This document shows, piece by piece, positions 1 through 64,000 of a stretch of 64,000 nt of DNA. Within the stretch, counting starts at the first letter, position 1. Each line of letters starts with the position of its first letter. Both the position numbers and the translations under genes were made by a program. The stretch comes from a virus. Its lineage: Duplodnaviria > Caudoviricetes. The stretch is taken from IMG/VR virus record IMGVR_UViG_3300021959_007005; one strand, 5' to 3'. The notes beneath the pieces are model-generated. The model was not told the DNA's origin, ran no database searches, and worked only from the letters and a program-made list of their open reading frames with translations.

Positions 1-741
1 ATTCCTGCTAACACATTCAAATCAACACAGGGTGAATTTAGCGATGCTGGTGTTGAGAGATCAATGACTAAACTACTCAAAGGTGCAAAAAAGAAACCAA
101 TTATAGTTAGTCAAGACAACTATATTATTGACGGACATCACAGATGGTTAGTTGCTATGAACTTAGGCAACAGTACAGTTGACACAATAAAGATAAGCAT
201 GGATGCAGATGAGTTGCTAGCACTAGTAAAAGCATTTAACAAAACAAGTTACAAAGACATTTACAGTGAAAAAATAGATAAATTTAATAAAGACGAACCA
301 AACAAAAGTACAGTAGCAGTACCAGGTTACGGTACTATGAACATTGATAGTTTGATGAAAAATGTAATCGATCAAACAACACAAATGTTAACTCAGATGA
401 AACAAGGCACACAGGGTTTTCGTAATGCAAATTATGCACTTAACAGTAATAAGGTGTTAGCAGCTAAAGTTGGGGCATTAGTACAAGCGTTAGATGACTT
501 GCAGTCAATACGTAGTAAAGGCGGATCAAATAGTAGAAATATACAGCAAGAAGCAGAAAGCGATAATGAATTGCCAGTTGATGAAAATGCTATTATGTCT
601 AAAATACAAGAATTTGAGAGCCAAGAATATGTTACACCAGAAGACGCTGACTTTATGAGAAGAGCTGTACAAAGTTTAACATCTGGTAGACAAACAATTA
701 ATCCACAAGCTATACTACAGTTATTAACACTGGTATCATGA
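1..741 (+). CDS. ParB/Srx-like domain modular protein, 5'-partial
   Basis: Frame is open from base 1 (IPANTFKSTQGEF...). Contains the ParB-like motif PIIVSQDNYIIDGHHRW, followed by unrelated modules. Confidence 0.65.
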   Translation: MPANTFKSTQGEFSDAGVERSMTKLLKGAKKKPIIVSQDNYIIDGHHRWLVAMNLGNSTVDTIKISMDADELLALVKAFNKTSYKDIYSEKIDKFNKDEPNKSTVAVPGYGTMNIDSLMKNVIDQTTQMLTQMKQGTQGFRNANYALNSNKVLAAKVGALVQALDDLQSIRSKGGSNSRNIQQEAESDNELPVDENAIMSKIQEFESQEYVTPEDADFMRRAVQSLTSGRQTINPQAILQLLTLVS

Positions 742-1586
742 AAGCATTTGAAATCATAAATGAACGTGTTCAACAACGTACACAGATTATGTATCATGGC
801 ACTAGTACTAATTTAATACCTAGTATTAAGTCTAACGGATTATTAGCAACACCACCAAAGAAAACATATGATAAAGACACGTATGGTGCAAGTACTGCGA
901 GTATGGGTGGTGTATATGTTGCTAGTGAGAAAGGCTTTGCATTAGAAGTTGCTCGTGAAGCAGTTGGAACACATGGTGGCGAAAAGGCACTAGTTACAAT
1001 ACAATATGTAAAAGGTTCAGGAGACCTTGACGAGGATGAAATAGTTGCTAGTATTAGTGATGCCGCCCAGCAAATAATGAGAAAACTGTCTGCTGACGCA
1101 CCTAATAAAAGACCAGATATCATACCAAGTGGAATGAAGTTTAAAGATGAGCCACCTGATCGTTATTCTGGAATGAGCTATCCAGATCAAGGATGGGCTG
1201 CTGATTGGATGGTTAGTAATATAGATAAATCCGCAACTCAAATCGCCACACGAACAATAGAAATACTACAGAAAAAATCCAAACCAAGTAAGCAAGCCAT
1301 TTCTATAGTAAAACAAATGGCAACTAAATTATTACAGTCAGCTAGTAAGGTTGAAGACGCATATGGCAGATCAAGAGCCATTGGCTTTGATGCGTATGAT
1401 ACTTTTAGAGAAAACATGGAAGATTTATTATCGGTATTAATGCAACAAGTTAATCCTGATACTGCTAATAAGAGTGCAGAATCAAGACGTATTAATAGAG
1501 ATGTAAAGTTTAAAGGTAAAACAAGAATACTACAAATTGAATCTCCTGTTGGCAATATTGTATATAAAGATGCAAATTTTAATTGA
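738..1586 (+). CDS. Putative ADP-ribosyltransferase-fold protein (YHGT type), probably head-packaged
   Basis: IMYHGTSTNLIPSIKSNGL and GGVYVAS motifs, acidic DLDEDE, leader MKAFEIINE. Confidence 0.55.
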   Translation: MKAFEIINERVQQRTQIMYHGTSTNLIPSIKSNGLLATPPKKTYDKDTYGASTASMGGVYVASEKGFALEVAREAVGTHGGEKALVTIQYVKGSGDLDEDEIVASISDAAQQIMRKLSADAPNKRPDIIPSGMKFKDEPPDRYSGMSYPDQGWAADWMVSNIDKSATQIATRTIEILQKKSKPSKQAISIVKQMATKLLQSASKVEDAYGRSRAIGFDAYDTFRENMEDLLSVLMQQVNPDTANKSAESRRINRDVKFKGKTRILQIESPVGNIVYKDANFN

Positions 1587-1641
1587 CAGTTAATACCCAA
1601 TAGTATACAACATAGTAGTACATACAATCTAGGTAATCAAA

Positions 1642-2760
1642 ATGGAAATGAAAATAACTAAAGAACTGAAACAACTAGATAAAATGTTTACTAAGTCTGG
1701 CTACGACATACGAGTTGTAGGTGGTGCAGTAAGAGATCTCGCATTAGGTAAAGATCCAAAAGATATAGACCTTGCAACAAACGCAACCCCCACAGAAATG
1801 CAAAAAATGTTTGACAGCTCAGGCGTTAAGCATATACCGTCAGGCATTGAACATGGCACTATAACTGCCATAATCAACGGCGAGGAGTTTGAAATAACCA
1901 CACTAAGAGCAGACGTGGAAACAGACGGTAGGCATGCAGAAGTGGAGTTTGTACGTAGTTGGAAAGAAGATGCTAAACGCAGAGACTTAACGTACAATGC
2001 AATGAGCATGGATTTTGATGGTAAACTATATGATTACTTTGGTGGTATGGATGACTTACAAAACAAAGTAAGCCGTTTTGTCGGTGATCCTGCAGCACGT
2101 ATACAAGAAGATTATTTGCGTATATTAAGGTATTTCCGTTTCCAAGGAAGAATGGATACGCCAAAGTTTGAAAAAGATACAATGAAATCTATAGCAGATA
2201 ATGTTTCTGGACTAAAGCAGTTGAGTGTTGAACGTGTTTGGATGGAAATAAGCAAGATACTTAGTGGTGGAAATATACAGCAAGTACTTAGTGCTATGTC
2301 ACATACTGGTGTAACTAATTCTTTAAATTTACAAGTGCAAAATATAGATAAAGTACAAGATGGCGGAGATCCTATTATAAATCTTGCTAGAATAACTAAC
2401 GATGAATCAGTAGGCAAGCGTTGGAAGATGAGCAATGATGAAAAATCAAAGCTAGGGTTCCTAATACAAAACAAAGGGCAAACACACGATAAAAAGTGGT
2501 TTACTGATCAAATGGCAGACGGATTTAATAGAGATTTGTTGGATGCACTTGCTAGGTTTAATCATCAAGACGATATGATACAGCATGTTAAATCATTCAA
2601 AGCACCTGAGTTTCCAGTTACTGGAAATGACTTGATGAAACTAGGACATGCACGTGGTCCTGGTATAGGAAAAACGTTGCAGTCAATGAGAGATCAATGG
2701 AAAAAAGGTAACTTTGATTTAAGTAAAGACGATTTGCTAAAGAGTGTAAGTAAAGAATAA
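1642..2760 (+). CDS. cca: CCA tRNA nucleotidyltransferase (class II, PolyA_pol family)
   Basis: VGGAVRD..DIDLAT, EITTLR, DAKRRDLTYNAM and EDYLRILRYFRF motifs. Confidence 0.92.
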   Translation: MEMKITKELKQLDKMFTKSGYDIRVVGGAVRDLALGKDPKDIDLATNATPTEMQKMFDSSGVKHIPSGIEHGTITAIINGEEFEITTLRADVETDGRHAEVEFVRSWKEDAKRRDLTYNAMSMDFDGKLYDYFGGMDDLQNKVSRFVGDPAARIQEDYLRILRYFRFQGRMDTPKFEKDTMKSIADNVSGLKQLSVERVWMEISKILSGGNIQQVLSAMSHTGVTNSLNLQVQNIDKVQDGGDPIINLARITNDESVGKRWKMSNDEKSKLGFLIQNKGQTHDKKWFTDQMADGFNRDLLDALARFNHQDDMIQHVKSFKAPEFPVTGNDLMKLGHARGPGIGKTLQSMRDQWKKGNFDLSKDDLLKSVSKE

Positions 2761-2788
2761 ATACACTTAGTAAATAAAGGCCCTTTAC

Positions 2789-4723
2789 ATGAGACTTAAT
2801 GAATTAACAGAAGCATTAGATAATCCATATCCATACACCTGGTACGAGCGTAGTAATGATACATGGACTGCATATGCAGAATTGAATTCAGAACGTTCAT
2901 CTGATGGAAGAGATGACGAAGACGCAACACTTAGAATAATAGCTGACAGAGTTTCAGGCGGTGATGACTGGGACGATGATGAGCGTGTGGTTCCTACCAT
3001 TTGGGAACTTAGCTTTATGACTGGTTATAAAACTCACAAGACCGGTGCAGGTGATCAATTTAGAATTTTTGCTACAGTGGTTGCCGCATTTACTGATTGG
3101 TGGAAACAAATGGGATCAAAAGTAAATGATATTGACGAACTTGAATTTACCGCAGATAAAGCAAAAGATGGTAAAAGCAGAGCAGTACTATATGCTAGAT
3201 TTGCTAAAAAGTTTGCACAAATGACTGGCTTTAATTTAGAAACTAAGCAAGATAGTTATCAGGATGTCTTTACGTTTGTAAATCCACAAAGTAGTTTTGC
3301 TGAGGCTTCAGTTACTGAAGTATCAAAAGAAGAGTTTGATGCTATTCAGAATGGATACGTTGATATTGAGTTTGATAAGAAGTGGTGGCCACTAGACGAT
3401 GATTACCCACTGATCAAACATATCGGTAAAGCAATCGGCGCAACTAGTTGGACTAGTTGGGGTAAAGTTGGTGTCCCATGGTCAGAAAAAGAAATGATCG
3501 GTGGCGGTGGCACATATATGCTTAAAGGTGATTTCGGTCATATCTTGTTGGATGCGGCTAAGAGTTTTAGCCCAGAACAAATTTTAATGGCACAAATATC
3601 AACTTCTAATCGTGGTGGTGGCGTCGGCGTTAAAGTTATGAACGCAATAAAGTCATATGCCGATCAAAAGGGTTTGCCAATAACAATATATAAAGTAACT
3701 AATCAGAAGTTTTTTGACAAGTTTGAATGGTTAGAAAAGACAGGTGCTGATACATACGAATATAAACTTAGTAGTTTTGCTGAGGCTTCAGTTACTGAAG
3801 AGGTAAGTCTTCCAGAAGATATCTTTCATATGAAAAACAGATTGCTAAAAGTTAAAAAAATAACTGATGCAATGGGTAATCGTCCAATAATGTTTAGAAG
3901 TTTTGTATATGACGCAGATCGTATTGGAAAAATTATTAAAAAGGTAACTAATGATAGTGGCAGAAAAATAAAAACTGGAAGCAATCAAAAACAACAAGAA
4001 GTCTTACAAAAACTTGGTGTCAACAATCCAACATTTGCAAACCTTGCAGCAGGAAAGCATGCAGATGTTCGCAGAACCTCACTTGAGGATCATGGGGTAG
4101 CTGGATTGCAAAACATTTTTATCCCAATAAGCAACGAAATATATTACAGTGATGCAGTTGAAGACTTGGGCATGGGTCGCTCAACAGGTGGAAAAAATAT
4201 TTCATTGCAAAGTGACTTTGATGTAGATAAAGCAGTAGCCAGTTATAAAAAAGGGTGGCCACCTGCTGGATTTGATAACGAAATAATTGTAGATACTGAT
4301 AAGTATTATCTTCTAAACTTGCAGTCTTTTTTATTAGAACTAACAAGTCCTGATATTAAAGATCAGATTAAACGTTTAAAAAGAGAATATGATAAGTCAT
4401 ATTCTAGCAATGCATCAAAAAATCAGGTCGATGATATTTTAAAAGATCTGTTTAAAACAAAAATAATGACATATAGTAATATATCACGCTGGATCGAAAG
4501 TGTTGCTATTCCTTTTGTAGATATGCTTGGAGCCAGTAGTGTACAAGAAAACTTTGCTGACGGTAAAGTAAAAGGCAAAAGTAGACCAGGGCGTGTAAAA
4601 CGTAGTGGTGCAAGTTGTAATGGTAGTGTAACAGAACTAAGAGCCAAAGCAAAAAAAGCCAGCGGTGAAAAAGCAAAAATGTATCACTGGTGCGCCAACA
4701 TGAAGGCTGGTAAGAAGAAATGA
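2789..4723 (+). CDS. Modular putative internal head polyprotein (unknown, GNAT-like, ART-like and basic Cys/His modules)
   Basis: MRLNELTE leader; linker SSFAEASVTE occurs twice; NRGGGVGVKVMNAIKSYAD resembles GNAT motif A; C-terminal ENFADGKVKGKSRPGRVKR...MYHWCANMK. Confidence 0.55.
   Translation: MRLNELTEALDNPYPYTWYERSNDTWTAYAELNSERSSDGRDDEDATLRIIADRVSGGDDWDDDERVVPTIWELSFMTGYKTHKTGAGDQFRIFATVVAAFTDWWKQMGSKVNDIDELEFTADKAKDGKSRAVLYARFAKKFAQMTGFNLETKQDSYQDVFTFVNPQSSFAEASVTEVSKEEFDAIQNGYVDIEFDKKWWPLDDDYPLIKHIGKAIGATSWTSWGKVGVPWSEKEMIGGGGTYMLKGDFGHILLDAAKSFSPEQILMAQISTSNRGGGVGVKVMNAIKSYADQKGLPITIYKVTNQKFFDKFEWLEKTGADTYEYKLSSFAEASVTEEVSLPEDIFHMKNRLLKVKKITDAMGNRPIMFRSFVYDADRIGKIIKKVTNDSGRKIKTGSNQKQQEVLQKLGVNNPTFANLAAGKHADVRRTSLEDHGVAGLQNIFIPISNEIYYSDAVEDLGMGRSTGGKNISLQSDFDVDKAVASYKKGWPPAGFDNEIIVDTDKYYLLNLQSFLLELTSPDIKDQIKRLKREYDKSYSSNASKNQVDDILKDLFKTKIMTYSNISRWIESVAIPFVDMLGASSVQENFADGKVKGKSRPGRVKRSGASCNGSVTELRAKAKKASGEKAKMYHWCANMKAGKKK
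3290..3320 (+). repeat. 31-bp perfect direct repeat, copy 1
   Basis: agtagttttgctgaggcttcagttactgaag, identical at 3770-3800. Confidence 0.97.
3770..3800 (+). repeat. 31-bp perfect direct repeat, copy 2
   Basis: Identical to 3290-3320, 480 bp apart and in frame. Confidence 0.97.
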
Positions 4724-4908
4724 GATTTCGAGAACTAACTGAAGATGGAAAAATTGTTCCAGGGGTAAATACTACAGTTGATGTACAACCTGGCGAAACT
4801 GAAAGACAAGCAAAGAAATTGTTTCCTATGAATAAAGACGGAAAGCCCAAGCCATTGGGTGTAAAAGGTGCTACGCCTCATCAAGCATTTAACTTGGGAC
4901 TAGATTAA
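4720..4908 (+). CDS. Small hypothetical protein, putative head-targeted
   Basis: MRFRELTE leader; overlaps both neighbouring genes. Confidence 0.65.
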   Translation: MRFRELTEDGKIVPGVNTTVDVQPGETERQAKKLFPMNKDGKPKPLGVKGATPHQAFNLGLD

Positions 4909-5771
4909 TGAAGATTAACGAAATTTTTGAAAATATGAGTTATACTGGCACTGCATTAAAAAAAGCAGAGCGTAAAAAGGGTATACAGCCAGGGACGACT
5001 GAATGGTTCCAACATTGGTTTGAGTTGCCTTATATGAAAGAAGATGTGTCACAAGGACAATTAAATGCTTTAGAAAAAATTGTTGATAAAGTATTTGCTC
5101 GTGTTGGTATTGATGTGGAATTTACACGTCACTTTTTAGATAGAGTAAATGATGAACGTAACGGCGAGCCTATTAGTATACAAGAGTTGGGAAGATTATT
5201 TGCTAAAGAATATAAGCAATGGGGGAAGCCAATTGCACAAATGGGTCCAAACCAAGCAATAATGAAAGATTTAGAAAGTGATATTAATGTACCATTTGTA
5301 TTAGAAATTAACCCACGTACTAAAATGCTTGACTTAGTTGCCAAGAGTGTTATGCGTAAGAAAGATTTCAGAACAAGTAATAAGGTATTTGCTGTTGAAG
5401 ACTTTGGCAGTTTGCCTAGTTTAGTAGATTTAATTTTACTTGCTGTTGCACTAAAGACAACAGTAGCTGGTGTCAGAGTATTGTTCAAAACTGCACAAGG
5501 ATATAGAAAATTACTTCGTGCTGCAGATTCAGTTGGTGTTAAACTAGCAAACAAACTGCAAAGAGAAGATACTAAAGATGAAATGATGGATAGAATTTTG
5601 GCTAGTCAAAAGAATCGTTTTTGGGATGCCGCAGTAGAAGCATTGCATCGTTTAGTAACATCACAGTCAGGACGCCAAAGTTTAGGCGGTTATGCATTTG
5701 ATATTTCTAAAAGTTTCAAAGATATGGATTCTAAAGAACTGATATCTGCATATAGACAAAAATATTCATAG
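4908..5771 (+). CDS. Modular hypothetical protein with FTRHFLDRVNDERN domain
   Basis: 287-aa ORF, MKINEIFE leader, internal xxE-delimited modules. Confidence 0.65.
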   Translation: MKINEIFENMSYTGTALKKAERKKGIQPGTTEWFQHWFELPYMKEDVSQGQLNALEKIVDKVFARVGIDVEFTRHFLDRVNDERNGEPISIQELGRLFAKEYKQWGKPIAQMGPNQAIMKDLESDINVPFVLEINPRTKMLDLVAKSVMRKKDFRTSNKVFAVEDFGSLPSLVDLILLAVALKTTVAGVRVLFKTAQGYRKLLRAADSVGVKLANKLQREDTKDEMMDRILASQKNRFWDAAVEALHRLVTSQSGRQSLGGYAFDISKSFKDMDSKELISAYRQKYS

Positions 5772-5797
5772 ACTTACAAAAAAACACATGTTATAAT
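5769..5797 (+). promoter_or_regulatory. Sigma70-type promoter with extended -10
   Basis: TAGACT-N17-TATAAT with TG upstream of the -10, just before the 5817 ORF. Confidence 0.55.
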
Positions 5798-5816
5798 AAT
5801 TAAAAATGGAGTTACT

Positions 5817-6722
5817 ATGAAAATAGCTATAATGCTTAGTGGGCAAGCTAGATATCTCGAACAAAGTGCTGAATGGTGGCAAAAAGTGTTTCCTAAAATA
5901 ACTGGATCACATATAGAGGTTGATTTTTTCTGTCATTTTTGGGAAGAACCGGGAAGAGACTTATATGAAGAATGTCAACGCCTATTTAACCCAGTTAAAT
6001 GTTTTATACAGTCTTATGATGATGTTTTTTATCCACATATGTATGCTATTCAAAATCTAAATAAAAAATATGATAAGCATACGGAACTAGTACCTAACGA
6101 TGTTAGGTCTACTTTATTATTTCCAGGAAGTGAACTTAGTACATATGCATATAATTTTCATGCGATGTTTTTAAGTGCATCTGCAATAGGAAAAATGTGT
6201 GGAGAGTTGACTGAATATGACTTTGTTATTAAAACAAGAAGTGATACAGTGTTTAATCCAATGGCCGAACATCATTGGATGAATTTATTACACAATATGA
6301 GAAAAGATATATACAACAATATTATATTTTCTCCTTGGATGCGTTTACATAACGGAAGCGGCTATTTTGGTGATTTGGCATTTATTTCTGCTCCATCTAC
6401 TATGTATAGATATTTAAAAAACTTAGACGATAATCTTATTAATGTGTGTACCAAATATAAATTTCTGTTTGGTGAAAGATTAATAGAATCTAGCTCTCCA
6501 ATTGCCCATTGGATGTGGCATAGATTAAGTATGGAATCTAAGGTTGATTGGCTTGCAATTAGTGTAGTTTGGCCTACACCATTTAATGCAGCATTAATAA
6601 GGAATAACGAACCAGTTACTAATTTTGATTTTGATACTATGCTAGAAAAGTATAAAAATGAAGAGGATTCGAGACATGCGGAAATGCATAAAAAAGATCT
6701 TATTAAACCAAGGTCAACTTAG
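5817..6722 (+). CDS. Hypothetical protein, putative glycan-modifying enzyme
   Basis: MKIAIMLSGQAR start, DFFCHFW and DFVIKTRSD pattern seen in surface-polysaccharide-associated proteins. Confidence 0.45.
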   Translation: MKIAIMLSGQARYLEQSAEWWQKVFPKITGSHIEVDFFCHFWEEPGRDLYEECQRLFNPVKCFIQSYDDVFYPHMYAIQNLNKKYDKHTELVPNDVRSTLLFPGSELSTYAYNFHAMFLSASAIGKMCGELTEYDFVIKTRSDTVFNPMAEHHWMNLLHNMRKDIYNNIIFSPWMRLHNGSGYFGDLAFISAPSTMYRYLKNLDDNLINVCTKYKFLFGERLIESSSPIAHWMWHRLSMESKVDWLAISVVWPTPFNAALIRNNEPVTNFDFDTMLEKYKNEEDSRHAEMHKKDLIKPRST

Positions 6723-6733
6723 CGGACAATTAG

Positions 6734-6741
6734 TATAAATA
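6734..6741 (+). promoter_or_regulatory. T4-type late promoter motif
   Basis: Exact TATAAATA in the intergenic gap before 6747. Related (A/C)TAAATA at 2757, 12868, 39480, 42642, 49365 and on the minus strand before 60663. Confidence 0.55.
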
Positions 6742-6746
6742 ACTAT

Positions 6747-6941
6747 ATGAAAGTCTGGGAAGTCATAAAAGAAGATACTACTTCTGGCGTATTTGCCAGT
6801 GTTGCTATGCCACTGTTTACAGGAAAAAAAGGCAAAGCACATCACAAGGCTGCACGAAAAGCAGTAGGATTAGAAGACACAGGAAAAAACAAACCTGTTG
6901 TTCCAGGCTATCCAAATAACATGATTCGGAGAGTCAAATGA
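6747..6941 (+). CDS. Small hypothetical protein, putative head-targeted
   Basis: MKVWEVIKEDTTSG leader. Confidence 0.65.
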   Translation: MKVWEVIKEDTTSGVFASVAMPLFTGKKGKAHHKAARKAVGLEDTGKNKPVVPGYPNNMIRRVK

Positions 6942-7405
6942 GACTAAACACATTAAACACAAATAAAGCGCCTAAAGCAGTACCAATGGTTGTCAAAGAA
7001 AATGCTGGGTATGCAGTTAAAGATATAAATGGTATTACAAGGAAACTATTTGACGATATTGATATTGCAAATCATTATATGAAACGTCACAATAAAGAAC
7101 TTAGAGAAGGTGTCGAGCCAGTTGTATACATGAGTGAAATTATGGAAGGTGTTCTTGATAGCACTGACGATGATGGATGGATGGCAAAAGGACAACTATA
7201 TCAACTTAGTAAGTATAGTGTAGAGTTACACGGAATGATTCAAGACACGGATAATTTAGAGCCTTGGGTACAAGCAAAAATTACTAAAGCAGCAGATTAT
7301 ATTAGTGCAGTTAAACATTATATGGAATATCTAGTAATTAATGATCAACAATCTGACGCACCAGTAGTAATAGATGACCTTCCTGACGACGAATTTGAAA
7401 TGTAA
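6938..7405 (+). CDS. Hypothetical modular phage protein
   Basis: ORF with overlapping start/stop; DNLEPWVQAKITKAADY motif. Confidence 0.65.
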   Translation: MRLNTLNTNKAPKAVPMVVKENAGYAVKDINGITRKLFDDIDIANHYMKRHNKELREGVEPVVYMSEIMEGVLDSTDDDGWMAKGQLYQLSKYSVELHGMIQDTDNLEPWVQAKITKAADYISAVKHYMEYLVINDQQSDAPVVIDDLPDDEFEM

Positions 7406-9102
7406 TGCGTTTTACGGAGTTCACTGATCTAACTGAAGGCCTCCCTGCTTTAAATCAAGGTGGGGTGTTTGGCTCTGGGTTAGATCCACAGCAATTCCAA
7501 CAACGCTACGGGGTTTCTGCAGCTAATGCATCAAACGCAGTTAAGAATGTAGTTAAATTATCGCCGGGATTTAAAAGTCCCCAAATGAAAAATGCACTAC
7601 AGAGTTATTTTTTAGAAAACCCTAAATCACTTCAAGCAGCTAATCAAAATTTCAACCCACAAGGTCAATTAAAATCAAACGTAAAGCCTGGATTATTCAA
7701 AGGGTTGCTAGGTAAAGCATTTGGTGCCATTGGATTAATATTCACTCCTAGTGCTACAAACCAGGGAGAAGACCAAGCAGTAAGACAAATGGAAGCTGTT
7801 TGGAAATTTACAAGATATTTGTTAAAAAATGCACCCAAGGAATACATTAAGTTTTATAATGATGAATGGGATGCATTAACCCCAAAAGAAAAAGAAACAA
7901 ACGCACAATGGAACCCAACAGAGTCTGACGAATATAAGCAAGCTCAAGAAATAGTACGTATGTTAGGCAAAAATACTACTGATTTTTCTCCTAACGAAGA
8001 TCCCACCCCAGATGAAGTTAGCCCACAAGTCCAACCAGATTGGTGGCCGGAGGATTTACCTTTTAATCCAGAGACATTGCCAGAGCCAGATACTCGTCCT
8101 GAAACGAAACCAATAACACAACCGGATATTCCTACTGTACCAGAGAAACCAACAACACCAGAACCAGATGACGCACCAGAACCAAAAGTTAATCCAAAGT
8201 CTCCTGATGTAGATCCAACTCCTCCGAAGCAACCAAGCGATCCAAAAATAGAACCAGACAAAAAACCTCAATCAGAACCAATAACGCCGCCTAAGTTTCC
8301 AGGTATTCCTGTACTACCTGATGCGCCTGGGCCTGAGACACCATTGGAAATTCCAGAACCAGATGTGGATCCAACTTCTCCGGAGCAACCAATAGTACCT
8401 GATCCACTGCCAGTACCGGGACCTGAATTAGATCCTAAAGCACCGGAACAGCCACTGACACCAGAAGTGCCTGATAATGCTCCAATTGTGCTTCCTAGAA
8501 TTTCGCCAGACGCTGATCCGCAATTTGATCCAACCCCAATGCCTGTTATTCCTCTACCGGATCCATCACCAGTACCTAGTACAACTCCATCAGATCCAGC
8601 AGCACCACCTAAGCCACAACCCAAACCAGAGCCTGGGCCTAATATAAATCCGCTGGCACCTTCTCAACCAAACACTCCAAAAATAGATCCAAATACTAAT
8701 CCTAAATCAGACCCAATTACACAACCAGATATTCCTACTACGCCAGCTCAACCGGAAGCTCCTAAACCAGATGATGCACCAGCAACTCAGCCTGCACCAA
8801 AGCCAGCACCTAAGCCAGTACCGAAACCTAAGCCAGCACCGAAACCTAAGCCAGTACCGAAACCTAAGCCAGCACCGAAACCAAAACCCAAGCCTGCACC
8901 CAAAGTTGCACCTACACCTAAGGTACAACCAATACCTAAAACTGGTGGGGGAAGAGGTGGTAGGCCACCACGTATAAGACCACGTAAAAGAATCGGGTTA
9001 CCTCCATTTAGTGCAAAGGGTGATAACAAAAAATGGGTACCATTTGATTTTGTAAACGTAAGAGATCCGTTAGATCTTGGCAGAGCGGCAAGACGTAGCT
9101 AA
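7405..9102 (+). CDS. Proline-rich low-complexity protein
   Basis: 565 aa with a long Pro/Asp/Glu then Pro/Lys region; C-terminal WxxFxxVxVxDPLxLxRA motif. Confidence 0.75.
   Translation: MRFTEFTDLTEGLPALNQGGVFGSGLDPQQFQQRYGVSAANASNAVKNVVKLSPGFKSPQMKNALQSYFLENPKSLQAANQNFNPQGQLKSNVKPGLFKGLLGKAFGAIGLIFTPSATNQGEDQAVRQMEAVWKFTRYLLKNAPKEYIKFYNDEWDALTPKEKETNAQWNPTESDEYKQAQEIVRMLGKNTTDFSPNEDPTPDEVSPQVQPDWWPEDLPFNPETLPEPDTRPETKPITQPDIPTVPEKPTTPEPDDAPEPKVNPKSPDVDPTPPKQPSDPKIEPDKKPQSEPITPPKFPGIPVLPDAPGPETPLEIPEPDVDPTSPEQPIVPDPLPVPGPELDPKAPEQPLTPEVPDNAPIVLPRISPDADPQFDPTPMPVIPLPDPSPVPSTTPSDPAAPPKPQPKPEPGPNINPLAPSQPNTPKIDPNTNPKSDPITQPDIPTTPAQPEAPKPDDAPATQPAPKPAPKPVPKPKPAPKPKPVPKPKPAPKPKPKPAPKVAPTPKVQPIPKTGGGRGGRPPRIRPRKRIGLPPFSAKGDNKKWVPFDFVNVRDPLDLGRAARRS
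8809..8880 (+). repeat. 4 x 18-bp tandem repeat (PKPVPK/PKPAPK)
   Basis: cctaagccag(t/c)accgaaa x4 with alternating variants. Confidence 0.93.
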
Positions 9103-9124
9103 ATAATACTGTTAAGGATGTACC

Positions 9125-10849
9125 ATGGATAGTTTAACAGAAGCACAAATAATAGAAGCACAAGTACAAGAAATAATAGATGAAGCAGAACAACTCAATG
9201 AGTTCTTGCCACTAATACCATTGGCTATTTGGGCAGGTGGTGCTGCATGGACAGCCTACGATGTTTATCGTACTGCAAAACAATACAAAGCAGGTGAAAT
9301 TACCAAAGGTGAAGTTGCTAAACGAGTTGGTACTGATGTTGCATTAAGTATCGCTGGAGGAGCAATAGCCAAGGGTTTAATTAAAGGTGGAAAAGTTGGT
9401 TACGGCGTAATTAAAAAAGTAGTTGACAAAAGTAAAGAAAAGTTCGATGTAGTTGATCGAGCAAATAAAAGAGGGCGTACTACTAAGGATATAACAATTG
9501 GTGGTCAAAAAATAGTTGATCCTACTAAAGTAACTACAGCACGTGGTGCTGATGGTAAGATGAGAGCATTAACTAAAGCAGAGAAAAAAGCATTAGCAAG
9601 GGCTAGTGATACTAGAAGTACTGCCGCAAAAGCAATTGATGCGGTTTCTGCACCAGTTAAGGCGGTTACTGGGTTGGGTAAAGGTGGACTTGACAGAAAA
9701 ATGGGCACTGCTACAAGTAATGTTGTTAAAAAAATTACTGACCCCTTAATGAAAAAGAAAAATATTCCTACAGTAGCAATAGATCCTTTAACCAAAAAGT
9801 TTAAAAAATTAGATGGACCAATTGATGACAGAACTAGATTAGCTAAAGTTATTGACGCACCAAAAGCTGGACTGGATGCTCTAAGAAAAGTAGATGACTT
9901 TATTGGTGATATACCTGGCAACATTGCAAGAAAAACTATAGACACAGTAACACAGAATCCAATTGCTAAAGCAGAAAAAGCTAGACGTAAAGCAGCTAAA
10001 CAAATTAGAGCGGCGGATGCAGTCGCAGCAAGAGCCGCTAAAGAAATTGATAAGCAAATGCAGCAAGCAAAAGACTTGCGTAAACGTGATGCAACACAAC
10101 GTATTAGATCTGCTGATGCGGATGCGGCAGCTGCCGCTAAAAAAGCAGCAAAGAGTGCAGATGAATTTAAACGTAATGCAGCTCAACGTAATGCTAGTGC
10201 CGCAATGCGTAATGCAGATAACATCGCAGTTAAGCAAGCAACTAGGCAAGCAGCAGACCAAAAAGCAAATGCCGCCAAAAGAAGTGCATCAGCAGCAATA
10301 CGTAAAGCAGATAAAATTGCTACAGACAGAGCATCTGATGTAGCCGCATTTAAACGTAATGCAGCTCAAAGAACAGCTTCAACTAGGATGCGTAGTGCAG
10401 ATAAAATTGCTACTAGACGAGCTGATGATCTAGCAGTAAATGATAAAAGAAGAGCGGCAGCAGCCACAATTAGAAAAGCAGACTCAGATGCAATTAAAAA
10501 AGCAAAAGAGATAGAAATTGCTGCTAAAAAGAAACGAGCAGATGCTGTGGCAGCAAGAGCTGCTAAAAAAGCAGATGCAGAAGCACGTATTAAGAAAGCT
10601 GATGCCGCCGCAGCGAAGAGATTAGGCAAAAAGACAGATGCTGGTGAAATCGCTGCAAGAGTAGCTGCAAGACGTGCAGCCAGAAAAGTTGATGGTAAGA
10701 CAAAAATGGCCAAGCGTGTGGGAAGAAGAGTTGACAAATTAATTCCAGGCGGTAAATCTGGTGGTGGCGCTCCAGCAGCTTCATGGCAGTCATTTTCGCC
10801 AGTCGCAGTAAATGATCCACTAAATTTGTCAAGAGCTAATAAAGGGTAA
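9125..10849 (+). CDS. Ala/Lys/Arg-rich helical repeat protein with hydrophobic N-terminal segment
   Basis: 574 aa; FKRNAAQR repeated (22-bp identity at 10165 and 10348); same C-terminal motif as the 7405 ORF. Confidence 0.75.
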   Translation: MDSLTEAQIIEAQVQEIIDEAEQLNEFLPLIPLAIWAGGAAWTAYDVYRTAKQYKAGEITKGEVAKRVGTDVALSIAGGAIAKGLIKGGKVGYGVIKKVVDKSKEKFDVVDRANKRGRTTKDITIGGQKIVDPTKVTTARGADGKMRALTKAEKKALARASDTRSTAAKAIDAVSAPVKAVTGLGKGGLDRKMGTATSNVVKKITDPLMKKKNIPTVAIDPLTKKFKKLDGPIDDRTRLAKVIDAPKAGLDALRKVDDFIGDIPGNIARKTIDTVTQNPIAKAEKARRKAAKQIRAADAVAARAAKEIDKQMQQAKDLRKRDATQRIRSADADAAAAAKKAAKSADEFKRNAAQRNASAAMRNADNIAVKQATRQAADQKANAAKRSASAAIRKADKIATDRASDVAAFKRNAAQRTASTRMRSADKIATRRADDLAVNDKRRAAAATIRKADSDAIKKAKEIEIAAKKKRADAVAARAAKKADAEARIKKADAAAAKRLGKKTDAGEIAARVAARRAARKVDGKTKMAKRVGRRVDKLIPGGKSGGGAPAASWQSFSPVAVNDPLNLSRANKG

Positions 10850-10853
10850 TAAG

Positions 10854-12269
10854 ATGAAAAAAGATGCAAATAGTATACTAAAAAATATTTTTGATAAAGC
10901 CGCCAATGCGGTTAATGAAGGTTACAAAGTACTTCCTCCAATGGATGACAAGTACCAACCACGTGATGGTTTAGAAGGCCCGTTTACAACATTAAGTGGA
11001 AAAGTAGTATACTATGATCCAGGCGAGGGGGCATATTACGACCCAGATACTGATTTTTATATTTCATACGATGAGTACCAAGAACTAGATAAAGATTATA
11101 GTGGTATGAAAACCGAAGGTGTTGAAACAGATTATGAAAATGAGATTGATCAAATTATTGATGAGATAAAAGAGTTAGGAATAACAGATGTAGATGAAAT
11201 CGCCAGTGTTGTTGGAAACTTTATTGATAATGAAGATGACGCAGCGGAAGTATACGTAACTGTGTTAGACTTTTTGGGACTTGCAGAATCAATTAGCGAA
11301 GGTGCAATGGATGATGAGATTGCCGCATACTACAGGCAGTTAAAACTTCCAAATATGAAATCTTGGAAAAAATTAACAAAAAATGAAAATCTTGGAGGAT
11401 CTCCATTTAGAGCATCCGCTGCTAATGCTGAAGATTATGGCATGTTTAGTCAAGATGGTAATTATGAAGTTCAAGAGATTGTCGACGATGCATGTGGAAT
11501 GGTTAAAAGTGGTGAAGCTGATATTATGAAGGCAGTCGATGCAGCAATGCGAATGCTTACAGATCTAAGTGAAATGGGCGGTCACGAAGAAGCAGAAGAC
11601 ACCGCAGTACGTGATAGTGTTACACGAGCTATTTGGAATCGTTGTGATAATGACGATACTAACGAAGGGCATAGTCCACATAAAAAAGGTACTGCAAAAT
11701 ATAAAAAGCATATGGCTGCAATGCATGCTGAAGATAAAAAGAAAATGGTTAAGGATCCAAAAACAGGTAAGATGGTTCCAAGTTATGCAATAGACGGCAA
11801 AGGTGATAATGATCTTAAAGAGAAGGTATCAATTTCCCAAGTTAAAGAAAGTATCAATACTAAGTCCACAGACAAGAATCGCATAGTAGCGGATTATATT
11901 GGCGGATACTTAAATGGAAACCTTACTGAATCACAAGTTAAAGATGAAATTAAACATGTAGTAAGTCAAATACGCGAATCTGTTGATGCTAACGTAATAT
12001 ACACTAACATGCGTAAAACTAATATACAAGAATCTCTTGATAAAAAATTAATGGTAAGAGAAAGTATTGCACAACTCCAAAAAATTGTATCAGACAAGCA
12101 AATGATGCCAGTTAAATTTACTGACGGCAGTATGAAAATTGATATGACTACAGCAAATATAGTTCTAGATGCATACAAAAAAGTTAAGCCTGAAAATCAA
12201 CAAAAAATAGAAAAAATGATGGAAACAAAATACGGGTTTAAGCGTTTATTAGATATCATCTATAAATAA
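10854..12269 (+). CDS. Modular putative internal head/core protein
   Basis: Many xxE-delimited modules (AVNE, SISE, DTNE, QVKE, LTE, IRE, IQE, VRE). Confidence 0.6.
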   Translation: MKKDANSILKNIFDKAANAVNEGYKVLPPMDDKYQPRDGLEGPFTTLSGKVVYYDPGEGAYYDPDTDFYISYDEYQELDKDYSGMKTEGVETDYENEIDQIIDEIKELGITDVDEIASVVGNFIDNEDDAAEVYVTVLDFLGLAESISEGAMDDEIAAYYRQLKLPNMKSWKKLTKNENLGGSPFRASAANAEDYGMFSQDGNYEVQEIVDDACGMVKSGEADIMKAVDAAMRMLTDLSEMGGHEEAEDTAVRDSVTRAIWNRCDNDDTNEGHSPHKKGTAKYKKHMAAMHAEDKKKMVKDPKTGKMVPSYAIDGKGDNDLKEKVSISQVKESINTKSTDKNRIVADYIGGYLNGNLTESQVKDEIKHVVSQIRESVDANVIYTNMRKTNIQESLDKKLMVRESIAQLQKIVSDKQMMPVKFTDGSMKIDMTTANIVLDAYKKVKPENQQKIEKMMETKYGFKRLLDIIYK

Positions 12270-12871
12270 TGATTGCTGACAGTGCTGAAGATTTTGTATG
12301 GGCGAGTATTGACCCAGATGATATCTGGGTCATGGATAAACTAATACTGTCAAGAAAATTAGGGTACGTTTGTGGTCCAGTTGGGCTTGATGTTCCGATA
12401 CCAGGATATTATATTGTGCGACCATGTGTTAACATGTTAGGTCTAGGGTTAGGGACACGGCGGGTATGGATAGAAAAAGAAACTATGCATTTGCCATTAG
12501 GATATTTTTGGTGTGAATTCTTTGAGGGCAGACACCTTAGTGTAGATTATAACTATGGATTACAGCGGTTATGTGTTGAAGGATTTAAACCATTAGATAC
12601 ATTTACTAAATGGAGCGAATGGAAACGTACTACAGACTATGTAACCCGTCCTAATATATTACTTGACTTATTAAAAAGATACGAATGGATTAATTGTGAA
12701 TTTATTGGCGGCAATCTTATTGAAGTTCATCTAAGACACAACGAAGATTTTGACGGCGGTATTAATCATTTTATTCCAGTATGGGAAGGACAAGACACTA
12801 TTCCACCAAATGGATATCAATATAAAGATTATCCAGACGTACATGGACGTATAGGAGCGTTTATAAAATAA
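12269..12871 (+). CDS. Hypothetical protein, possible minimal ATP-grasp-like fold
   Basis: DKLIL..YIVRPCVNMLGLGLG..WCEFFEG.HLSVDY..INCEFIG..IEVHLR pattern. Confidence 0.45.
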   Translation: MIADSAEDFVWASIDPDDIWVMDKLILSRKLGYVCGPVGLDVPIPGYYIVRPCVNMLGLGLGTRRVWIEKETMHLPLGYFWCEFFEGRHLSVDYNYGLQRLCVEGFKPLDTFTKWSEWKRTTDYVTRPNILLDLLKRYEWINCEFIGGNLIEVHLRHNEDFDGGINHFIPVWEGQDTIPPNGYQYKDYPDVHGRIGAFIK

Positions 12872-12898
12872 ATACATTTAGTATAAAAAGGAAAAACT

Positions 12899-13753
12899 AT
12901 GAGTAAATTTACATTTGACTTTAAAGGAAGATATGTAGCAGACATCTTACATCTTGGTAAAGATGACGCTATGGAATGGTTAGGCGCAATGCAAGATGTA
13001 TTACCTAAATATGACATTAATACTCCAGAAAGAGTTGCTGGATTTATGGCTCAAACTGGGCATGAATCCAATGGATATAAGGTACTTACTGAAAACTTAA
13101 ACTACAGTGCAAAAGCACTCGATGCTATATTTGGCAAATATTTTAAACGAGCTGGGAGAGATGCAAATGAATATCATAGACAGCCTGAAAAAATTGCGAA
13201 CGTTATTTACGCAAACAGAATGGACAACGGTGATACCAATTCCGGTGATGGCTGGAGATTTAGGGGCGGTGGCATACTGCAACTTACAGGTAGAAGCAAT
13301 TATACAAGATTTGGAGAATCAGTTGGAATGAGTGCTGAAGAAGCAACTGACTATGTACGCACAAAAGAAGGTGCTCTTGAGAGTGCATGTTGGTTCTGGA
13401 AAACAAACAACTTAAACAAATACTGTGATAATAATGATATCACAACATTGTCTAAGCGTGTTAATGGTGGTACAATTGGTCTTGAAGATCGTATTAAACA
13501 TTGGAATCATGCAATGGAATTGTTTACTGGAGTAGCAGCACCACACGTAGAAGAGAAGCTAGACATTAAACTTATTAAAAAAGGTAGTAGGGGATCGCTT
13601 GTTAAAGCAATGCAAGAAGTGCTTGGACTTGATGCTGATGGCGACTTTGGCCCAGGCACAGAACGTGCGGTCAAATCTTGGCAAGCTGAAAATGGACTAA
13701 CACCTGATGGCATTGTAGGACCAAAAACACTAGCTAAGATGGGTATTGAATAA
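12899..13753 (+). CDS. GH19 (chitinase-like) endolysin with C-terminal peptidoglycan-binding domain
   Basis: AQTGHES, ENLNYS, GDGWRFRGGGILQLTGRSNY; C-terminal DGDFGPGT..AV..WQ..GL.PDGIVGPKT. Confidence 0.9.
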   Translation: MSKFTFDFKGRYVADILHLGKDDAMEWLGAMQDVLPKYDINTPERVAGFMAQTGHESNGYKVLTENLNYSAKALDAIFGKYFKRAGRDANEYHRQPEKIANVIYANRMDNGDTNSGDGWRFRGGGILQLTGRSNYTRFGESVGMSAEEATDYVRTKEGALESACWFWKTNNLNKYCDNNDITTLSKRVNGGTIGLEDRIKHWNHAMELFTGVAAPHVEEKLDIKLIKKGSRGSLVKAMQEVLGLDADGDFGPGTERAVKSWQAENGLTPDGIVGPKTLAKMGIE

Positions 13754-13947
13754 TGGCAGCAAACGATGATGATCAAGGAAAGTTGGAAATTGCCGTAAGA
13801 GTATTAGGTAATGAACTAGTTGCTTTAAAAATGGTAGTAGATGATTTTAAAATGAAATGGTTAGTAATCGGTGTATTCACCATTGTGTCATTATTTTGGG
13901 CCGCTAGTAAATTTGGTCCAGCATTAATGGGAACATTTGGATCATGA
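13753..13947 (+). CDS. Small membrane protein
   Basis: One hydrophobic helix, WLVIGVFTIVSLFWAA. Confidence 0.65.
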   Translation: MAANDDDQGKLEIAVRVLGNELVALKMVVDDFKMKWLVIGVFTIVSLFWAASKFGPALMGTFGS

Positions 13948-14138
13948 TAAGCAAACAGTGTAAAGCACATTTAAATGATGTTGGAGAAACAGGATTACAA
14001 CATATGGCAGTGGCATTAAAAACCGCAGTTAGGTTACAACTATTGGTTCCTGCACTAATTATTCACAGCATCGCACCTAGGTGCTTTACACACACAGCAA
14101 CTAATGTGATGAAAGATATTTTGGAGAAAAGAAAATGA
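13944..14138 (+). CDS. Small hypothetical protein (DUF6356-like)
   Basis: HL..VGETGLQHM..AL..A..L..LV.ALIIH.I.P.CF pattern. Confidence 0.55.
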   Translation: MISKQCKAHLNDVGETGLQHMAVALKTAVRLQLLVPALIIHSIAPRCFTHTATNVMKDILEKRK

Positions 14139-14293
14139 ATTGGATAAAAGAACGTATCAGTGAACGCACCACATGGGACGGTGGCGTGATGATCGCAATG
14201 GGACTGATTGCATTGTTTGCAACTAGCTTTATTAAATTAGCGGCAATTGCAGCAATTGCATATGGCGCATGGACTATTTGGAAAGCAGAATAG
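14135..14293 (+). CDS. 52-aa two-helix membrane protein, holin candidate (not in ORF track)
   Basis: Hand translation MNWIKERISERTTWDGGVMIAMGLIALFATSFIKLAAIAAIAYGAWTIWKAE; ATGA overlap with the upstream gene. Confidence 0.75.
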   Translation: MNWIKERISERTTWDGGVMIAMGLIALFATSFIKLAAIAAIAYGAWTIWKAE

Positions 14294-14294
14294 T

Positions 14295-14594
14295 ATGTGG
14301 GAAATGATCGAACGCATGGCTAGCGATAGGCTTTGGATTTACACTGCACTTGCTGGAAGTGTGTTCGGTGCCATATTTGTGGCATATATGAGTACTACAC
14401 GTATAGGACTTTGGTTTTATGCCAAAGTGGACAGTTGGGTAGACTTTTTAGTAGAGCGTTGGGGCTGGACATGGTTACAACAACCAGAAGATGCATGGCG
14501 TAAAAAGTATCCACACGTTACTAAGAAAATAGATAAACTAGAAACTCGTATTGAAGAACTAGAGAGAAAAGACACACAATATCATAATTATTAA
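14295..14594 (+). CDS. Membrane protein with C-terminal coiled coil
   Basis: Start moved to 14295 (MWEMIER), just after the previous stop; TM segment LWIYTALAGSVFGAIFVAYM. Confidence 0.7.
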   Translation: MWEMIERMASDRLWIYTALAGSVFGAIFVAYMSTTRIGLWFYAKVDSWVDFLVERWGWTWLQQPEDAWRKKYPHVTKKIDKLETRIEELERKDTQYHNY

Positions 14595-14595
14595 C

Positions 14596-14625
14596 TTGAC
14601 ATTTCTATTGTAAACCTGCTATACT
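14596..14625 (+). promoter_or_regulatory. Sigma70-type promoter for the replication operon
   Basis: TTGACA-N18-TATACT, with TGC before the -10. Confidence 0.65.
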
Positions 14626-14658
14626 ATAGTAAGATTATAATATAAACAAGGAGCAAAT

Positions 14659-14919
14659 ATGCCTACACGATCATTTAGTAGTTCAGAAATTACAAAACTA
14701 AAGCAATTAATGAGCGAAGGAATTCAAGTAACTAGTGAAGTTGATGCATTAAAAGAAGGTCTTAAAGATACAGTTAAGGCTATTGCTGAAGAAATGGATA
14801 TGAAACCAGCACTACTTAATAAAGCAATCCGAATTGCTTACAAAAATGAGTTTGCTCAAACACAGGATAACTTTAGCCAAGTTGAAGAAATTTTAGCGGC
14901 TGTAGGTAGAGACAATTAA
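14659..14919 (+). CDS. dsDNA-binding protein (T4 DsbA/GapR-like)
   Basis: LKDTVKAIAEEMDMKPALLNKAIRIAYK helical pattern; 86 aa. Confidence 0.65.
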   Translation: MPTRSFSSSEITKLKQLMSEGIQVTSEVDALKEGLKDTVKAIAEEMDMKPALLNKAIRIAYKNEFAQTQDNFSQVEEILAAVGRDN

Positions 14920-15617
14920 TGCTCGACTTAAAAGTTATTGAAGTAGAACATTACACAGACAAATTATTTAGAATACAAACAGAAAGACCCCGTAGTTTTA
15001 GATTTACTGCGGGGGAGTTTGTTATGATAGGTTTAGAAGATGCACCTAATAGGGCATACAGTATTACCAGTGGTCCATATGATGACTACATTGAGTTCTA
15101 CAGTATCAAAGTACAAGATGGACCGCTAACAAGTAAACTACAGCATATTCAAGTAGGCGATACTATTCGTGTAGGTGAGAAGCCAACAGGTACACTTATA
15201 CTTGCTAACTTAGAGCTAGGCGGGCACCTAGTAATGATGGCAAGTGGTACTGGTATTGCTCCGTTTATTAGTTTACTACGTGAACCAGAAACATATGACT
15301 TGTTTGAGAACATTACAGTAACATGGACCACTAGGCTACATGCTGAACAAGACTGTTACCGAGACTTCTTGAATGAGATGCCAATTGAATACATCAGCAC
15401 AGTTACACAAGAGCCAGCTGAACTACAAGGACGTATTCAAAAGTTTATGGCAGATGGTACAGTACAGATTGACAATCCTGCTGAACAGCGTATAATGTTA
15501 TGTGGAAGTGTGGCATTTAATAATGATTTGAAAGAACACTTTAACAGTCTCGGATTTAATGAGGGAAACAAACGCACACAAGGTACGTTTGTACAAGAAA
15601 GGGCGTTTGTTAGTTAA
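14919..15617 (+). CDS. fpr: Ferredoxin/flavodoxin-NADP+ reductase
   Basis: RAYSI, GPLTSKL, GTGIAPF, MLCGS and terminal aromatic ERAF motifs. Confidence 0.92.
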   Translation: MLDLKVIEVEHYTDKLFRIQTERPRSFRFTAGEFVMIGLEDAPNRAYSITSGPYDDYIEFYSIKVQDGPLTSKLQHIQVGDTIRVGEKPTGTLILANLELGGHLVMMASGTGIAPFISLLREPETYDLFENITVTWTTRLHAEQDCYRDFLNEMPIEYISTVTQEPAELQGRIQKFMADGTVQIDNPAEQRIMLCGSVAFNNDLKEHFNSLGFNEGNKRTQGTFVQERAFVS

Positions 15618-18298
15618 TGTATGTAGATGCACATTTTGATCGTAACAAAGATATTATCTATGTTGCTGAACGTATTAATGGCCATAGAGAGTATCGAGAG
15701 TACCCGCCAAGCTATATGTTTTATTATAAAGACCAACGTGGGAAATATGAAAGTATTTTCGGAGACAAACTCTCACGGTATTCAACTACAAATGGCAAGG
15801 CATTTAAAAAAGAAAAGAAAATGTATGGTGGACAAACATTATTTGAAAGTGATGTTAATCAAGTTTTCAAATGTTTGGAAAACAACTACTTGGGGAAAGA
15901 ACCTCCTAAACTAAACACTGCATTTTTTGATATTGAAGTTGACTTTGACAAAGATGTAGGATTTGCACCGCCAGAAGATCCGTTTAATCCTGTTACTGCT
16001 ATTGCTGTTAACTTAAATTGGATTGGCAAGACAATATGTATTGCTTGTAAGCCTGATACACTCACTAAAGAAGATGCACAAGAAATTTGTGATAGATTTC
16101 CTGACACACTTCTTATGGATACAGAAGAAGAACTGCTTCGAACATTTTTAGAGTTAATTGAAGACGCAGACGTAATGAGTGGATGGAATAGTGAAGGATT
16201 TGATATTCCATATTTGGTAAACCGCATTACACGTATACTTGGAAAAGATTACACACGTAAATTTTGCTTGTGGGATCAACTACCAAAGCGCAGAGAGTTT
16301 GAAAAATATGGCAAGGCACAAGAAACATATGATACAATTGGTCGATTGCATTTGGATTATATGCAACTATATCAGAAGTACACATATCATGAAATGCATA
16401 GTTATGCACTAGACGCAATTGGCGAATATGAGCTCAATGAGCGTAAGATTGCATATTCAGGCACATTAGATGCATTGTATAATAATGACTTTGAAACTTT
16501 TATTGATTACAACCGTCAAGATGTGGAATTGTTAGTTAAACTAGATGCAAAGTTGCAGTTTATTGACTTAGCAAATGTTATTGCACATGATAACACAGTA
16601 CTAATACAAACCACAATGGGCGCAGTTGCAGTTACTGACCAAGCTATTATTAATGAAGCACATCGCAATGGACTTATTGTTCCAGATAAACAACATGATA
16701 AAGTACAAAAGCATTATCCACAAACAACACAAGCCGCTGGTGCATACGTTGCAACACCAGTTAGAGGACGGCATGAATGGATTGGTAGTATGGATTTAAA
16801 CAGTCTGTATCCAAGTATTTTACGTGGACTTAACTTGAGTACTGAAACAATTGTTGGGCAAATTAGACATACATTAACTGTACCACTTCTACAAGAGTTT
16901 AAATGGGAAGCAGCAAGGGCTTGGGAAGGTAAATTCGCCACACCTGAATATGAGCTAGTAATGGCTAAAGATACTAAAACACAGTTATGGATTGACTTTG
17001 AAAATGGTGAAGAGTTAATGGCAACTGGCGCTGAGATATACCAGATCATTTTTGAAAGTGGACAGCCTTGGGTTATATCAAGTAATGCTACTATTATTAA
17101 ACAAGATAAAAAAGGCATCATTCCTGGCTTATTAGAGCGTTGGTATGCTGAACGTAAAGTATTACAAAAGAATGCCAAAGAAGCAAAAGGTGTTGATGGT
17201 GAAAAATTTACATATTGGGATAAACGACAGCTAGTTAAAAAGATTAACTTGAACAGTTTGTATGGTGCGTTACTTAATCCAGGCAGTAGATTTAATGATC
17301 CACGCATGGGGCAATCAACAACACTAACTGGCAGAACTATTGCTAGACATATGGGAGCTAAAGTAAATGAACTATTTACAGGAGAGTATGACCATGTCGG
17401 GGCCAGCATTATATATGGAGATACTGATAGTATCTATTTTAGTGCGTATCCTATATTCAAGGAACAGATAAAAAATGGAGAGTTTGAATGGGATAAAGAT
17501 AAGGTTAGTGAATTATATGACACAGTATGTGAGCAAGCTAACGTAACCTTTCCTGATTACATGGCAAATGCACATAATGTGCAAGACCGTGAGCAGGGAA
17601 AAATTATTGCCGCTGCTCGAGAAATGTGTGCGTTATCAGGTATCTTTATCAAGAAGAAACGCTATGCAATCCTAGTATATGACAACGAAGGGTTTAGAGA
17701 AGATTATGATGATAAACCTGGTAAAATTAAAGCCATGGGATTGGACTTAAAACGTAGCGATACTCCTCCATTTATGCAAGATTTTTTGAGTGAACTACTT
17801 TTAAAAACACTTACTGGTGTCCCTAATGAAGAACTTATTGAAAGAATTGTTGAATTCAGACGTGAGTTTAGAGACAAGCCAGCATGGGAGATTGGCACAC
17901 CTAAGCGTGTTAATAAGCTCACATATTATAATAATTTAGAGTGGGATAAAAAAGGCAGCTACAAAGGTAAAGCAAACATGCCAGGGCATGTTCGTGCCGC
18001 AATTAACTATAATCGTCTACGTGATATCAATAGTGATAAGTTTAGCTTAGATATTATTGATGGTATGAAAACTATTGTATGTAAATTAAAACCAAACCCA
18101 ATGGGATTTACTAGTATCGGTTATCCTACAGATGAAGGCAGAATTCCAGATTGGTTTAAGGAATTACCATTTGATACTGATCTTATGGAGGAGACTATTA
18201 TTACTAAAAAAATAGAAAACTTACTAGGAGTAATAGATATTGACTTATCTAAAGCAGAGGACAAAACTACATTTGAGAGTTTGTTTGATTTTGGATGA
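15617..18298 (+). CDS. Family B DNA polymerase (T4 gp43-like)
   Basis: Exonuclease FFDIEV and GWNSEGFD; polymerase DLNSLYPS, KINLNSLYG and YGDTDS motifs. Confidence 0.97.
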   Translation: MYVDAHFDRNKDIIYVAERINGHREYREYPPSYMFYYKDQRGKYESIFGDKLSRYSTTNGKAFKKEKKMYGGQTLFESDVNQVFKCLENNYLGKEPPKLNTAFFDIEVDFDKDVGFAPPEDPFNPVTAIAVNLNWIGKTICIACKPDTLTKEDAQEICDRFPDTLLMDTEEELLRTFLELIEDADVMSGWNSEGFDIPYLVNRITRILGKDYTRKFCLWDQLPKRREFEKYGKAQETYDTIGRLHLDYMQLYQKYTYHEMHSYALDAIGEYELNERKIAYSGTLDALYNNDFETFIDYNRQDVELLVKLDAKLQFIDLANVIAHDNTVLIQTTMGAVAVTDQAIINEAHRNGLIVPDKQHDKVQKHYPQTTQAAGAYVATPVRGRHEWIGSMDLNSLYPSILRGLNLSTETIVGQIRHTLTVPLLQEFKWEAARAWEGKFATPEYELVMAKDTKTQLWIDFENGEELMATGAEIYQIIFESGQPWVISSNATIIKQDKKGIIPGLLERWYAERKVLQKNAKEAKGVDGEKFTYWDKRQLVKKINLNSLYGALLNPGSRFNDPRMGQSTTLTGRTIARHMGAKVNELFTGEYDHVGASIIYGDTDSIYFSAYPIFKEQIKNGEFEWDKDKVSELYDTVCEQANVTFPDYMANAHNVQDREQGKIIAAAREMCALSGIFIKKKRYAILVYDNEGFREDYDDKPGKIKAMGLDLKRSDTPPFMQDFLSELLLKTLTGVPNEELIERIVEFRREFRDKPAWEIGTPKRVNKLTYYNNLEWDKKGSYKGKANMPGHVRAAINYNRLRDINSDKFSLDIIDGMKTIVCKLKPNPMGFTSIGYPTDEGRIPDWFKELPFDTDLMEETIITKKIENLLGVIDIDLSKAEDKTTFESLFDFG

Positions 18299-18525
18299 AA
18301 CTAGATTTACATGGAAAACATATTCATGAAGCATGGAAATGTGTTGACAGATTCATTAATGACTGCTATTATGGTAATATTAAAAGATGTGAAATTATCT
18401 GCGGTCAAGGTGCTATTAGGACTGAAATTGAAACCTGGTTGCATCTAAATAAGCATGTAAAAGAATACAGGTTTAATAGTCGCACACAAGGCAGCTACAA
18501 CATAATACTAACAAAAAGGAAATAA
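18295..18525 (+). CDS. Stand-alone Smr domain protein
   Basis: LDLHG...EIICGQG motifs. Confidence 0.85.
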   Translation: MKLDLHGKHIHEAWKCVDRFINDCYYGNIKRCEIICGQGAIRTEIETWLHLNKHVKEYRFNSRTQGSYNIILTKRK

Positions 18526-18527
18526 GT

Positions 18528-19247
18528 ATGAGAGATTATCTTCTCGATATTGTAAAACATACACGAAGTGTAGGCAACATTGATGCAGTTAAAGTTACTG
18601 ACGGATTAGTTGTCGAAGCAAAAGACGACGATAATAAGGTAATTGTGAAAGCAACTTATAAGTCAGCCCCAACAGAATTAGACGGTGTACTAGGGCTACC
18701 TAACTTGGATAAACTAAACATTATCCTTAATATTCCTGAGTACACAGAAAATGCAAAAATTAGTGTTGAAAATCGTGAACGCAATGGAGAAAGCACACCA
18801 TTTAGTTTGAAGTTTGAAAATGCAGGTGGCGACTTTAAAAATGACTTCCGCTTTATGAGTAAGGAACTAGTTACCCAACGTATTCCAGAAGTAAGATTTA
18901 AAGGTGCTAATTGGGATGTAGAGTTTGAACCACATAGTGCAAGCGTACAACGGTTTAAATTCCAAAGCCAAGCAAATAGTGAAGAAAGTGTGTTTATTGC
19001 AAAAACTGAAGACACCAATCTAAAGTTTTATTTTGGCGATGATAGTGGACATACTGGAAACTTAGTATTTCAGGCAGACATATCTGGATCACTAAAACAA
19101 AGCTGGAAATATCCAGTTGCAGAGGTATTAAACGTATTAAATATCAATGGTGACATTACTATGCGGTTTAGTGATAGTGGGGCACTTAAAATTGATGTAG
19201 ACAATGGCATGGCCATTTATGAATACATCTTTCCGGCACAAAGTTAA
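18528..19247 (+). CDS. Probable DNA polymerase sliding clamp (gp45-like)
   Basis: 239 aa, beta-rich, next to the polymerase; no diagnostic motif. Confidence 0.55.
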   Translation: MRDYLLDIVKHTRSVGNIDAVKVTDGLVVEAKDDDNKVIVKATYKSAPTELDGVLGLPNLDKLNIILNIPEYTENAKISVENRERNGESTPFSLKFENAGGDFKNDFRFMSKELVTQRIPEVRFKGANWDVEFEPHSASVQRFKFQSQANSEESVFIAKTEDTNLKFYFGDDSGHTGNLVFQADISGSLKQSWKYPVAEVLNVLNINGDITMRFSDSGALKIDVDNGMAIYEYIFPAQS

Positions 19248-19684
19248 TGATAGTTGGGTTCACATGTAGTGTATTTGACCTGCTACATGCAGGTCATATT
19301 GCAATGCTACGTGAAGCTAAAGATCATGTTGATTACTTAATAGTTGGGTTACAAACTGACCCAACTATTGATAGACCAGACGAAAAGAATAAACCAGTAC
19401 AGAGTTTAGTAGAAAGATACGCACAATTAGCAGCTACTAAATATGTTGATGAAATAATACCTTATCAAACTGAACAGGACTTAACTGACATACTTGAAAT
19501 GTATCATATTGATATTCGAATCCTTGGAGAAGAATATCGAGAAAAAGATTTTACTGGAAAAGAAGTTTGTCGCAAAAGAGAAATCGAACTATATTTTAAC
19601 AAACGAGATCATAGGTTTAGTACTAGTGATCTTAGGAAGAGAGTGGAAAATGCACCCTGCCAAAAAAGAAGCTCGCCTAAATAA
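19247..19684 (+). CDS. Cytidylyltransferase (TagD/RfaE-II-like)
   Basis: FDLLHAGH (HxGH), IVGLQTD and FSTS motifs. Confidence 0.88.
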   Translation: MIVGFTCSVFDLLHAGHIAMLREAKDHVDYLIVGLQTDPTIDRPDEKNKPVQSLVERYAQLAATKYVDEIIPYQTEQDLTDILEMYHIDIRILGEEYREKDFTGKEVCRKREIELYFNKRDHRFSTSDLRKRVENAPCQKRSSPK

Positions 19685-19838
19685 ACTACGTGAACAACAT
19701 AAAAATCTTGACATCAGGATCCAAAAGTTATATAATACAACTAATAGTGAACGTACCTTAAAAACCCTTAAAATTGAGAAATTAGATCTCAAAGATAAAA
19801 TTACCGAATTGGAGAATAGAAATGGTAAAAAAAATTAG
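19650..19838 (+). CDS. Small coiled-coil protein (DUF465/YdcH-like)
   Basis: LREQHKNLDIRI...LKIEKLDLKDKI; start moved to 19650. Confidence 0.7.
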   Translation: MHPAKKEARLNKLREQHKNLDIRIQKLYNTTNSERTLKTLKIEKLDLKDKITELENRNGKKN

Positions 19839-19992
19839 AGTTATTGAACCAGATATTGAAAATACTGGAGATGCAGAAAATATGACAGAGCTAGCAAAAT
19901 CTATGGATTGGAAGCTATGGGAAATCTTGCAAATTATGCAGAGATTAGAAAAGAAAATTGGGGCTGATGGTTTAGTTCTCGACGATGGCTGA
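19822..19992 (+). CDS. 56-aa hypothetical protein (not in ORF track)
   Basis: Hand translation MVKKIRVIEPDIENTGDAENMTELAKSMDWKLWEILQIMQRLEKKIGADGLVLDDG; fills the gap between genes. Confidence 0.6.
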   Translation: MVKKIRVIEPDIENTGDAENMTELAKSMDWKLWEILQIMQRLEKKIGADGLVLDDG

Positions 19993-20431
19993 TAATTATG
20001 AACCCTACGAAGCATATATGCGACGGAGATCAAAAGAAGAGGATGCAAAAATGAATAATGCTAAACGTAGTATTTGGGTAACTTTCACTAAAGAAGGTAT
20101 CCATAAGTATCCAGCAGCATTAGACGATCCTGCACTAGCAACAGGAGATGAGTATGATGTAAGTTTCTTAGGATACCCACATCGACATACTTTTCATTTT
20201 AAAGTACAAATACAAGTAACACACAACGATAGAGATATTGAATTTATTCAATTCAAGCGTTGGTTAGAGAATCTTTATAAAGAAGATATTCTCGAACTAG
20301 ATTACAAGTCATGTGAAATGATTGCAGATGACTTATATCTACACATCAACAGCAAATACCCCGGCCGGTTTGTTGTCATTGATGTCGCCGAAGATGGCGA
20401 AAACGGCTGTCAAATTGTTTATCCAGCATAA
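19985..20431 (+). CDS. queD: Divergent QueD-like (T-fold) protein
   Basis: GIHKYP, HRHTFHF, DIEFIQFKRWL, SCEMIA and EDGENG motifs; sits in the deazaguanine cluster. Confidence 0.7.
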   Translation: MADNYEPYEAYMRRRSKEEDAKMNNAKRSIWVTFTKEGIHKYPAALDDPALATGDEYDVSFLGYPHRHTFHFKVQIQVTHNDRDIEFIQFKRWLENLYKEDILELDYKSCEMIADDLYLHINSKYPGRFVVIDVAEDGENGCQIVYPA

Positions 20432-20440
20432 AGGAATATA

Positions 20441-20764
20441 GTGGTGAATAATGTAGGTACAGATATTCGAGACCTTCGTCAAGGTCGTGTGAGTATTAAT
20501 GATATCAAGTTTGACTTGATTAAGATTATCGAACCACATGATGGGTGGTTAGCAACAAATGAAGGAAGTGATAAACTTGTACGTCATCTTTTTACTCGTT
20601 ATTTGAGTGACTTAAGATACGCTGGTTTAGTAAATGACTTTAATATTAGAAGTGCTATACGTAATAATGCAATTACATATGATGTTTCTGTTAAAATGAG
20701 TCAAGAACGTAGTGATAAGAAACTCAAAATTCATGTGGGTGTATATCAGAAACGAGTAAAGTAA
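20441..20764 (+). CDS. Hypothetical protein, paralog of 24838-25125
   Basis: GTG start; shares SINDIKxDLIKIIEPxDG and ITYDVS..KLKIHVG with the paralog. Confidence 0.75.
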   Translation: MVNNVGTDIRDLRQGRVSINDIKFDLIKIIEPHDGWLATNEGSDKLVRHLFTRYLSDLRYAGLVNDFNIRSAIRNNAITYDVSVKMSQERSDKKLKIHVGVYQKRVK

Positions 20765-22275
20765 TGACAGCGACCCGTATTAACTTAACAGAACGTAATA
20801 AGGACTATGCAGTATTTTTGCCTAGTATTAGTACATTTTATAATAATTATATTGCTAAACAACGAGTAACCGGTGGACAGCACATTTTGCCAGACCGCAT
20901 GCCAGATGGTTTTGAAACTGGCATGGAAGGCATGAACTTTCTCAATGAGAAGGATGCTTACTATAGTTACAAGTGGGGGTTATACTCCGCAGGACATGCC
21001 CAACTTAATTTAAGCAAAGCTAATGATTCAGATGCAATGGTACAAGGACGTGATCGTGACAAAACGTTTATGCTCTGTGACAGTGGCGGGTTTCAGATTA
21101 TTAAAGGTGTTATCCAGTGTGATTGGGATAACTTTAAAACTGATGACAGTTTACGTCAGAAGATCTTAAACTGGTTGGAACACACAGGTGACTATAGTAT
21201 GATCCTGGATATTCCAACACTGGCGGCGGATCCTACATTTAGTGGACGTACTGGTATTACTAGTTTTAATCAGTGTTTGGAGTTTACAGACTTTAATGTA
21301 AACTGGTTTAAGAAACACCGCAAGTATCAAACAAAGTATCTTAATGTTATGCAAGGCCGTAATTGGGCTGAAGCAGAACATTGGTATGAAACTATGAAGC
21401 ATCATGATTTGGAAGGCTTTGCGTTTGGTGGTAGTGCTAAGAACGATATTAATATTGTACTACGAACACTTATTAAGATGCGTGATGATCAGCAACTTGA
21501 ACGTGGCAAACGTGATGTACTACACTACTTGGGCATTGGTAGACTGGAATGGGCAACAGCCTATACAGCAATCCAACGTGCATTGCGTGAGCATGTAAAC
21601 GAAGATGTTCAAGTAATGTTTGACTGTGCATCGCCTTTCTTAGCAACAGCAAATGGTACAATGTATACCCAACATGTACATAAAAATGACCGCTTTGGTT
21701 ATGTTATGGATAAAGCAATGGACAATAAAGCACTAAGCGGTAGTAAGTTGGCATTTCCCTTTGGTAGTCCAATTGGCGAAAGACTTAACTTAGGTGACAT
21801 TTGTCATTATGCACCTGGCATGCTGAATAAAATTGGCAAAGAAGGGAAAACTAGTTGGGATAGTTTTACATACATGCTGTTAATGTCACATAATGTATAC
21901 AGTCATATTGAAAGTGTACAACGTGCAAACGCACTTACTGATATGGTAAACACAACAGTAAGTACAGACTACAGACAGTGGCGTAAGCTAAAAGCGACCA
22001 GTAAAGATGAAGTGTTTAGTCCGTATGTACCACGTAATATTGTTTATATGACGCAATTTATTGATCAACTGTTCCGTAGTGAAACGCCAATGCAAATGTT
22101 AGACGAAGCGGAGTCTATGCTTGCTAACTTTAGTGGACAGAAACTACAAACATCAAGTGCTGGAAGTTTTAGTAACTTGTTTGAAGTTAACGATGTGGTT
22201 TCAGAAGAATCAAATGAAATGACAGCTGAACAAGAAGCTGAGGCTGAAAACTTCTTAGAAACATTGGAGGTATAA
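20764..22275 (+). CDS. dpdA: DpdA/tRNA-guanine transglycosylase-like protein
   Basis: TGT-type DSGGFQ, LDIP, VMQG, HYLG and FDCAS motifs; no CxCxxC zinc site; located among folE/queD/queE. Confidence 0.78.
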   Translation: MTATRINLTERNKDYAVFLPSISTFYNNYIAKQRVTGGQHILPDRMPDGFETGMEGMNFLNEKDAYYSYKWGLYSAGHAQLNLSKANDSDAMVQGRDRDKTFMLCDSGGFQIIKGVIQCDWDNFKTDDSLRQKILNWLEHTGDYSMILDIPTLAADPTFSGRTGITSFNQCLEFTDFNVNWFKKHRKYQTKYLNVMQGRNWAEAEHWYETMKHHDLEGFAFGGSAKNDINIVLRTLIKMRDDQQLERGKRDVLHYLGIGRLEWATAYTAIQRALREHVNEDVQVMFDCASPFLATANGTMYTQHVHKNDRFGYVMDKAMDNKALSGSKLAFPFGSPIGERLNLGDICHYAPGMLNKIGKEGKTSWDSFTYMLLMSHNVYSHIESVQRANALTDMVNTTVSTDYRQWRKLKATSKDEVFSPYVPRNIVYMTQFIDQLFRSETPMQMLDEAESMLANFSGQKLQTSSAGSFSNLFEVNDVVSEESNEMTAEQEAEAENFLETLEV

Positions 22276-22276
22276 A

Positions 22277-23044
22277 ATGCGTGATATTGTTTTAGTAACT
22301 GGTGGATTTGATCCGTTACACTCAGGACATATTGCTTATTTTAAAGCAGCTCGGGAACTAGGTGATATCTTAGTTGTCGGGCTGAATAGCGACAGTTGGC
22401 TTACCCGTAAAAAAGGTAGACCATTTATGTCTTGGAATGAACGTAGTAGTATTATTGGCGAACTTGAGTGTGTTGATGAGGTTATTGGATTTAACGATGA
22501 TGATGGCACCGCTGTTGATGCAATTTCAGAAATGATTTCAGAATATCCGAATGATAATATTATATTTGCCAATGGCGGAGACCGTAAAAAAGGCACAACA
22601 CCAGAACTAGAATTTGCTAAACAATTCGATAACGTTACATTTGAGTTTGGTGTTGGTGGTGAAGATAAAAAGAACTCTAGTAGTTGGATACTAAAAGACT
22701 GGAGCCAACCTACTACAAAAAGAGCATGGGGTACTTATACAGTACTTCACAATGGCCCAGGCTGGGCAGTAAAAGAACTAGCATTTGGTACTGAAACTCC
22801 ACTAAGTGATCAACGACATTTTATTCGTAGTGAACATTGGCATGTAGTTGAAGGCACTATACAAATGGATTTAGAGTTTGACAATGGCGAAAAATCTAGT
22901 ACAATATATACATCAGGCGAAAGTATTGACATTCCTGTTTTAACTTGGCACAAAGCGACTAACATTGGTAGCACAACAGCAAAAGTTATTGAAGTTTGGA
23001 TGGGCGATGAATTAACAGAAGATGATATTGAAAGAAGAGATTAA
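22277..23044 (+). CDS. Nucleotidyltransferase (RfaE-II-like) fused to a cupin (mannose-6-phosphate isomerase type II-like)
   Basis: GGFDPLHSGH, GLNSD, FANGGDR, KNSSS; C-terminal RAWG..SDQRH..RSEHWHVVEG. Confidence 0.88.
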   Translation: MRDIVLVTGGFDPLHSGHIAYFKAARELGDILVVGLNSDSWLTRKKGRPFMSWNERSSIIGELECVDEVIGFNDDDGTAVDAISEMISEYPNDNIIFANGGDRKKGTTPELEFAKQFDNVTFEFGVGGEDKKNSSSWILKDWSQPTTKRAWGTYTVLHNGPGWAVKELAFGTETPLSDQRHFIRSEHWHVVEGTIQMDLEFDNGEKSSTIYTSGESIDIPVLTWHKATNIGSTTAKVIEVWMGDELTEDDIERRD

Positions 23045-24105
23045 TGAACACAATTTGGATTATACCAATTGAGCCTATTGACCAGCGTTATACTAAACAG
23101 TGGTACGATAATATTCCACTTACATTAAAAGCAAAAATTGCAGAACGTGAACTTAATTATTTTGTACAAACTATTGATGGTGAAGATTTTAAACCTGATG
23201 TGAGAACTGAAGGTGCCTTTCTTGACTTTGGTGCAACTAATGTATACAAAGCAACACAAGCGGCAGAAGTAAGTCGTATGTTTAGCAATGGCAAAGTTAA
23301 AGCAGGTGACAAATTTCTGATAACTGATGCTTGGAACTTTATCATCACTCCAATCAAATACATGAGTGACTTATTAGATATTCCAGTAGAGATACATAGT
23401 ATTTGGCATGCTGGTGCATATGATCCTACAGACATACTTGGCTATAAAATGAGTAAGCCTTGGCCTTCACATGTTGAAAAAAGTTGGTATTATAGTAGTG
23501 ATTATAATTACTTTGCAACAAATTTCCACAAAAATATGTTTTTACGCAACTTGGATATTCCAGTAGAAGATCATGGAAGAGCAATACGTAGTGGGCAACC
23601 GCACGAGCTTATTGTTGATAGTTTAGTAAAGCATCAAAATACACCAAAGAGTGATAAAATTATGTGGCCACATAGGTGGAATGATGATAAGCAACCGGAT
23701 ATTGCATTGGCATTAGCACAAGATTTTGATATGGTTATTACACAAAAAATGAACCTTGACAAATCACAGTACTATGCTAAAATGGGAGAAAGTAAATTAA
23801 TTTTTAGTTGTGCATTACATGAAAACTTAGGTATCAGTGTTATGGAAGCAGTACTAACTGGTGCTATTCCTATTGTACCAGATCGTGCAAGCTATAGTGA
23901 GATGTATTTGCCAGAATTTAAGTACCCATCTGAATGGACTGCAAGTTTTGAATCATACAAACAACATAGGGATTCACTAGTAGGATTTATAAAAGAAAAA
24001 CTAATCATGTTTGACAAATACCAAGACGTATTGGTTAAGCAACGTAACATTCTTATTGAAAATTATCTAAATAGCAGTGTTATGATAAACAACATACTAC
24101 AATAA
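23044..24105 (+). CDS. GT-B glycosyltransferase (GT4-like)
   Basis: HENLGISVMEAVLTGAIPIV motif. Confidence 0.8.
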   Translation: MNTIWIIPIEPIDQRYTKQWYDNIPLTLKAKIAERELNYFVQTIDGEDFKPDVRTEGAFLDFGATNVYKATQAAEVSRMFSNGKVKAGDKFLITDAWNFIITPIKYMSDLLDIPVEIHSIWHAGAYDPTDILGYKMSKPWPSHVEKSWYYSSDYNYFATNFHKNMFLRNLDIPVEDHGRAIRSGQPHELIVDSLVKHQNTPKSDKIMWPHRWNDDKQPDIALALAQDFDMVITQKMNLDKSQYYAKMGESKLIFSCALHENLGISVMEAVLTGAIPIVPDRASYSEMYLPEFKYPSEWTASFESYKQHRDSLVGFIKEKLIMFDKYQDVLVKQRNILIENYLNSSVMINNILQ

Positions 24106-24121
24106 AAAGGAACATAGTATA

Positions 24122-24811
24122 ATGACAAAGACTTCCGATTTGATTAAGCAACGACTTAAAGATCAAAATATTAGACATTGGGCTGGTGACAACATTAGCT
24201 CAGTATTAGAAGATGGTGATAAACAAAAACTTATTGATGAAGCGACAACTAGTTTTGAAGATGTATTAGACTCATTAATTATTGACAGGGATAATGACCC
24301 AAATAGTCATGGAACTGCCAAGCGTCTTGCTAAGATGTATTTTAATGAATTAATGAGTGGACGGTATGAGCCAGCACCTAGTGCAACAGCATTTCCAAAT
24401 GATAGTGCTGAACGTTATGAAGGTATGCTAGTTGTACGTAGTGAATTAAGAAGCATGTGTTCACATCATCATCAGCCAGTAGCAGGAGTTGCATATATTG
24501 GCATTATCGCCTCTAATAAATTAATTGGACTAAGTAAGTATACAAGAATTGCACAGTGGTGTGCAAGACGTGGAACTTTACAAGAAGAGTTGGCAACCGA
24601 CATTGCTCGAGAAATTATGAAAGCAACAGAAAGTGAAAATGTAGGGGTCTACATTCAGGCTACCCATGGCTGTTGTGAAAATCGAGGTATTATGGCACAT
24701 AGTAGTTTAACACAAACTACAGTACTTAAAGGTAGCTTCCATAATGATCCTGGATGCAAAAAAGAATTCATGGATAATATTAAACTACAACAAGAATATG
24801 CTCCAAGATAA
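24122..24811 (+). CDS. folE: GTP cyclohydrolase I
   Basis: SMCSHHHQP, GLSKYTRI, LQEEL and HGCCENRG motifs. Confidence 0.95.
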   Translation: MTKTSDLIKQRLKDQNIRHWAGDNISSVLEDGDKQKLIDEATTSFEDVLDSLIIDRDNDPNSHGTAKRLAKMYFNELMSGRYEPAPSATAFPNDSAERYEGMLVVRSELRSMCSHHHQPVAGVAYIGIIASNKLIGLSKYTRIAQWCARRGTLQEELATDIAREIMKATESENVGVYIQATHGCCENRGIMAHSSLTQTTVLKGSFHNDPGCKKEFMDNIKLQQEYAPR

Positions 24812-24837
24812 ATGTAAACAATTAATAAGGAATAAAG

Positions 24838-25125
24838 ATGTATACCCGTTTAAGCATTAACGATATCAAATGGGATCTAATAAAGATCATTGAACCATTT
24901 GATGGTATCCTCGAAAATAAGCCACGTGGAGAAAAGTCGATCCGTCGACTTTTTGAAGCGTATCTTAAAGACTTACGTTCAGATCAACAAATATCAGATT
25001 TTAACGTATATAGTAACATTCGTGACACAGCGATTACTTACGATGTTTCTATAAAAGTGGCATCAGATAGATCGCCACGAAAACTAAAAATCCATGTTGG
25101 CACATATCAACACCCATGGATATAA
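24838..25125 (+). CDS. Hypothetical protein, paralog of 20441-20764
   Basis: Aligns by eye with the 20441 ORF over about 90 aa. Confidence 0.75.
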   Translation: MYTRLSINDIKWDLIKIIEPFDGILENKPRGEKSIRRLFEAYLKDLRSDQQISDFNVYSNIRDTAITYDVSIKVASDRSPRKLKIHVGTYQHPWI

Positions 25126-25197
25126 TTTTTAAATTGCATTAGTAATTTATATAAGGGTGAGGCATTAGTTAAAGAATACCCTTCAGAAAGGAAAAAA

Positions 25198-26274
25198 ATG
25201 AAACTATTAAAACTATTGGCTGCTACACTAGTAGTGGCAGCTGTAGGCGTTTCTGCAAGTGCAGATGCTCCTAAGGATAAAGCAAAAGTCGCATTTATTT
25301 ACGTTGGCCCAACAGGTGATCACGGTTGGACATATCGTCACGATATTGGTCGTCAGCAAGTAGAAGAAGCATACGGAGATCGTGTCGAAACTACGTTTGT
25401 TGAAAGTGTAGCAGAAGGTGCTGACGCTGAACGTGTAATGACACAAATGGCACTACAGGGCGCAGACATTATTTTTGCGACATCATTTGGATATATGGAT
25501 CCAATAATGAACGTAGCAAAGAAGTTTCCAAACGTAAAGTTTGAACATGCTACAGGTTATAAATCATCTGACAACGTTGCTAACTATGGTTTGAAACTAT
25601 ACCAAGCAAGACACGTACAAGGTGTTGTAGCAGGTATGATGACAAAAACAAACAAAATTTGTTATATTGCTTCATTCCCAATTCCAGAAGTTATGCGTGA
25701 GATTAACACATTCTTCTTGGGCGCACGTAAGTATAATCCAGATGTAGAACTATCAATTGCGTGGGTTTACACATGGTATGATCCAGGCAAAGAAAAAGAT
25801 GCGGCTGTGGCTCTGATCCAACAAGGTTGTGACATTGTAGCACAACACACTGACTCACCTGCTCCGCTACAAGCGGCAGAACAAGCAGGTGTACTTGGTT
25901 TTGGACAAGCAAGTGATCAAATGAAGTTTGCTCCTAACGCACAATTGACAGCAACTATTGACAATTGGGGTCCTTACTACATCGACAAAGTAGGACAAGT
26001 ACTAGATGGTACATGGGAAACAGGCGATTACTTTGGACATATGAACGAAGGTGCTGTACAAATGGCACCATTTGCTAATATGCCAGCTGATGTACAAGCA
26101 GAAGCACAACGTGTAAAAGATGCTATTAGCGCAGGCGAGTTGTTTGGATTTACAGGTCCAATTAACAAGCAAGACGGAACAGTGTTCCTGAAAGAAGGTG
26201 AAGTAGCAACGAGACAGCAACTAGACACTATGATGTTTTATGTCGAAGGCATCACATCACAGGTACCTGGTTAA
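25198..26274 (+). CDS. BMP-family ABC transporter substrate-binding protein (purine/nucleoside type)
   Basis: Signal peptide; VAFIYVGP.GD.GW, FATSFGY, TWYDPGKE and AQHTDS motifs. Confidence 0.9.
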   Translation: MKLLKLLAATLVVAAVGVSASADAPKDKAKVAFIYVGPTGDHGWTYRHDIGRQQVEEAYGDRVETTFVESVAEGADAERVMTQMALQGADIIFATSFGYMDPIMNVAKKFPNVKFEHATGYKSSDNVANYGLKLYQARHVQGVVAGMMTKTNKICYIASFPIPEVMREINTFFLGARKYNPDVELSIAWVYTWYDPGKEKDAAVALIQQGCDIVAQHTDSPAPLQAAEQAGVLGFGQASDQMKFAPNAQLTATIDNWGPYYIDKVGQVLDGTWETGDYFGHMNEGAVQMAPFANMPADVQAEAQRVKDAISAGELFGFTGPINKQDGTVFLKEGEVATRQQLDTMMFYVEGITSQVPG

Positions 26275-27137
26275 TGATTCCAGTAATTGATTTACAAGCA
26301 TCAGACGCTTTAGATCGCATTGACGAAGCCTACACAACAGTAGGCTTCGCAGTGTTTACAAATGCGTTAACTGACACACATCAACAAGACATCAAGTCTT
26401 GGCAAGAACAAATGAAAGCATTCTTTGAATTGCCAATGGATACAAAACAAAGCTATCCTTACAACGCAGATACTAACTTAGGTTACAGTATGGTAGGTGA
26501 CGAAAATGTAGACCCTACAGCACCCAAGGATATTAAAGAAAGTTTTAATTATAACAATACACGTATGCCAGATGATCTTTGGCCTACTGAACTAAATGGA
26601 TTTAAATCAACAGCATTACAAAGTATAGATATTGCCGATAAACTTACACTAAAGATATTAGAAAAGTTTGATACTATCCTAGATAGCGGAACTACACTAG
26701 TAGATTCACATTTACAACCTTTTAATACAACAAGGGTCATTCATTATCCAGCATATGATGGACCAGTACAAGATAAACAAATGCGTATAGGAGAACATAG
26801 TGACTACGGTACTATTACTTTACTTTGGCAAATTAACGATGTACCAGGACTCGAAGTTCAAGACCTTGATGGAACATGGCATGCAGTACCATATGAAAAG
26901 GATGCAGTAATTTGTAACATAGGCGACTTGTTACAACGATGGACTAATGACTATTTCAAGTCAACCAAGCACAGAGTTGTAAACAGTCACATACATCAAC
27001 AACGCTATAGTATGCCACACTTTGTAGATCCTACACCGGGTACTATTGTTGATAATCTGCGTTTCCACGAAGCGCCTAAATATCCGCCAATTGAATCAAA
27101 AGAGTATTTGATGTGGCGCCTAGCACAGAGTTATTAA
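26274..27137 (+). CDS. Fe/2OG oxygenase, isopenicillin N synthase family
   Basis: IPVIDL, HSDYGTITLL, NIGDLLQRWTN, HRV and RYS motifs. Confidence 0.9.
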   Translation: MIPVIDLQASDALDRIDEAYTTVGFAVFTNALTDTHQQDIKSWQEQMKAFFELPMDTKQSYPYNADTNLGYSMVGDENVDPTAPKDIKESFNYNNTRMPDDLWPTELNGFKSTALQSIDIADKLTLKILEKFDTILDSGTTLVDSHLQPFNTTRVIHYPAYDGPVQDKQMRIGEHSDYGTITLLWQINDVPGLEVQDLDGTWHAVPYEKDAVICNIGDLLQRWTNDYFKSTKHRVVNSHIHQQRYSMPHFVDPTPGTIVDNLRFHEAPKYPPIESKEYLMWRLAQSY

Positions 27138-27138
27138 T

Positions 27139-27654
27139 ATGAAACAATATATAAAAAGTTACATGGACTTTCCTAAAGACGGTATTGATTTTAAATGTAC
27201 CGCAAGTTTATGTGCATCACAGGATGGGTTTGAACTAGCCAACAATTTTATATACAGTAATTTATTGAAGTATTGTCCAGTAGATAAAATTATTGGTATT
27301 GATGCTAGAGGTTTTATCTTTGCAAGTGTGTTTGCACACAGGACTAGAGGACCACTTGTGCTTGCACGTAAACCAGGGAAGTTGCCAGGTAGTACTATTA
27401 GTCGTGAGTATGAACTAGAGTACGGAACCAACGAACTAGTAATGCAACGAGATAGTTTTGATAAGGGCGACACTGTTCTTATTATAGATGACTTAATAGC
27501 AACTGGTGGAACTATGAAAGCAGTTATTGAAATGTGTGATGAAATAGAAGTAACCATAAAAGCAGTTGCATGTATAATGGACTTACCTAAACTTGGCGGA
27601 AGTGATTATGTTAAGAATCGTAACATACCATTTTACGCAGGTGTAAATTATTAA
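27139..27654 (+). CDS. apt: Adenine phosphoribosyltransferase
   Basis: DFPKDGI, DARGF, RKPGKLP, LEYG and IDDLIATGGT motifs. Confidence 0.92.
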   Translation: MKQYIKSYMDFPKDGIDFKCTASLCASQDGFELANNFIYSNLLKYCPVDKIIGIDARGFIFASVFAHRTRGPLVLARKPGKLPGSTISREYELEYGTNELVMQRDSFDKGDTVLIIDDLIATGGTMKAVIEMCDEIEVTIKAVACIMDLPKLGGSDYVKNRNIPFYAGVNY

Positions 27655-28860
27655 ATGGCAAACTTAGTAGTAATAGGAACCCAATGGGGCGATGAAGGCA
27701 AAGGCAAAGTAGTTGATTTACTAGCAGAACAAGCAGATGTTATAGTACGTTTTCAAGGAGGACATAACGCAGGGCATACACTGGTAATAGGTGACAAAGT
27801 TTTTAAACTTAGCTTACTGCCCAGCGGTATAGTAAGAGAAGATAAAGTTTCGGTTATTGGTAACGGTGTTGTATTGAATCCTTGGAAACTATTAGAAGAG
27901 ATTGAACTAGTACAGTCACAAGGTGTAAACATTGATCCTAGTAGATTGATGATTGCAGAAAACACTCCGCTAATTTTACCCTATCACCAAGCATTAGATC
28001 AGTCAAGAGAAGAAGTAACTGATAAAAAAATCGGTACTACTGGCAGAGGCATTGGTCCTGCATATGAAGATAAAGCAGGAAGACGTGCAATTAAAGTAGG
28101 AGATCTTAGAGATGATGAACTACTCAAACATAGACTAGCAATAGCCGCAGAGTATCACGACTTTGACCAACAACAGTTGTTTAATCAGCTAGCACATATC
28201 AAAAAACATGTATTACAATATGTAAATGATGTACCACTTTATCTAAATCAAAAGACTGACTTAGGATTTAATATATTATTCGAAGGCGCACAAGGAAGCA
28301 TGCTAGATGTAGACTTTGGCACTTATCCTTATGTAACAAGCTCAAACACACTAGCAGGTATGGCTAGTATAGGCTCAGGGGTACCGCATAATAAGATACC
28401 AAATGTAATTGGTATAACAAAAGCATACACAACTCGAGTTGGCGAAGGGCCAATGACGACTGAATTATTTGATGATGTTGGAGAGCATCTAGCAAGTGTA
28501 GGTAAAGAAAAAGGTACAGTAACTGGTAGAAGCAGACGCTGTGGATGGTTTGATGTATCACAAGTAAAACGAACATGTATGTTAAATGGTGTTACTGGCA
28601 TAGCATTAATGAAAATAGACGTACTCGATAAACTCGAGACTATTAAGATTTGTACTGACGTACACAACGGAATACCAGTGTATGAAGAGCTACCTGGTTG
28701 GTGTACTAGTACAATAGGTATAACTGATTATTCAGATTTACCAAGACTTGCTCAAGAGTATATTAACCGTATTGAGCAATTAACACAAACCGAAGTAGTT
28801 TTGATATCAACTGGACCAGAAAGAGATCAAACTATTTTATTACAAGATTCTTTCTTTTAG
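27655..28860 (+). CDS. purA: Adenylosuccinate synthetase
   Basis: QWGDEGKGK, GGHNAGHT, GTTGRGIGP, EGAQG and TVTGRSRRCGW motifs. Confidence 0.95.
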   Translation: MANLVVIGTQWGDEGKGKVVDLLAEQADVIVRFQGGHNAGHTLVIGDKVFKLSLLPSGIVREDKVSVIGNGVVLNPWKLLEEIELVQSQGVNIDPSRLMIAENTPLILPYHQALDQSREEVTDKKIGTTGRGIGPAYEDKAGRRAIKVGDLRDDELLKHRLAIAAEYHDFDQQQLFNQLAHIKKHVLQYVNDVPLYLNQKTDLGFNILFEGAQGSMLDVDFGTYPYVTSSNTLAGMASIGSGVPHNKIPNVIGITKAYTTRVGEGPMTTELFDDVGEHLASVGKEKGTVTGRSRRCGWFDVSQVKRTCMLNGVTGIALMKIDVLDKLETIKICTDVHNGIPVYEELPGWCTSTIGITDYSDLPRLAQEYINRIEQLTQTEVVLISTGPERDQTILLQDSFF

Positions 28861-28894
28861 AGAAAGAAATAACACTAACAGGGAGAAATATATT

Positions 28895-29515
28895 ATGTTA
28901 GGATTTTTTAAAGATATTGACAGAAGCATGTTGCTGAAACTAGTAGCACTACATGTAATTGTTATCGTAGTAAGTAACGCACTAGTAAGTATTCCAGTAG
29001 AAATTTTTGGAATTAAACTTACCTGGGCTGCATTTACATTTCCGTTAGTTGTACTAGCAACTGACTTAACAGTACGAATGTTAGGTAAAAACATTGCACG
29101 TTCAACAATTGCGGCAGCTTATCCGTTGGCAATTATTGGCTCAATTTTAGTTGTAATGGCGGAGGGTGCACCAAGTAGTGTAGCAATGCGTATTGGTTTA
29201 GCTAGTGCAACAGCATATGCAGTTGGCACAATGTTGGATGTATATGTATTTCAATACCTACGTGAAAACTTTATGAAGCATTGGTGGATTGCGCCAGCAG
29301 TATCAACTGTAGCGGCAAACGTCATTGACACATACACATTCTTTTGGGTTGCGTTCAACAACAGTGCAGACGAATATATGGCTGCAAACTGGGTAGAGAT
29401 CGCAGGATCACAAGTTGTGATTAAGATTGCAGTAGGACTTATTATCTTCCTACCAGCATACGGTGTGCTATTACGTTACTTAAATGGTAAACTTTCAGAA
29501 GAAGACGCCGAATAA
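28895..29515 (+). CDS. yhhQ: Queuosine precursor (preQ0/preQ1) transporter, VUT family
   Basis: SN.LV..P, TWAAFTFP, TDLTVR..G and IDTYTFF..AF motifs; multi-pass membrane protein. Confidence 0.9.
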   Translation: MLGFFKDIDRSMLLKLVALHVIVIVVSNALVSIPVEIFGIKLTWAAFTFPLVVLATDLTVRMLGKNIARSTIAAAYPLAIIGSILVVMAEGAPSSVAMRIGLASATAYAVGTMLDVYVFQYLRENFMKHWWIAPAVSTVAANVIDTYTFFWVAFNNSADEYMAANWVEIAGSQVVIKIAVGLIIFLPAYGVLLRYLNGKLSEEDAE

Positions 29516-29526
29516 TACAAAATTAA

Positions 29527-29553
29527 AAACGGTGGGGGAGATCCCCGCCGTTT
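29527..29553 (+). terminator. GC-rich hairpin, probable intrinsic terminator
   Basis: aaacggtgggg-gagat-ccccgccgttt (11 bp with one G-U), just after yhhQ. Confidence 0.7.
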
Positions 29554-29570
29554 AATATAAGGATAATATA

Positions 29571-30290
29571 ATGAAAATTAAATATGAAGACCATGATATA
29601 CTTTATCCATTTGGTGAATATATTTATAGATCAAAAGTAGACGCTGATGGTCTTAAATTTATGCAAGACTTAGCTGAATCCTCAAGGGAAGGCGATGATG
29701 CTAGTAAATCTTTAGTTGGAAATATAAAAGAACAACGACATGGCATGATTAAAAATCAACAAGATGTAAATAACTTTGATAAAATTTTTCGTCCACATTT
29801 AAAAAACTATATGGATCAAATTAACAGAACGGCTAATTTTGTCTTAGAAGAAGATTCTGAACGTTCTGAGCATGAAAGAGAAAATACACCATTTTGGAAA
29901 ATTGTTAGTGGTGATTATGAAAAACTTAGTTATTCGTTAAACCAAGGACCTTGGTTTAATTATATGAAAAAATATGAATTTAATCCATTACACAATCATC
30001 ATGGAGAAATAAGTGCAATATGTATGGTAAAGGTACCTGAGGAAATTCAAAAAGAAGCAGAGAATGATGAAGATCCAAATTGGAGAGCTGGTGGAAAATT
30101 AGAGTTTGTTAGTGCAAACGGCCAAGCATCACCACATAGGGTTGTTTCAAGAGAGGCTGATGTATATATGTTTCCATCTATACTGAGACATCAAGTTTAT
30201 CCTTATAAAAGTGATGTTGAACGAATTACATGTAGTTGGAATTATTATAATATTAACTACCCACCCTTGCAGGAATCATCAAATGAGTAA
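29571..30290 (+). CDS. Putative Fe/2OG oxygenase (HxH type)
   Basis: WFNYM..EFNPLHNH, GKLEF, FPSILRHQVYP and R.T.SWN motifs. Confidence 0.75.
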   Translation: MKIKYEDHDILYPFGEYIYRSKVDADGLKFMQDLAESSREGDDASKSLVGNIKEQRHGMIKNQQDVNNFDKIFRPHLKNYMDQINRTANFVLEEDSERSEHERENTPFWKIVSGDYEKLSYSLNQGPWFNYMKKYEFNPLHNHHGEISAICMVKVPEEIQKEAENDEDPNWRAGGKLEFVSANGQASPHRVVSREADVYMFPSILRHQVYPYKSDVERITCSWNYYNINYPPLQESSNE

Positions 30291-30471
30291 TGAAATACAA
30301 GCTAGAATGTTAGAGCTATGTGAGCCAATTGAACGACAAATTATGATGTGCGATAACAGAGAAGATATCTTAATGATGGCATGCGTTATGCTAGATAAGG
30401 TTAAAGTTATGCTTGACAGTCAAATTGGTGTTAAAGGAAGACGTGAAATTATAGATGGTGCAAATAAGTAA
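30283..30471 (+). CDS. Small hypothetical protein
   Basis: Start moved to 30283 (MSNEIQARM). Confidence 0.65.
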   Translation: MSNEIQARMLELCEPIERQIMMCDNREDILMMACVMLDKVKVMLDSQIGVKGRREIIDGANK

Positions 30472-31164
30472 ATGTATTTTATCAGTGCGCCATTTGGCAA
30501 TTATTTACAGTACACAAACTTTCTAAGTGGCAAACCAATAGTCAGTGTTACTGGAACATTTACGGTGAAGCCACGTCCTGGACTAGCAAAACAAATTATA
30601 AAAACACTTAGGTATACTAGAACAGGCTGGCGCAACAAACTAGGTTTGCGTAACCCAGGAATATTTAAGGGGTTGGACAACACTGCACCACACAATGTAA
30701 TGAGTATTGCTAGTTTGGAACCAAATGATTGGCGTATACTATATGAAATAGTGCCCAAGCATCAGAATGTAGAACTTAACATAAGTTGCCCAAATGTAGA
30801 TGAACATCCAGACTTAACTAAAGCATTTGCAAAAGATCAACGCTTCTGGTGCATTGTAAAAGTACCACCAACTATAACAAACAAACAGATTGACAAAATA
30901 GTTAAACTAGGCTATAATCAAATACATGCAAGCAATACTATTCCAACAGCGAAAGGTGGACTTAGTGGTGATGTAATTGTACCACACACTTTGAGAATAC
31001 TAGAATACATAAAAAGTACACATCCTCATGTTGAAGTTATCGCAGGCGGCGGAGTAAAAGATAAAGCTAGTGTTGATAGATATATTAACGCTGGAGCAGA
31101 TCATATTAGTATAGGCAGTGTATGTTTTACTCCTTGGCGTATTAAAGGAATTATAAATGATTAA
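30472..31164 (+). CDS. pyrD: Dihydroorotate dehydrogenase-like flavoprotein (short class 1)
   Basis: ELNISCPN (catalytic Cys), SNT, GGLSG and AGGGV motifs. Confidence 0.78.
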   Translation: MYFISAPFGNYLQYTNFLSGKPIVSVTGTFTVKPRPGLAKQIIKTLRYTRTGWRNKLGLRNPGIFKGLDNTAPHNVMSIASLEPNDWRILYEIVPKHQNVELNISCPNVDEHPDLTKAFAKDQRFWCIVKVPPTITNKQIDKIVKLGYNQIHASNTIPTAKGGLSGDVIVPHTLRILEYIKSTHPHVEVIAGGGVKDKASVDRYINAGADHISIGSVCFTPWRIKGIIND

Positions 31165-31717
31165 GAAACATTATTACAGTTGGCAAGATATTGAAAATAT
31201 GTGTAGTAGTATTGTATTACAAATGTATGCTGACAATTGGCGTCCGGATTATATTGTAGGACTTACTCGTGGAGGGAATGTACCTGCTACTATTATTAGT
31301 AACATGACAGGCATTCGTTGTGAAGCACTTAAAGTAAGTTTGCGAGATGATGAAGTAGGACCAGAAAGTAACCTATGGATGTCTGAAGATGCATTTGGAT
31401 ATAACGATCCAGACAAATCTGGTATTACTGGTGCACGATGGGATATTAAACTTCGTAAGAATATTCTTATTGTAGATGATATCAATGATACAGGTGCAAC
31501 ATTCAATTGGATTATAAAAGATTGGCAAGCAAGTTGTTTCCCCGAAGAAGAAAATGGTTGGAATAGTGTATGGAACAATAATGTTCGATTTGCCACATTA
31601 ACAGACAATTTGGCTAGTGAATTTACAGAGCATTGTGCTTACACATGTCACGAAATTAATAAAGCAGAACAAGATGTTTGGCTAGTTTATCCTTGGGAAA
31701 ACGTAGGAGAATATTAA
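31157..31717 (+). CDS. Purine phosphoribosyltransferase (Gpt/Hpt-like)
   Basis: IVGLTRGG, LIVDDINDTGAT and WLVYPWE motifs. Confidence 0.85.
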   Translation: MIKKHYYSWQDIENMCSSIVLQMYADNWRPDYIVGLTRGGNVPATIISNMTGIRCEALKVSLRDDEVGPESNLWMSEDAFGYNDPDKSGITGARWDIKLRKNILIVDDINDTGATFNWIIKDWQASCFPEEENGWNSVWNNNVRFATLTDNLASEFTEHCAYTCHEINKAEQDVWLVYPWENVGEY

Positions 31718-32518
31718 ATGAGCAAATTTTTATATAGAGTTGATGGCGGACGATATGGCGGAGAATTAGCAATTGGTAAAGTAACAGCAGAATTTGTACG
31801 CTATTGGCAAGACAAAGACCAAGATGATCTAGTATCACACATTGTTGGATTGGATTGGGACGATAGTGAAGATGTTGATACTAATAGTCCAGATCCATAT
31901 GAAGATATGGATTACTGGAACAACTGGTACGAATGTGACGAGTATGAACATCAAAATGGTTACTATGCTGACGGTACATTTAGTGTCCATGATGTTTCAG
32001 GCAATGACCCAGAAAGTGAAGAAGCACAGGGATGGGACGAAGATGCAGTTGAGGTAGATCCATACCACTTAATGAGTAGAGAATGTTATGCAAATAAAGA
32101 AGAGCCTGAAGACTTGGAAGGTTATACTCCTGTATTGTGTTTTCATAGTGGTGAGAAAGGCGGCTTTGGCCAATGGTTTATTGAAACAGACAAACCATTT
32201 GATCCTAAAAAACTAGCATACACACAAGTAGAAACAGATTTATGTGAACTAGTAGATGGCATGTACTATGATAAACAACATCTGGAAACTGTCTATGATT
32301 ACATGGACTCAACTGGCAAAGGCTACTATGCATATGTAGGCTGGCTTAAAGATGAATGGCACGACACACCAGATGGTATAACTGAAGAACACTGGGAAGA
32401 TGTTTGGACAGATTATGATGCTGAAATGGAAGAACTTAAACAACAAGAACGTAAAGAATACGAACAAGCAAGAGCACAAAAGATTGCTGACAATCCTGGA
32501 TGGGAACCTGGACAATGA
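31718..32518 (+). CDS. Acidic hypothetical protein
   Basis: 266-aa Asp/Glu/Trp/Tyr-rich ORF. Confidence 0.7.
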   Translation: MSKFLYRVDGGRYGGELAIGKVTAEFVRYWQDKDQDDLVSHIVGLDWDDSEDVDTNSPDPYEDMDYWNNWYECDEYEHQNGYYADGTFSVHDVSGNDPESEEAQGWDEDAVEVDPYHLMSRECYANKEEPEDLEGYTPVLCFHSGEKGGFGQWFIETDKPFDPKKLAYTQVETDLCELVDGMYYDKQHLETVYDYMDSTGKGYYAYVGWLKDEWHDTPDGITEEHWEDVWTDYDAEMEELKQQERKEYEQARAQKIADNPGWEPGQ

Positions 32519-32640
32519 TAACAGAAACAATTATAAACAACAGTGGTATTATCATAGGTAATTTACTGTTCTGGCCTATCTATATATGGGTATGTACTAT
32601 ACCATATCGTATGTTACAAATGGGTATAGACAATGCATAA
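32515..32640 (+). CDS. 41-aa membrane peptide (not in ORF track)
   Basis: Hand translation MITETIINNSGIIIGNLLFWPIYIWVCTIPYRMLQMGIDNA; ATGA overlap. Confidence 0.55.
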   Translation: MITETIINNSGIIIGNLLFWPIYIWVCTIPYRMLQMGIDNA

Positions 32641-32818
32641 ACAAACAGGCACAAACAGTTGGACAATCGAAGTCCAAGAAAACGGAAAAACAAAAGAGCT
32701 ATTCATTGAGTTTCCGCCGGATGCACTTAGTCAAGTTGGATGGGATGTAGGCGATACATTGATTTGGGAAGAACTAGATCATGGCGGCTGGAGTATAAAA
32801 AAATGCGAGTCAGAATAG
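32633..32818 (+). CDS. AbrB/MazE-like small DNA-binding protein
   Basis: FIEFPPDALSQVGWDVGDTLIW pattern. Confidence 0.6.
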   Translation: MHKQTGTNSWTIEVQENGKTKELFIEFPPDALSQVGWDVGDTLIWEELDHGGWSIKKCESE

Positions 32819-33165
32819 GACCATACAGAAAGAATCGTGCTACAAGAGTTGAAATAGAACCGCACGACACATGGAGCATGGATTGTACACTTGCTATGAT
32901 TATTCATCCTATGCTTGTACAACTCAAAGCAACAACACATGGATATCCTAGTGATCTTACTGAAGAACGTTGGAACGAAATACTAGATGAAATGATTTGG
33001 GCATTCGGACACAAAGCAAAAGAAATGGATGCTGGAGATATGTGTGCAGACAAATGTTCAAACTTTGGTGATCCAGTATGCAAGGCTTGCTTGAAAGAAA
33101 CACAAGAACGCCTTACAAATGCATTTACATTGTTTGGAAAATACTATGAAAACTTATGGGACTAA
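32803..33165 (+). CDS. Hypothetical phage protein
   Basis: Start moved to 32803 (MRVRIGPY); DTWSMDCTLAMIIHPML and FGKYYENLWD. Confidence 0.7.
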   Translation: MRVRIGPYRKNRATRVEIEPHDTWSMDCTLAMIIHPMLVQLKATTHGYPSDLTEERWNEILDEMIWAFGHKAKEMDAGDMCADKCSNFGDPVCKACLKETQERLTNAFTLFGKYYENLWD

Positions 33166-33175
33166 TAAAAGTAGT

Positions 33176-33204
33176 TTGACAGACTAATAAAAAAGTAATA
33201 TAAT
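33176..33204 (+). promoter_or_regulatory. Sigma70 consensus promoter
   Basis: TTGACA-N17-TATAAT upstream of queE. Confidence 0.8.
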
Positions 33205-33234
33205 ATTAGAAAATACAATCTTATAGGAAAATTT

Positions 33235-34131
33235 ATGAAGTTAAGATATAGCGAAGCATTCTACAGTGTACAAGGTGAAGGCAAGTTTGTGGGAGTACCT
33301 AGTGTATTTCTGCGTACTTTTGGTTGTAACTTTCGTTGCATGAACTTTGGACTTGATAGAAGCGAGCCAATGCGTGACGTAAAACAAAAACAAGGTGTAA
33401 TACATAACGAAGAAGTACAAGGTCTATTAGACAATAAAGTACATGAAACTACAGAAGTATTTACAGACTTGCCCATTATACACACAGGCTGTGATACATA
33501 TGCAAGTATCTATCCAGAGTTTAAACACTTTAACAAGCAAGCTACAGTTGACGAAGTTGTAGAGCATTTAATTAGTTTACTGCCAGAAGGAAAGTGGACT
33601 TGTGATAACGGTCAAGACATACATTTGATAATGACCGGAGGTGAACCGTTGTTGGCGTGGCAACGACTGTACATAGAATTATTTGAACATCCACGTATGC
33701 AGGATCTAAAAAATGTTACATTTGAAACAAATACTACACAATTTCTCAAAGACGATCTCTTTGACTATCTCAACAATAGCGACAGGATTACTGTCACATG
33801 GTCATGTTCCCCGAAACTTAGTGTTAGTGGAGAACCTTGGGATACTGCTATTAAACCTAAAGTTGCTCATGAGTATAGTCTTGTGGACGGCAGTGACTTG
33901 TATCTCAAGTTTGTTGTCGCTGATCGTATGGACATTGAAGAAGCTGAGCAAGCTGTTGAAGAATATCGTGCTGAAGGTTTGGAATGCCCTGTGTACCTTA
34001 TGCCATTGGGTGGTAGGTCTGAAGAGTACAATCTTAACGTCCAAGAAGTTGCAAACATCTGCATGGAAAAAGGGTGGCGTTTCACCCCAAGACTTCACAT
34101 TTCACTCTTCGGAAATGCGTGGGGCACTTAA
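33235..34131 (+). CDS. queE: 7-carboxy-7-deazaguanine synthase (radical SAM)
   Basis: FYSVQGEG..G.PSVFLRTFGC, TGGEP, FETN, SCSPKL and RLH motifs. Confidence 0.9.
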   Translation: MKLRYSEAFYSVQGEGKFVGVPSVFLRTFGCNFRCMNFGLDRSEPMRDVKQKQGVIHNEEVQGLLDNKVHETTEVFTDLPIIHTGCDTYASIYPEFKHFNKQATVDEVVEHLISLLPEGKWTCDNGQDIHLIMTGGEPLLAWQRLYIELFEHPRMQDLKNVTFETNTTQFLKDDLFDYLNNSDRITVTWSCSPKLSVSGEPWDTAIKPKVAHEYSLVDGSDLYLKFVVADRMDIEEAEQAVEEYRAEGLECPVYLMPLGGRSEEYNLNVQEVANICMEKGWRFTPRLHISLFGNAWGT

Positions 34132-34209
34132 TAAAAAATATAAAAATAAGCAACACGAACGAGCTATGAAGGCACCCATTAATGAAGATAAAATTAGAAA
34201 GGCTGGATT

Positions 34210-34557
34210 ATGAATTTACATAGTATTACTAAAAAATATCTTTCTTCTTGGAATACAAGAGATAAATCTACGCTCCAAAGTATATTTGCAGAAGATATTA
34301 CACTACAAGATTGGAATGTTAAAGTACATGGCAGAGAAAACGTAATTAATGCTAATGCTGATATTTGGGAAAATGTACCAGATATACATGTATTGTTAAT
34401 GCATATTGGTGTTTGTGAAAAACTAAAAAAATCATATGCAGAAATTACTGTTGTAAGTCAAAAAGAAAATTTACACATAAAGGTAATTGATGTTATTTCT
34501 TTTGACAAAAACAATAAAATTATCAAGGTAGATGCATTCCACCAGGAGTCAACATAA
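34210..34557 (+). CDS. NTF2/SnoaL-like protein
   Basis: YLSSWNTRD..L..IFAEDI...DW..V.G pattern. Confidence 0.7.
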   Translation: MNLHSITKKYLSSWNTRDKSTLQSIFAEDITLQDWNVKVHGRENVINANADIWENVPDIHVLLMHIGVCEKLKKSYAEITVVSQKENLHIKVIDVISFDKNNKIIKVDAFHQEST

Positions 34558-35649
34558 ATGAACAACTATATCTTTACAAGCGAAAGCGTTAGTGATGGAC
34601 ACCCAGATAAAATAGCAGATCAAATCAGTGATGCACTAGTAGATGCCGGACTAACCAATGGCGACGAAACAACTCGTGTAGCTATTGAAACACTTGTAAC
34701 CACTAACCATGTAACGTTAGCGGGCGAAGTAAAAAACTTTAACGTAAGCAAAGACAAGGTAAAACAAATCGTTCGTGACAAAGTTAAAGAGATTGGTTAT
34801 GAACAAGAAGGATTTCATTGGGATAACTTGCGTATCTACAATGAGATTCACTCACAAAGTGGAGACATTGCGCTAGGCACAGACGACTTTGGTGCAGGAG
34901 ATCAAGGACTAATGTTTGGCTATGCTTGTAATCATACAGACAGTATGATGCCAGCACCTATTCATTACAGCCATGAGATACTAAAGAACTTGAAAAGCAA
35001 ACGTGGTGCTATACTAGGACCAGATGCTAAGAGTCAAGTAAGTGTAGAGTACTATGGTGCTCGAAGAGATGGTATAATTAAACGTATTGACCAAGTTGTA
35101 ATAAGTACTCAGCATACTGAAGGTAATGTAGAGGAAGCTAGACATCTTTGTAAACTTTCAGCAATGGAAGAACTTGGAGATTTAGTGGATGACAACACTA
35201 TATGGCATCTTAATCCTACAGGTAATTTTGTTATCGGTGGTCCTGACGGCGATGCTGGTGTCACAGGAAGAAAGATTATCGTGGACACTTATGGCGGTTT
35301 CGCTCCTCATGGTGGCGGTGCTTTTAGTGGCAAGGATCCTACTAAAGTCGACCGCTCTGCAGCCTATATGGCTCGTTGGCTTGCTAAAAATGTTGTAGCA
35401 GATAATATGGCAGACTGGTGTAATATCCAATTAAGTTATGCTATTGGTGTTAAAGAGCCCACAAGCATTTATGTTGATAGTAACGGGCACAACGCTAGTA
35501 TTGCTAAGTTTATTGAACGTGAGATTGATTTAACTCCAAAAGGAATTATTGACAGATTTGACTTGTTTAACTATACCAACTACAGCAAAAATTGTGTATA
35601 TGGACACTTTGGTGCTAAAGATGTTCCTTGGGAGAAAATTGGATGGTAA
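34558..35649 (+). CDS. metK: S-adenosylmethionine synthetase
   Basis: FTSESVSDGHPDK, GAGDQG, GRKIIVDTYGG and GGGAFSGKD motifs. Confidence 0.97.
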   Translation: MNNYIFTSESVSDGHPDKIADQISDALVDAGLTNGDETTRVAIETLVTTNHVTLAGEVKNFNVSKDKVKQIVRDKVKEIGYEQEGFHWDNLRIYNEIHSQSGDIALGTDDFGAGDQGLMFGYACNHTDSMMPAPIHYSHEILKNLKSKRGAILGPDAKSQVSVEYYGARRDGIIKRIDQVVISTQHTEGNVEEARHLCKLSAMEELGDLVDDNTIWHLNPTGNFVIGGPDGDAGVTGRKIIVDTYGGFAPHGGGAFSGKDPTKVDRSAAYMARWLAKNVVADNMADWCNIQLSYAIGVKEPTSIYVDSNGHNASIAKFIEREIDLTPKGIIDRFDLFNYTNYSKNCVYGHFGAKDVPWEKIGW

Positions 35650-35954
35650 AGAAAATAATAACTGAAGAAATAGTCAGAGAAGCATTACTAAACGTATATG
35701 ATCCAGAAGTTAGTCTTAGTGTACAAGAGCTAGGATTAATTTATGAAGTAAAAATTAACGGACAAGAAGTTTACATTAAGCATACATTGACAAGTATGAT
35801 GTGTCCGTTTGCAGATGAAATTTGTCAAGGTATTGAAGAAGCAGTTGGTGAAATTTCAGGTGTTGAATCAGTTAAAAGAGAACTAGTATTTGAACCACCA
35901 TTTAGTATAGAAATGGTACCAGAAGATACACGAATGATGATGGGATGGTATTAA
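35643..35954 (+). CDS. DUF59/SufT-like Fe-S cluster maturation protein
   Basis: VYDPE..SVQELGLIY, TS..CP and LVFEPP motifs. Confidence 0.85.
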   Translation: MVKKIITEEIVREALLNVYDPEVSLSVQELGLIYEVKINGQEVYIKHTLTSMMCPFADEICQGIEEAVGEISGVESVKRELVFEPPFSIEMVPEDTRMMMGWY

Positions 35955-36355
35955 TGCCGTATTATACAACTGCAAACTTATTTGAAGTAGGTGACTTTAT
36001 CAGTCACGCAGGAAACAAACTAGCATGGAAAATTGAGTGCGATGCTATACGCCCAGAGTGGTGGGACGGACTAGCACGTATGATCATGGACTATCAAACC
36101 GAGCCTTTTAGTAAAGTAGTTGGTATTCCACGTGGCGGGTTGCCACTACAGTATGCAATGGAAAAATATGTAACACCTGGTGATCATCCTTGGATGGTTG
36201 TAGATGATGTGTACACTACAGGCACAAGTTTTAGGGAGTTTTGCACAAGTAATCAAACAATGTTTGCATACAAGTGGTGTATTTTTGCACGTAAACCTAT
36301 CGAAGGCGATGAGCCACATGACGTGAGAGCGTTGTTTACTATGCCCACTAAATAG
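35954..36355 (+). CDS. Short phosphoribosyltransferase (PyrE-like)
   Basis: GDFISHAG, VVGIPRGG and VVDDVYTTGTS motifs. Confidence 0.75.
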   Translation: MPYYTTANLFEVGDFISHAGNKLAWKIECDAIRPEWWDGLARMIMDYQTEPFSKVVGIPRGGLPLQYAMEKYVTPGDHPWMVVDDVYTTGTSFREFCTSNQTMFAYKWCIFARKPIEGDEPHDVRALFTMPTK

Positions 36356-36372
36356 ATTTAGAGAAAGTAAAT

Positions 36373-36642
36373 ATGTTAGACAAACTCAAGAATATTTTTA
36401 ATAAAAGTAAAGAAGTAGAAACTAAAGAAAATGCCAAAGGTCCGTGGGTCAAGGTAGTAGAGGTACACTTCGATAAAGACAACCCCACACAAGGTTATTT
36501 TGAATTAGACTGGAACGAAGATTTCGTTGGTCTACTAGGTGAGGCTGGCTATGCTGGTGAGACACCTGAACAAATTGTTGACCTATGGTTTAATGATTTA
36601 TGTCGTAGTGTAGCAGCAGATGCTGCTGGAGAAGATTTATGA
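36373..36642 (+). CDS. Hypothetical protein
   Basis: ORF with upstream RBS. Confidence 0.7.
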   Translation: MLDKLKNIFNKSKEVETKENAKGPWVKVVEVHFDKDNPTQGYFELDWNEDFVGLLGEAGYAGETPEQIVDLWFNDLCRSVAADAAGEDL

Positions 36643-36863
36643 ATGAACAGCCTAAATTAATACTACTTACTGATATAATCGAACAAAAAGTTCGCAAAGA
36701 GAAAGAACTACAATTTTACGAAAAAGAATTAGAAAAGCTACAAAGTAAAATGTATTGGCTTAGGCGTGAGATCGGATTGAATGAAACTATCATTGATATC
36801 ATTAAAAACGATGCTGTATTAGATGTTAAGGACAATATGGAAAAACGTATGATCGAAGAATGA
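36639..36863 (+). CDS. Coiled-coil hypothetical protein
   Basis: ORF with overlapping stop/start. Confidence 0.7.
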   Translation: MNEQPKLILLTDIIEQKVRKEKELQFYEKELEKLQSKMYWLRREIGLNETIIDIIKNDAVLDVKDNMEKRMIEE

Positions 36864-37057
36864 AAAACGCAGAATCGCAACGTATTCAAGATAGCGAAGA
36901 ACGTAGACAAGCTATGAAAAAAGAACGCCGGCAGCAAGAAGGCGAAATTATTCATCAAATTAAACAACCTAAAAAAATATACAAAGGCCGTAGTTTTAGT
37001 GGAATTGAAACTTCTTCAGGTACAGTTAATCGTGGGAAGGATTGGTACTCAAAATGA
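36860..37057 (+). CDS. Hypothetical protein
   Basis: ORF with overlapping stop/start. Confidence 0.6.
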   Translation: MKNAESQRIQDSEERRQAMKKERRQQEGEIIHQIKQPKKIYKGRSFSGIETSSGTVNRGKDWYSK

Positions 37058-37749
37058 AAAACATTAAAGACGTGCTGTTTATAGTACAAGCAAGGACTAA
37101 TAGTCAACGTGTACCTGCAAAAATGACAAGAGAATTTGCAGGTACTTGTCTATTTGAGATATTCATTAATAAGATTAAACAAACCAATATACCAATGGAA
37201 AACTTTTACGCAAGTGTTTGCGATCAAGAACTTATTGATATATGTAACAAACATGAAGTTAACATATTTAATCGCAGTTTAGCGTCACGCAACAGCGAAA
37301 ATGATTTAGTACAAATGTACGAATGGTGGGACAAATTTCCACAATACAAGTATGTTGTATTATTCAATCCATGTTTGCCATTCTTAAGCGTAAATACTAT
37401 AAATCAGTTTGTAGATCAATATGTTAGTAGTGAGCACGATGGCCTTTTTGGTGTTATGTCTAAAAAGCAATACTATTGGAACACCCAAGGTGAAATGATC
37501 ACACCCTGGCCAGCTGGTGTAACTATTATGAACACCAAAGTAGTAGAACCTACACTTGAAGCTGCACATGCATTATACGCTGGAAGACTTGATCTAATTG
37601 GCCAAGAGCGTTGGATGGGTGACTTTACAAAAAACAATCCTGCACTATTTGAAATGAAAGAGTTCGAATGCCTTGATATTGATTACGAATGGCAATTCGA
37701 AGTATATACAACTTATTGGGAAAAACATTATGGTAAAAACAATAGCTGA
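37054..37749 (+). CDS. neuA: CMP-nonulosonate (acylneuraminate) cytidylyltransferase
   Basis: QARTNSQRVPAK and final LDID..WQF motif; next to neuB. Confidence 0.82.
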   Translation: MKNIKDVLFIVQARTNSQRVPAKMTREFAGTCLFEIFINKIKQTNIPMENFYASVCDQELIDICNKHEVNIFNRSLASRNSENDLVQMYEWWDKFPQYKYVVLFNPCLPFLSVNTINQFVDQYVSSEHDGLFGVMSKKQYYWNTQGEMITPWPAGVTIMNTKVVEPTLEAAHALYAGRLDLIGQERWMGDFTKNNPALFEMKEFECLDIDYEWQFEVYTTYWEKHYGKNNS

Positions 37750-38539
37750 AATTGGCATCAATCACAACGGTGATTTAGGGTTATGCAAAGAAATGATCAC
37801 ACTCGCAAAAAAAGCAGGTGCTGATTATGTAAAATTTCAAAAGCGTGATCCGAATGTTTGTGTACCAGAAGATCAAAAGTCTAAATTAAGAGATACTCCT
37901 TGGGGAGAAATGACATACCTTGAGTACAAGCATCGTATTGAGTTCAATGACGAGTTTTATGAAATTGATCAACATTGTAAAGAAGTAGGAATCAATTGGT
38001 TTGTAAGTGTATGGGATACAAATAGTATTCAGTTTATGGCTAATAATTTTGATACTAGTATAGTAAAAGTACCAAGTGCAAAAGCCACAGACACTGAAAT
38101 TTTAAATATGTGCAATGCCATATATGGTACAGTAATAGTAAGTACTGGTATGTGTACACTGGAAGAAATTGAACAAATTGTTAGATATGTAGACAAGAAT
38201 AAACTTGTACTAATGCACACTGTAAGTACATATCCAGCAAAGACGGCAGATCTACACATTGACACAATTGATTACTTAAAACGTTATCAGGTTCCTGTTG
38301 GATATAGTGGACATGAGTTGGGTAAATTTATTTCAGCTGCACTTGCTCTAAAGGATATTGACTGGCTAGAGCGTCATTTTACTAGTGACAAAACACTGTG
38401 GGGGACTGATCAAAGTTGTAGCTTAGAAACACACGAACTTAAAGAGCTCATAGGAAATATGCAGATGCTCGAGAAGGCACGTGGTACTAGAGTTGGTGTA
38501 TTAGAATGTGAAATCCCGATACTAGAGAAACTAAGGTAA
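37730..38539 (+). CDS. neuB: Nonulosonic acid (NeuB-family) synthase, lacking the C-terminal SAF domain
   Basis: IAEIGINHNGD, VKFQ, KVPS, STGM, MHTVSTYP, GYSGH and ERHFT motifs. Confidence 0.92.
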   Translation: MVKTIAEIGINHNGDLGLCKEMITLAKKAGADYVKFQKRDPNVCVPEDQKSKLRDTPWGEMTYLEYKHRIEFNDEFYEIDQHCKEVGINWFVSVWDTNSIQFMANNFDTSIVKVPSAKATDTEILNMCNAIYGTVIVSTGMCTLEEIEQIVRYVDKNKLVLMHTVSTYPAKTADLHIDTIDYLKRYQVPVGYSGHELGKFISAALALKDIDWLERHFTSDKTLWGTDQSCSLETHELKELIGNMQMLEKARGTRVGVLECEIPILEKLR

Positions 38540-38549
38540 TTTAGTATAA

Positions 38550-39476
38550 ATGCATTTAAATAGAGATCTGGCAATTTTAATTCCAGGATTAACTTACGGT
38601 GGTAGTAAAAGTTCTGAATTTTTATCACATTGTGAACAAATCACAAATCAACTAAACAAAGGTAACATTAATGATGTTACTTTTTATATTAGTACGTGGG
38701 ATCATAAAAATAATAATACACATGATTTAATAACTGCAATTGAAAATTTTGGTTTTAAGTATAAATTAGATATAGAAACTTATCAAACATTTGATCAAAT
38801 CATACATGAAATAATATATGAAGATATGCCAGAGTTTGGAAAGCTCTGGGACAAATGGCTACACGAAGATTTACTCAAAGCTTCACAATGTTCAGCAGTT
38901 GACTACAAGCGTAGACATCTATCGATATACTATAAATTTTATAAAGTGTTTTATATGACACAACACGAACACCTAATTGTTAGGACCAAATCAAACAACG
39001 GAGTCAATCTACCAATACTAGATCTATTAGATTCTCTAGAAGAAACATTAGAATGGAATCAAACAAACAATAAGTTTAAACAACCTAGTAATTTCAATAA
39101 AGAATTAGGAAACGCAAATGAACTTATTAAATATGATAACTGGATATCATGTAACATTGATGGAGTGAGTAACAATGGTCTTGTAAAAGTCAATGAAAAT
39201 GGAATATTTGGATTAAGACCTGTTTTTGAACACAGGATATTTAACTATAATTCACCTAAGGAATTTATACTTAATGGTATAGCGTCTATATACTATCAGC
39301 AGTTCTTGGATAATTTTACAGCATCACAATTAAATAAAAATTTGTCAATGCCGCCTATAGCTAGTGGTAGTTTAGTGTGGGGTCAATATTTTACTAGCAA
39401 ACGTATACAGATACACCCAGTCTGGGCGTCTGCAAATCCTTTCTCTAAAGATGGACAGGTTCATAAAATGTACTAA
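38550..39476 (+). CDS. Hypothetical protein, putative glycosyltransferase-like
   Basis: LAILIPG..FYISTWD..IVRTKS layout similar to the 5817 ORF; follows neuAB. Confidence 0.4.
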   Translation: MHLNRDLAILIPGLTYGGSKSSEFLSHCEQITNQLNKGNINDVTFYISTWDHKNNNTHDLITAIENFGFKYKLDIETYQTFDQIIHEIIYEDMPEFGKLWDKWLHEDLLKASQCSAVDYKRRHLSIYYKFYKVFYMTQHEHLIVRTKSNNGVNLPILDLLDSLEETLEWNQTNNKFKQPSNFNKELGNANELIKYDNWISCNIDGVSNNGLVKVNENGIFGLRPVFEHRIFNYNSPKEFILNGIASIYYQQFLDNFTASQLNKNLSMPPIASGSLVWGQYFTSKRIQIHPVWASANPFSKDGQVHKMY

Positions 39477-39564
39477 ATGATAAATAAATAGATGGAAAAA
39501 TAAAGCTCAATTTTTTTTGAGCCAATTTTTTTTAGGCTGAATTAACTAAAAAGGAAAAAGATAA

Positions 39565-40437
39565 ATGACGCAACTCATAAACCCACGAAAATTTACACAA
39601 ACAGTTGGCCTTTTAAGGTCATTTTTTTTGGACAAAGGATTCTTGGAAGTCCACACCCAAAACAGACTAAGCATACTTGCCGCATGTGAAGATCCATTCA
39701 ATGTAGCAACGTACAATTACGCAGGCAACACTTGGCCACTACCCCAAACAGGCCAGATGTGGTTAGAACATGAATTATTAAGTAGCCCCGATAGTAAGGG
39801 GTTTTTTTGTGTCTCCACTTCCTATAGACAAGAGCCAAATGCTATACCAGGCAGACACGATATTATCTTCCCAATGTTTGAATTTGAAATGCCAGGCAGT
39901 GTAGATGATCTCAAAGCAATGGAAATTGAACTGTGTGAATACTTAGGCTTTGATGCACTAACAGAAAAAACTTACAGAGAATGGCAACAGCATTGGGGTG
40001 TAAGTGCAGACACCGAAATGGATGACAGTCACGAAAAAGCTATGGAAATGAACTTTGGTAGTTGTTTGATTACTGACTTTCCAGAACTAACATCACCTTT
40101 CTGGAACATGGCACGTAACGATGATGGCGAAACTGCCAAGAAGATGGATGTTATACTAGGTGGTATGGAAACTATTGGATCAGCAGAACGCTCGTGTGAT
40201 GTTGATATGATGCGTGATACATTCCATAGCATTGTAGACGGAGAGTACGCAGAGTTGTTATTCAAACTATTCGGTAAAGAACGTGTAGAAGCAGAACTAG
40301 AAGAGTTTCTAAAGTTTGACTTCTTCCAAAGAGTAGGTGGCGGAATTGGTATTACACGTATGATCCCTGCACTAGAAAAAATAAATGCACTAAGTGAGCC
40401 AATGGGTATGATTCAACCCATGCTGCGTTCAGCATAA
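39565..40437 (+). CDS. Class IIb aminoacyl-tRNA synthetase paralog (AsnRS/AspRS catalytic domain only)
   Basis: Motif 1 RSFFLDKGFLEVHT, motif 2 TSYRQE..RH..FPMFEFE and motif 3 GGGIGITR; no N-terminal OB-fold; 290 aa. Confidence 0.88.
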   Translation: MTQLINPRKFTQTVGLLRSFFLDKGFLEVHTQNRLSILAACEDPFNVATYNYAGNTWPLPQTGQMWLEHELLSSPDSKGFFCVSTSYRQEPNAIPGRHDIIFPMFEFEMPGSVDDLKAMEIELCEYLGFDALTEKTYREWQQHWGVSADTEMDDSHEKAMEMNFGSCLITDFPELTSPFWNMARNDDGETAKKMDVILGGMETIGSAERSCDVDMMRDTFHSIVDGEYAELLFKLFGKERVEAELEEFLKFDFFQRVGGGIGITRMIPALEKINALSEPMGMIQPMLRSA

Positions 40438-40444
40438 AGTTTAT

Positions 40445-40547
40445 TCCAGCCTGGTGGAAATGGTAGACACGGCGGACTGTTTATCCGTTGATTAATAACT
40501 CGCAAAGTATTTAATCGTGCATGGTTCGAATCCTGCGGCTGGAGCCA
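40445..40547 (+). tRNA. Atypical tRNA-Asn(GTT) with a long variable arm and encoded CCA, 103 nt
   Basis: 7-bp acceptor stem TCCAGCC/GGCTGGA, G73, CCA; D-arm GTG..TGG..CAC; anticodon stem GCGGA/TCCGT with loop CT-GTT-TA; T-loop TTCGAAT. Confidence 0.85.
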
Positions 40548-40556
40548 AAACAAAAC

Positions 40557-40585
40557 TTGACAATACCCTCGATTGTTGCTATTAT
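40557..40585 (+). promoter_or_regulatory. Sigma70-type promoter for rnh
   Basis: TTGACA-N17-TATTAT, with TGC before the -10. Confidence 0.7.
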
Positions 40586-40612
40586 AGGTAGATAAACAAT
40601 TGAGGGTTATTC

Positions 40613-41593
40613 ATGACATATATTCTAGTAGACACAGCAAACATGTTTTTTCGTGCAAGGCATGTAGTACGTGGAGATGATATTGATACCAAAATTGGTA
40701 TGGCATATCACATTATGTTTGCAAGTATTTTAAAAGCATATAGAGACTTTAACGGCAGTCATGTTGTATTCTGTTTAGAAGGACGCAGTTGGCGTAAAGA
40801 CTTTTATGAGCCTTACAAAGCTAATCGCAAAGTAGCTCGTGATGCACTTACTCCTAAGGAAGAGGAAGAAGATAAGGCATATTGGGAAGCATTTGACAAT
40901 CTTAAAGAGTTTATGGAAACTCGAACAAATTGCACAGTACTGCAACACAAACAATGTGAAGCAGATGACTTTATTGCTCGTTGGATACAGAATCATCCTG
41001 ATGATGAACATGTTATTATTAGTAGCGATAGTGACTTTTATCAGTTACTCACAGACAAAGTAACACAGTACAATGGAATTAGTAATCAGCATATTAAAAT
41101 AGATGGCGTTGTAAATGATCGTGGCAAGCCTGTAATTGACAAGAAAACTAAAGAGCAAAAACAAATTGGTGATCCCAGTTGGTTGCTGTTTGAAAAGTGT
41201 ATGAGAGGCGATAGCAGTGATAACGTGTTTAGTGCTTTTCCAGGTGTTCGTAAAAAAGGTACAAAAAACAAAGTTGGTCTACTTGAGGCATTTGCTGATA
41301 AAGATGCAAAAGGCTTTGACTGGAACAATATGATGCTACAACGTTGGGTGGATCATAATGGTGATGAACATCGAGTACTAGATGATTATCTACGTAATGT
41401 AACTCTAGTTGATCTCACACAACAACCTGACGACATTAAAGTAGCATTGGATGATGTTATCACTTCACAAGTACAGGCTACTCCAGTTAGTGGTGTAGGT
41501 ATTCATTTTATGCGGTTTTGTGGAACATATGATTTACAACGTATCAGCGATAACTCTCAAGCACATGCAGAATATTTAAATGCAGCCTACTGA
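40613..41593 (+). CDS. rnh: T4-type RNase H / 5'-3' flap exonuclease
   Basis: LVDTANMF, WRK.FY..YKANR, EADD, SSDSDF.Q and GD.SDN motifs. Confidence 0.92.
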   Translation: MTYILVDTANMFFRARHVVRGDDIDTKIGMAYHIMFASILKAYRDFNGSHVVFCLEGRSWRKDFYEPYKANRKVARDALTPKEEEEDKAYWEAFDNLKEFMETRTNCTVLQHKQCEADDFIARWIQNHPDDEHVIISSDSDFYQLLTDKVTQYNGISNQHIKIDGVVNDRGKPVIDKKTKEQKQIGDPSWLLFEKCMRGDSSDNVFSAFPGVRKKGTKNKVGLLEAFADKDAKGFDWNNMMLQRWVDHNGDEHRVLDDYLRNVTLVDLTQQPDDIKVALDDVITSQVQATPVSGVGIHFMRFCGTYDLQRISDNSQAHAEYLNAAY

Positions 41594-42089
41594 TACGTAT
41601 AAATATAATGCGAAGAGTGTTATAGAAGATAGTTTCTGGATTGTAGAAAATCGTGGTAATCGAGTTGGAACAATTAGAAAAAATTTAGATAGCTATACGT
41701 TTTATAATACTTTAGAAAAGACAGAAACGTTAGTGGATATCAAAGACTTTAATATTACAACTATTACTACAAAGACTACAAGTAACAATCAATCAGTATT
41801 AGGGTTTCCAACTAACCAGGATATAGTGTATAACGGTCAGCTACTAGATAATGTGCCTGCTTACACAAAGACACCCAAAAGCAACACATATTTTGTGGCT
41901 GGGTATTGGGCATTATTATTTGCTACAGGATGGAGGCCGAGCTTTTGTCCAAGACATAAAACACAGCAAGGTTACACTAGCTTAGGACCATTTAAAAACG
42001 AAGCTGACATGCATCTTGCTATAAAAAGACAAGGATCGGATTATGAAACTCTTACTAGCAGGAGCAATAGCACTACTACCAGTTATTAG
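41580..42089 (+). CDS. Hypothetical protein
   Basis: 169-aa ORF in the operon. Confidence 0.7.
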   Translation: MQPTDTYKYNAKSVIEDSFWIVENRGNRVGTIRKNLDSYTFYNTLEKTETLVDIKDFNITTITTKTTSNNQSVLGFPTNQDIVYNGQLLDNVPAYTKTPKSNTYFVAGYWALLFATGWRPSFCPRHKTQQGYTSLGPFKNEADMHLAIKRQGSDYETLTSRSNSTTTSY

Positions 42090-42423
42090 TGTTGCACAAG
42101 AAAAACCCAAAGCTCTAAAATCGCCAACTGCGAAAACATTTTTTGCTACACAAGCATGTGACAATGTCATAACAATGACAGATCTAGTAGTGGAAAAATA
42201 CAGAGAACAACCATTATTTAAAGCAATGGGTCTGCAATTTTCTGCACAAGATGGAAAGGCATATGCTGGCAGTATGATGATGTTTGTTAATCAGGACACC
42301 GGATCATGGAGTTTGATTACACTATACCCAGACGGTACTGGATGTATGGTTGCTACTGGTAGAGAGTTTGAACCTTATAGTGGACCTAAAATTAATCCTT
42401 CTAAAAAGGAATATACTCCATAA
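42043..42423 (+). CDS. Exported hypothetical protein
   Basis: Signal peptide MKLLLAGAIALLPVISVA. Confidence 0.7.
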   Translation: MKLLLAGAIALLPVISVAQEKPKALKSPTAKTFFATQACDNVITMTDLVVEKYREQPLFKAMGLQFSAQDGKAYAGSMMMFVNQDTGSWSLITLYPDGTGCMVATGREFEPYSGPKINPSKKEYTP

Positions 42424-42611
42424 TGTGGACATTAGTTTTTATATACTTCTATGAAATAACACCTTATGTAGAGTTAATAAGCACCCATACCAATATGGTA
42501 GAGTGTTTCCAAGCAAGAGAAGAGTTAAGTGAATTTCATGGTATGGGAGGTGGCTATTTCAAACCAGAACAGCAAGCCATATGTATTAACATGAATGGGT
42601 CAGATATATAA
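42423..42611 (+). CDS. Small hypothetical protein
   Basis: MWTLVFI..ECF...AIC pattern. Confidence 0.6.
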   Translation: MWTLVFIYFYEITPYVELISTHTNMVECFQAREELSEFHGMGGGYFKPEQQAICINMNGSDI

Positions 42612-42681
42612 TTTAAATATCACAATTATATGGTGTTTTAACTAAATACATTAAAGCAGTATACAATGATGGAATTTAAAA

Positions 42682-42993
42682 ATGGCAAGACCTAAACCAA
42701 AAATATTAATGGAATTTACCGACCCTAAAAGTTATCGTAGCGAACAGATACTAGATGCAGATGCTATCTATGCAGTGTTTCATAATAACAAACCTATTAA
42801 TTTGCGTAGCTTAAATAGCTTAGTAAATTTTCCAGGACCTAAATATAAAAAAGTTAGCTTTAGTAATAGCGGCCATGCTTTCAACTTAGCAACTCGATTA
42901 AACAAGTTATTTAAAACAGATTCATTTACAGTAGTAAAGTTACTCGAGGGACAGACAGTAATAGAGAAAGATGACAACGGAAGCCTTTTATAA
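42682..42993 (+). CDS. Hypothetical protein
   Basis: ORF preceded by CTAAATA. Confidence 0.7.
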   Translation: MARPKPKILMEFTDPKSYRSEQILDADAIYAVFHNNKPINLRSLNSLVNFPGPKYKKVSFSNSGHAFNLATRLNKLFKTDSFTVVKLLEGQTVIEKDDNGSLL

Positions 42994-43333
42994 TAGCATA
43001 CTAACACATGCAAAAAATTCACATTGGGCTGACGAGAATATTTCATTACGTAATCTGTTTAAAAATTATCGTAATAATAGCGGTCTTAGTTTAACTAGGC
43101 TTGGACTTCGTATAATGCAAGATATGGGCATAGAATACGAAACATTTAAAAGTAATGATGAAATTAAATTTACTGCAAAATTTAGAATTGTCATGGACAG
43201 ATATAATCAATATCCATATTACTTTACTAAGAATCAGTTAATATTATTTGGTAGTGAAGATCGTATAATGTATAAATTATATGGTAAAAATCTTGATGCA
43301 TGGATCGAACATATGGAAGAACAATTGAATTAA
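42971..43333 (+). CDS. Hypothetical protein
   Basis: 120-aa ORF. Confidence 0.65.
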   Translation: MTTEAFYNSILTHAKNSHWADENISLRNLFKNYRNNSGLSLTRLGLRIMQDMGIEYETFKSNDEIKFTAKFRIVMDRYNQYPYYFTKNQLILFGSEDRIMYKLYGKNLDAWIEHMEEQLN

Positions 43334-43347
43334 TTTCATTTCTGCTA

Positions 43348-43376
43348 TTGACACTTGGATATATTGGTGCTATAAG
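43348..43376 (+). promoter_or_regulatory. Sigma70-type early promoter
   Basis: TTGACA-N17-TATAAG, with TGC before the -10. Confidence 0.7.
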
Positions 43377-43405
43377 CCAAATATACGTTAACAAGGAGAG
43401 TTGAA

Positions 43406-43825
43406 ATGGTACTTGAAGCAAAACTAGTTAATTATATTTTAGCCCAGCATGCCGAAGCAGATGCATTTGAAGCAGAAGCTCCAGGTAATTGGATGGGCCG
43501 TTTGCCATCACCACAAGATACTGCATACTGGACCGCCCGTGTCCCAACTGGAACGTTTGCAGAGTTTAATCGTATTGAACTTGAAGAGTCAGCATATTAT
43601 GCAACCGCAGATGCTTACAGTAAGTCATATGCTCGTAGCTTTGATTTCTCAACTATGTCAGATGCCCAGTTGGAAGCTGTTATTACAGAAGCATGTAATG
43701 AAATGGATTACCAGCATAAAGCTGAAGAAGCTTATAAAAAAGCTGAAGAACTTAAAATGACAGAACTTGCAAATTCACTTAACGTAGATATGAATACTCT
43801 TAACAGATGGATGGAGGCAGCATAA
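43406..43825 (+). CDS. Early hypothetical protein
   Basis: Strong AGGAG RBS; 139 aa. Confidence 0.75.
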   Translation: MVLEAKLVNYILAQHAEADAFEAEAPGNWMGRLPSPQDTAYWTARVPTGTFAEFNRIELEESAYYATADAYSKSYARSFDFSTMSDAQLEAVITEACNEMDYQHKAEEAYKKAEELKMTELANSLNVDMNTLNRWMEAA

Positions 43826-44034
43826 TGACCGAATATGATGAAATACATGGTGGACCGTTTGATAGGGGGAGTGCAGATAGTTATTACCGACGTCCACCAG
43901 AACCACATTATTATCCGCAAGGAACGTATACTGGACAGAGAATTGAAGAACATCAAATGACACCAGAACAAATTAAAGCATATTGTGCTGGTTTTGATGA
44001 TAATGAAGCTAACGGCGTGTATAAGGAGTGGTAA
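43825..44034 (+). CDS. Small hypothetical phage protein
   Basis: Start moved to 43825; HGGPFDRGSADSYY motif. Confidence 0.7.
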   Translation: MTEYDEIHGGPFDRGSADSYYRRPPEPHYYPQGTYTGQRIEEHQMTPEQIKAYCAGFDDNEANGVYKEW

Positions 44035-44035
44035 A

Positions 44036-44284
44036 ATGTTCGATACATTAAATTTTAAACCAGTTCGTGAAGGACATTGGCAAGCAAAGGAACAGTTTGG
44101 CAAATACCAGTTGAGTATTGTTTTACTACCTGGAAAAACTTTATATGAAGCTGCCATATTTAAAGATGGTGATTTTGTACAATTGCCAGGTATCAACTAT
44201 GATGACGATGTTATTCCAGGCTTGACAAAGAATATGGTAACTGCTATTATGCAAAAATTGGAACTTATAAAAATAGCAAGTTAA
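44036..44284 (+). CDS. Small hypothetical protein
   Basis: Start moved to 44036 (MFDTLNF). Confidence 0.65.
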   Translation: MFDTLNFKPVREGHWQAKEQFGKYQLSIVLLPGKTLYEAAIFKDGDFVQLPGINYDDDVIPGLTKNMVTAIMQKLELIKIAS

Positions 44285-44494
44285 ATGAAACCTAAATGGG
44301 CGGCATGTGTTGGACTTAGTAGAATTGGTGACAGTCGTTGGCCATGGAAACAACAACGAACAGAATGTTGGAATGATATGGTGCACCGTCCGTATCCATA
44401 TTATTTAAGATTAGTACCAAATCGATGGATATGGTATACTATTCGTGGAGCAAAAGTCTGCTTTTGGAAAAGAAAAAGAAAGGATATGAAATGA
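44285..44494 (+). CDS. Basic Trp/Arg-rich hypothetical protein
   Basis: 69-aa ORF filling the gap. Confidence 0.45.
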   Translation: MKPKWAACVGLSRIGDSRWPWKQQRTECWNDMVHRPYPYYLRLVPNRWIWYTIRGAKVCFWKRKRKDMK

Positions 44495-44898
44495 CACCTG
44501 TATTATATATTTTGATGAGAACTGATTTGGGTTCAATGAATCCTGGTAAAGCTATGGCTCAAGCCAGTCATGCTAGTAATGCATTTGTACATTCAGCAGA
44601 GCCTGGATACAATGTAGATGAAAAACTGTTTGAAGAATGGCGACAGTCAACAACACAAGGTTTTGGTACTGTGTTGGTACTTGGTGTAAATGAAGCTCAA
44701 ATGAGAACCGCAGTTGATGTTGTGTTCAATTGTGGTGTAGATAAGTTTCCATGTGATATTATACATGATCCAACTTACCCACTACAAGATGGCGACACCA
44801 CACATTTTATTCCTGTGGACACTTGTGGTTATATATTTGGAGATAAAGATAACGTATTATTGCAATCAATATTAGGAAACTTTGAATTACACTATTGA
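44491..44898 (+). CDS. pth2: Peptidyl-tRNA hydrolase, Pth2 family
   Basis: YILMRTDL.MNPGKAMAQASHA motif; start at 44491. Confidence 0.82.
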   Translation: MTPVLYILMRTDLGSMNPGKAMAQASHASNAFVHSAEPGYNVDEKLFEEWRQSTTQGFGTVLVLGVNEAQMRTAVDVVFNCGVDKFPCDIIHDPTYPLQDGDTTHFIPVDTCGYIFGDKDNVLLQSILGNFELHY

Positions 44899-44923
44899 CA
44901 ATAGTTTATAATGGCCTTATAAG
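44895..44923 (+). promoter_or_regulatory. Sigma70-type early promoter
   Basis: TTGACA-N17-TATAAG. Confidence 0.7.
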
Positions 44924-44958
44924 CAAAGAGTAAGTTAACACAAACTAGGAGAAATAAA

Positions 44959-45225
44959 ATGGTAGATATGAATACAGCAATTAATCAAGTTCGTAATATG
45001 GATTCAGCTCAACTTAATGAAATGATTGCAGAAATTAAATTACGCCGGAATTATATTTCCAGTACTACTGCCCGTAGTTTAGTTAAAGGCGCAAAAGTAC
45101 AATTTACAGGCCGGGGTGGTGAAGTTATAACTGGCACTGTTACCAAAGTTAATCAGAAAACTGTTGTTGTAGACGCAGGCGTGATTAAGTGGAAAGTTAC
45201 TGCAAGCATGTTAACACAAATTTAA
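44959..45225 (+). CDS. Small SH3/KOW-like hypothetical protein
   Basis: GAKVQF..ITGTVTKVNQKTVVV beta-barrel pattern; AGGAG RBS. Confidence 0.65.
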   Translation: MVDMNTAINQVRNMDSAQLNEMIAEIKLRRNYISSTTARSLVKGAKVQFTGRGGEVITGTVTKVNQKTVVVDAGVIKWKVTASMLTQI

Positions 45226-45229
45226 TAAT

Positions 45230-45256
45230 ATAGGGGCTTGACACTCAAGCCCCTAT
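45230..45256 (+). terminator. 12-bp perfect hairpin overlapping a -35 element
   Basis: ATAGGGGCTTGA-CAC-TCAAGCCCCTAT followed by TT. Confidence 0.65.
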
Positions 45257-45266
45257 TTGCTATGAT
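45238..45266 (+). promoter_or_regulatory. Sigma70-type early promoter
   Basis: TTGACA-N17-TATGAT, with TGC before the -10. Confidence 0.7.
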
Positions 45267-45289
45267 TACGTGTAACGAAGGAGAAAACA

Positions 45290-45691
45290 ATGTTAGATTC
45301 AGTAGTAAAATTTGAAGATGTAGACGAAACAGTTTTGTGGGACGAATGGTTTGATGAAATTTGTATTCACACCGCTGACCTCCAAGAAGAACTAGGATAC
45401 GACACTATTTGGAGCATTAGCGAAACAGGCTGTGCTGGTCTAGACCATAAGATTTTTAATGGCGAAAACTACTTGGTACATTACCGTTGCATTAAAGAAA
45501 TTAATAGCATGGATGATGTAACATACGTTGGTTATACTGCCGTTGCTAAAGATGGTTCAATTGGAGAGCTTTGGAAAGCTGCTGAAAGTTGCTTCCAACA
45601 AGCCCAAGCACACAACAGTGATTGGCATCACTTCATTGAAGACTTTGAAATGAAAGATGATGGAACACTAGAATTAATTACGGGATCATAA
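45290..45691 (+). CDS. Acidic hypothetical protein
   Basis: AAGGAG RBS; WHHFIEDFE motif. Confidence 0.75.
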   Translation: MLDSVVKFEDVDETVLWDEWFDEICIHTADLQEELGYDTIWSISETGCAGLDHKIFNGENYLVHYRCIKEINSMDDVTYVGYTAVAKDGSIGELWKAAESCFQQAQAHNSDWHHFIEDFEMKDDGTLELITGS

Positions 45692-45699
45692 TTAAGGTG

Positions 45700-45728
45700 T
45701 TGACACTTTAATTGTAACCTGCTAATCT
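45700..45728 (+). promoter_or_regulatory. Sigma70-type early promoter
   Basis: TTGACA-N17-TAATCT, with TGC before the -10. Confidence 0.6.
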
Positions 45729-45759
45729 AGTAAAGTAATATAAAACAGAGGAAAATAAA

Positions 45760-46860
45760 ATGTTAGATACTACTGAAACCCGTAGCGTTAAATTAAGTGA
45801 AGTAAGCAAGTATGCAAAGCATCACTTTAAAACTAAACGTCCCATGTTTGTTTGGGGACCTCCAGGAATCGGAAAATCAGAAACATTTCAACAGATTGTA
45901 GCAGATTACAATAAAAGTGGTAAAAAGGCAAAACTTATTGATTGTCGTTTAGCACTATGGGATCCAACAGATCTCAAAGGTTATCCTTACTATGATCCAG
46001 AATCAAATAAGATGAAATTCAGTGCGCCTGATGAACTTCCAGATGAAGAGATGGCTGCCGAATACGATATTATTGTATTATTCTTAGACGAACTTAATGG
46101 TGCCGCACCAGCAACGCAAGCCGCAGCATATCAGTTGATCCTTAATCGTGCAATTGGTAAATATAAACTGCCAGACAATGTAGTAATTGCCGCGGCAGGC
46201 AACCGTGAGACAGACAAGGGTGTTACATATCGTATGCCTAAGCCACTGGCTAATCGCTTCTTACATTACGAAGTACGTGTAGAATTTCATGATTGGTTTG
46301 ACTGGGCTGTACGTAATCATATACATCCTGATGTTGTAGGATATGTGACTACATTTAAAGAAGATCTTTATAACTTTGATCCAGGCTCAAGTGAGCGTAG
46401 TTTTGCAACACCACGTAGTTGGACTTTTGTAAGTGAAACAATCGAAGACGTAGAAGATTTTACTGAGGAAGAAGTAACTGATATGGTTGCTGCTGGTATT
46501 GGTGAAGGCATTGCACTAAAGTTTAAAGCACATCGTGAGATTGCTGGACAACTTCCTAATCCAAGTGATATACTTTCAGGAAGCGTAACAGAGTTAAATA
46601 CTGATAATATTAGTGCTAAATATAGCTTAACGACTGCACTATGTTACGAACTTAAATCAGCATTTGATAATGATGAAGAAGAGAAGCACAAATGGTTTGA
46701 TAATTTCTTAGCATTTATCCAAGCAAACTTTGAAGCAGAAATGGTTGTTATGGCTACTACTATTGCTCTTAGCAAATATGGTATACGTGTAAAGTTTAAC
46801 CAACTTAATAACTACAAGCCATTTATTGCAAAATATGGAAAACTTATTGAACAGGCGTAA
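45760..46860 (+). CDS. MoxR-family AAA+ ATPase
   Basis: Walker A GPPGIGKS, Walker B LFLDE, AAGN, PLANRF and TPRSW motifs. Confidence 0.9.
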   Translation: MLDTTETRSVKLSEVSKYAKHHFKTKRPMFVWGPPGIGKSETFQQIVADYNKSGKKAKLIDCRLALWDPTDLKGYPYYDPESNKMKFSAPDELPDEEMAAEYDIIVLFLDELNGAAPATQAAAYQLILNRAIGKYKLPDNVVIAAAGNRETDKGVTYRMPKPLANRFLHYEVRVEFHDWFDWAVRNHIHPDVVGYVTTFKEDLYNFDPGSSERSFATPRSWTFVSETIEDVEDFTEEEVTDMVAAGIGEGIALKFKAHREIAGQLPNPSDILSGSVTELNTDNISAKYSLTTALCYELKSAFDNDEEEKHKWFDNFLAFIQANFEAEMVVMATTIALSKYGIRVKFNQLNNYKPFIAKYGKLIEQA

Positions 46861-46862
46861 AA

Positions 46863-47537
46863 ATGCAAACAATTCGATTTAAAAACCCAATACCAGAAAC
46901 AGACTTTGCACCCCAATGGAACTTTACCATTGGGGTTTGGAATTTCTTAGATTCAGATAATCTGAAAATAATTCGTGAATTTCTGATATCAAAAGAAGCA
47001 GATATACTTGACTTACCAAGTAATGGAGACGCTGGTACTGGAGTAGATGACAATTCGATAACTACACGATTTGGATCGTATAACTTATTTGATTTTGTGG
47101 ACCAATGCCCAGAACTAGATATACTTTTGGATTGGTTAAGAACATCATATATGGAATTTATACAACATGAAAGTTCTGAGATATGTGAATGTGAGATTGT
47201 ATGCTGGTACAATATACTCAGAGATGGCGAAGGAATGGATGAACATATACATAATGGTACCAATAATGCGTACCTTAGTGGCAATATTCAAATGAGTGAA
47301 TTTGATACTCAAACAAATTACCGATCTCCAATGTCTGATGAAAATGTACAAATAAATGGGCCAAGTGGTCAATTAATAATGTTTCCTAGTTTTGTACCTC
47401 ATGGTGTGAATCACGAATATCAAGGCGAAAGAATTAGTATAGCATTTGATTTATATCCAACACATTTAATAAATGATAATGGAGGGAGTCATAAAAAATT
47501 TATTGATGAAGATATCTTTAAAAGGTTGACATCATAG
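46863..47537 (+). CDS. Putative Fe/2OG oxygenase (HxH type)
   Basis: WYNIL..GEGMDEHIH, YLSGN, MFPSFVPHGV and RISIAFD motifs. Confidence 0.78.
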   Translation: MQTIRFKNPIPETDFAPQWNFTIGVWNFLDSDNLKIIREFLISKEADILDLPSNGDAGTGVDDNSITTRFGSYNLFDFVDQCPELDILLDWLRTSYMEFIQHESSEICECEIVCWYNILRDGEGMDEHIHNGTNNAYLSGNIQMSEFDTQTNYRSPMSDENVQINGPSGQLIMFPSFVPHGVNHEYQGERISIAFDLYPTHLINDNGGSHKKFIDEDIFKRLTS

Positions 47538-47553
47538 TAAATAATGCTATAAT
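47526..47553 (+). promoter_or_regulatory. Sigma70-type promoter
   Basis: TTGACA-N16-TATAAT, with TGC before the -10. Confidence 0.65.
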
Positions 47554-47581
47554 ATAATGGTAACCAGAACAGGAGTTCATT

Positions 47582-48790
47582 ATGGAATATTCAAACGCTC
47601 GAGAAAAACTGCAAGCCGCACGTATTAAAATGCTATTTCAACAGCCGTTTTTTGGTAACATTGCCTGTCGTTTAACGTTGGTAGAAGAAGATCCAGATGG
47701 TTGGTGCAATACAGCCGCTACAGACGGACGCAACTTTTATTATAATCCAGAATTTGTAATGCAACTGGATATTGAGGAAACTGTATTTCTAGTTGGACAT
47801 GAGCTTGGACATTGTATATATGAACACTTTTTACGTGTAGGAGATCGTAATAAATCGTATTGGAATATGGCTGGCGACTATAAAATTAATGCTATGCTAG
47901 TTAAAGAAAAAATTGGACGTCTTATTACTACAGTAAAAGTACTATTTGATCCGATGTTTGCAAGTGATGATTGGTGGACTGAAACTGTATATGATTATTT
48001 GATGAAGACTAAACCACCAGTTGAAATGCCATTGGATATACATTTGGATATGGATGGTGATGGAGACGGGAATAAACAAGACGGCAAAGCAAAAGGCAAA
48101 CCTACTATTAGTAAGGAAGACGCTAAAGCAATTAGTGACGAACTTAAAAATGCAGTTATACAAGCGGCACAGGCAGTAGGTGCAGGAAATGTACCAGCAG
48201 ATATTAAGCGGATGATTGGACAACTTACTGCACCTAAGATGGATTGGCGGCAATTAATTCGTGTTAGTTTAGAAAGTAATGTTCAAAGTGATTTTACTTT
48301 TATGACACCAAATCGTAAAAGTCAGTTTAGCAGTTGCGTAATTCCAGGTATGGTAAATGATCAAGAGATTGATATCTGCATTGCACTGGATGTAAGTGGT
48401 TCTATTAGTATGCGAGACATAACTGACTTCATGAGTGAAGTACAAGGAATTATGGATCAGTTTACTAGCTATAAAATTCGGGTATGGTGTTTTGATACTA
48501 ATGTTACTGGTTATGATGAATTTACAAGTGATGATGGTCGTAGTATTACTGAATATCAGATTAGAGGTGGCGGAGGCACTGACTTTGTTGCTAATTGGGA
48601 TTATATGAAAAAACATGATATCGAACCAGATCAGTTTATTATGTTTACAGATGGTGAGCCTTGGAGAAGTTGGGGCGATAAAGACTACTGTGATACTATA
48701 TTCCTTATTAAAAATAGCTTTAGTAAGCCAGTAGCACCATTTGGTCAAAGTGTATATTATGAAAGTGCAAAAGTTAAAGAAGCAGCATGA
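47582..48790 (+). CDS. Metallopeptidase-like (DUF2201) plus vWA domain protein, MoxR partner
   Basis: TAATDG, HELGH (HExxH), MIDAS DVSGS, GGGGTDF and MFTDG motifs. Confidence 0.88.
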   Translation: MEYSNAREKLQAARIKMLFQQPFFGNIACRLTLVEEDPDGWCNTAATDGRNFYYNPEFVMQLDIEETVFLVGHELGHCIYEHFLRVGDRNKSYWNMAGDYKINAMLVKEKIGRLITTVKVLFDPMFASDDWWTETVYDYLMKTKPPVEMPLDIHLDMDGDGDGNKQDGKAKGKPTISKEDAKAISDELKNAVIQAAQAVGAGNVPADIKRMIGQLTAPKMDWRQLIRVSLESNVQSDFTFMTPNRKSQFSSCVIPGMVNDQEIDICIALDVSGSISMRDITDFMSEVQGIMDQFTSYKIRVWCFDTNVTGYDEFTSDDGRSITEYQIRGGGGTDFVANWDYMKKHDIEPDQFIMFTDGEPWRSWGDKDYCDTIFLIKNSFSKPVAPFGQSVYYESAKVKEAA

Positions 48791-49095
48791 TGCATTGGGT
48801 AGTATGGTCATACGAAGAGTATAACAGATACCATTTTGAATATCGCCAGCAAGATATTCAAAATGCGTATTCTGAGAGTATGAAAGTTAAAGTTTTAGAG
48901 AGGTTTCTAAAATCTGATCTTGCAGATTTTTATGTGGACATGGGAATACCGTTAACAGTTGAAGAGCGTGTTACATTAGGATCAGATCCAAAAAAACTAT
49001 TGTTTGAAGTGATAGCACACACTATTACTGAAGAACAGACTAATCGAACGAGAGAAAAACGTATAACGGATAAATTAATTAATGCGTATAATTGA
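48787..49095 (+). CDS. Hypothetical protein
   Basis: ORF in the operon. Confidence 0.65.
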   Translation: MMHWVVWSYEEYNRYHFEYRQQDIQNAYSESMKVKVLERFLKSDLADFYVDMGIPLTVEERVTLGSDPKKLLFEVIAHTITEEQTNRTREKRITDKLINAYN

Positions 49096-49360
49096 ACAAC
49101 AATTTAGTTTAAGTGATGATGATCTAGGACTACTCGCTGGTACTAAAATTTTAGAGGCAATGCTTAAACAACGATTAATTATAGAATTTGATGAAACACC
49201 AAATATTGAAGAAATTGATTTTGCAGGATGTACTGGATTTTATCATGCAAGAGTATTAGGTAAAAAAAGATACCAATTTTGGTTTGAAAAAAAACAAGAT
49301 TATGATTGTTTTAGAGAAAATATGATAGCATATAAATTGTCCAATTCAATCGAATCCTAG
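49082..49360 (+). CDS. Hypothetical protein
   Basis: ORF in the operon. Confidence 0.65.
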   Translation: MRIIEQQFSLSDDDLGLLAGTKILEAMLKQRLIIEFDETPNIEEIDFAGCTGFYHARVLGKKRYQFWFEKKQDYDCFRENMIAYKLSNSIES

Positions 49361-49405
49361 ATGGATAAATAACTACGTATATAACTTATAAGGAATATAA
49401 AAAAA

Positions 49406-49657
49406 ATGAATGACGAAGTTCAAACAGATAACAATAAGCAAGAAGCTGAAGTGCCAACACCAGGTGATCAACCGTCTACGGAAAATGTAACATTGGGTGT
49501 TGGAGATCTTCAAAATGCAATTCAAATAATTGATATTGCAATGACCAGAGGTGCATTCCGTGCTAATGAAGCAGCGCAAATTGGTACAGTATTTGATAAA
49601 CTCACAAAGTTTGTTGCAAGTGTACAAAATAGCATGAATGCTGATGATAACACTTAA
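49406..49657 (+). CDS. Hypothetical protein
   Basis: Preceded by ATAAATA and an AAGGA RBS. Confidence 0.75.
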   Translation: MNDEVQTDNNKQEAEVPTPGDQPSTENVTLGVGDLQNAIQIIDIAMTRGAFRANEAAQIGTVFDKLTKFVASVQNSMNADDNT

Positions 49658-49669
49658 AGGAGAGTTATA

Positions 49670-50320
49670 ATGGCGAATAAAAAACATATTGGAAAAGTCA
49701 AGAACACAGGACTAAATTGTGTTGTTGTATTTAGAGCAATTTATGACGAGCGTGGGAATATCCAAGACGATACACACTGCTTGGTTCTTGAAACTGACAG
49801 ATTGCCAGACATGGAACATGACGATATTGTTCGTGTATGTGAAAGCATAAACGGGCAGGAAGCAAAAGAATTCTATGAAATTGCTTCACGCCAACAGTTT
49901 AGTGACGGTAGTCCAATGTTACAAAAATTACACAAAATGGGTTGGCTTAAAAAACATTCCACTGATAACATTTTAATGACACCAAATAGTAGTACTAGTG
50001 TTCTACTAAGTGAAGTTAACGAAATTATTAAAAAAAGTGCTAGTGGTATGTCGCCAAACGATATTAAAAATAGTATGGTTGATGACACAGACAGTGCGCC
50101 AAGATCACAAACTAGTCTAAATACACAACCTAGTGGTGAAGCAGTTCCTTCAAATGAAGGAGTACTTGACGATAGTGCGATTGCAAAAAGTATGTTAACA
50201 CAAGCAGAAACATTCCTGTCAGAAGCAGCAAGACTCAAAGAAGAAGCATTTACTATGGATCCAAGTTTAAAACCCAAGCGAGGACGCAAGCCGAAGGCTG
50301 TAGTTGATGCCAGTTCATAA
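49670..50320 (+). CDS. Hypothetical protein with C-terminal AT-hook-like motif
   Basis: AAGGAG RBS; ends in KPKRGRKPK. Confidence 0.75.
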   Translation: MANKKHIGKVKNTGLNCVVVFRAIYDERGNIQDDTHCLVLETDRLPDMEHDDIVRVCESINGQEAKEFYEIASRQQFSDGSPMLQKLHKMGWLKKHSTDNILMTPNSSTSVLLSEVNEIIKKSASGMSPNDIKNSMVDDTDSAPRSQTSLNTQPSGEAVPSNEGVLDDSAIAKSMLTQAETFLSEAARLKEEAFTMDPSLKPKRGRKPKAVVDASS

Positions 50321-50642
50321 AAGAGACAGAAACTTTCAAAATATTGTTCGTGATTTAAGTATTAGTAGTGTTCCAGCAGATTACATTCAATCGCTTAGTC
50401 TGATTACTATAGATGGAGATAAGATCACATTTCAAGGAGAAGATATTAGTTTAAATATTGAATCTGATAATCAAACTGACGTAGTTAGTCTTCTAATTGC
50501 TATGGTTGAAGAAAATGGTGATATTTCAGATGAAATAGCAGATGTTGAAATTATTATTGATTATAAAAAACTTGAAACCGATATTGCAGATCTTACCAAT
50601 AAATTATTAAAGGCAAATAAAAATGACAGTAAAACTAGTTAG
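50304..50642 (+). CDS. Acidic hypothetical protein
   Basis: ORF in the operon. Confidence 0.65.
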   Translation: MMPVHKRDRNFQNIVRDLSISSVPADYIQSLSLITIDGDKITFQGEDISLNIESDNQTDVVSLLIAMVEENGDISDEIADVEIIIDYKKLETDIADLTNKLLKANKNDSKTS

Positions 50643-51288
50643 CTATTCAAAAGCTACAGAAGACTTTGCAGCAGAAGGTCTATCAGATCTCCAAGAGCTT
50701 ATTGCATTTTGTGCAAAAGTATCAAACCCTTCGGCGCAGATTAATACTGAAACAAGTGAACGACTGATTAGATATCTAATTAAACACCAACATTGGTCAC
50801 CATTAGAGATGGTTAATGCTACACTTGAAATCAACACTACCAGAGACATTGCACACCAAATTGTGCGACATCGAAGTTTTGCATTTCAAGAGTTCAGTCA
50901 ACGCTACGCTAATCCAGCAGAGTTTGGTGAAATGTTTGTCACCAGAGAAGCACGCCTGCAGGACACTAAGAATAGACAAAACAGTGTAGAGATCGATAGT
51001 GACGAAGATATTCACTATGCTTGGGCTGATAAACAACAAGAAGTGATCGACAAAGCTCGAGAAGTATATGACTGGGCGATTGCCGCCGGTATTGCAAAAG
51101 AACAGGCAAGGGTCGTGTTGCCCGAAGGAAATACCAAGACAAGATTATATATGAATGGAACCATCCGCAGTTGGGTACATTATATTGACTTACGTGGTGC
51201 AAATGGTACACAAAAAGAACACATGGATATCGCTCATGCATGTGCTAAAGTTATTGCTGATATCTTTCCGCTTATGAACGAACTATAA
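50623..51288 (+). CDS. thyX: Flavin-dependent thymidylate synthase
   Basis: HWSPLE and RHRSFAFQEFSQRY motifs. Confidence 0.95.
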   Translation: MTVKLVSYSKATEDFAAEGLSDLQELIAFCAKVSNPSAQINTETSERLIRYLIKHQHWSPLEMVNATLEINTTRDIAHQIVRHRSFAFQEFSQRYANPAEFGEMFVTREARLQDTKNRQNSVEIDSDEDIHYAWADKQQEVIDKAREVYDWAIAAGIAKEQARVVLPEGNTKTRLYMNGTIRSWVHYIDLRGANGTQKEHMDIAHACAKVIADIFPLMNEL

Positions 51289-51298
51289 AGGAAAAGCT

Positions 51299-51880
51299 GT
51301 GGGCGTTTTTGAAACAGTAGTACTAAGTTACATAATTTATATGGCTGTTGCATTGTATGGAATCACACGTGGTTATCATAGATGCTTTAGTCATCGAGAG
51401 ATTAGTACATCAGTTGTACAAGAAACGCTCATGCTATATTGTGGACTACTGTGTGGGGTTAGAAGCCCGCTAGCATGGGCTGGCTTACATCGTATGCATC
51501 ACGCATATAGTGACACTGAACTAGACCCACACAGTCCCATACTAATGTCCAAATGGCGAGTGTTCTTTAGTGTGTACAAAGTACCAAATATACCAAGAAA
51601 ATTTATCAAAGACTTATTGCGCAATCCACGAGTTATGTTCTTTCACAAACACGGAAAAATTATATGGATTGCACATTTTGTAATCACTTATTTTGTATTT
51701 GGACCCATAGCTATTGCTGTAAACTTTTTAATAATCTTTTACAGTTATATTGGATACGGTGTACTCAACACGTTTGGACATGACAACAATGGTCCAGTTA
51801 ATAGGTTTTGGATTAATTTAATTGCACCGTTTGAGGGCCAACACAGAGATCATCATGAAAGAAGCCATATTAAATCTTAG
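51299..51880 (+). CDS. Membrane fatty acid desaturase-like protein (delta-9 type)
   Basis: His boxes HRCFSH, HRMHH and HRDHH; GTG start. Confidence 0.85.
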   Translation: MGVFETVVLSYIIYMAVALYGITRGYHRCFSHREISTSVVQETLMLYCGLLCGVRSPLAWAGLHRMHHAYSDTELDPHSPILMSKWRVFFSVYKVPNIPRKFIKDLLRNPRVMFFHKHGKIIWIAHFVITYFVFGPIAIAVNFLIIFYSYIGYGVLNTFGHDNNGPVNRFWINLIAPFEGQHRDHHERSHIKS

Positions 51881-52604
51881 CACTGCAATACGCACACCAG
51901 TATTACCAGAAGTAAAAGATACAATAAAACATATACCAATAGACTACGACGGTGTTGTAAAATACAGCACCAATATTTGTGAGTGGCTCAAGCCAGTAAT
52001 TGATCTCAGTAATTATCATGTGTATCCAAGAAATGGTATTACGGAAGGGTTAGACTGGTGGTACAACCAAGAATCCAGAAGTGTATACATGGATAACGGC
52101 GATTACCAATGGATAAATCCTAGGGGTAATATGTACGATGAAAGTGTAAAGTACCAAAGCATACCCAGTAGTATTGACGGAAACTGGAGAGCAACTACAG
52201 GCGAAATACTTGACCTTGCATATGTTGGCAGTACAAGTATACAAAAGATTGATCACGATGCAGATATAGTTTTTTACAGTTTGAGCAAAAGTTTTGGTGT
52301 ACGCAACATCAGAACTGGATGGATATTTACACGTATGCCAGATGCGAAACTAGAAGCACTTACTCACAGTGCAAAATATTACAACTACTATGCTCACAGT
52401 GTTGCAGAAAATATCATAAGTAACTATGACATAGACTATGTTCACAGAAGATTACACAGTCAACAAGTAGATGTATGCAAGAAACTTGATATTATAGCCA
52501 GTGACAGTGTGTGGCTTGCTACCAGCACACATGATGATTATAGTAAATTTAGACGTAACGGAAATGTAGCAAGAGTCTGTTTAGCAGGAGTATATGAATT
52601 ATGA
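51855..52604 (+). CDS. PLP-dependent aminotransferase-like protein (fold type I)
   Basis: DLAY and FYSLSKSFG..RTGW motifs; start probably at 51855. Confidence 0.7.
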   Translation: MKEAILNLSTAIRTPVLPEVKDTIKHIPIDYDGVVKYSTNICEWLKPVIDLSNYHVYPRNGITEGLDWWYNQESRSVYMDNGDYQWINPRGNMYDESVKYQSIPSSIDGNWRATTGEILDLAYVGSTSIQKIDHDADIVFYSLSKSFGVRNIRTGWIFTRMPDAKLEALTHSAKYYNYYAHSVAENIISNYDIDYVHRRLHSQQVDVCKKLDIIASDSVWLATSTHDDYSKFRRNGNVARVCLAGVYEL

Positions 52605-53212
52605 GAAAACACCAATTGCCAAGTATGGCTAATTTAAACTTAGATATTGATTTAAATAAATTGCAAGGAGAAATGATTAGACTTGCTGAAAAGTTTGTAG
52701 ATGTACGCACTGCGAATCCAATGTTGTGTGATAATCACATGGAACTTGTTGATAGTGTATACGATAACTTTGAACAAATTAATCTAACAACACCTAGTGA
52801 AATATTACCTTACGAAGCAAGTATTAAAGAACGTATCAGGCGCAGAGAAGAACACTTATACAATATTCCTACACCAGAATACAAAGGCAGTTACTTTGAA
52901 GAAATAGTAACACAACTTAAAGCACCTGCAAGTCGTGTGCGTATTACAAAACTAGCACCAGGAAAAACTATTCCGTTTCACGTAGACTATGATGTGAACT
53001 ATGCTGTTAGATGCATTGTTCCTATTTACGGAGACAAGAATGTTGTTAATTTGTTTAGGCGTGACAGGGAATTAGAAGCATATAATTTAGAAAACGGCAA
53101 TGCATATTTTCTAAACATAGGATATCCACATGCTGTTGTTAACATGAGTAAACATGCTAGAATTGCGCTGATGTTTAGTTTGGATGGTACAGATGATCTG
53201 GAAGCTCTGTGA
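52601..53212 (+). CDS. Asp/Asn beta-hydroxylase-family Fe/2OG oxygenase
   Basis: RVRITKLAPGKTIPFHVD, YPHAVVN and RIALM motifs. Confidence 0.8.
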   Translation: MRKHQLPSMANLNLDIDLNKLQGEMIRLAEKFVDVRTANPMLCDNHMELVDSVYDNFEQINLTTPSEILPYEASIKERIRRREEHLYNIPTPEYKGSYFEEIVTQLKAPASRVRITKLAPGKTIPFHVDYDVNYAVRCIVPIYGDKNVVNLFRRDRELEAYNLENGNAYFLNIGYPHAVVNMSKHARIALMFSLDGTDDLEAL

Positions 53213-53675
53213 AATAGATCCATATATAGCTGACATCGAGGATCTGTTTTCTAAAAATGCCGATCACAAACATGCACAGAATTATAGTAAGTATCCGTTG
53301 TTTCAGCACACTGTATTTGCTCGTATGGGATGGGATCAAGGGCGTATGGTTTACTACAGTGCAGCCGTAGAGCGTCCAGAGTATAACGGAAGTATAAGAA
53401 TAATTTGCAGACATACTAGAGATAGAGAATACAACTTTGGAGGATGGCGGGCTGATTTAAAGCGTGGACTAGAAACATTAGACAAGCTAACCCTTCGTGC
53501 CAAAGACCTGGGATATACTGATATATGGGTAAGCAGAGAAGAATCACCCGAGCTACTACACTACTTTGCTGAACATAGTAAATACTCATGGAATGTAACG
53601 CACCAACCTATGCCTGGAAGCGAAAACTGGAATACAGGAGTACAACATCAATATGTCTTACGAATACAAACTTAA
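53184..53675 (+). CDS. Hypothetical protein, possibly GNAT-like
   Basis: GLETLDKLTLRAKDLGYTDIWVSRE resembles a GNAT motif A/B region. Confidence 0.4.
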   Translation: MVQMIWKLCEIDPYIADIEDLFSKNADHKHAQNYSKYPLFQHTVFARMGWDQGRMVYYSAAVERPEYNGSIRIICRHTRDREYNFGGWRADLKRGLETLDKLTLRAKDLGYTDIWVSREESPELLHYFAEHSKYSWNVTHQPMPGSENWNTGVQHQYVLRIQT

Positions 53676-54405
53676 ACTAATACTACTAGCAAATCATCTA
53701 GCACTAGTACTTGGCTTACTATATGCTGACTGGACATGGCTTGCTTTAAGTTTTGTAGGTTGGATATTATTTGGTAAAGTAGGAGGTGAAATTGCACTAC
53801 ATAGATATCTATGTCATAACAGTTTTAAAACAGGGTGGATTAGACATCGTTTGCTGATAGCTCTAAGTGTATTCAATTGTTTTGGATCTCCTGTGGCTTG
53901 GTGCGGCATACATCGTAAACATCATGCTAAAAGTGAAGGACCAGATGATCCACACGGCGGTCAATCAGGTTGGCGTATATGGAGTACATTTTGGGAACCA
54001 TTTACAATCGAAAGAAGATATGTAGTTGACCTTGTACGTGACCCTACTATCAAACTAGTACATAAACATTATCTAAAAATACTTTTAACTAGCTATGCAG
54101 TGGTAGCACTTATTGATTGGCGTATTGCGGTATTTTTGATCAGCGTTCCTGCTACACTAACATTTCACAGTGCTGGACTAGTAAATGTGTTTTGTCACAA
54201 GTGGGGATACAGACACTACGATACACCAGACCATAGCACAAACAACACATGGGTTAACTTGTTAACACTTGGTAGTGGATTACATAACACACATCATGCA
54301 AAGCCAAAGGCGTGGGATAATCGTGTTAAATGGTGGGAAATAGATTTACCTGCTATAATCATAAAATATTTGTTAATCAATGACTCAAAAACTCAAACTA
54401 CTTAA
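53653..54405 (+). CDS. Membrane fatty acid desaturase-like protein (delta-9 type)
   Basis: His boxes HRYLCH, HRKHH and HNTHH; DDPH motif. Confidence 0.88.
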   Translation: MSYEYKLKLILLANHLALVLGLLYADWTWLALSFVGWILFGKVGGEIALHRYLCHNSFKTGWIRHRLLIALSVFNCFGSPVAWCGIHRKHHAKSEGPDDPHGGQSGWRIWSTFWEPFTIERRYVVDLVRDPTIKLVHKHYLKILLTSYAVVALIDWRIAVFLISVPATLTFHSAGLVNVFCHKWGYRHYDTPDHSTNNTWVNLLTLGSGLHNTHHAKPKAWDNRVKWWEIDLPAIIIKYLLINDSKTQTT

Positions 54406-54892
54406 TCAAATAGCTGAAAAATACAACTACAGCCTTAGTCACTTTTTAGTGCCTACAACTCAACGACAGGGATTACAAGGAGTGGGTAGATTCAGTGACG
54501 ACAATATTTCTCCGGATACATTAATAGCTATTATAGGTGGCGTCATAGTAGATGAGCCAGATCAAATGATATGCATGCCAATTGGTAATAAATTATATTT
54601 ACATCAAGTACACTCATTGTTTAGAGCAACAACTAATCACAGTTGTGAACCAAACTGCCGCATACGTGGATTTAATGAACTTGTTAGTTTTATAGACATC
54701 AGTCCAGGCGAAGAACTTACAATTGATTATGGCACAGTTAGTGTTGGTGACGGAAAAACTATTATTGATAAGTGTACGTGTGGTAGTAAATACTGTAGAG
54801 CCACAATACGTACAGATGATTATAAACAATTGCCTAAAGTATTACTTGCTGCTTATCCAAGATATATGAGAGACAAAAATGTGGATGATTGA
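54380..54892 (+). CDS. SET-domain methyltransferase with post-SET
   Basis: NHSCEPNC, GEELTIDY and CTCGSKYC motifs. Confidence 0.88.
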   Translation: MTQKLKLLNQIAEKYNYSLSHFLVPTTQRQGLQGVGRFSDDNISPDTLIAIIGGVIVDEPDQMICMPIGNKLYLHQVHSLFRATTNHSCEPNCRIRGFNELVSFIDISPGEELTIDYGTVSVGDGKTIIDKCTCGSKYCRATIRTDDYKQLPKVLLAAYPRYMRDKNVDD

Positions 54893-55457
54893 TTTTGAAC
54901 ATATAGGTGATCATGTAATACATGTGTTTGATTACAAAGATTACAATCAACAACAACTACTAGACGAAGCGTATAGTAGACAGTACGAGCCTTTTGTTGT
55001 GCCAATGGATGACGAAAACAGTGATCCAAATTGGTTTGAGAAAGACAGTGACGTGCAGATGAATAATTGGACACAAGCTAGATTTTTTCAAGAGCAAAAA
55101 GACGGCAGTGATCATTTAATTAACTATCCTGAAACAAAAAGGGTAACTAAATACTTTGCTAGTATAATACAAACCAATGATATTAGACCCAGGTATTATA
55201 AACTAGAAGCAAACACCAGCGTTCCTGAACATGTAGATCACAATACCAAATGTGGTGTAAATATCATTTTAAATGACAATGCAGGTCCAGTAGAGTTTGT
55301 TGGTGTTGGCTTGTTTGATTATCGTGTTGCACTGTTGAACACCAGTGAATTACATTGTGTACCTGCACATCCACAAGAAAGAATACTATTAAAATTAAGC
55401 ATAATGGACGTAGACTATGACACTGCTAAAAAGAGGATTAAACAAAATGTATCATGA
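54879..55457 (+). CDS. Fe/2OG oxygenase-like protein
   Basis: KLEANTSVPEHVD, ELHCV and RILLKL motifs. Confidence 0.7.
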   Translation: MWMIDFEHIGDHVIHVFDYKDYNQQQLLDEAYSRQYEPFVVPMDDENSDPNWFEKDSDVQMNNWTQARFFQEQKDGSDHLINYPETKRVTKYFASIIQTNDIRPRYYKLEANTSVPEHVDHNTKCGVNIILNDNAGPVEFVGVGLFDYRVALLNTSELHCVPAHPQERILLKLSIMDVDYDTAKKRIKQNVS

Positions 55458-56085
55458 ACATGCTGACCCTATTAACTTTAAAATATGCGAGTCAATGCCA
55501 GTTGAATGGCATAATAAACTAAATGAAATATATGACAGATGTACTACACATATACTAGAATTTTCGTTCCATGCCAACCATGGAGACTTTGTTTGTGATC
55601 AAATATGGTGTGAAACACAACAAGATCAGCAATGGATTATTGATACTATACTTCCATACTATGGCATAGACTATGAAAATGTTGCTGAACTAGACTACAG
55701 TAATGCAGTAAGCAGTGATAGAAGCGGAAGTTTTACTGAAGGGTTTGCGCCTCCTTATCCAAAAAACAGCATCAACTTTACACGTTTTGTAGCAGGTAAA
55801 GCTGCTATTATGCAACACAATGCTGGTGTGGATCATGTATTATGCAAGCTCAATGTACCAGTTAAGAACATTGAAGCAGGAACATGTCGTTGGATTGACA
55901 CACAAGAAGGTTGGAATTACAAAGATAACACTGCACTATTACTAAACGTGCAAGCGGATCACACTGTGGACGGTTTAGAGGACCTAAAAGAAGATCGGGC
56001 ATTCCTTAGTATTGCGCTTAAAACAACTTTTGCAGAAAGTATAGCAGATGATAAAGTCTTACGATCTATACACAAACAAAAATAA
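55447..56085 (+). CDS. Fe/2OG oxygenase-fold protein with HxA site
   Basis: GKAAIMQHNA aligns with HxD of neighbouring paralogs; distal ADHTVD; start probably at 55447. Confidence 0.55.
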   Translation: MYHEHADPINFKICESMPVEWHNKLNEIYDRCTTHILEFSFHANHGDFVCDQIWCETQQDQQWIIDTILPYYGIDYENVAELDYSNAVSSDRSGSFTEGFAPPYPKNSINFTRFVAGKAAIMQHNAGVDHVLCKLNVPVKNIEAGTCRWIDTQEGWNYKDNTALLLNVQADHTVDGLEDLKEDRAFLSIALKTTFAESIADDKVLRSIHKQK

Positions 56086-56551
56086 ATTGTGGGACATATA
56101 TCGTAGGTGTACTCGCAGTGAAGATTACTATAATTTAAACGTAGCAAGTACCACAAATGTTTTTATTGACAATCCTGAGGATTGTGAGTATATAGAACAA
56201 AATATTGTTGAGCCATTGGGTATTGATATACAGTGGTTAAACAATCAATATGACGACAGTGTAGGATATAACTTTAATGTTGTCAAGCCCACAGGCTTTG
56301 TAAAGCCTCACAGAGACGTAAACAGTACTAAAGTAAATATTTTATTAAACCAAAAAACACTTGCACCATTTTTGTTTGTGGAAACACAACAAAAATACTA
56401 TTACGAACACCCAGTATTACTGGATGTGAGTCAACTACACACTGTTGATAATTGTGCTAGCATAACTAAAGATAGAGTAACACTGCAATTATTTTTAACA
56501 AAACCATATGATGAATGTGAAAGGATGATAAATGAAAATAGAAGATATTAA
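56048..56551 (+). CDS. Fe/2OG oxygenase-like protein
   Basis: VKPHRD, QLHTVDN and RVTLQL motifs. Confidence 0.7.
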   Translation: MIKSYDLYTNKNKLWDIYRRCTRSEDYYNLNVASTTNVFIDNPEDCEYIEQNIVEPLGIDIQWLNNQYDDSVGYNFNVVKPTGFVKPHRDVNSTKVNILLNQKTLAPFLFVETQQKYYYEHPVLLDVSQLHTVDNCASITKDRVTLQLFLTKPYDECERMINENRRY

Positions 56552-57509
56552 AAGTAGTAGCGGATATACCGTAGCTGCAAGAGTACTAACACCATATAAA
56601 GATATGAAGGAACAAGACTTTATTGATCTTGTACGTGAGTATGGTACTGTGGTGTGGAAAAAAGACACAGCTACGGTAGACGAATATATTGATTTTCAGA
56701 TGCGAGTAGGTTATCATCAAGCAGCAGAAATCTGGTGTAATGACGACAAGTATCCACAAATTTATCGTGTTACCAATCTTAAAGTAAAAGACGAACACGA
56801 ATCAGAAGGTTTGTTTGGACACGGAGAACTAGACTGGCACTGTAATATATTGTTTACACCTGATAGTGAGGAAATGGTGGGCTTACGGGCAGTTGAAATA
56901 CCCAAAGGAAGTCAAACAATTATGGCCAACAGTATTCCTTTTTGGAATAATCTAAGTGAAGAAAAGCGTGAATTATATGACACACTGCATTTGAGTATCA
57001 CAAATAAAATGGAAGACACGTATGAAAATCGTCTAGCACACTATGTACTACCTACTGCAGAGCTCAAAGACTTTGACAAAAAACGTGCAAGCAGAGCTAT
57101 ACAAAGAAGTTTAAACTATGATCAACCTGAAGACAAATTTGCTGAGCCACGTTTTGAAAAAACGAACACTCTTAAAATGATCAGTAGACATCCACTGGGT
57201 ACCAAAGGTGTATACTTTCCACATTTAAATCTAAGTTATATATGTGACAAAGATGGAAACAAACTGGAAAACCATCGTGAAATTTATGAAGAAATTAAAG
57301 CAGAATATATTGATAGTGATCAATATCATTATGCACATGAATGGGAAGTTGGAGACATTTGTTTTATGGAACAGCTAACAGGCGTTCATAGACGTAATAA
57401 TGTATGGTTAGAAAAAGGATTAGATCCAGAAACTGCCAAACGTGAATTACAACGTACTAGCTTCTGGTACAAAACACCTTATAGACTGCACACAGAACGA
57501 TGCATCTAA
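56532..57509 (+). CDS. TauD/TfdA-family dioxygenase
   Basis: LDWH, G.QT..AN, HPLG, WEVGD..F...HRR and RELQR motifs. Confidence 0.8.
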   Translation: MKIEDIKSSSGYTVAARVLTPYKDMKEQDFIDLVREYGTVVWKKDTATVDEYIDFQMRVGYHQAAEIWCNDDKYPQIYRVTNLKVKDEHESEGLFGHGELDWHCNILFTPDSEEMVGLRAVEIPKGSQTIMANSIPFWNNLSEEKRELYDTLHLSITNKMEDTYENRLAHYVLPTAELKDFDKKRASRAIQRSLNYDQPEDKFAEPRFEKTNTLKMISRHPLGTKGVYFPHLNLSYICDKDGNKLENHREIYEEIKAEYIDSDQYHYAHEWEVGDICFMEQLTGVHRRNNVWLEKGLDPETAKRELQRTSFWYKTPYRLHTERCI

Positions 57510-58543
57510 GTAGCACTTTTTGTAGTAAGGCATGGAGTGATGTAAACATAGACTTTGCTCGACGAAGTGTTAGACATTGTTGTAAAAGTGTGAATGAATA
57601 TATGCCCGAGCAACTTGATACTGAATTTTTCAATGCAAGTCCTGGTATATTAGAACGCCGTGAAGCATTGCAAGCAGGCATAGAACATACAAATTGCAAA
57701 CACTGCTGGAGCAGTTATAGAAAGTCAGGCGGAGCCTACAGAGATGTTTACAACACAGGCAAGATTGAACCTATAAAATTTGTAGAAGTGAAACTAGACA
57801 ACTTGTGTGATATGACATGTCAGTATTGTGATGCTCGTAGTAGTCATAAAATTGCACAAAAACTAGGAATTAAACAATCAGTACTACAAGCTGATGACCA
57901 AGATTACGCTGTGTTTTTAGATTGGTTGCAAACACTTAAAGATCCTTATACACTAAGTTTTCTTGGCGGTGAAGTTACATACAGCAAAAACTTTGTAAAG
58001 TTTGCAGAACTTATGTTGCAAAAATTATATAAGCAAGACTTATTCATTTCTATTATGACAAATGCAAATACCCTACCAAAACAACAACAGAAATTTTTTG
58101 AGCTATTAGATCGATTTCCTAACAACTGGCGTGTTATTGTTGTAATTAGTAATGAAAGCACTGGCAACGTTAGTGAAACTGTTAGAGAAGGATTAAGTTG
58201 GCCAAGATTTGAAACTAATGTACGTAATTACTTTGCAAGAACACAACTAGAGTTTATAGGATTGAGTCCAACACTCAGCACACTTACTGTGGATCATTTC
58301 TCAGACTATATGTACTGGGTGGGTGAACTTGCACGTGAATACAATATACAACTTTATATCACAGGAAGCAGTGTAGATCATAGTGGTCCATTAAGTTTAC
58401 AATACTGCGACAACACAAAACAATCTTTGGTAAACAACTGGCGCAAACTGTTCAATCAGTATGCAGATGTCATTATGAATTTAGATGACTGTTTAATTTG
58501 GTTGGAAAAAGTACGAAAAGAAATTACAAGCAATGCTGTTTGA
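57500..58543 (+). CDS. Radical SAM protein with N-terminal Cys-rich (SPASM/twitch-like) domain
   Basis: CDMTCQYC, LGGEV and TNAN motifs; N-terminal FCSKAW..HCC..C.HC. Confidence 0.85.
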   Translation: MHLSSTFCSKAWSDVNIDFARRSVRHCCKSVNEYMPEQLDTEFFNASPGILERREALQAGIEHTNCKHCWSSYRKSGGAYRDVYNTGKIEPIKFVEVKLDNLCDMTCQYCDARSSHKIAQKLGIKQSVLQADDQDYAVFLDWLQTLKDPYTLSFLGGEVTYSKNFVKFAELMLQKLYKQDLFISIMTNANTLPKQQQKFFELLDRFPNNWRVIVVISNESTGNVSETVREGLSWPRFETNVRNYFARTQLEFIGLSPTLSTLTVDHFSDYMYWVGELAREYNIQLYITGSSVDHSGPLSLQYCDNTKQSLVNNWRKLFNQYADVIMNLDDCLIWLEKVRKEITSNAV

Positions 58544-59213
58544 GTACATCAAATGCATCACTATGTACAGATAAAAAGAATTGATATGTACTTGAATCGC
58601 CTTGACTGCGAGCTGTGTGTATTAAGCTAGTGTCTACAATATACATCCTGCCTGGTTCAATATCTCCATGCCAATCTACCATGTCAGGTTCCATACTACT
58701 AACTGTTCCTGGTGTAGGAGCTCTGCGAAATTCTCTATCAAATTGAAACTTTACATTATCTGGATCTGTAGTTCCCCATAGTCTCAGTATTGGGCTAGGA
58801 AACCATGTATCGCTATGTGGATAAAAGAATGATTCACTATCCCATCTCAGTATACAACTACGACACCAATAATCATCAAAACATTTAAGAGGATCGAATA
58901 CACTGTGTTCAAACACTGGAGTTTTTTGTGTAAAGTCTCTGTCAAACACCCAGTCTTCTTCTTCTAATGGTTCTAGCCATTCATCTAATGGATAACACAC
59001 AGGCTCTGGATTGTTGTACATACTGCCGTTTTGATTTACCAATGGTAATCCGTATCTAGGAAAGTGTTTTTTCTTTTCACCCCAACTGCGAAATGCATAT
59101 TGGTGCTGTTGCATAAGACTTTCAAACTTATCGGGATCGATTACTATGTCTGTCGCTACAACAGGAGAAGTGTGCAATTGTAGATATTTGTCTAGTTCTA
59201 TCATAGCAGACAA
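58524..59213 (-). CDS. Fe/2OG oxygenase-like protein
   Basis: FYPHSD, GRMYIVDTSLIHTA motifs. Confidence 0.7.
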   Translation of the reverse strand: MSAMIELDKYLQLHTSPVVATDIVIDPDKFESLMQQHQYAFRSWGEKKKHFPRYGLPLVNQNGSMYNNPEPVCYPLDEWLEPLEEEDWVFDRDFTQKTPVFEHSVFDPLKCFDDYWCRSCILRWDSESFFYPHSDTWFPSPILRLWGTTDPDNVKFQFDREFRRAPTPGTVSSMEPDMVDWHGDIEPGRMYIVDTSLIHTARSQGDSSTYQFFLSVHSDAFDVLKQHCL

Positions 59214-59755
59214 GCAACCATGTGTATGCGATCTTCGTTACTGCCATTAAATGCTGTATGATAGCATTTTTTAGTTTCAGTCCAATACCATTTGTTTTTT
59301 TCTAAATGCTCTACTTCTTTTTCAATTACCATGTAGCACCCAAACTGTGTTTTGATAGGATAGTGTATTCTGTTGTTGTAGTCATAATGCCAGCTCATTG
59401 CATATCTAGGATTTGTACGCATCAGTCTTACTCTGCCTACAGTATAATCATTAGTAAGAGCAGTATATAATTGTTCAAACTGTGTGCCTGCAAACACACT
59501 GCACAGTTTAGTAAAATCTTGTTCACGTAGTGCAGTTTCACGTTTAGGTACATGCACTCCATTTTCTGTGTCACTGGCACGGGCCCAATCTAAATCCAAA
59601 CTACCTACTCCTGCATAAGGACTGTCATTGTCGGGTGTAGCATTGATACAGATTTGATTCATGTGTTGCCAACTTAAAACGTTGTTGTGCAACATCTGTT
59701 CTAGTTCTTGATGAACATCTATACTAGGAAGATCTTTTAACTGTTTAAAATGCAT
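59201..59755 (-). CDS. Asp/Asn beta-hydroxylase-like Fe/2OG oxygenase
   Basis: GRVRLM..MSWHYD..RIHYPI and HTAFNG..RIH motifs. Confidence 0.78.
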   Translation of the reverse strand: MHFKQLKDLPSIDVHQELEQMLHNNVLSWQHMNQICINATPDNDSPYAGVGSLDLDWARASDTENGVHVPKRETALREQDFTKLCSVFAGTQFEQLYTALTNDYTVGRVRLMRTNPRYAMSWHYDYNNRIHYPIKTQFGCYMVIEKEVEHLEKNKWYWTETKKCYHTAFNGSNEDRIHMVACLL

Positions 59756-60375
59756 CAGTAATGTTTTATTTTTATGGGTTCTTTTGGAATAGAATAGAAA
59801 ATTTTATCGTTGTCAGCATGATGTATGCGTCTATTCAAGTTAGGATTTTTATGACCCACCCCCATAAGCAATAATATCTTGCGGTCTGTTTGTAGTATCT
59901 CTTTTATTGGTTCTGGATCTAAGCATTGACAGCACCCTGTACTATATCCTAGCATTGTGCTAGTAAGATTTAAGTATCCACTTGCGATACCTAATGCAAT
60001 ATTGGCATCTCTTTGGATTATTGTCTGGTCACTGTTTTCATCTAGTTCATTTTTATCAAGCACTCTAGAACTTGACTCAGCACTTGTAAACACAAATAAA
60101 ATATTTGCTAGTACTTGGCTGTTTGTAATTATTTCCTGTTCTTCATTGAACATTCTGAATCCAAAAGTGTAATTGTGTATCTGTTCTATGATGTTTCTAT
60201 CTTGTACAACACTCAAACCATAAAATGCATTATTTTGTTTGCTAGGGCATTGCGTTGCTGCATGAATCATTAGATCAATATCAGTTTGAGGTATAGGTTG
60301 TGATAAGTCCCAGTTACGTTGACAATGTTGACTTTTAATTACGCTTTTATGTATATTTGTGTGTATGTCTAACAT
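59755..60375 (-). CDS. Nitroreductase-family flavoprotein
   Basis: CQRNW, CPSKQN, DANIALG.A..LGYSTGCC and LMGVG motifs. Confidence 0.8.
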   Translation of the reverse strand: MLDIHTNIHKSVIKSQHCQRNWDLSQPIPQTDIDLMIHAATQCPSKQNNAFYGLSVVQDRNIIEQIHNYTFGFRMFNEEQEIITNSQVLANILFVFTSAESSSRVLDKNELDENSDQTIIQRDANIALGIASGYLNLTSTMLGYSTGCCQCLDPEPIKEILQTDRKILLLMGVGHKNPNLNRRIHHADNDKIFYSIPKEPIKIKHY

Positions 60376-60384
60376 GGCGTATTC

Positions 60385-60663
60385 CTAAAAAAGTTCGTTT
60401 GTGGTTTCAATGATAGTAAAGTTTGTATTGTCTACACCGTCTGCCATTTTTGTACCTAGTAGCGTAAAATATTCATTGCATTCTGTTTCGTTATTAAAAG
60501 TTAGCCACGTAATAATATTGTCAGCGTCATCTGGATCTGCATTACTTCCTGAATCTAATATTTTTCCATCGGCTACCCAGTCGTCAAAGACAGCAGTTGC
60601 TTCCGTGTTTAAAATATTTTCTGCTGAATCGACTTGAATTTTTAAAGTTCTTTTGTATGCCAT
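60385..60663 (-). CDS. Small acidic hypothetical protein
   Basis: GGAGG RBS and ATAAATA motif upstream on the minus strand. Confidence 0.75.
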   Translation of the reverse strand: MAYKRTLKIQVDSAENILNTEATAVFDDWVADGKILDSGSNADPDDADNIITWLTFNNETECNEYFTLLGTKMADGVDNTNFTIIETTNELF

Positions 60664-60690
60664 TTAATTACACCTCCACTATATTGATAT

Positions 60691-61803
60691 TTATGCCTTT
60701 CGTTTTGGAATCTTACTATCAGCACTACTAACACAATTGTCACTAATACAAACTCTAGGCTTATCAAATAATTTAAATCCTGTTTCAATATTACCAAGAG
60801 GGACGTCTGCACAACTATAACTGCGTTTGATACTTCCGTCAGGCTCTCTGATAATGATTCCACTGTATCCTGCATTACAACTCCATCCCTTAAACTCATT
60901 GAAGTTGAAAGCATTAAACCGTTCTGCTTGGTCCATGTACCATTTCTTGCCTGTAGAGTCTGTAAACTCTACTTGCATGTGCCATGGCACACTCTTGTCA
61001 TTCTCACCTATTGCGTAAGGCGGCAATTCGAAACTTGGCCGTGGACGATCCGCCCATTTGCGTTTCGATTCAGTATACGCCATTTGAGGCATACCGTTCC
61101 ACAATCGCTGTAGCATTTCATCTGTGTAACCGTCCACGACTCTAGACGCCGTTGGATCTGATTGTGGCTTGAGGGTAACGTTGATTCCTTGCTCGTGGAA
61201 GAACAATGCGTTTTCCCAGTCCCTCTCAAACCAGTTTGGAACCATAACCATATTGATTGTAACTTGAACATCATGCTCCTGACACAAGATTAGTTTATCT
61301 GCAAAGTCTTGTAACTTCTCAGTAGTATTTAAATGTTCTGTGTGTAAACTAGCGGTTATACTAGCTCTATGGAAGGGTTTTACACGTTCTACATAATCCT
61401 CATGCCACTTCATATTGCGTGACATATTAGTTGTCATATGAACACTAGTATAATTTGTGTTTAATATATCGCTGGCAAGGTGTTGTAGGATGTCAAGGTA
61501 GCCGGGATGAAAGGTAGGTTCTCCCCCAGACAGGGAGAAGTGGAAACTATTGAAGCCGTTAGCTCTTGCTTGGGATTTGATTTCATCCACTGTATGCAAG
61601 CAGAGCTCAGTAGGTCGGTGGTCTTTACGGTCGGAACGGGCGTAAGGCCAACAGTACGAGCATTTGTAGTTGCAAAATCTTCCGAGCAGCCAACTAACAG
61701 TAAACAAGTCGCGATAAAGCAAAGTCCTTTGCCCAACGCTGACGATATCGTCAAAGGGTATTTTAGTAAAATCATATTCACTCCATTTTAAGTCTTCTGT
61801 CAT
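60691..61803 (-). CDS. Radical SAM protein with C-terminal SPASM/twitch-like Cys motif
   Basis: CNYKCSYC, SGGEPT, WSCNAG..YSC..C...CVSSAD; start moved to 61803 (ATGA overlap). Confidence 0.88.
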   Translation of the reverse strand: MTEDLKWSEYDFTKIPFDDIVSVGQRTLLYRDLFTVSWLLGRFCNYKCSYCWPYARSDRKDHRPTELCLHTVDEIKSQARANGFNSFHFSLSGGEPTFHPGYLDILQHLASDILNTNYTSVHMTTNMSRNMKWHEDYVERVKPFHRASITASLHTEHLNTTEKLQDFADKLILCQEHDVQVTINMVMVPNWFERDWENALFFHEQGINVTLKPQSDPTASRVVDGYTDEMLQRLWNGMPQMAYTESKRKWADRPRPSFELPPYAIGENDKSVPWHMQVEFTDSTGKKWYMDQAERFNAFNFNEFKGWSCNAGYSGIIIREPDGSIKRSYSCADVPLGNIETGFKLFDKPRVCISDNCVSSADSKIPKRKA

Positions 61804-62354
61804 AATTTTGCAAATAACTCCAAAAATCGTTCTGCGCCATTTGCGACATTTTTTGACCATTCTTGGGCAGCATTTTCATCTGCCATATCACTAATGTATT
61901 TAAAACTTCTAAAAGGTATATTATATTCTTGTGCAACATATGCCAGTGCATAACCTTCCATGTCTACACAGTCAATGTCTGCTTCCACAAACCATTTGTC
62001 TGGACCCATAACAAAACTATCACCAGTACCACACCTTAATTGCATAACTGGACTCGCTGTACCAATATCACTGAGTATAGGATCGCTAAACGGTACTACA
62101 CCCCTATCAACCATAGGCATTGCCATCATATCACGCTGTACAAATGTACCTATCTCACGCATGCCTTTGACCATAGGATTAAGCCCACCTGCTGTGCCGT
62201 AATTGACAATTAGATTTGGCTTAGTGCTTTTACATAGTGCTTGTGCCAGTCGTGTTGCAGCTTGTACTTTACCAACACCTGTGTAAACTACTGTGGTATT
62301 TTTAGGAGGATTTGGAAGTTCTTCTTCCAATGCTACAACTAATAATATATTCAT
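61800..62354 (-). CDS. mtnN: MTA/SAH (5'-deoxyadenosine) nucleosidase
   Basis: GVGKV, GTAGG, GTGDSF, VDMEG and KYISD.A motifs. Confidence 0.85.
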   Translation of the reverse strand: MNILLVVALEEELPNPPKNTTVVYTGVGKVQAATRLAQALCKSTKPNLIVNYGTAGGLNPMVKGMREIGTFVQRDMMAMPMVDRGVVPFSDPILSDIGTASPVMQLRCGTGDSFVMGPDKWFVEADIDCVDMEGYALAYVAQEYNIPFRSFKYISDMADENAAQEWSKNVANGAERFLELFAKL

Positions 62355-63310
62355 AATTCTTCCTTGATAAATTTATCTTGTTTCATTTGTTTGCATACTT
62401 GCATACATCGTGGAACAGGATTGTCGCTATCCCAACTCTGTTGAATATTTTGCCATACAGTACTATGTATTGCATCTTTTATGCTAACATTTTGTAAATT
62501 AATTGTATCAATATAATTGTTGTCCAACAACAGTTGTTCAAATTGATCTTTCACTTCACCTGTTACACTATATTCCATCATCTTGCTATTTAAATGACAA
62601 CAAGGAATAACATTGCCCATATGATTTATGAATATACGTTTTTGATTACCGTACTTACAACTAATATACGGTATTTCTGGCGCATTGTCAATCTTTTCAG
62701 TCTTGGCTGACTTGACTCCGCCAGTTGTGTCTTTTCTGTGACTGATAATAGTTTTAAAACTTTTAAATCCTTCAGTAGTTGCTTTGGCTTTTGCTTCTTC
62801 TAACTGATGTTCATTGTGTTCAAACACAATAAACTGCCAGTTACTTCTACCACCAGCGGCATTGAACGCACGATAGTTTTGTTCTACTTTTGTAAAATTA
62901 CTGCCTTGTCTATATACTTCACTTAGTTCATCACTGCCGTCAATACCCCAAGTAACAGCATGACTAGGCGGTAATATACCAGCTAGTTCAGTCCACCATT
63001 TTGTAGTACGCAAACTGCCATTAGTAGCAATGTTTATGTGAGCATTCCAGTCAGCAAAGTGACGTATAATATCAAAAAACTGTGGGTGTGTTGTAGGTTC
63101 GTCCACACTGCCGCAAAAATTAATAATTTTAATACTAGGAAATTGTCCACGCACAAATCGTTCACGTATAGTATCTATGGTAATGTAGTGTTTATTGAGT
63201 ATTTTATCAGCTTGTTTGCTAATAATTCTAAAACAACCTTTGCATTCTATGTTACAATAACTAGTAAGCTCTATGTCTAGCCATTCTATAGTATCCATGC
63301 TCCACATCAT
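62351..63310 (-). CDS. Radical SAM/SPASM protein
   Basis: CNIECKGC, CGSVDEP, TNGS and C-terminal GNVIPCC..C..C motifs. Confidence 0.9.
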   Translation of the reverse strand: MMWSMDTIEWLDIELTSYCNIECKGCFRIISKQADKILNKHYITIDTIRERFVRGQFPSIKIINFCGSVDEPTTHPQFFDIIRHFADWNAHINIATNGSLRTTKWWTELAGILPPSHAVTWGIDGSDELSEVYRQGSNFTKVEQNYRAFNAAGGRSNWQFIVFEHNEHQLEEAKAKATTEGFKSFKTIISHRKDTTGGVKSAKTEKIDNAPEIPYISCKYGNQKRIFINHMGNVIPCCHLNSKMMEYSVTGEVKDQFEQLLLDNNYIDTINLQNVSIKDAIHSTVWQNIQQSWDSDNPVPRCMQVCKQMKQDKFIKEEL

Positions 63311-63852
63311 TGTCTCTCCTGCATGGGATCAATACTTAAATTGTTTACACAGTATCCTTGTGGCTGATCCAATACCCATTTGATATATTCAGCAGCTACA
63401 TCTGTGTGCATACATACCCTGTCAGGATGCTTATGTTGATTATTGTCGAGTGTTCCAAAACTAATCAGTGTTATCTTAGGACCACTGTGCCAAACTCCTA
63501 TTAGTCCCAGACTATTACAGTAATCAGCTAGCGCACGTTTCTCTGCATTGTACAACCAACTTGTGCCTTTACTAGTTCTGTCTGTTGTACTGCCTACACA
63601 TACAATATGTGCGTCATTGTTGGCTGTTTTACACGCCTTGTATACTAGATCCAGTAGCACAGTTTGATGGAAGCGCCATAGTGCGCTATTGATAATGATT
63701 TGACTGTGTTTAGCAGCTTCTTGTGCAAACCACTCCATATCACTGTTGTCAGTAAGGTTCACACCTGTGCTTCTACTCACAAACTTTGCATTAGGATACA
63801 GTTTGTGTATACTGTGTGCTAGTCCTTGTCTTGAATTGCCTGTTACTATCAT
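63307..63852 (-). CDS. Short SDR-like Rossmann-fold protein
   Basis: IVTGNSRQGLA, IINSA, VGS and Y...K motifs. Confidence 0.72.
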   Translation of the reverse strand: MIVTGNSRQGLAHSIHKLYPNAKFVSRSTGVNLTDNSDMEWFAQEAAKHSQIIINSALWRFHQTVLLDLVYKACKTANNDAHIVCVGSTTDRTSKGTSWLYNAEKRALADYCNSLGLIGVWHSGPKITLISFGTLDNNQHKHPDRVCMHTDVAAEYIKWVLDQPQGYCVNNLSIDPMQERQ

Positions 63853-64000
63853 CCAAATATACTCATGTCTTCTATATGTTGTGGCATAATTTCCATTAAT
63901 GCATCAAGCTCAGTTGCTTTGGGTGTACACATACCACATCCACAATGCTTACCTGGTCCCAGTGGACACGTAATAACAGGCATTGTTTTATTTTCCAAGT
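63849..64000 (-). CDS. 3' end of a Cys-rich protein, probably radical SAM (partial)
   Basis: Hand translation ...LENKTMPVITCPLGPGKHCGCGMCTPKATELDALMEIMPQHIEDMSIFG*. Confidence 0.6.
   Translation of the reverse strand, partial: LENKTMPVITCPLGPGKHCGCGMCTPKATELDALMEIMPQHIEDMSIFG

Follow-up and report, generated by a model that had tools for sequence, protein, structure and literature searches.

A patchwork of swappable tailoring-enzyme cassettes in an uncultured marine jumbo phage

What could a phage build or modify with a dense set of tailoring enzymes that comes without an obvious scaffold synthase? This question is raised by positions 51299 to 64000 of the window, the whole stretch of 64,000 nucleotides of viral DNA that was analyzed, where 19 real genes (g01 to g19) and the 3′ end of a fourth radical SAM gene are densely packed. 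The source is a large, abundant and uncultured marine jumbo phage with a T4-like DNA polymerase, whose nearest isolates are Atu_ph07, CBB and GAP32. An earlier note had assigned the region to an undescribed phage pathway. Its genes and its left border are as follows:

49670..50320, plus strand: u1, conserved protein of 216 aa, left anchor of a variable slot
50623..51288, plus strand: ThyX thymidylate synthase (PF02511, E 2e-44), left border of the island
51299..51880, plus strand: g01, short membrane desaturase-like di-iron protein, 193 aa (PF00487, E 1e-6)
51855..52604, plus strand: g02, mini fold-type I PLP enzyme, 249 aa, virus-specific family
52601..53212, plus strand: g03, small AspH-type Fe/2OG hydroxylase (PF05118, E 2e-6)
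53184..53675, plus strand: g04, 163 aa, possibly GNAT-like (weak lead from an Atlas feature search)
53653..54405, plus strand: g05, SCD1-like desaturase, 250 aa (PF00487, E 2e-14)
54380..54892, plus strand: g06, SET-domain methyltransferase (PF00856, E 5e-8)
54879..55457, plus strand: g07, small cupin with HxD...H (six-protein alignment)
55417..56085, plus strand: g08, cupin-like, first metal motif HxA (six-protein alignment weak there)
56048..56551, plus strand: g09, small cupin with HxD...H (six-protein alignment)
56532..57509, plus strand: g10, TauD/TfdA-family protein (PF02668, E 7e-21)
57500..58543, plus strand: g11, radical SAM protein of the N-terminal twitch family (NF033640, E 3e-39; score of 135 bits, below the cut-off of 170)
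58524..59213, minus strand: g12, cupin with HxD...H (six-protein alignment), final gene of the minus-strand operon
59201..59755, minus strand: g13, small Fe/2OG hydroxylase (model pLDDT 96.7)
59755..60375, minus strand: g14, nitroreductase-fold flavoprotein (PF00881, E 5e-6)
60385..60663, minus strand: g15, acidic protein of 92 aa, found at 8 loci only
60691..61803, minus strand: g16, core radical SAM enzyme, 370 aa (PF04055, E 8e-16), right anchor of the slot
61800..62354, minus strand: g17, MTA/SAH-type (MTAN-type) nucleosidase (PF01048, E 5e-22; NF004168, E 2e-33)
62351..63310, minus strand: g18, radical SAM protein with SPASM domain (PF04055 and PF13186)
63307..63852, minus strand: g19, short SDR-like protein (TGxxxG and YxxxK motifs; weak NF038213 match)
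63849..64000, minus strand: 3′ end (about the last 150 nt) of the next radical SAM gene, 400 aa

The enzyme types listed in the earlier note were all recovered. Both desaturases (g01 and g05) carry three His boxes, which in g05 all align with those of SCD1 (PDB 4ymk, E 7e-12). The Pfam match of the PLP enzyme g02 is weak; its predicted model (pLDDT 90.6) has an aminotransferase fold with TAA1, alliinase and C-S lyases as top PDB matches, and the Asp, the SxSK motif and the Arg (D120, S142xSK145 and R153) are invariant in an alignment of 23 sequences. The expected seven or so Fe/2OG-fold proteins are g03, g07, g08, g09, g10, g12 and g13. HxD...H is invariant in 43 aligned relatives of g03 and g13 (H123, D125 and H166 in g13). 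The closest PDB entries to the g10 family profile are TfdA, TauD and AtsK (1e-26 to 1e-13), but g10 itself reads HxN where HxD is expected. With the usual Asp metal ligand thus missing, it is perhaps no ordinary hydroxylase. The SET methyltransferase g06, the nitroreductase g14 and the nucleosidase g17 have Pfam matches, while the SDR g19 is recognized by its sequence motifs and a weak NCBIfam match. Of the at least three, probably four, radical SAM proteins, g11 (with CxxxCxxC), g16 and g18 lie inside; the fourth is real and mostly outside the window, where it corresponds to L087:8260-9462, on a contig (L087) encoding a g18 protein identical to that of the window. Neither u1, g04 nor g07 matched any Pfam family, and g15 had no family match in searches that included Pfam and NCBIfam. 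Pfam revealed neither NRPS nor PKS domains in the island genes of the window, and no precursor peptide was recognizable between 51299 and 64000, just as had been stated before. Comparison with one relative gave dN/dS values of 0.025-0.17 for g03-g10, g12 and g16, i.e., purifying selection. These data support that the island genes encode real, previously undescribed tailoring enzymes without a classical scaffold synthase; that part of the earlier pathway claim holds, but the view that they form one pathway within 13 kb is not supported.

The two convergent operons of the earlier note were found as two convergent blocks (g01-g11 on the plus strand, g19-g12 on the minus strand) with start/stop overlaps at nearly every gene junction, as it had described. 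However, the plus-strand block already begins at base 1 of the window, and the minus-strand operon could be traced about 27 kb past position 64000, the window end truncating the island. Close gene packing is usual in phages and no proof of a common pathway.

A look at relatives of the phage reveals that the region fills a variable slot, with a conserved u1/ThyX block on its left and g16 on its right. Across 20 relatives, the u1 homologue and g16 lie between 1.6 and 10.4 kb apart. Ten of these relatives have a slot of 1.6-2.8 kb, which is too short for the present region, although they retain the radical SAM array. By orthologue groups, g04 and g06-g09 are restricted to the present species and one relative (weak matches to g06, 29-31%, occur at some other loci). 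Behind g16, the L087 contig has another cassette in spite of its identical g18. Other relatives have different genes in place of the plus arm and g12-g15, while one relative retains nearly the whole plus arm in the same order. Compared with the closest relative (L086), identities span 36% (g15, dN/dS 0.5) to 96%, with 93% and a dN/dS of 0.05 for g08; g11 has no orthologue there, just paralogues with 24-32% identity. Thus observed, architecture and gene linkage are those of a patchwork of swappable gene cassettes, not of a single pathway.

Independent assortment of the genes had been named beforehand as the outcome that would speak against a pathway. Most genes do assort independently, but a trio of an SCD1-like desaturase, the mini PLP enzyme and the g03 hydroxylase travels together in all 26 loci considered (anchored on g03 alone, at least 8 kb on each side, relatedness uncorrected). 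The gene order differs among these loci, which include a TauD-like gene in 16 cases, g04 homologues (51-63% identity) in 10 and g16 in just 10. The trio is the most conserved part of the island, and g03 is the most conserved gene of the plus arm, with 72-99% identity across 123 viral stretches. The trio also occurs in the cultured Pelagibacter phage Mosig, whose host group SAR11 comprises abundant bacteria; identities of the shared genes are 68% (g03 and Mosig_00072), 42% (g02 and Mosig_00079), 32% (g01 and Mosig_00080) and 25%. The other anchor, g16, is found in more than 599 viral stretches at 78-93% identity and has homologues in 4825 protein clusters. Distant homologues are fused to GT2 and GT1 glycosyltransferase domains, at a flagellin-glycosylation-type locus and at a CMP-sugar-type locus. 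In shuffling tests uncorrected for the relatedness of loci, radical SAM genes adjoined nitroreductase, PP-loop and SDR genes beyond all 1000 shuffles (three counts), which includes the families of g14 and g19 (the latter with 60 members at 48 loci), while AspH-type genes were rarer beside them than in shuffles.

Sugar-related genes lie beyond the window. Upstream of g19, the minus strand encodes SIS, a HAD-like protein, a kinase, a carbamoyltransferase and a ribulose-phosphate epimerase, followed on the opposite strand by a UDP-glucose dehydrogenase. Nucleotide-sugar enzymes lie just beyond the minus-strand operon, and past its roughly 27 kb more sugar-metabolism genes and a second radical SAM array were found. 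The apparent lack of a scaffold is partly explained by these sugar-phosphate and nucleotide-sugar genes in and beyond the operon. No glycosyltransferase was detected by Pfam in the window or in ten unannotated proteins scanned beyond it; in five large relatives GT2 genes are either 60-90 kb away from the radical SAM array or absent.

It appears quite possible, and is our tentative preference, that the region forms the variable end of an enzyme island of flexible content exceeding 50 kb, and that the region itself consists of three separately inherited parts. In varying combinations, they would tailor small molecules linked to lipids or sugars, starting from primary metabolites of the host. The first part would be the tail of the long minus-strand operon (g19 to g12), anchored by g16, in which radical SAM enzymes, assisted by nitroreductase, SDR and PP-loop proteins, most likely edit a sugar-based molecule and the nucleosidase g17 likely removes 5′-deoxyadenosine. 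The second would be the mobile trio (desaturase g01 or g05, g02 and g03), often with g10 or g04. Desaturases imply host fatty acyl chains as substrate. This part most likely acts on an amphiphilic small molecule that would combine a fatty acyl chain with an amino-acid-like or anionic head group, for example an aminolipid or glycolipid of the envelope. A third part, a lineage-specific filler, would comprise g11, the SET methyltransferase and three more cupins. The host would supply sugar phosphates, acyl chains and amino acids to start from, which would make a scaffold synthase unnecessary. The likeness of g05 to SCD1, of g13 to Cpz10, of the TauD profile to TfdA, TauD and AtsK, and of g02 to aminotransferases and C-S lyases is on the side of small-molecule or lipid chemistry. 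The glycosyltransferase results, the HxN motif of g10 and the SET, SPASM and AspH-type domains, which classically target proteins or peptides, speak against the preferred reading.

That the genes are instead unrelated auxiliary metabolic genes in a recombination hot spot, with separate host targets and no common product, is rather unlikely. Membrane fluidity, the 2-oxoglutarate level and the redox state are examples of such targets. The extremely shuffled content would fit, as would the multiple 2OG oxygenase genes of T4-like cyanophages (PMC3037559) and phage desaturases occurring as stand-alone auxiliary genes (PMC5776448). Yet the trio stays together despite changes of order and crosses phage families. 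Moreover, desaturase-TauD adjacency exceeds shuffles, and the g12 family adjoins AspH-type genes seven times versus 1.2 expected (relatedness of loci uncorrected in both).

A post-translational, RiPP-like maturation of a phage fibre or virion protein by hydroxylation, methylation and radical cross-linking must be regarded as unlikely. The SET domain of g06, the SPASM enzyme g18 and the AspH-type Pfam matches would suit it, and Nif11 leader domains occur in 14-18% of cluster members among some bacterial cupin-fold relatives. Mtd_N fibre-like genes are found at the slot edge in eight relatives, and the Mosig cassette is located directly upstream of tail-fibre genes and co-oriented with them. However, a conserved small substrate gene is missing, g15 (36% identity, dN/dS 0.5) being confined to its 8 loci, and no CHxS or Asn-Cys repeat protein was found in the window or in the approximately 36 kb of extension examined. 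Neither the membrane desaturases nor the aminotransferase-fold enzyme would have a role, and the top structural neighbors of g13 work on small molecules: its best PDB match is Cpz10 (7v4m; TM 0.76/0.83, 20% identity), which is closest together with proline hydroxylases, whereas human AspH appears at rank 29.

A single concerted pathway, in which all of the roughly 19 genes would serve one macromolecule or metabolite in successive steps, seems improbable. Overlapping genes, purifying selection and the plus-arm order kept in one relative are consistent with it, but it is contradicted by g04 and g06-g09 being confined to two lineages, by the short slots next to a retained radical SAM array, by the cassette swapped behind an identical g18 and by the mosaic identities within one genome pair. 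Hypermodification of DNA or nucleotides, with oxygenases, PLP and radical SAM enzymes decorating a base or nucleotide-linked group, is very improbable. In its favor, the island directly follows ThyX and shares its strand with replication and nucleotide genes, PurZ-like genes are also present in the phage, and uridyl-nucleoside antibiotic pathways combine enzymes of the Cpz10, TauD and PLP types (PMC9814697). But the replacement of ThyX by ThyA at this position in many relatives fits plain thymidylate synthesis, the region revealed none of the DNA-binding, kinase or transferase genes that typify base hypermodification, and the desaturases point to lipid chains.

Among known systems, the cassette of Pelagibacter phage Mosig EXVC030M (GenBank MT647606.1; Mosig_00072 to Mosig_00094) resembles the island in its enzyme content. 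One of its arms combines two AspH-type hydroxylases with a desaturase, a mini aminotransferase, a methyltransferase and genes of the TauD-like and GNAT types, while the other contains nitroreductases, radical SAM and sugar enzymes. The radical SAM arm includes a DegT aminotransferase, a carbamoyltransferase, a weak GT8 match and an epimerase. Unlike in the window, the arms diverge, and the cassette sits within the tail-fibre/VrlC region of a phage of the Kyanoviridae with a genome of 141 kb. It additionally encodes a peroxiredoxin and an FMN reductase, the methylase is of class I instead of the SET type and no g16 orthologue was detected. A term search did not find the cassette enzymes in the genome announcement (PMC7892664). 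The Mosig cassette is located in the host recognition cluster or hypervariable island of pelagimyophages and cyanomyophages (Zaragoza-Solas et al., 2020; PMC7029224), in which an oxygenase/desaturase/PLP module was not described. The window, in contrast, lacks tail-fibre genes and any Pfam-detectable glycosyltransferase, and its slot, in a jumbo phage, is bordered by nucleotide-metabolism genes on one side and by a core radical SAM gene on the other. T4-like cyanophages likewise encode multiple small 2OG oxygenases of unassigned substrate per marine myophage genome (Sullivan et al., 2010; PMC3037559), which were proposed to modulate 2-oxoglutarate and NtcA. In the window, however, the oxygenase genes show linkage to those of desaturases, PLP and radical SAM enzymes, and a cyanobacterial host is unlikely.

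For individual enzymes, g11 matches NF033640 (N_Twi_rSAM, twitch domain-containing radical SAM) over its full length, though below the cut-off of this family, which has many copies in relatives and no assigned function. Cpz10 (PDB 7V4M), a small aKG-dependent beta-hydroxylase of caprazamycin biosynthesis that acts on the aminoacyl group of a small molecule (PMC9814697), resembles g13 in fold and size (approximately 170-185 aa). The likeness is one of fold only, and nothing points to a uridyl nucleoside substrate or to the remainder of that pathway. A comparable enzyme combination is offered by LpxO/OlsC/OlsD, OlsE and OlsG of lipid A and ornithine lipid modification, where an AspH-family Fe/2OG hydroxylase, a membrane di-iron enzyme and an N-methyltransferase act on an acylated amino-acid or sugar lipid (review PMC12971839). 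The phage cupins are short and without membrane parts, the di-iron enzyme belongs, unlike OlsE, to the SCD/PF00487 family, and no OlsB or OlsF acyltransferase was found. This likeness concerns a possible mode of working of the phage enzymes, not membership in the same families.

The island at 51299-64000 comprises a variable slot and two gene compartments, with a linked trio of genes on its plus arm and an operon on its minus arm that runs on into sugar genes. The earlier note had proposed something more self-contained and more like a pathway. Within these limits 19 credible genes and the 3′ end of a twentieth are found.

Genes of the island; those of the minus arm are given in order of transcription
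g01, plus strand: short desaturase
g02, plus strand: mini PLP enzyme
g03, plus strand: AspH-type cupin
g04, plus strand: no assignment, weak GNAT lead
g05, plus strand: desaturase
g06, plus strand: SET methyltransferase
g07, g08 and g09, plus strand: small cupins
g10, 56532-57509, plus strand: TauD-like protein
g11, plus strand: radical SAM protein of the N-twitch type
g19, minus strand: SDR-like protein, first of the complete minus-arm genes
g18, minus strand: radical SAM protein with SPASM domain, after g19
g17, minus strand: MTA/SAH-type nucleosidase, after g18
g16, minus strand: radical SAM protein, after g17
g15, minus strand: acidic 92-aa protein, after g16
g14, minus strand: nitroreductase, after g15
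g13, minus strand: AspH-type cupin, after g14
g12, minus strand: cupin, last of the minus arm

Nearly all gene junctions overlap or leave gaps of less than 30 nt, and the 3′ ends of the two arms share 20 nt. Compared with the one relative sharing the plus arm, g03-g10, g12 and g16 exhibit dN/dS values of 0.025-0.17 (dS 0.56-2.4), which indicates that these genes are real and constrained. A scan of 20 island ORFs and of the annotated extension detected no NRPS or PKS scaffold synthase domains. The presence of a tailoring-enzyme gene block without such synthases could be confirmed, with two corrections. Of the two convergent operons that had been described, the convergent arms stand, but no signal was found that sets the plus arm apart as a separate operon, and its strand block runs from base 1. 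Moreover, the minus arm is cut by the end of the window and the enzyme region exceeds 50 kb, which does not agree with a self-contained unit of 13 kb. Scans for promoters and terminators yielded sites no more numerous than in shuffled sequence, and the T4 late motif TATAAATA is not present within the island. Logan contigs from marine metatranscriptome libraries of three studies include both arms (window 46000-64000) at 99-100% identity; as they give neither strand nor level and may represent carried-over DNA, they are not taken as proof of transcription.

The DNA polymerase of the window is of the T4 type, with the jumbo phages Phosso, Atu_ph07, CBB and GAP32 as nearest isolates (44-48% identity). 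A 78-kb IMG/VR record is 93-99% identical to the window over matched pieces. Its completeness is rated at 22%, from which a genome size of several hundred kb follows. Neither a megablast search with the island nor a tblastn search with g16 yielded a match among 50,697 phage records. Outside the island, a PurZ-like adenylosuccinate synthetase (27655-28860; phrog_1211, E 4e-120) suggests that the phage DNA may contain 2-aminoadenine, and an extra 2OG-Fe(II) oxygenase (PF13759; 46863-47537) lies between an AAA ATPase and a DUF2201 metallopeptidase/VWA gene.

The radical SAM gene g16 matches more than 599 viral stretches, of which 80 loci at 78-93% identity were kept, and 4825 protein clusters at E below 1e-5. 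It belongs to the core genes of a phage lineage that is very common. Near-identical copies of g10 were, in contrast, found on only two contigs. All island proteins were mapped onto the 80 g16-anchored loci. In the 20 loci containing both anchors, g16 lies 1.6-10.4 kb from the conserved block u1-ThyX/ThyA-DUF2201-AAA, and the slot of the window is the largest among them. Ten loci (e.g., L020, L043 and L059) have a slot of 1.6-2.8 kb, which leaves no room for the plus arm and g12-g15, while the radical SAM array beyond g16 is still kept. On the Logan contig L091 (6899-15239), a g18 protein identical to that of the window is followed by g17, g16 and then a different cassette with a PLP enzyme, a 507-aa B12-type radical SAM-family protein and other cupins, an arrangement which looks like a recent cassette exchange. 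Even in comparison with the closest relative the plus arm is a mosaic: g03, g08 and g10 are 93-96% identical, g01 and g02 only 46% and 55%, and no orthologue of g11 was found there. On the minus arm, g13 and g15 share 53% and 36% identity with this relative. The earlier note had proposed a single pathway and had regarded independent assortment of the genes, without any dependent product, as evidence against it. Short slots, a swapped cassette and mosaic identities among the g16-anchored loci largely amount to such assortment.

At the border of the slot, many relatives, among them L020, L033 and L086, have the unrelated ThyA where the window has ThyX (50623-51288), an analogous gene displacement. 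Eight relatives carry at the slot edge a 350-530-aa protein with an N-terminal Mtd_N (major tropism determinant) domain (L039:17333-18619, L058, L031, L041, L047, L082, L065 and L060), which is absent from the window.

Beyond the window, the minus arm was followed on public contigs encoding a g18 protein identical to that of the window. Directly upstream of g19, the same strand carries four further radical SAM genes along with a PP-loop protein. These are preceded by another three genes of radical SAM type, of which two have the opposite orientation, and by proteins of 74, 385 and 245 aa. Further upstream are a carbamoyltransferase, an APS-kinase-like gene, a HAD-like gene (opposite strand, DxDGT motif), a SIS sugar isomerase and an HNH protein, and then two proteins without assignment, a ribulose-phosphate 3-epimerase and one more unassigned protein. 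Past the operon, a UDP-glucose/GDP-mannose dehydrogenase and a B12-binding radical SAM enzyme are encoded, along with a second radical SAM array of at least nine genes, so that the enzyme region extends to approximately window coordinate 105,000. Large relatives contain 12-20 radical SAM genes each, clustered beside g16, with the exception of a 146-kb fragment with g16 only. The sugar genes are located between two radical SAM arrays, at window coordinates of roughly 82,000-91,000: L093:2847-5328 contains the SIS isomerase, the HAD-like phosphatase, a small kinase and the carbamoyltransferase, and L095:5959-8547 the ribulose-phosphate epimerase and the UDP-glucose dehydrogenase. This gene set resembles one for activation of heptose or another sugar.

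In a search of 50%-identity representatives, distant full-length relatives of g16 were found fused to glycosyltransferases. One of them, P0226, has the architecture GT2-rSAM-TPR-rSAM and lies in a bacterial locus with DegT, an aminotransferase, an ATP-grasp enzyme, a GNAT, giant multi-GT2 proteins and flagellin; another, P0236 (methyltransferase-GT1-rSAM-GT2), adjoins CMP-sugar-type and NTP-sugar transferases. These fusions and the upstream sugar genes favour the view that the substrate of the radical SAM compartment is sugar-based; on these sequence grounds, the compartment would edit a sugar-derived molecule. Pfam detected no glycosyltransferase in the window, nor in the 10 unannotated proteins of the extension that were scanned, and in five large relatives no GT2 gene was found beside the radical SAM arrays, GT2 genes being far off or absent. 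Of the features of RiPP-type radical SAM/SPASM peptide maturation, the SPASM auxiliary-cluster domain is present in g18 (PF13186, E 8e-5). No conserved RiPP precursor peptide or protein gene was found beside a maturase, real frames contained no Cys-rich, CHxS or Asn-Cys repeat ORF, and profile scans of the island proteins gave no PqqD/RRE match. The only precursor candidate, g15, was rejected as substrate, RRE or conserved partner, having no family match and poor conservation. The radical SAM protein g11 matches N_Twi_rSAM (NF033640) over its full length (E 3e-39) with 135.4 bits, below the curated 170.

The two compartments were examined in 88 loci with 1953 ORFs, for which the family counts are as follows.

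ORFs per family in 88 loci
Radical SAM superfamily: 563
AspH-type cupins: 91
PP-loop (QueC-like, SGGxDS) proteins: 65
Nitroreductases: 62
SDR-like: 60
Mini-PLP enzymes: 34
Desaturases: 33
TauD-like: 32

Adjacency was compared with shuffles in 56 non-redundant loci, ignoring kinship among the loci. Read with that limit, nitroreductase, PP-loop and SDR genes lie beside radical SAM genes more often than in the shuffles, and AspH-type genes less often (16-17 observed vs 29-33 expected). With kinship likewise ignored, desaturase-TauD (6 vs 1.4) and g12-AspH (7 vs 1.2) adjacencies were enriched. The PP-loop ORFs are dispersed through the radical SAM arrays (L087:6097-6960 and 64 further ones, in 52 loci).

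The best-conserved gene of the plus arm is g03, with matches in 123 viral stretches, of which 80 at 72-99% identity were kept. For 26 distinct loci, chosen by g03 alone and flanked on each side by 8 kb or more, the genes within that range were counted.

Genes found in 26 g03-anchored loci
Desaturase: 26/26
Mini-PLP enzyme: 26/26
TauD-like gene: 16/26
g04 homologue: 10/26
Core g16: 10/26

The gene orders differ among these loci (g01-g02-g03-g04; g01-g03-g10-g02; g01-g02-g10...g03; or parts inverted). A set that is kept while its order is scrambled is the usual signature of functional linkage, and such linkage is therefore indicated for the trio of desaturase, mini-PLP enzyme and g03 hydroxylase. 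The same gene set is carried by a cultured phage of another family, the Pelagibacter phage EXVC030M (Mosig), the only one of the 50,697 phage records with homologues of g02 and g03. The order there is AspH, desaturase, aminotransferase, FMN reductase, peroxiredoxin, hypothetical protein, TauD, methylase, GNAT and AspH, with identities of 31-32% for the desaturase, 42% for the aminotransferase, 25% for TauD and 68% for AspH vs g03. Tail-fibre genes start one small hypothetical gene past the last AspH, and a divergent arm up to VrlC contains nitroreductases, radical SAM, a DegT aminotransferase, a carbamoyltransferase, a weak GT8 and an epimerase. A term search of the Mosig genome announcement found none of the enzymes of the cassette. 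The idea of g04 being the counterpart of the Mosig GNAT was dropped, as the two are without similarity (E 0.46). As bacterial context of g03, only two short MAG contigs were matched (L101 and L102; 72-81% identity), labelled Phycisphaerales and Ca. Paceibacter, and both are probably mis-binned phage DNA.

Across 43 relatives of g03 and g13, the residues H123, D125 and H166 (g13 numbering) do not vary, and HxD...H is present in g07, g09 and g12 (alignment A1). The model of g13 (pLDDT 96.7) is a double-stranded beta-helix with Cpz10 as nearest match (E 8e-11), followed by proline hydroxylases, and human AspH only 29th among the structural matches. From the metal motif and, for g13, the model, g03, g07, g09, g12 and g13 are predicted to be AspH-type small Fe(II)/2-oxoglutarate oxygenases. 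Cpz10 is a small aKG-dependent beta-hydroxylase of caprazamycin biosynthesis (PMC9814697). The halogenase-like pattern previously read in g08 (55417-56085), HxA in place of HxD at the first metal motif, is indeed seen, though only in a region where the alignment is weak.

The TauD-like g10 matches the TauD/TfdA family over its full length (PF02668, E 7e-21), and a profile of 19 phage sequences matched TfdA (4e-26), TauD (3.5e-22) and AtsK-type enzymes, all of which act on small anionic molecules. Instead of the canonical HxD...H triad g10 has H103-C-N105, and among these 19 sequences (alignment A4) HxN occurs in 12, HxD in 4, HxA in 1 and HxH in 1, with the distal His and Arg residues invariant. 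Both g01 and g05 contain three His boxes (HxxxxH, HxxHH, HxxHH), and g05 aligns to SCD1 (PDB 4ymk, E 7e-12) with all three boxes matched. With 193 aa (g01) and 250 aa (g05) vs about 320-340 aa both are shorter than SCD1, g05 by about a quarter. No cytochrome b5 or ferredoxin was found as electron donor for the desaturases; candidates are g14 and, in Mosig, the FMN reductase. In g02, K145 (PLP lysine), D120 (pyridine-N) and R153 (carboxylate-binding) are invariant or nearly so in 23 sequences of an almost purely viral family. Its model (pLDDT 90.6) is a trimmed fold-type I with TAA1 (tryptophan aminotransferase), alliinase, C-S lyases and HisC as nearest neighbours. The 50 structural matches listed comprise aminotransferases, C-S lyases and other class I/II enzymes; an alpha-oxoamine synthase (sphingolipid-type) is not among them, and this assignment is not favoured. 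PDB sequence searches with g16, g02, g10, g18 and g14 gave no or marginal matches. Overall, the structural neighbours of the enzymes point to small-molecule and lipid chemistry rather than to protein modification, with SET and SPASM as exceptions.

The trio would be expected to desaturate or hydroxylate an acyl chain and to alter an amino-acid-like or anionic head group, with TauD-like, GNAT-like and methyltransferase proteins as putative optional partners. The starting materials would be host primary metabolites, so that no scaffold synthase would be needed. The two compartments may contribute to one product, such as a decorated glycolipid, or to separate ones. A sulfur-centred variant is an unproven lead, hinted at by the C-S lyase-like g02, the sulfonate/sulfate-ester dioxygenase relatives, the APS-kinase-like gene, the frequent fusion of bacterial relatives of the g13-type fold to sulfotransferases and, in Mosig, an SsuE-like reductase and a peroxiredoxin. 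The boldest reading, which we consider improbable, is that the radical SAM/sugar operon and the trio together build one new, heavily edited amphiphile during infection (for example a lipo-amino-sugar, a sulfated or carbamoylated glycolipid or a nucleoside-like compound), a natural-product pathway without NRPS or PKS that acts on the envelope or on competitors and employs an unprecedented HxN variant of the TauD fold.

The island genes are entirely uncharacterised and belong to phages that are very common in the sea. Dividing this mystery island into a linked three-gene unit and swappable extras yields a small, testable system, and the trio can be tested in an existing culture, as Mosig grows on the SAR11 strain HTCC1062. 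Study of the trio in this system could bring to light a new phage strategy for remodelling the surface or lipids of SAR11, the most abundant bacteria of the ocean.

No description of the linked trio, its spread across phage families or the HxN TauD fold was found in the literature, and neither the literature found nor library matches give a function for the island genes. Multi-copy 2OG oxygenases are known from cyanophages (PMC3037559). Enzymes of lipid A and ornithine-lipid modification (LpxO/OlsC, OlsE and OlsG; PMC12971839) follow a similar logic, although the trio does not belong to those families. The host-recognition islands described in pelagimyophages (PMC7029224) are hypervariable and carry both glycosyltransferases and 'radical SAM cassettes'. 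The non-synteny among close relatives that characterizes this myophage host recognition cluster is also true of the slot of the window. The cluster has tail-fibre genes and lies between VrlC and gp14. The window is without a fibre gene, the Mtd_N genes at the slot edge of eight relatives are fibre-like, and the Mosig cassette, which is homologous to the island, sits between fibre genes and VrlC.
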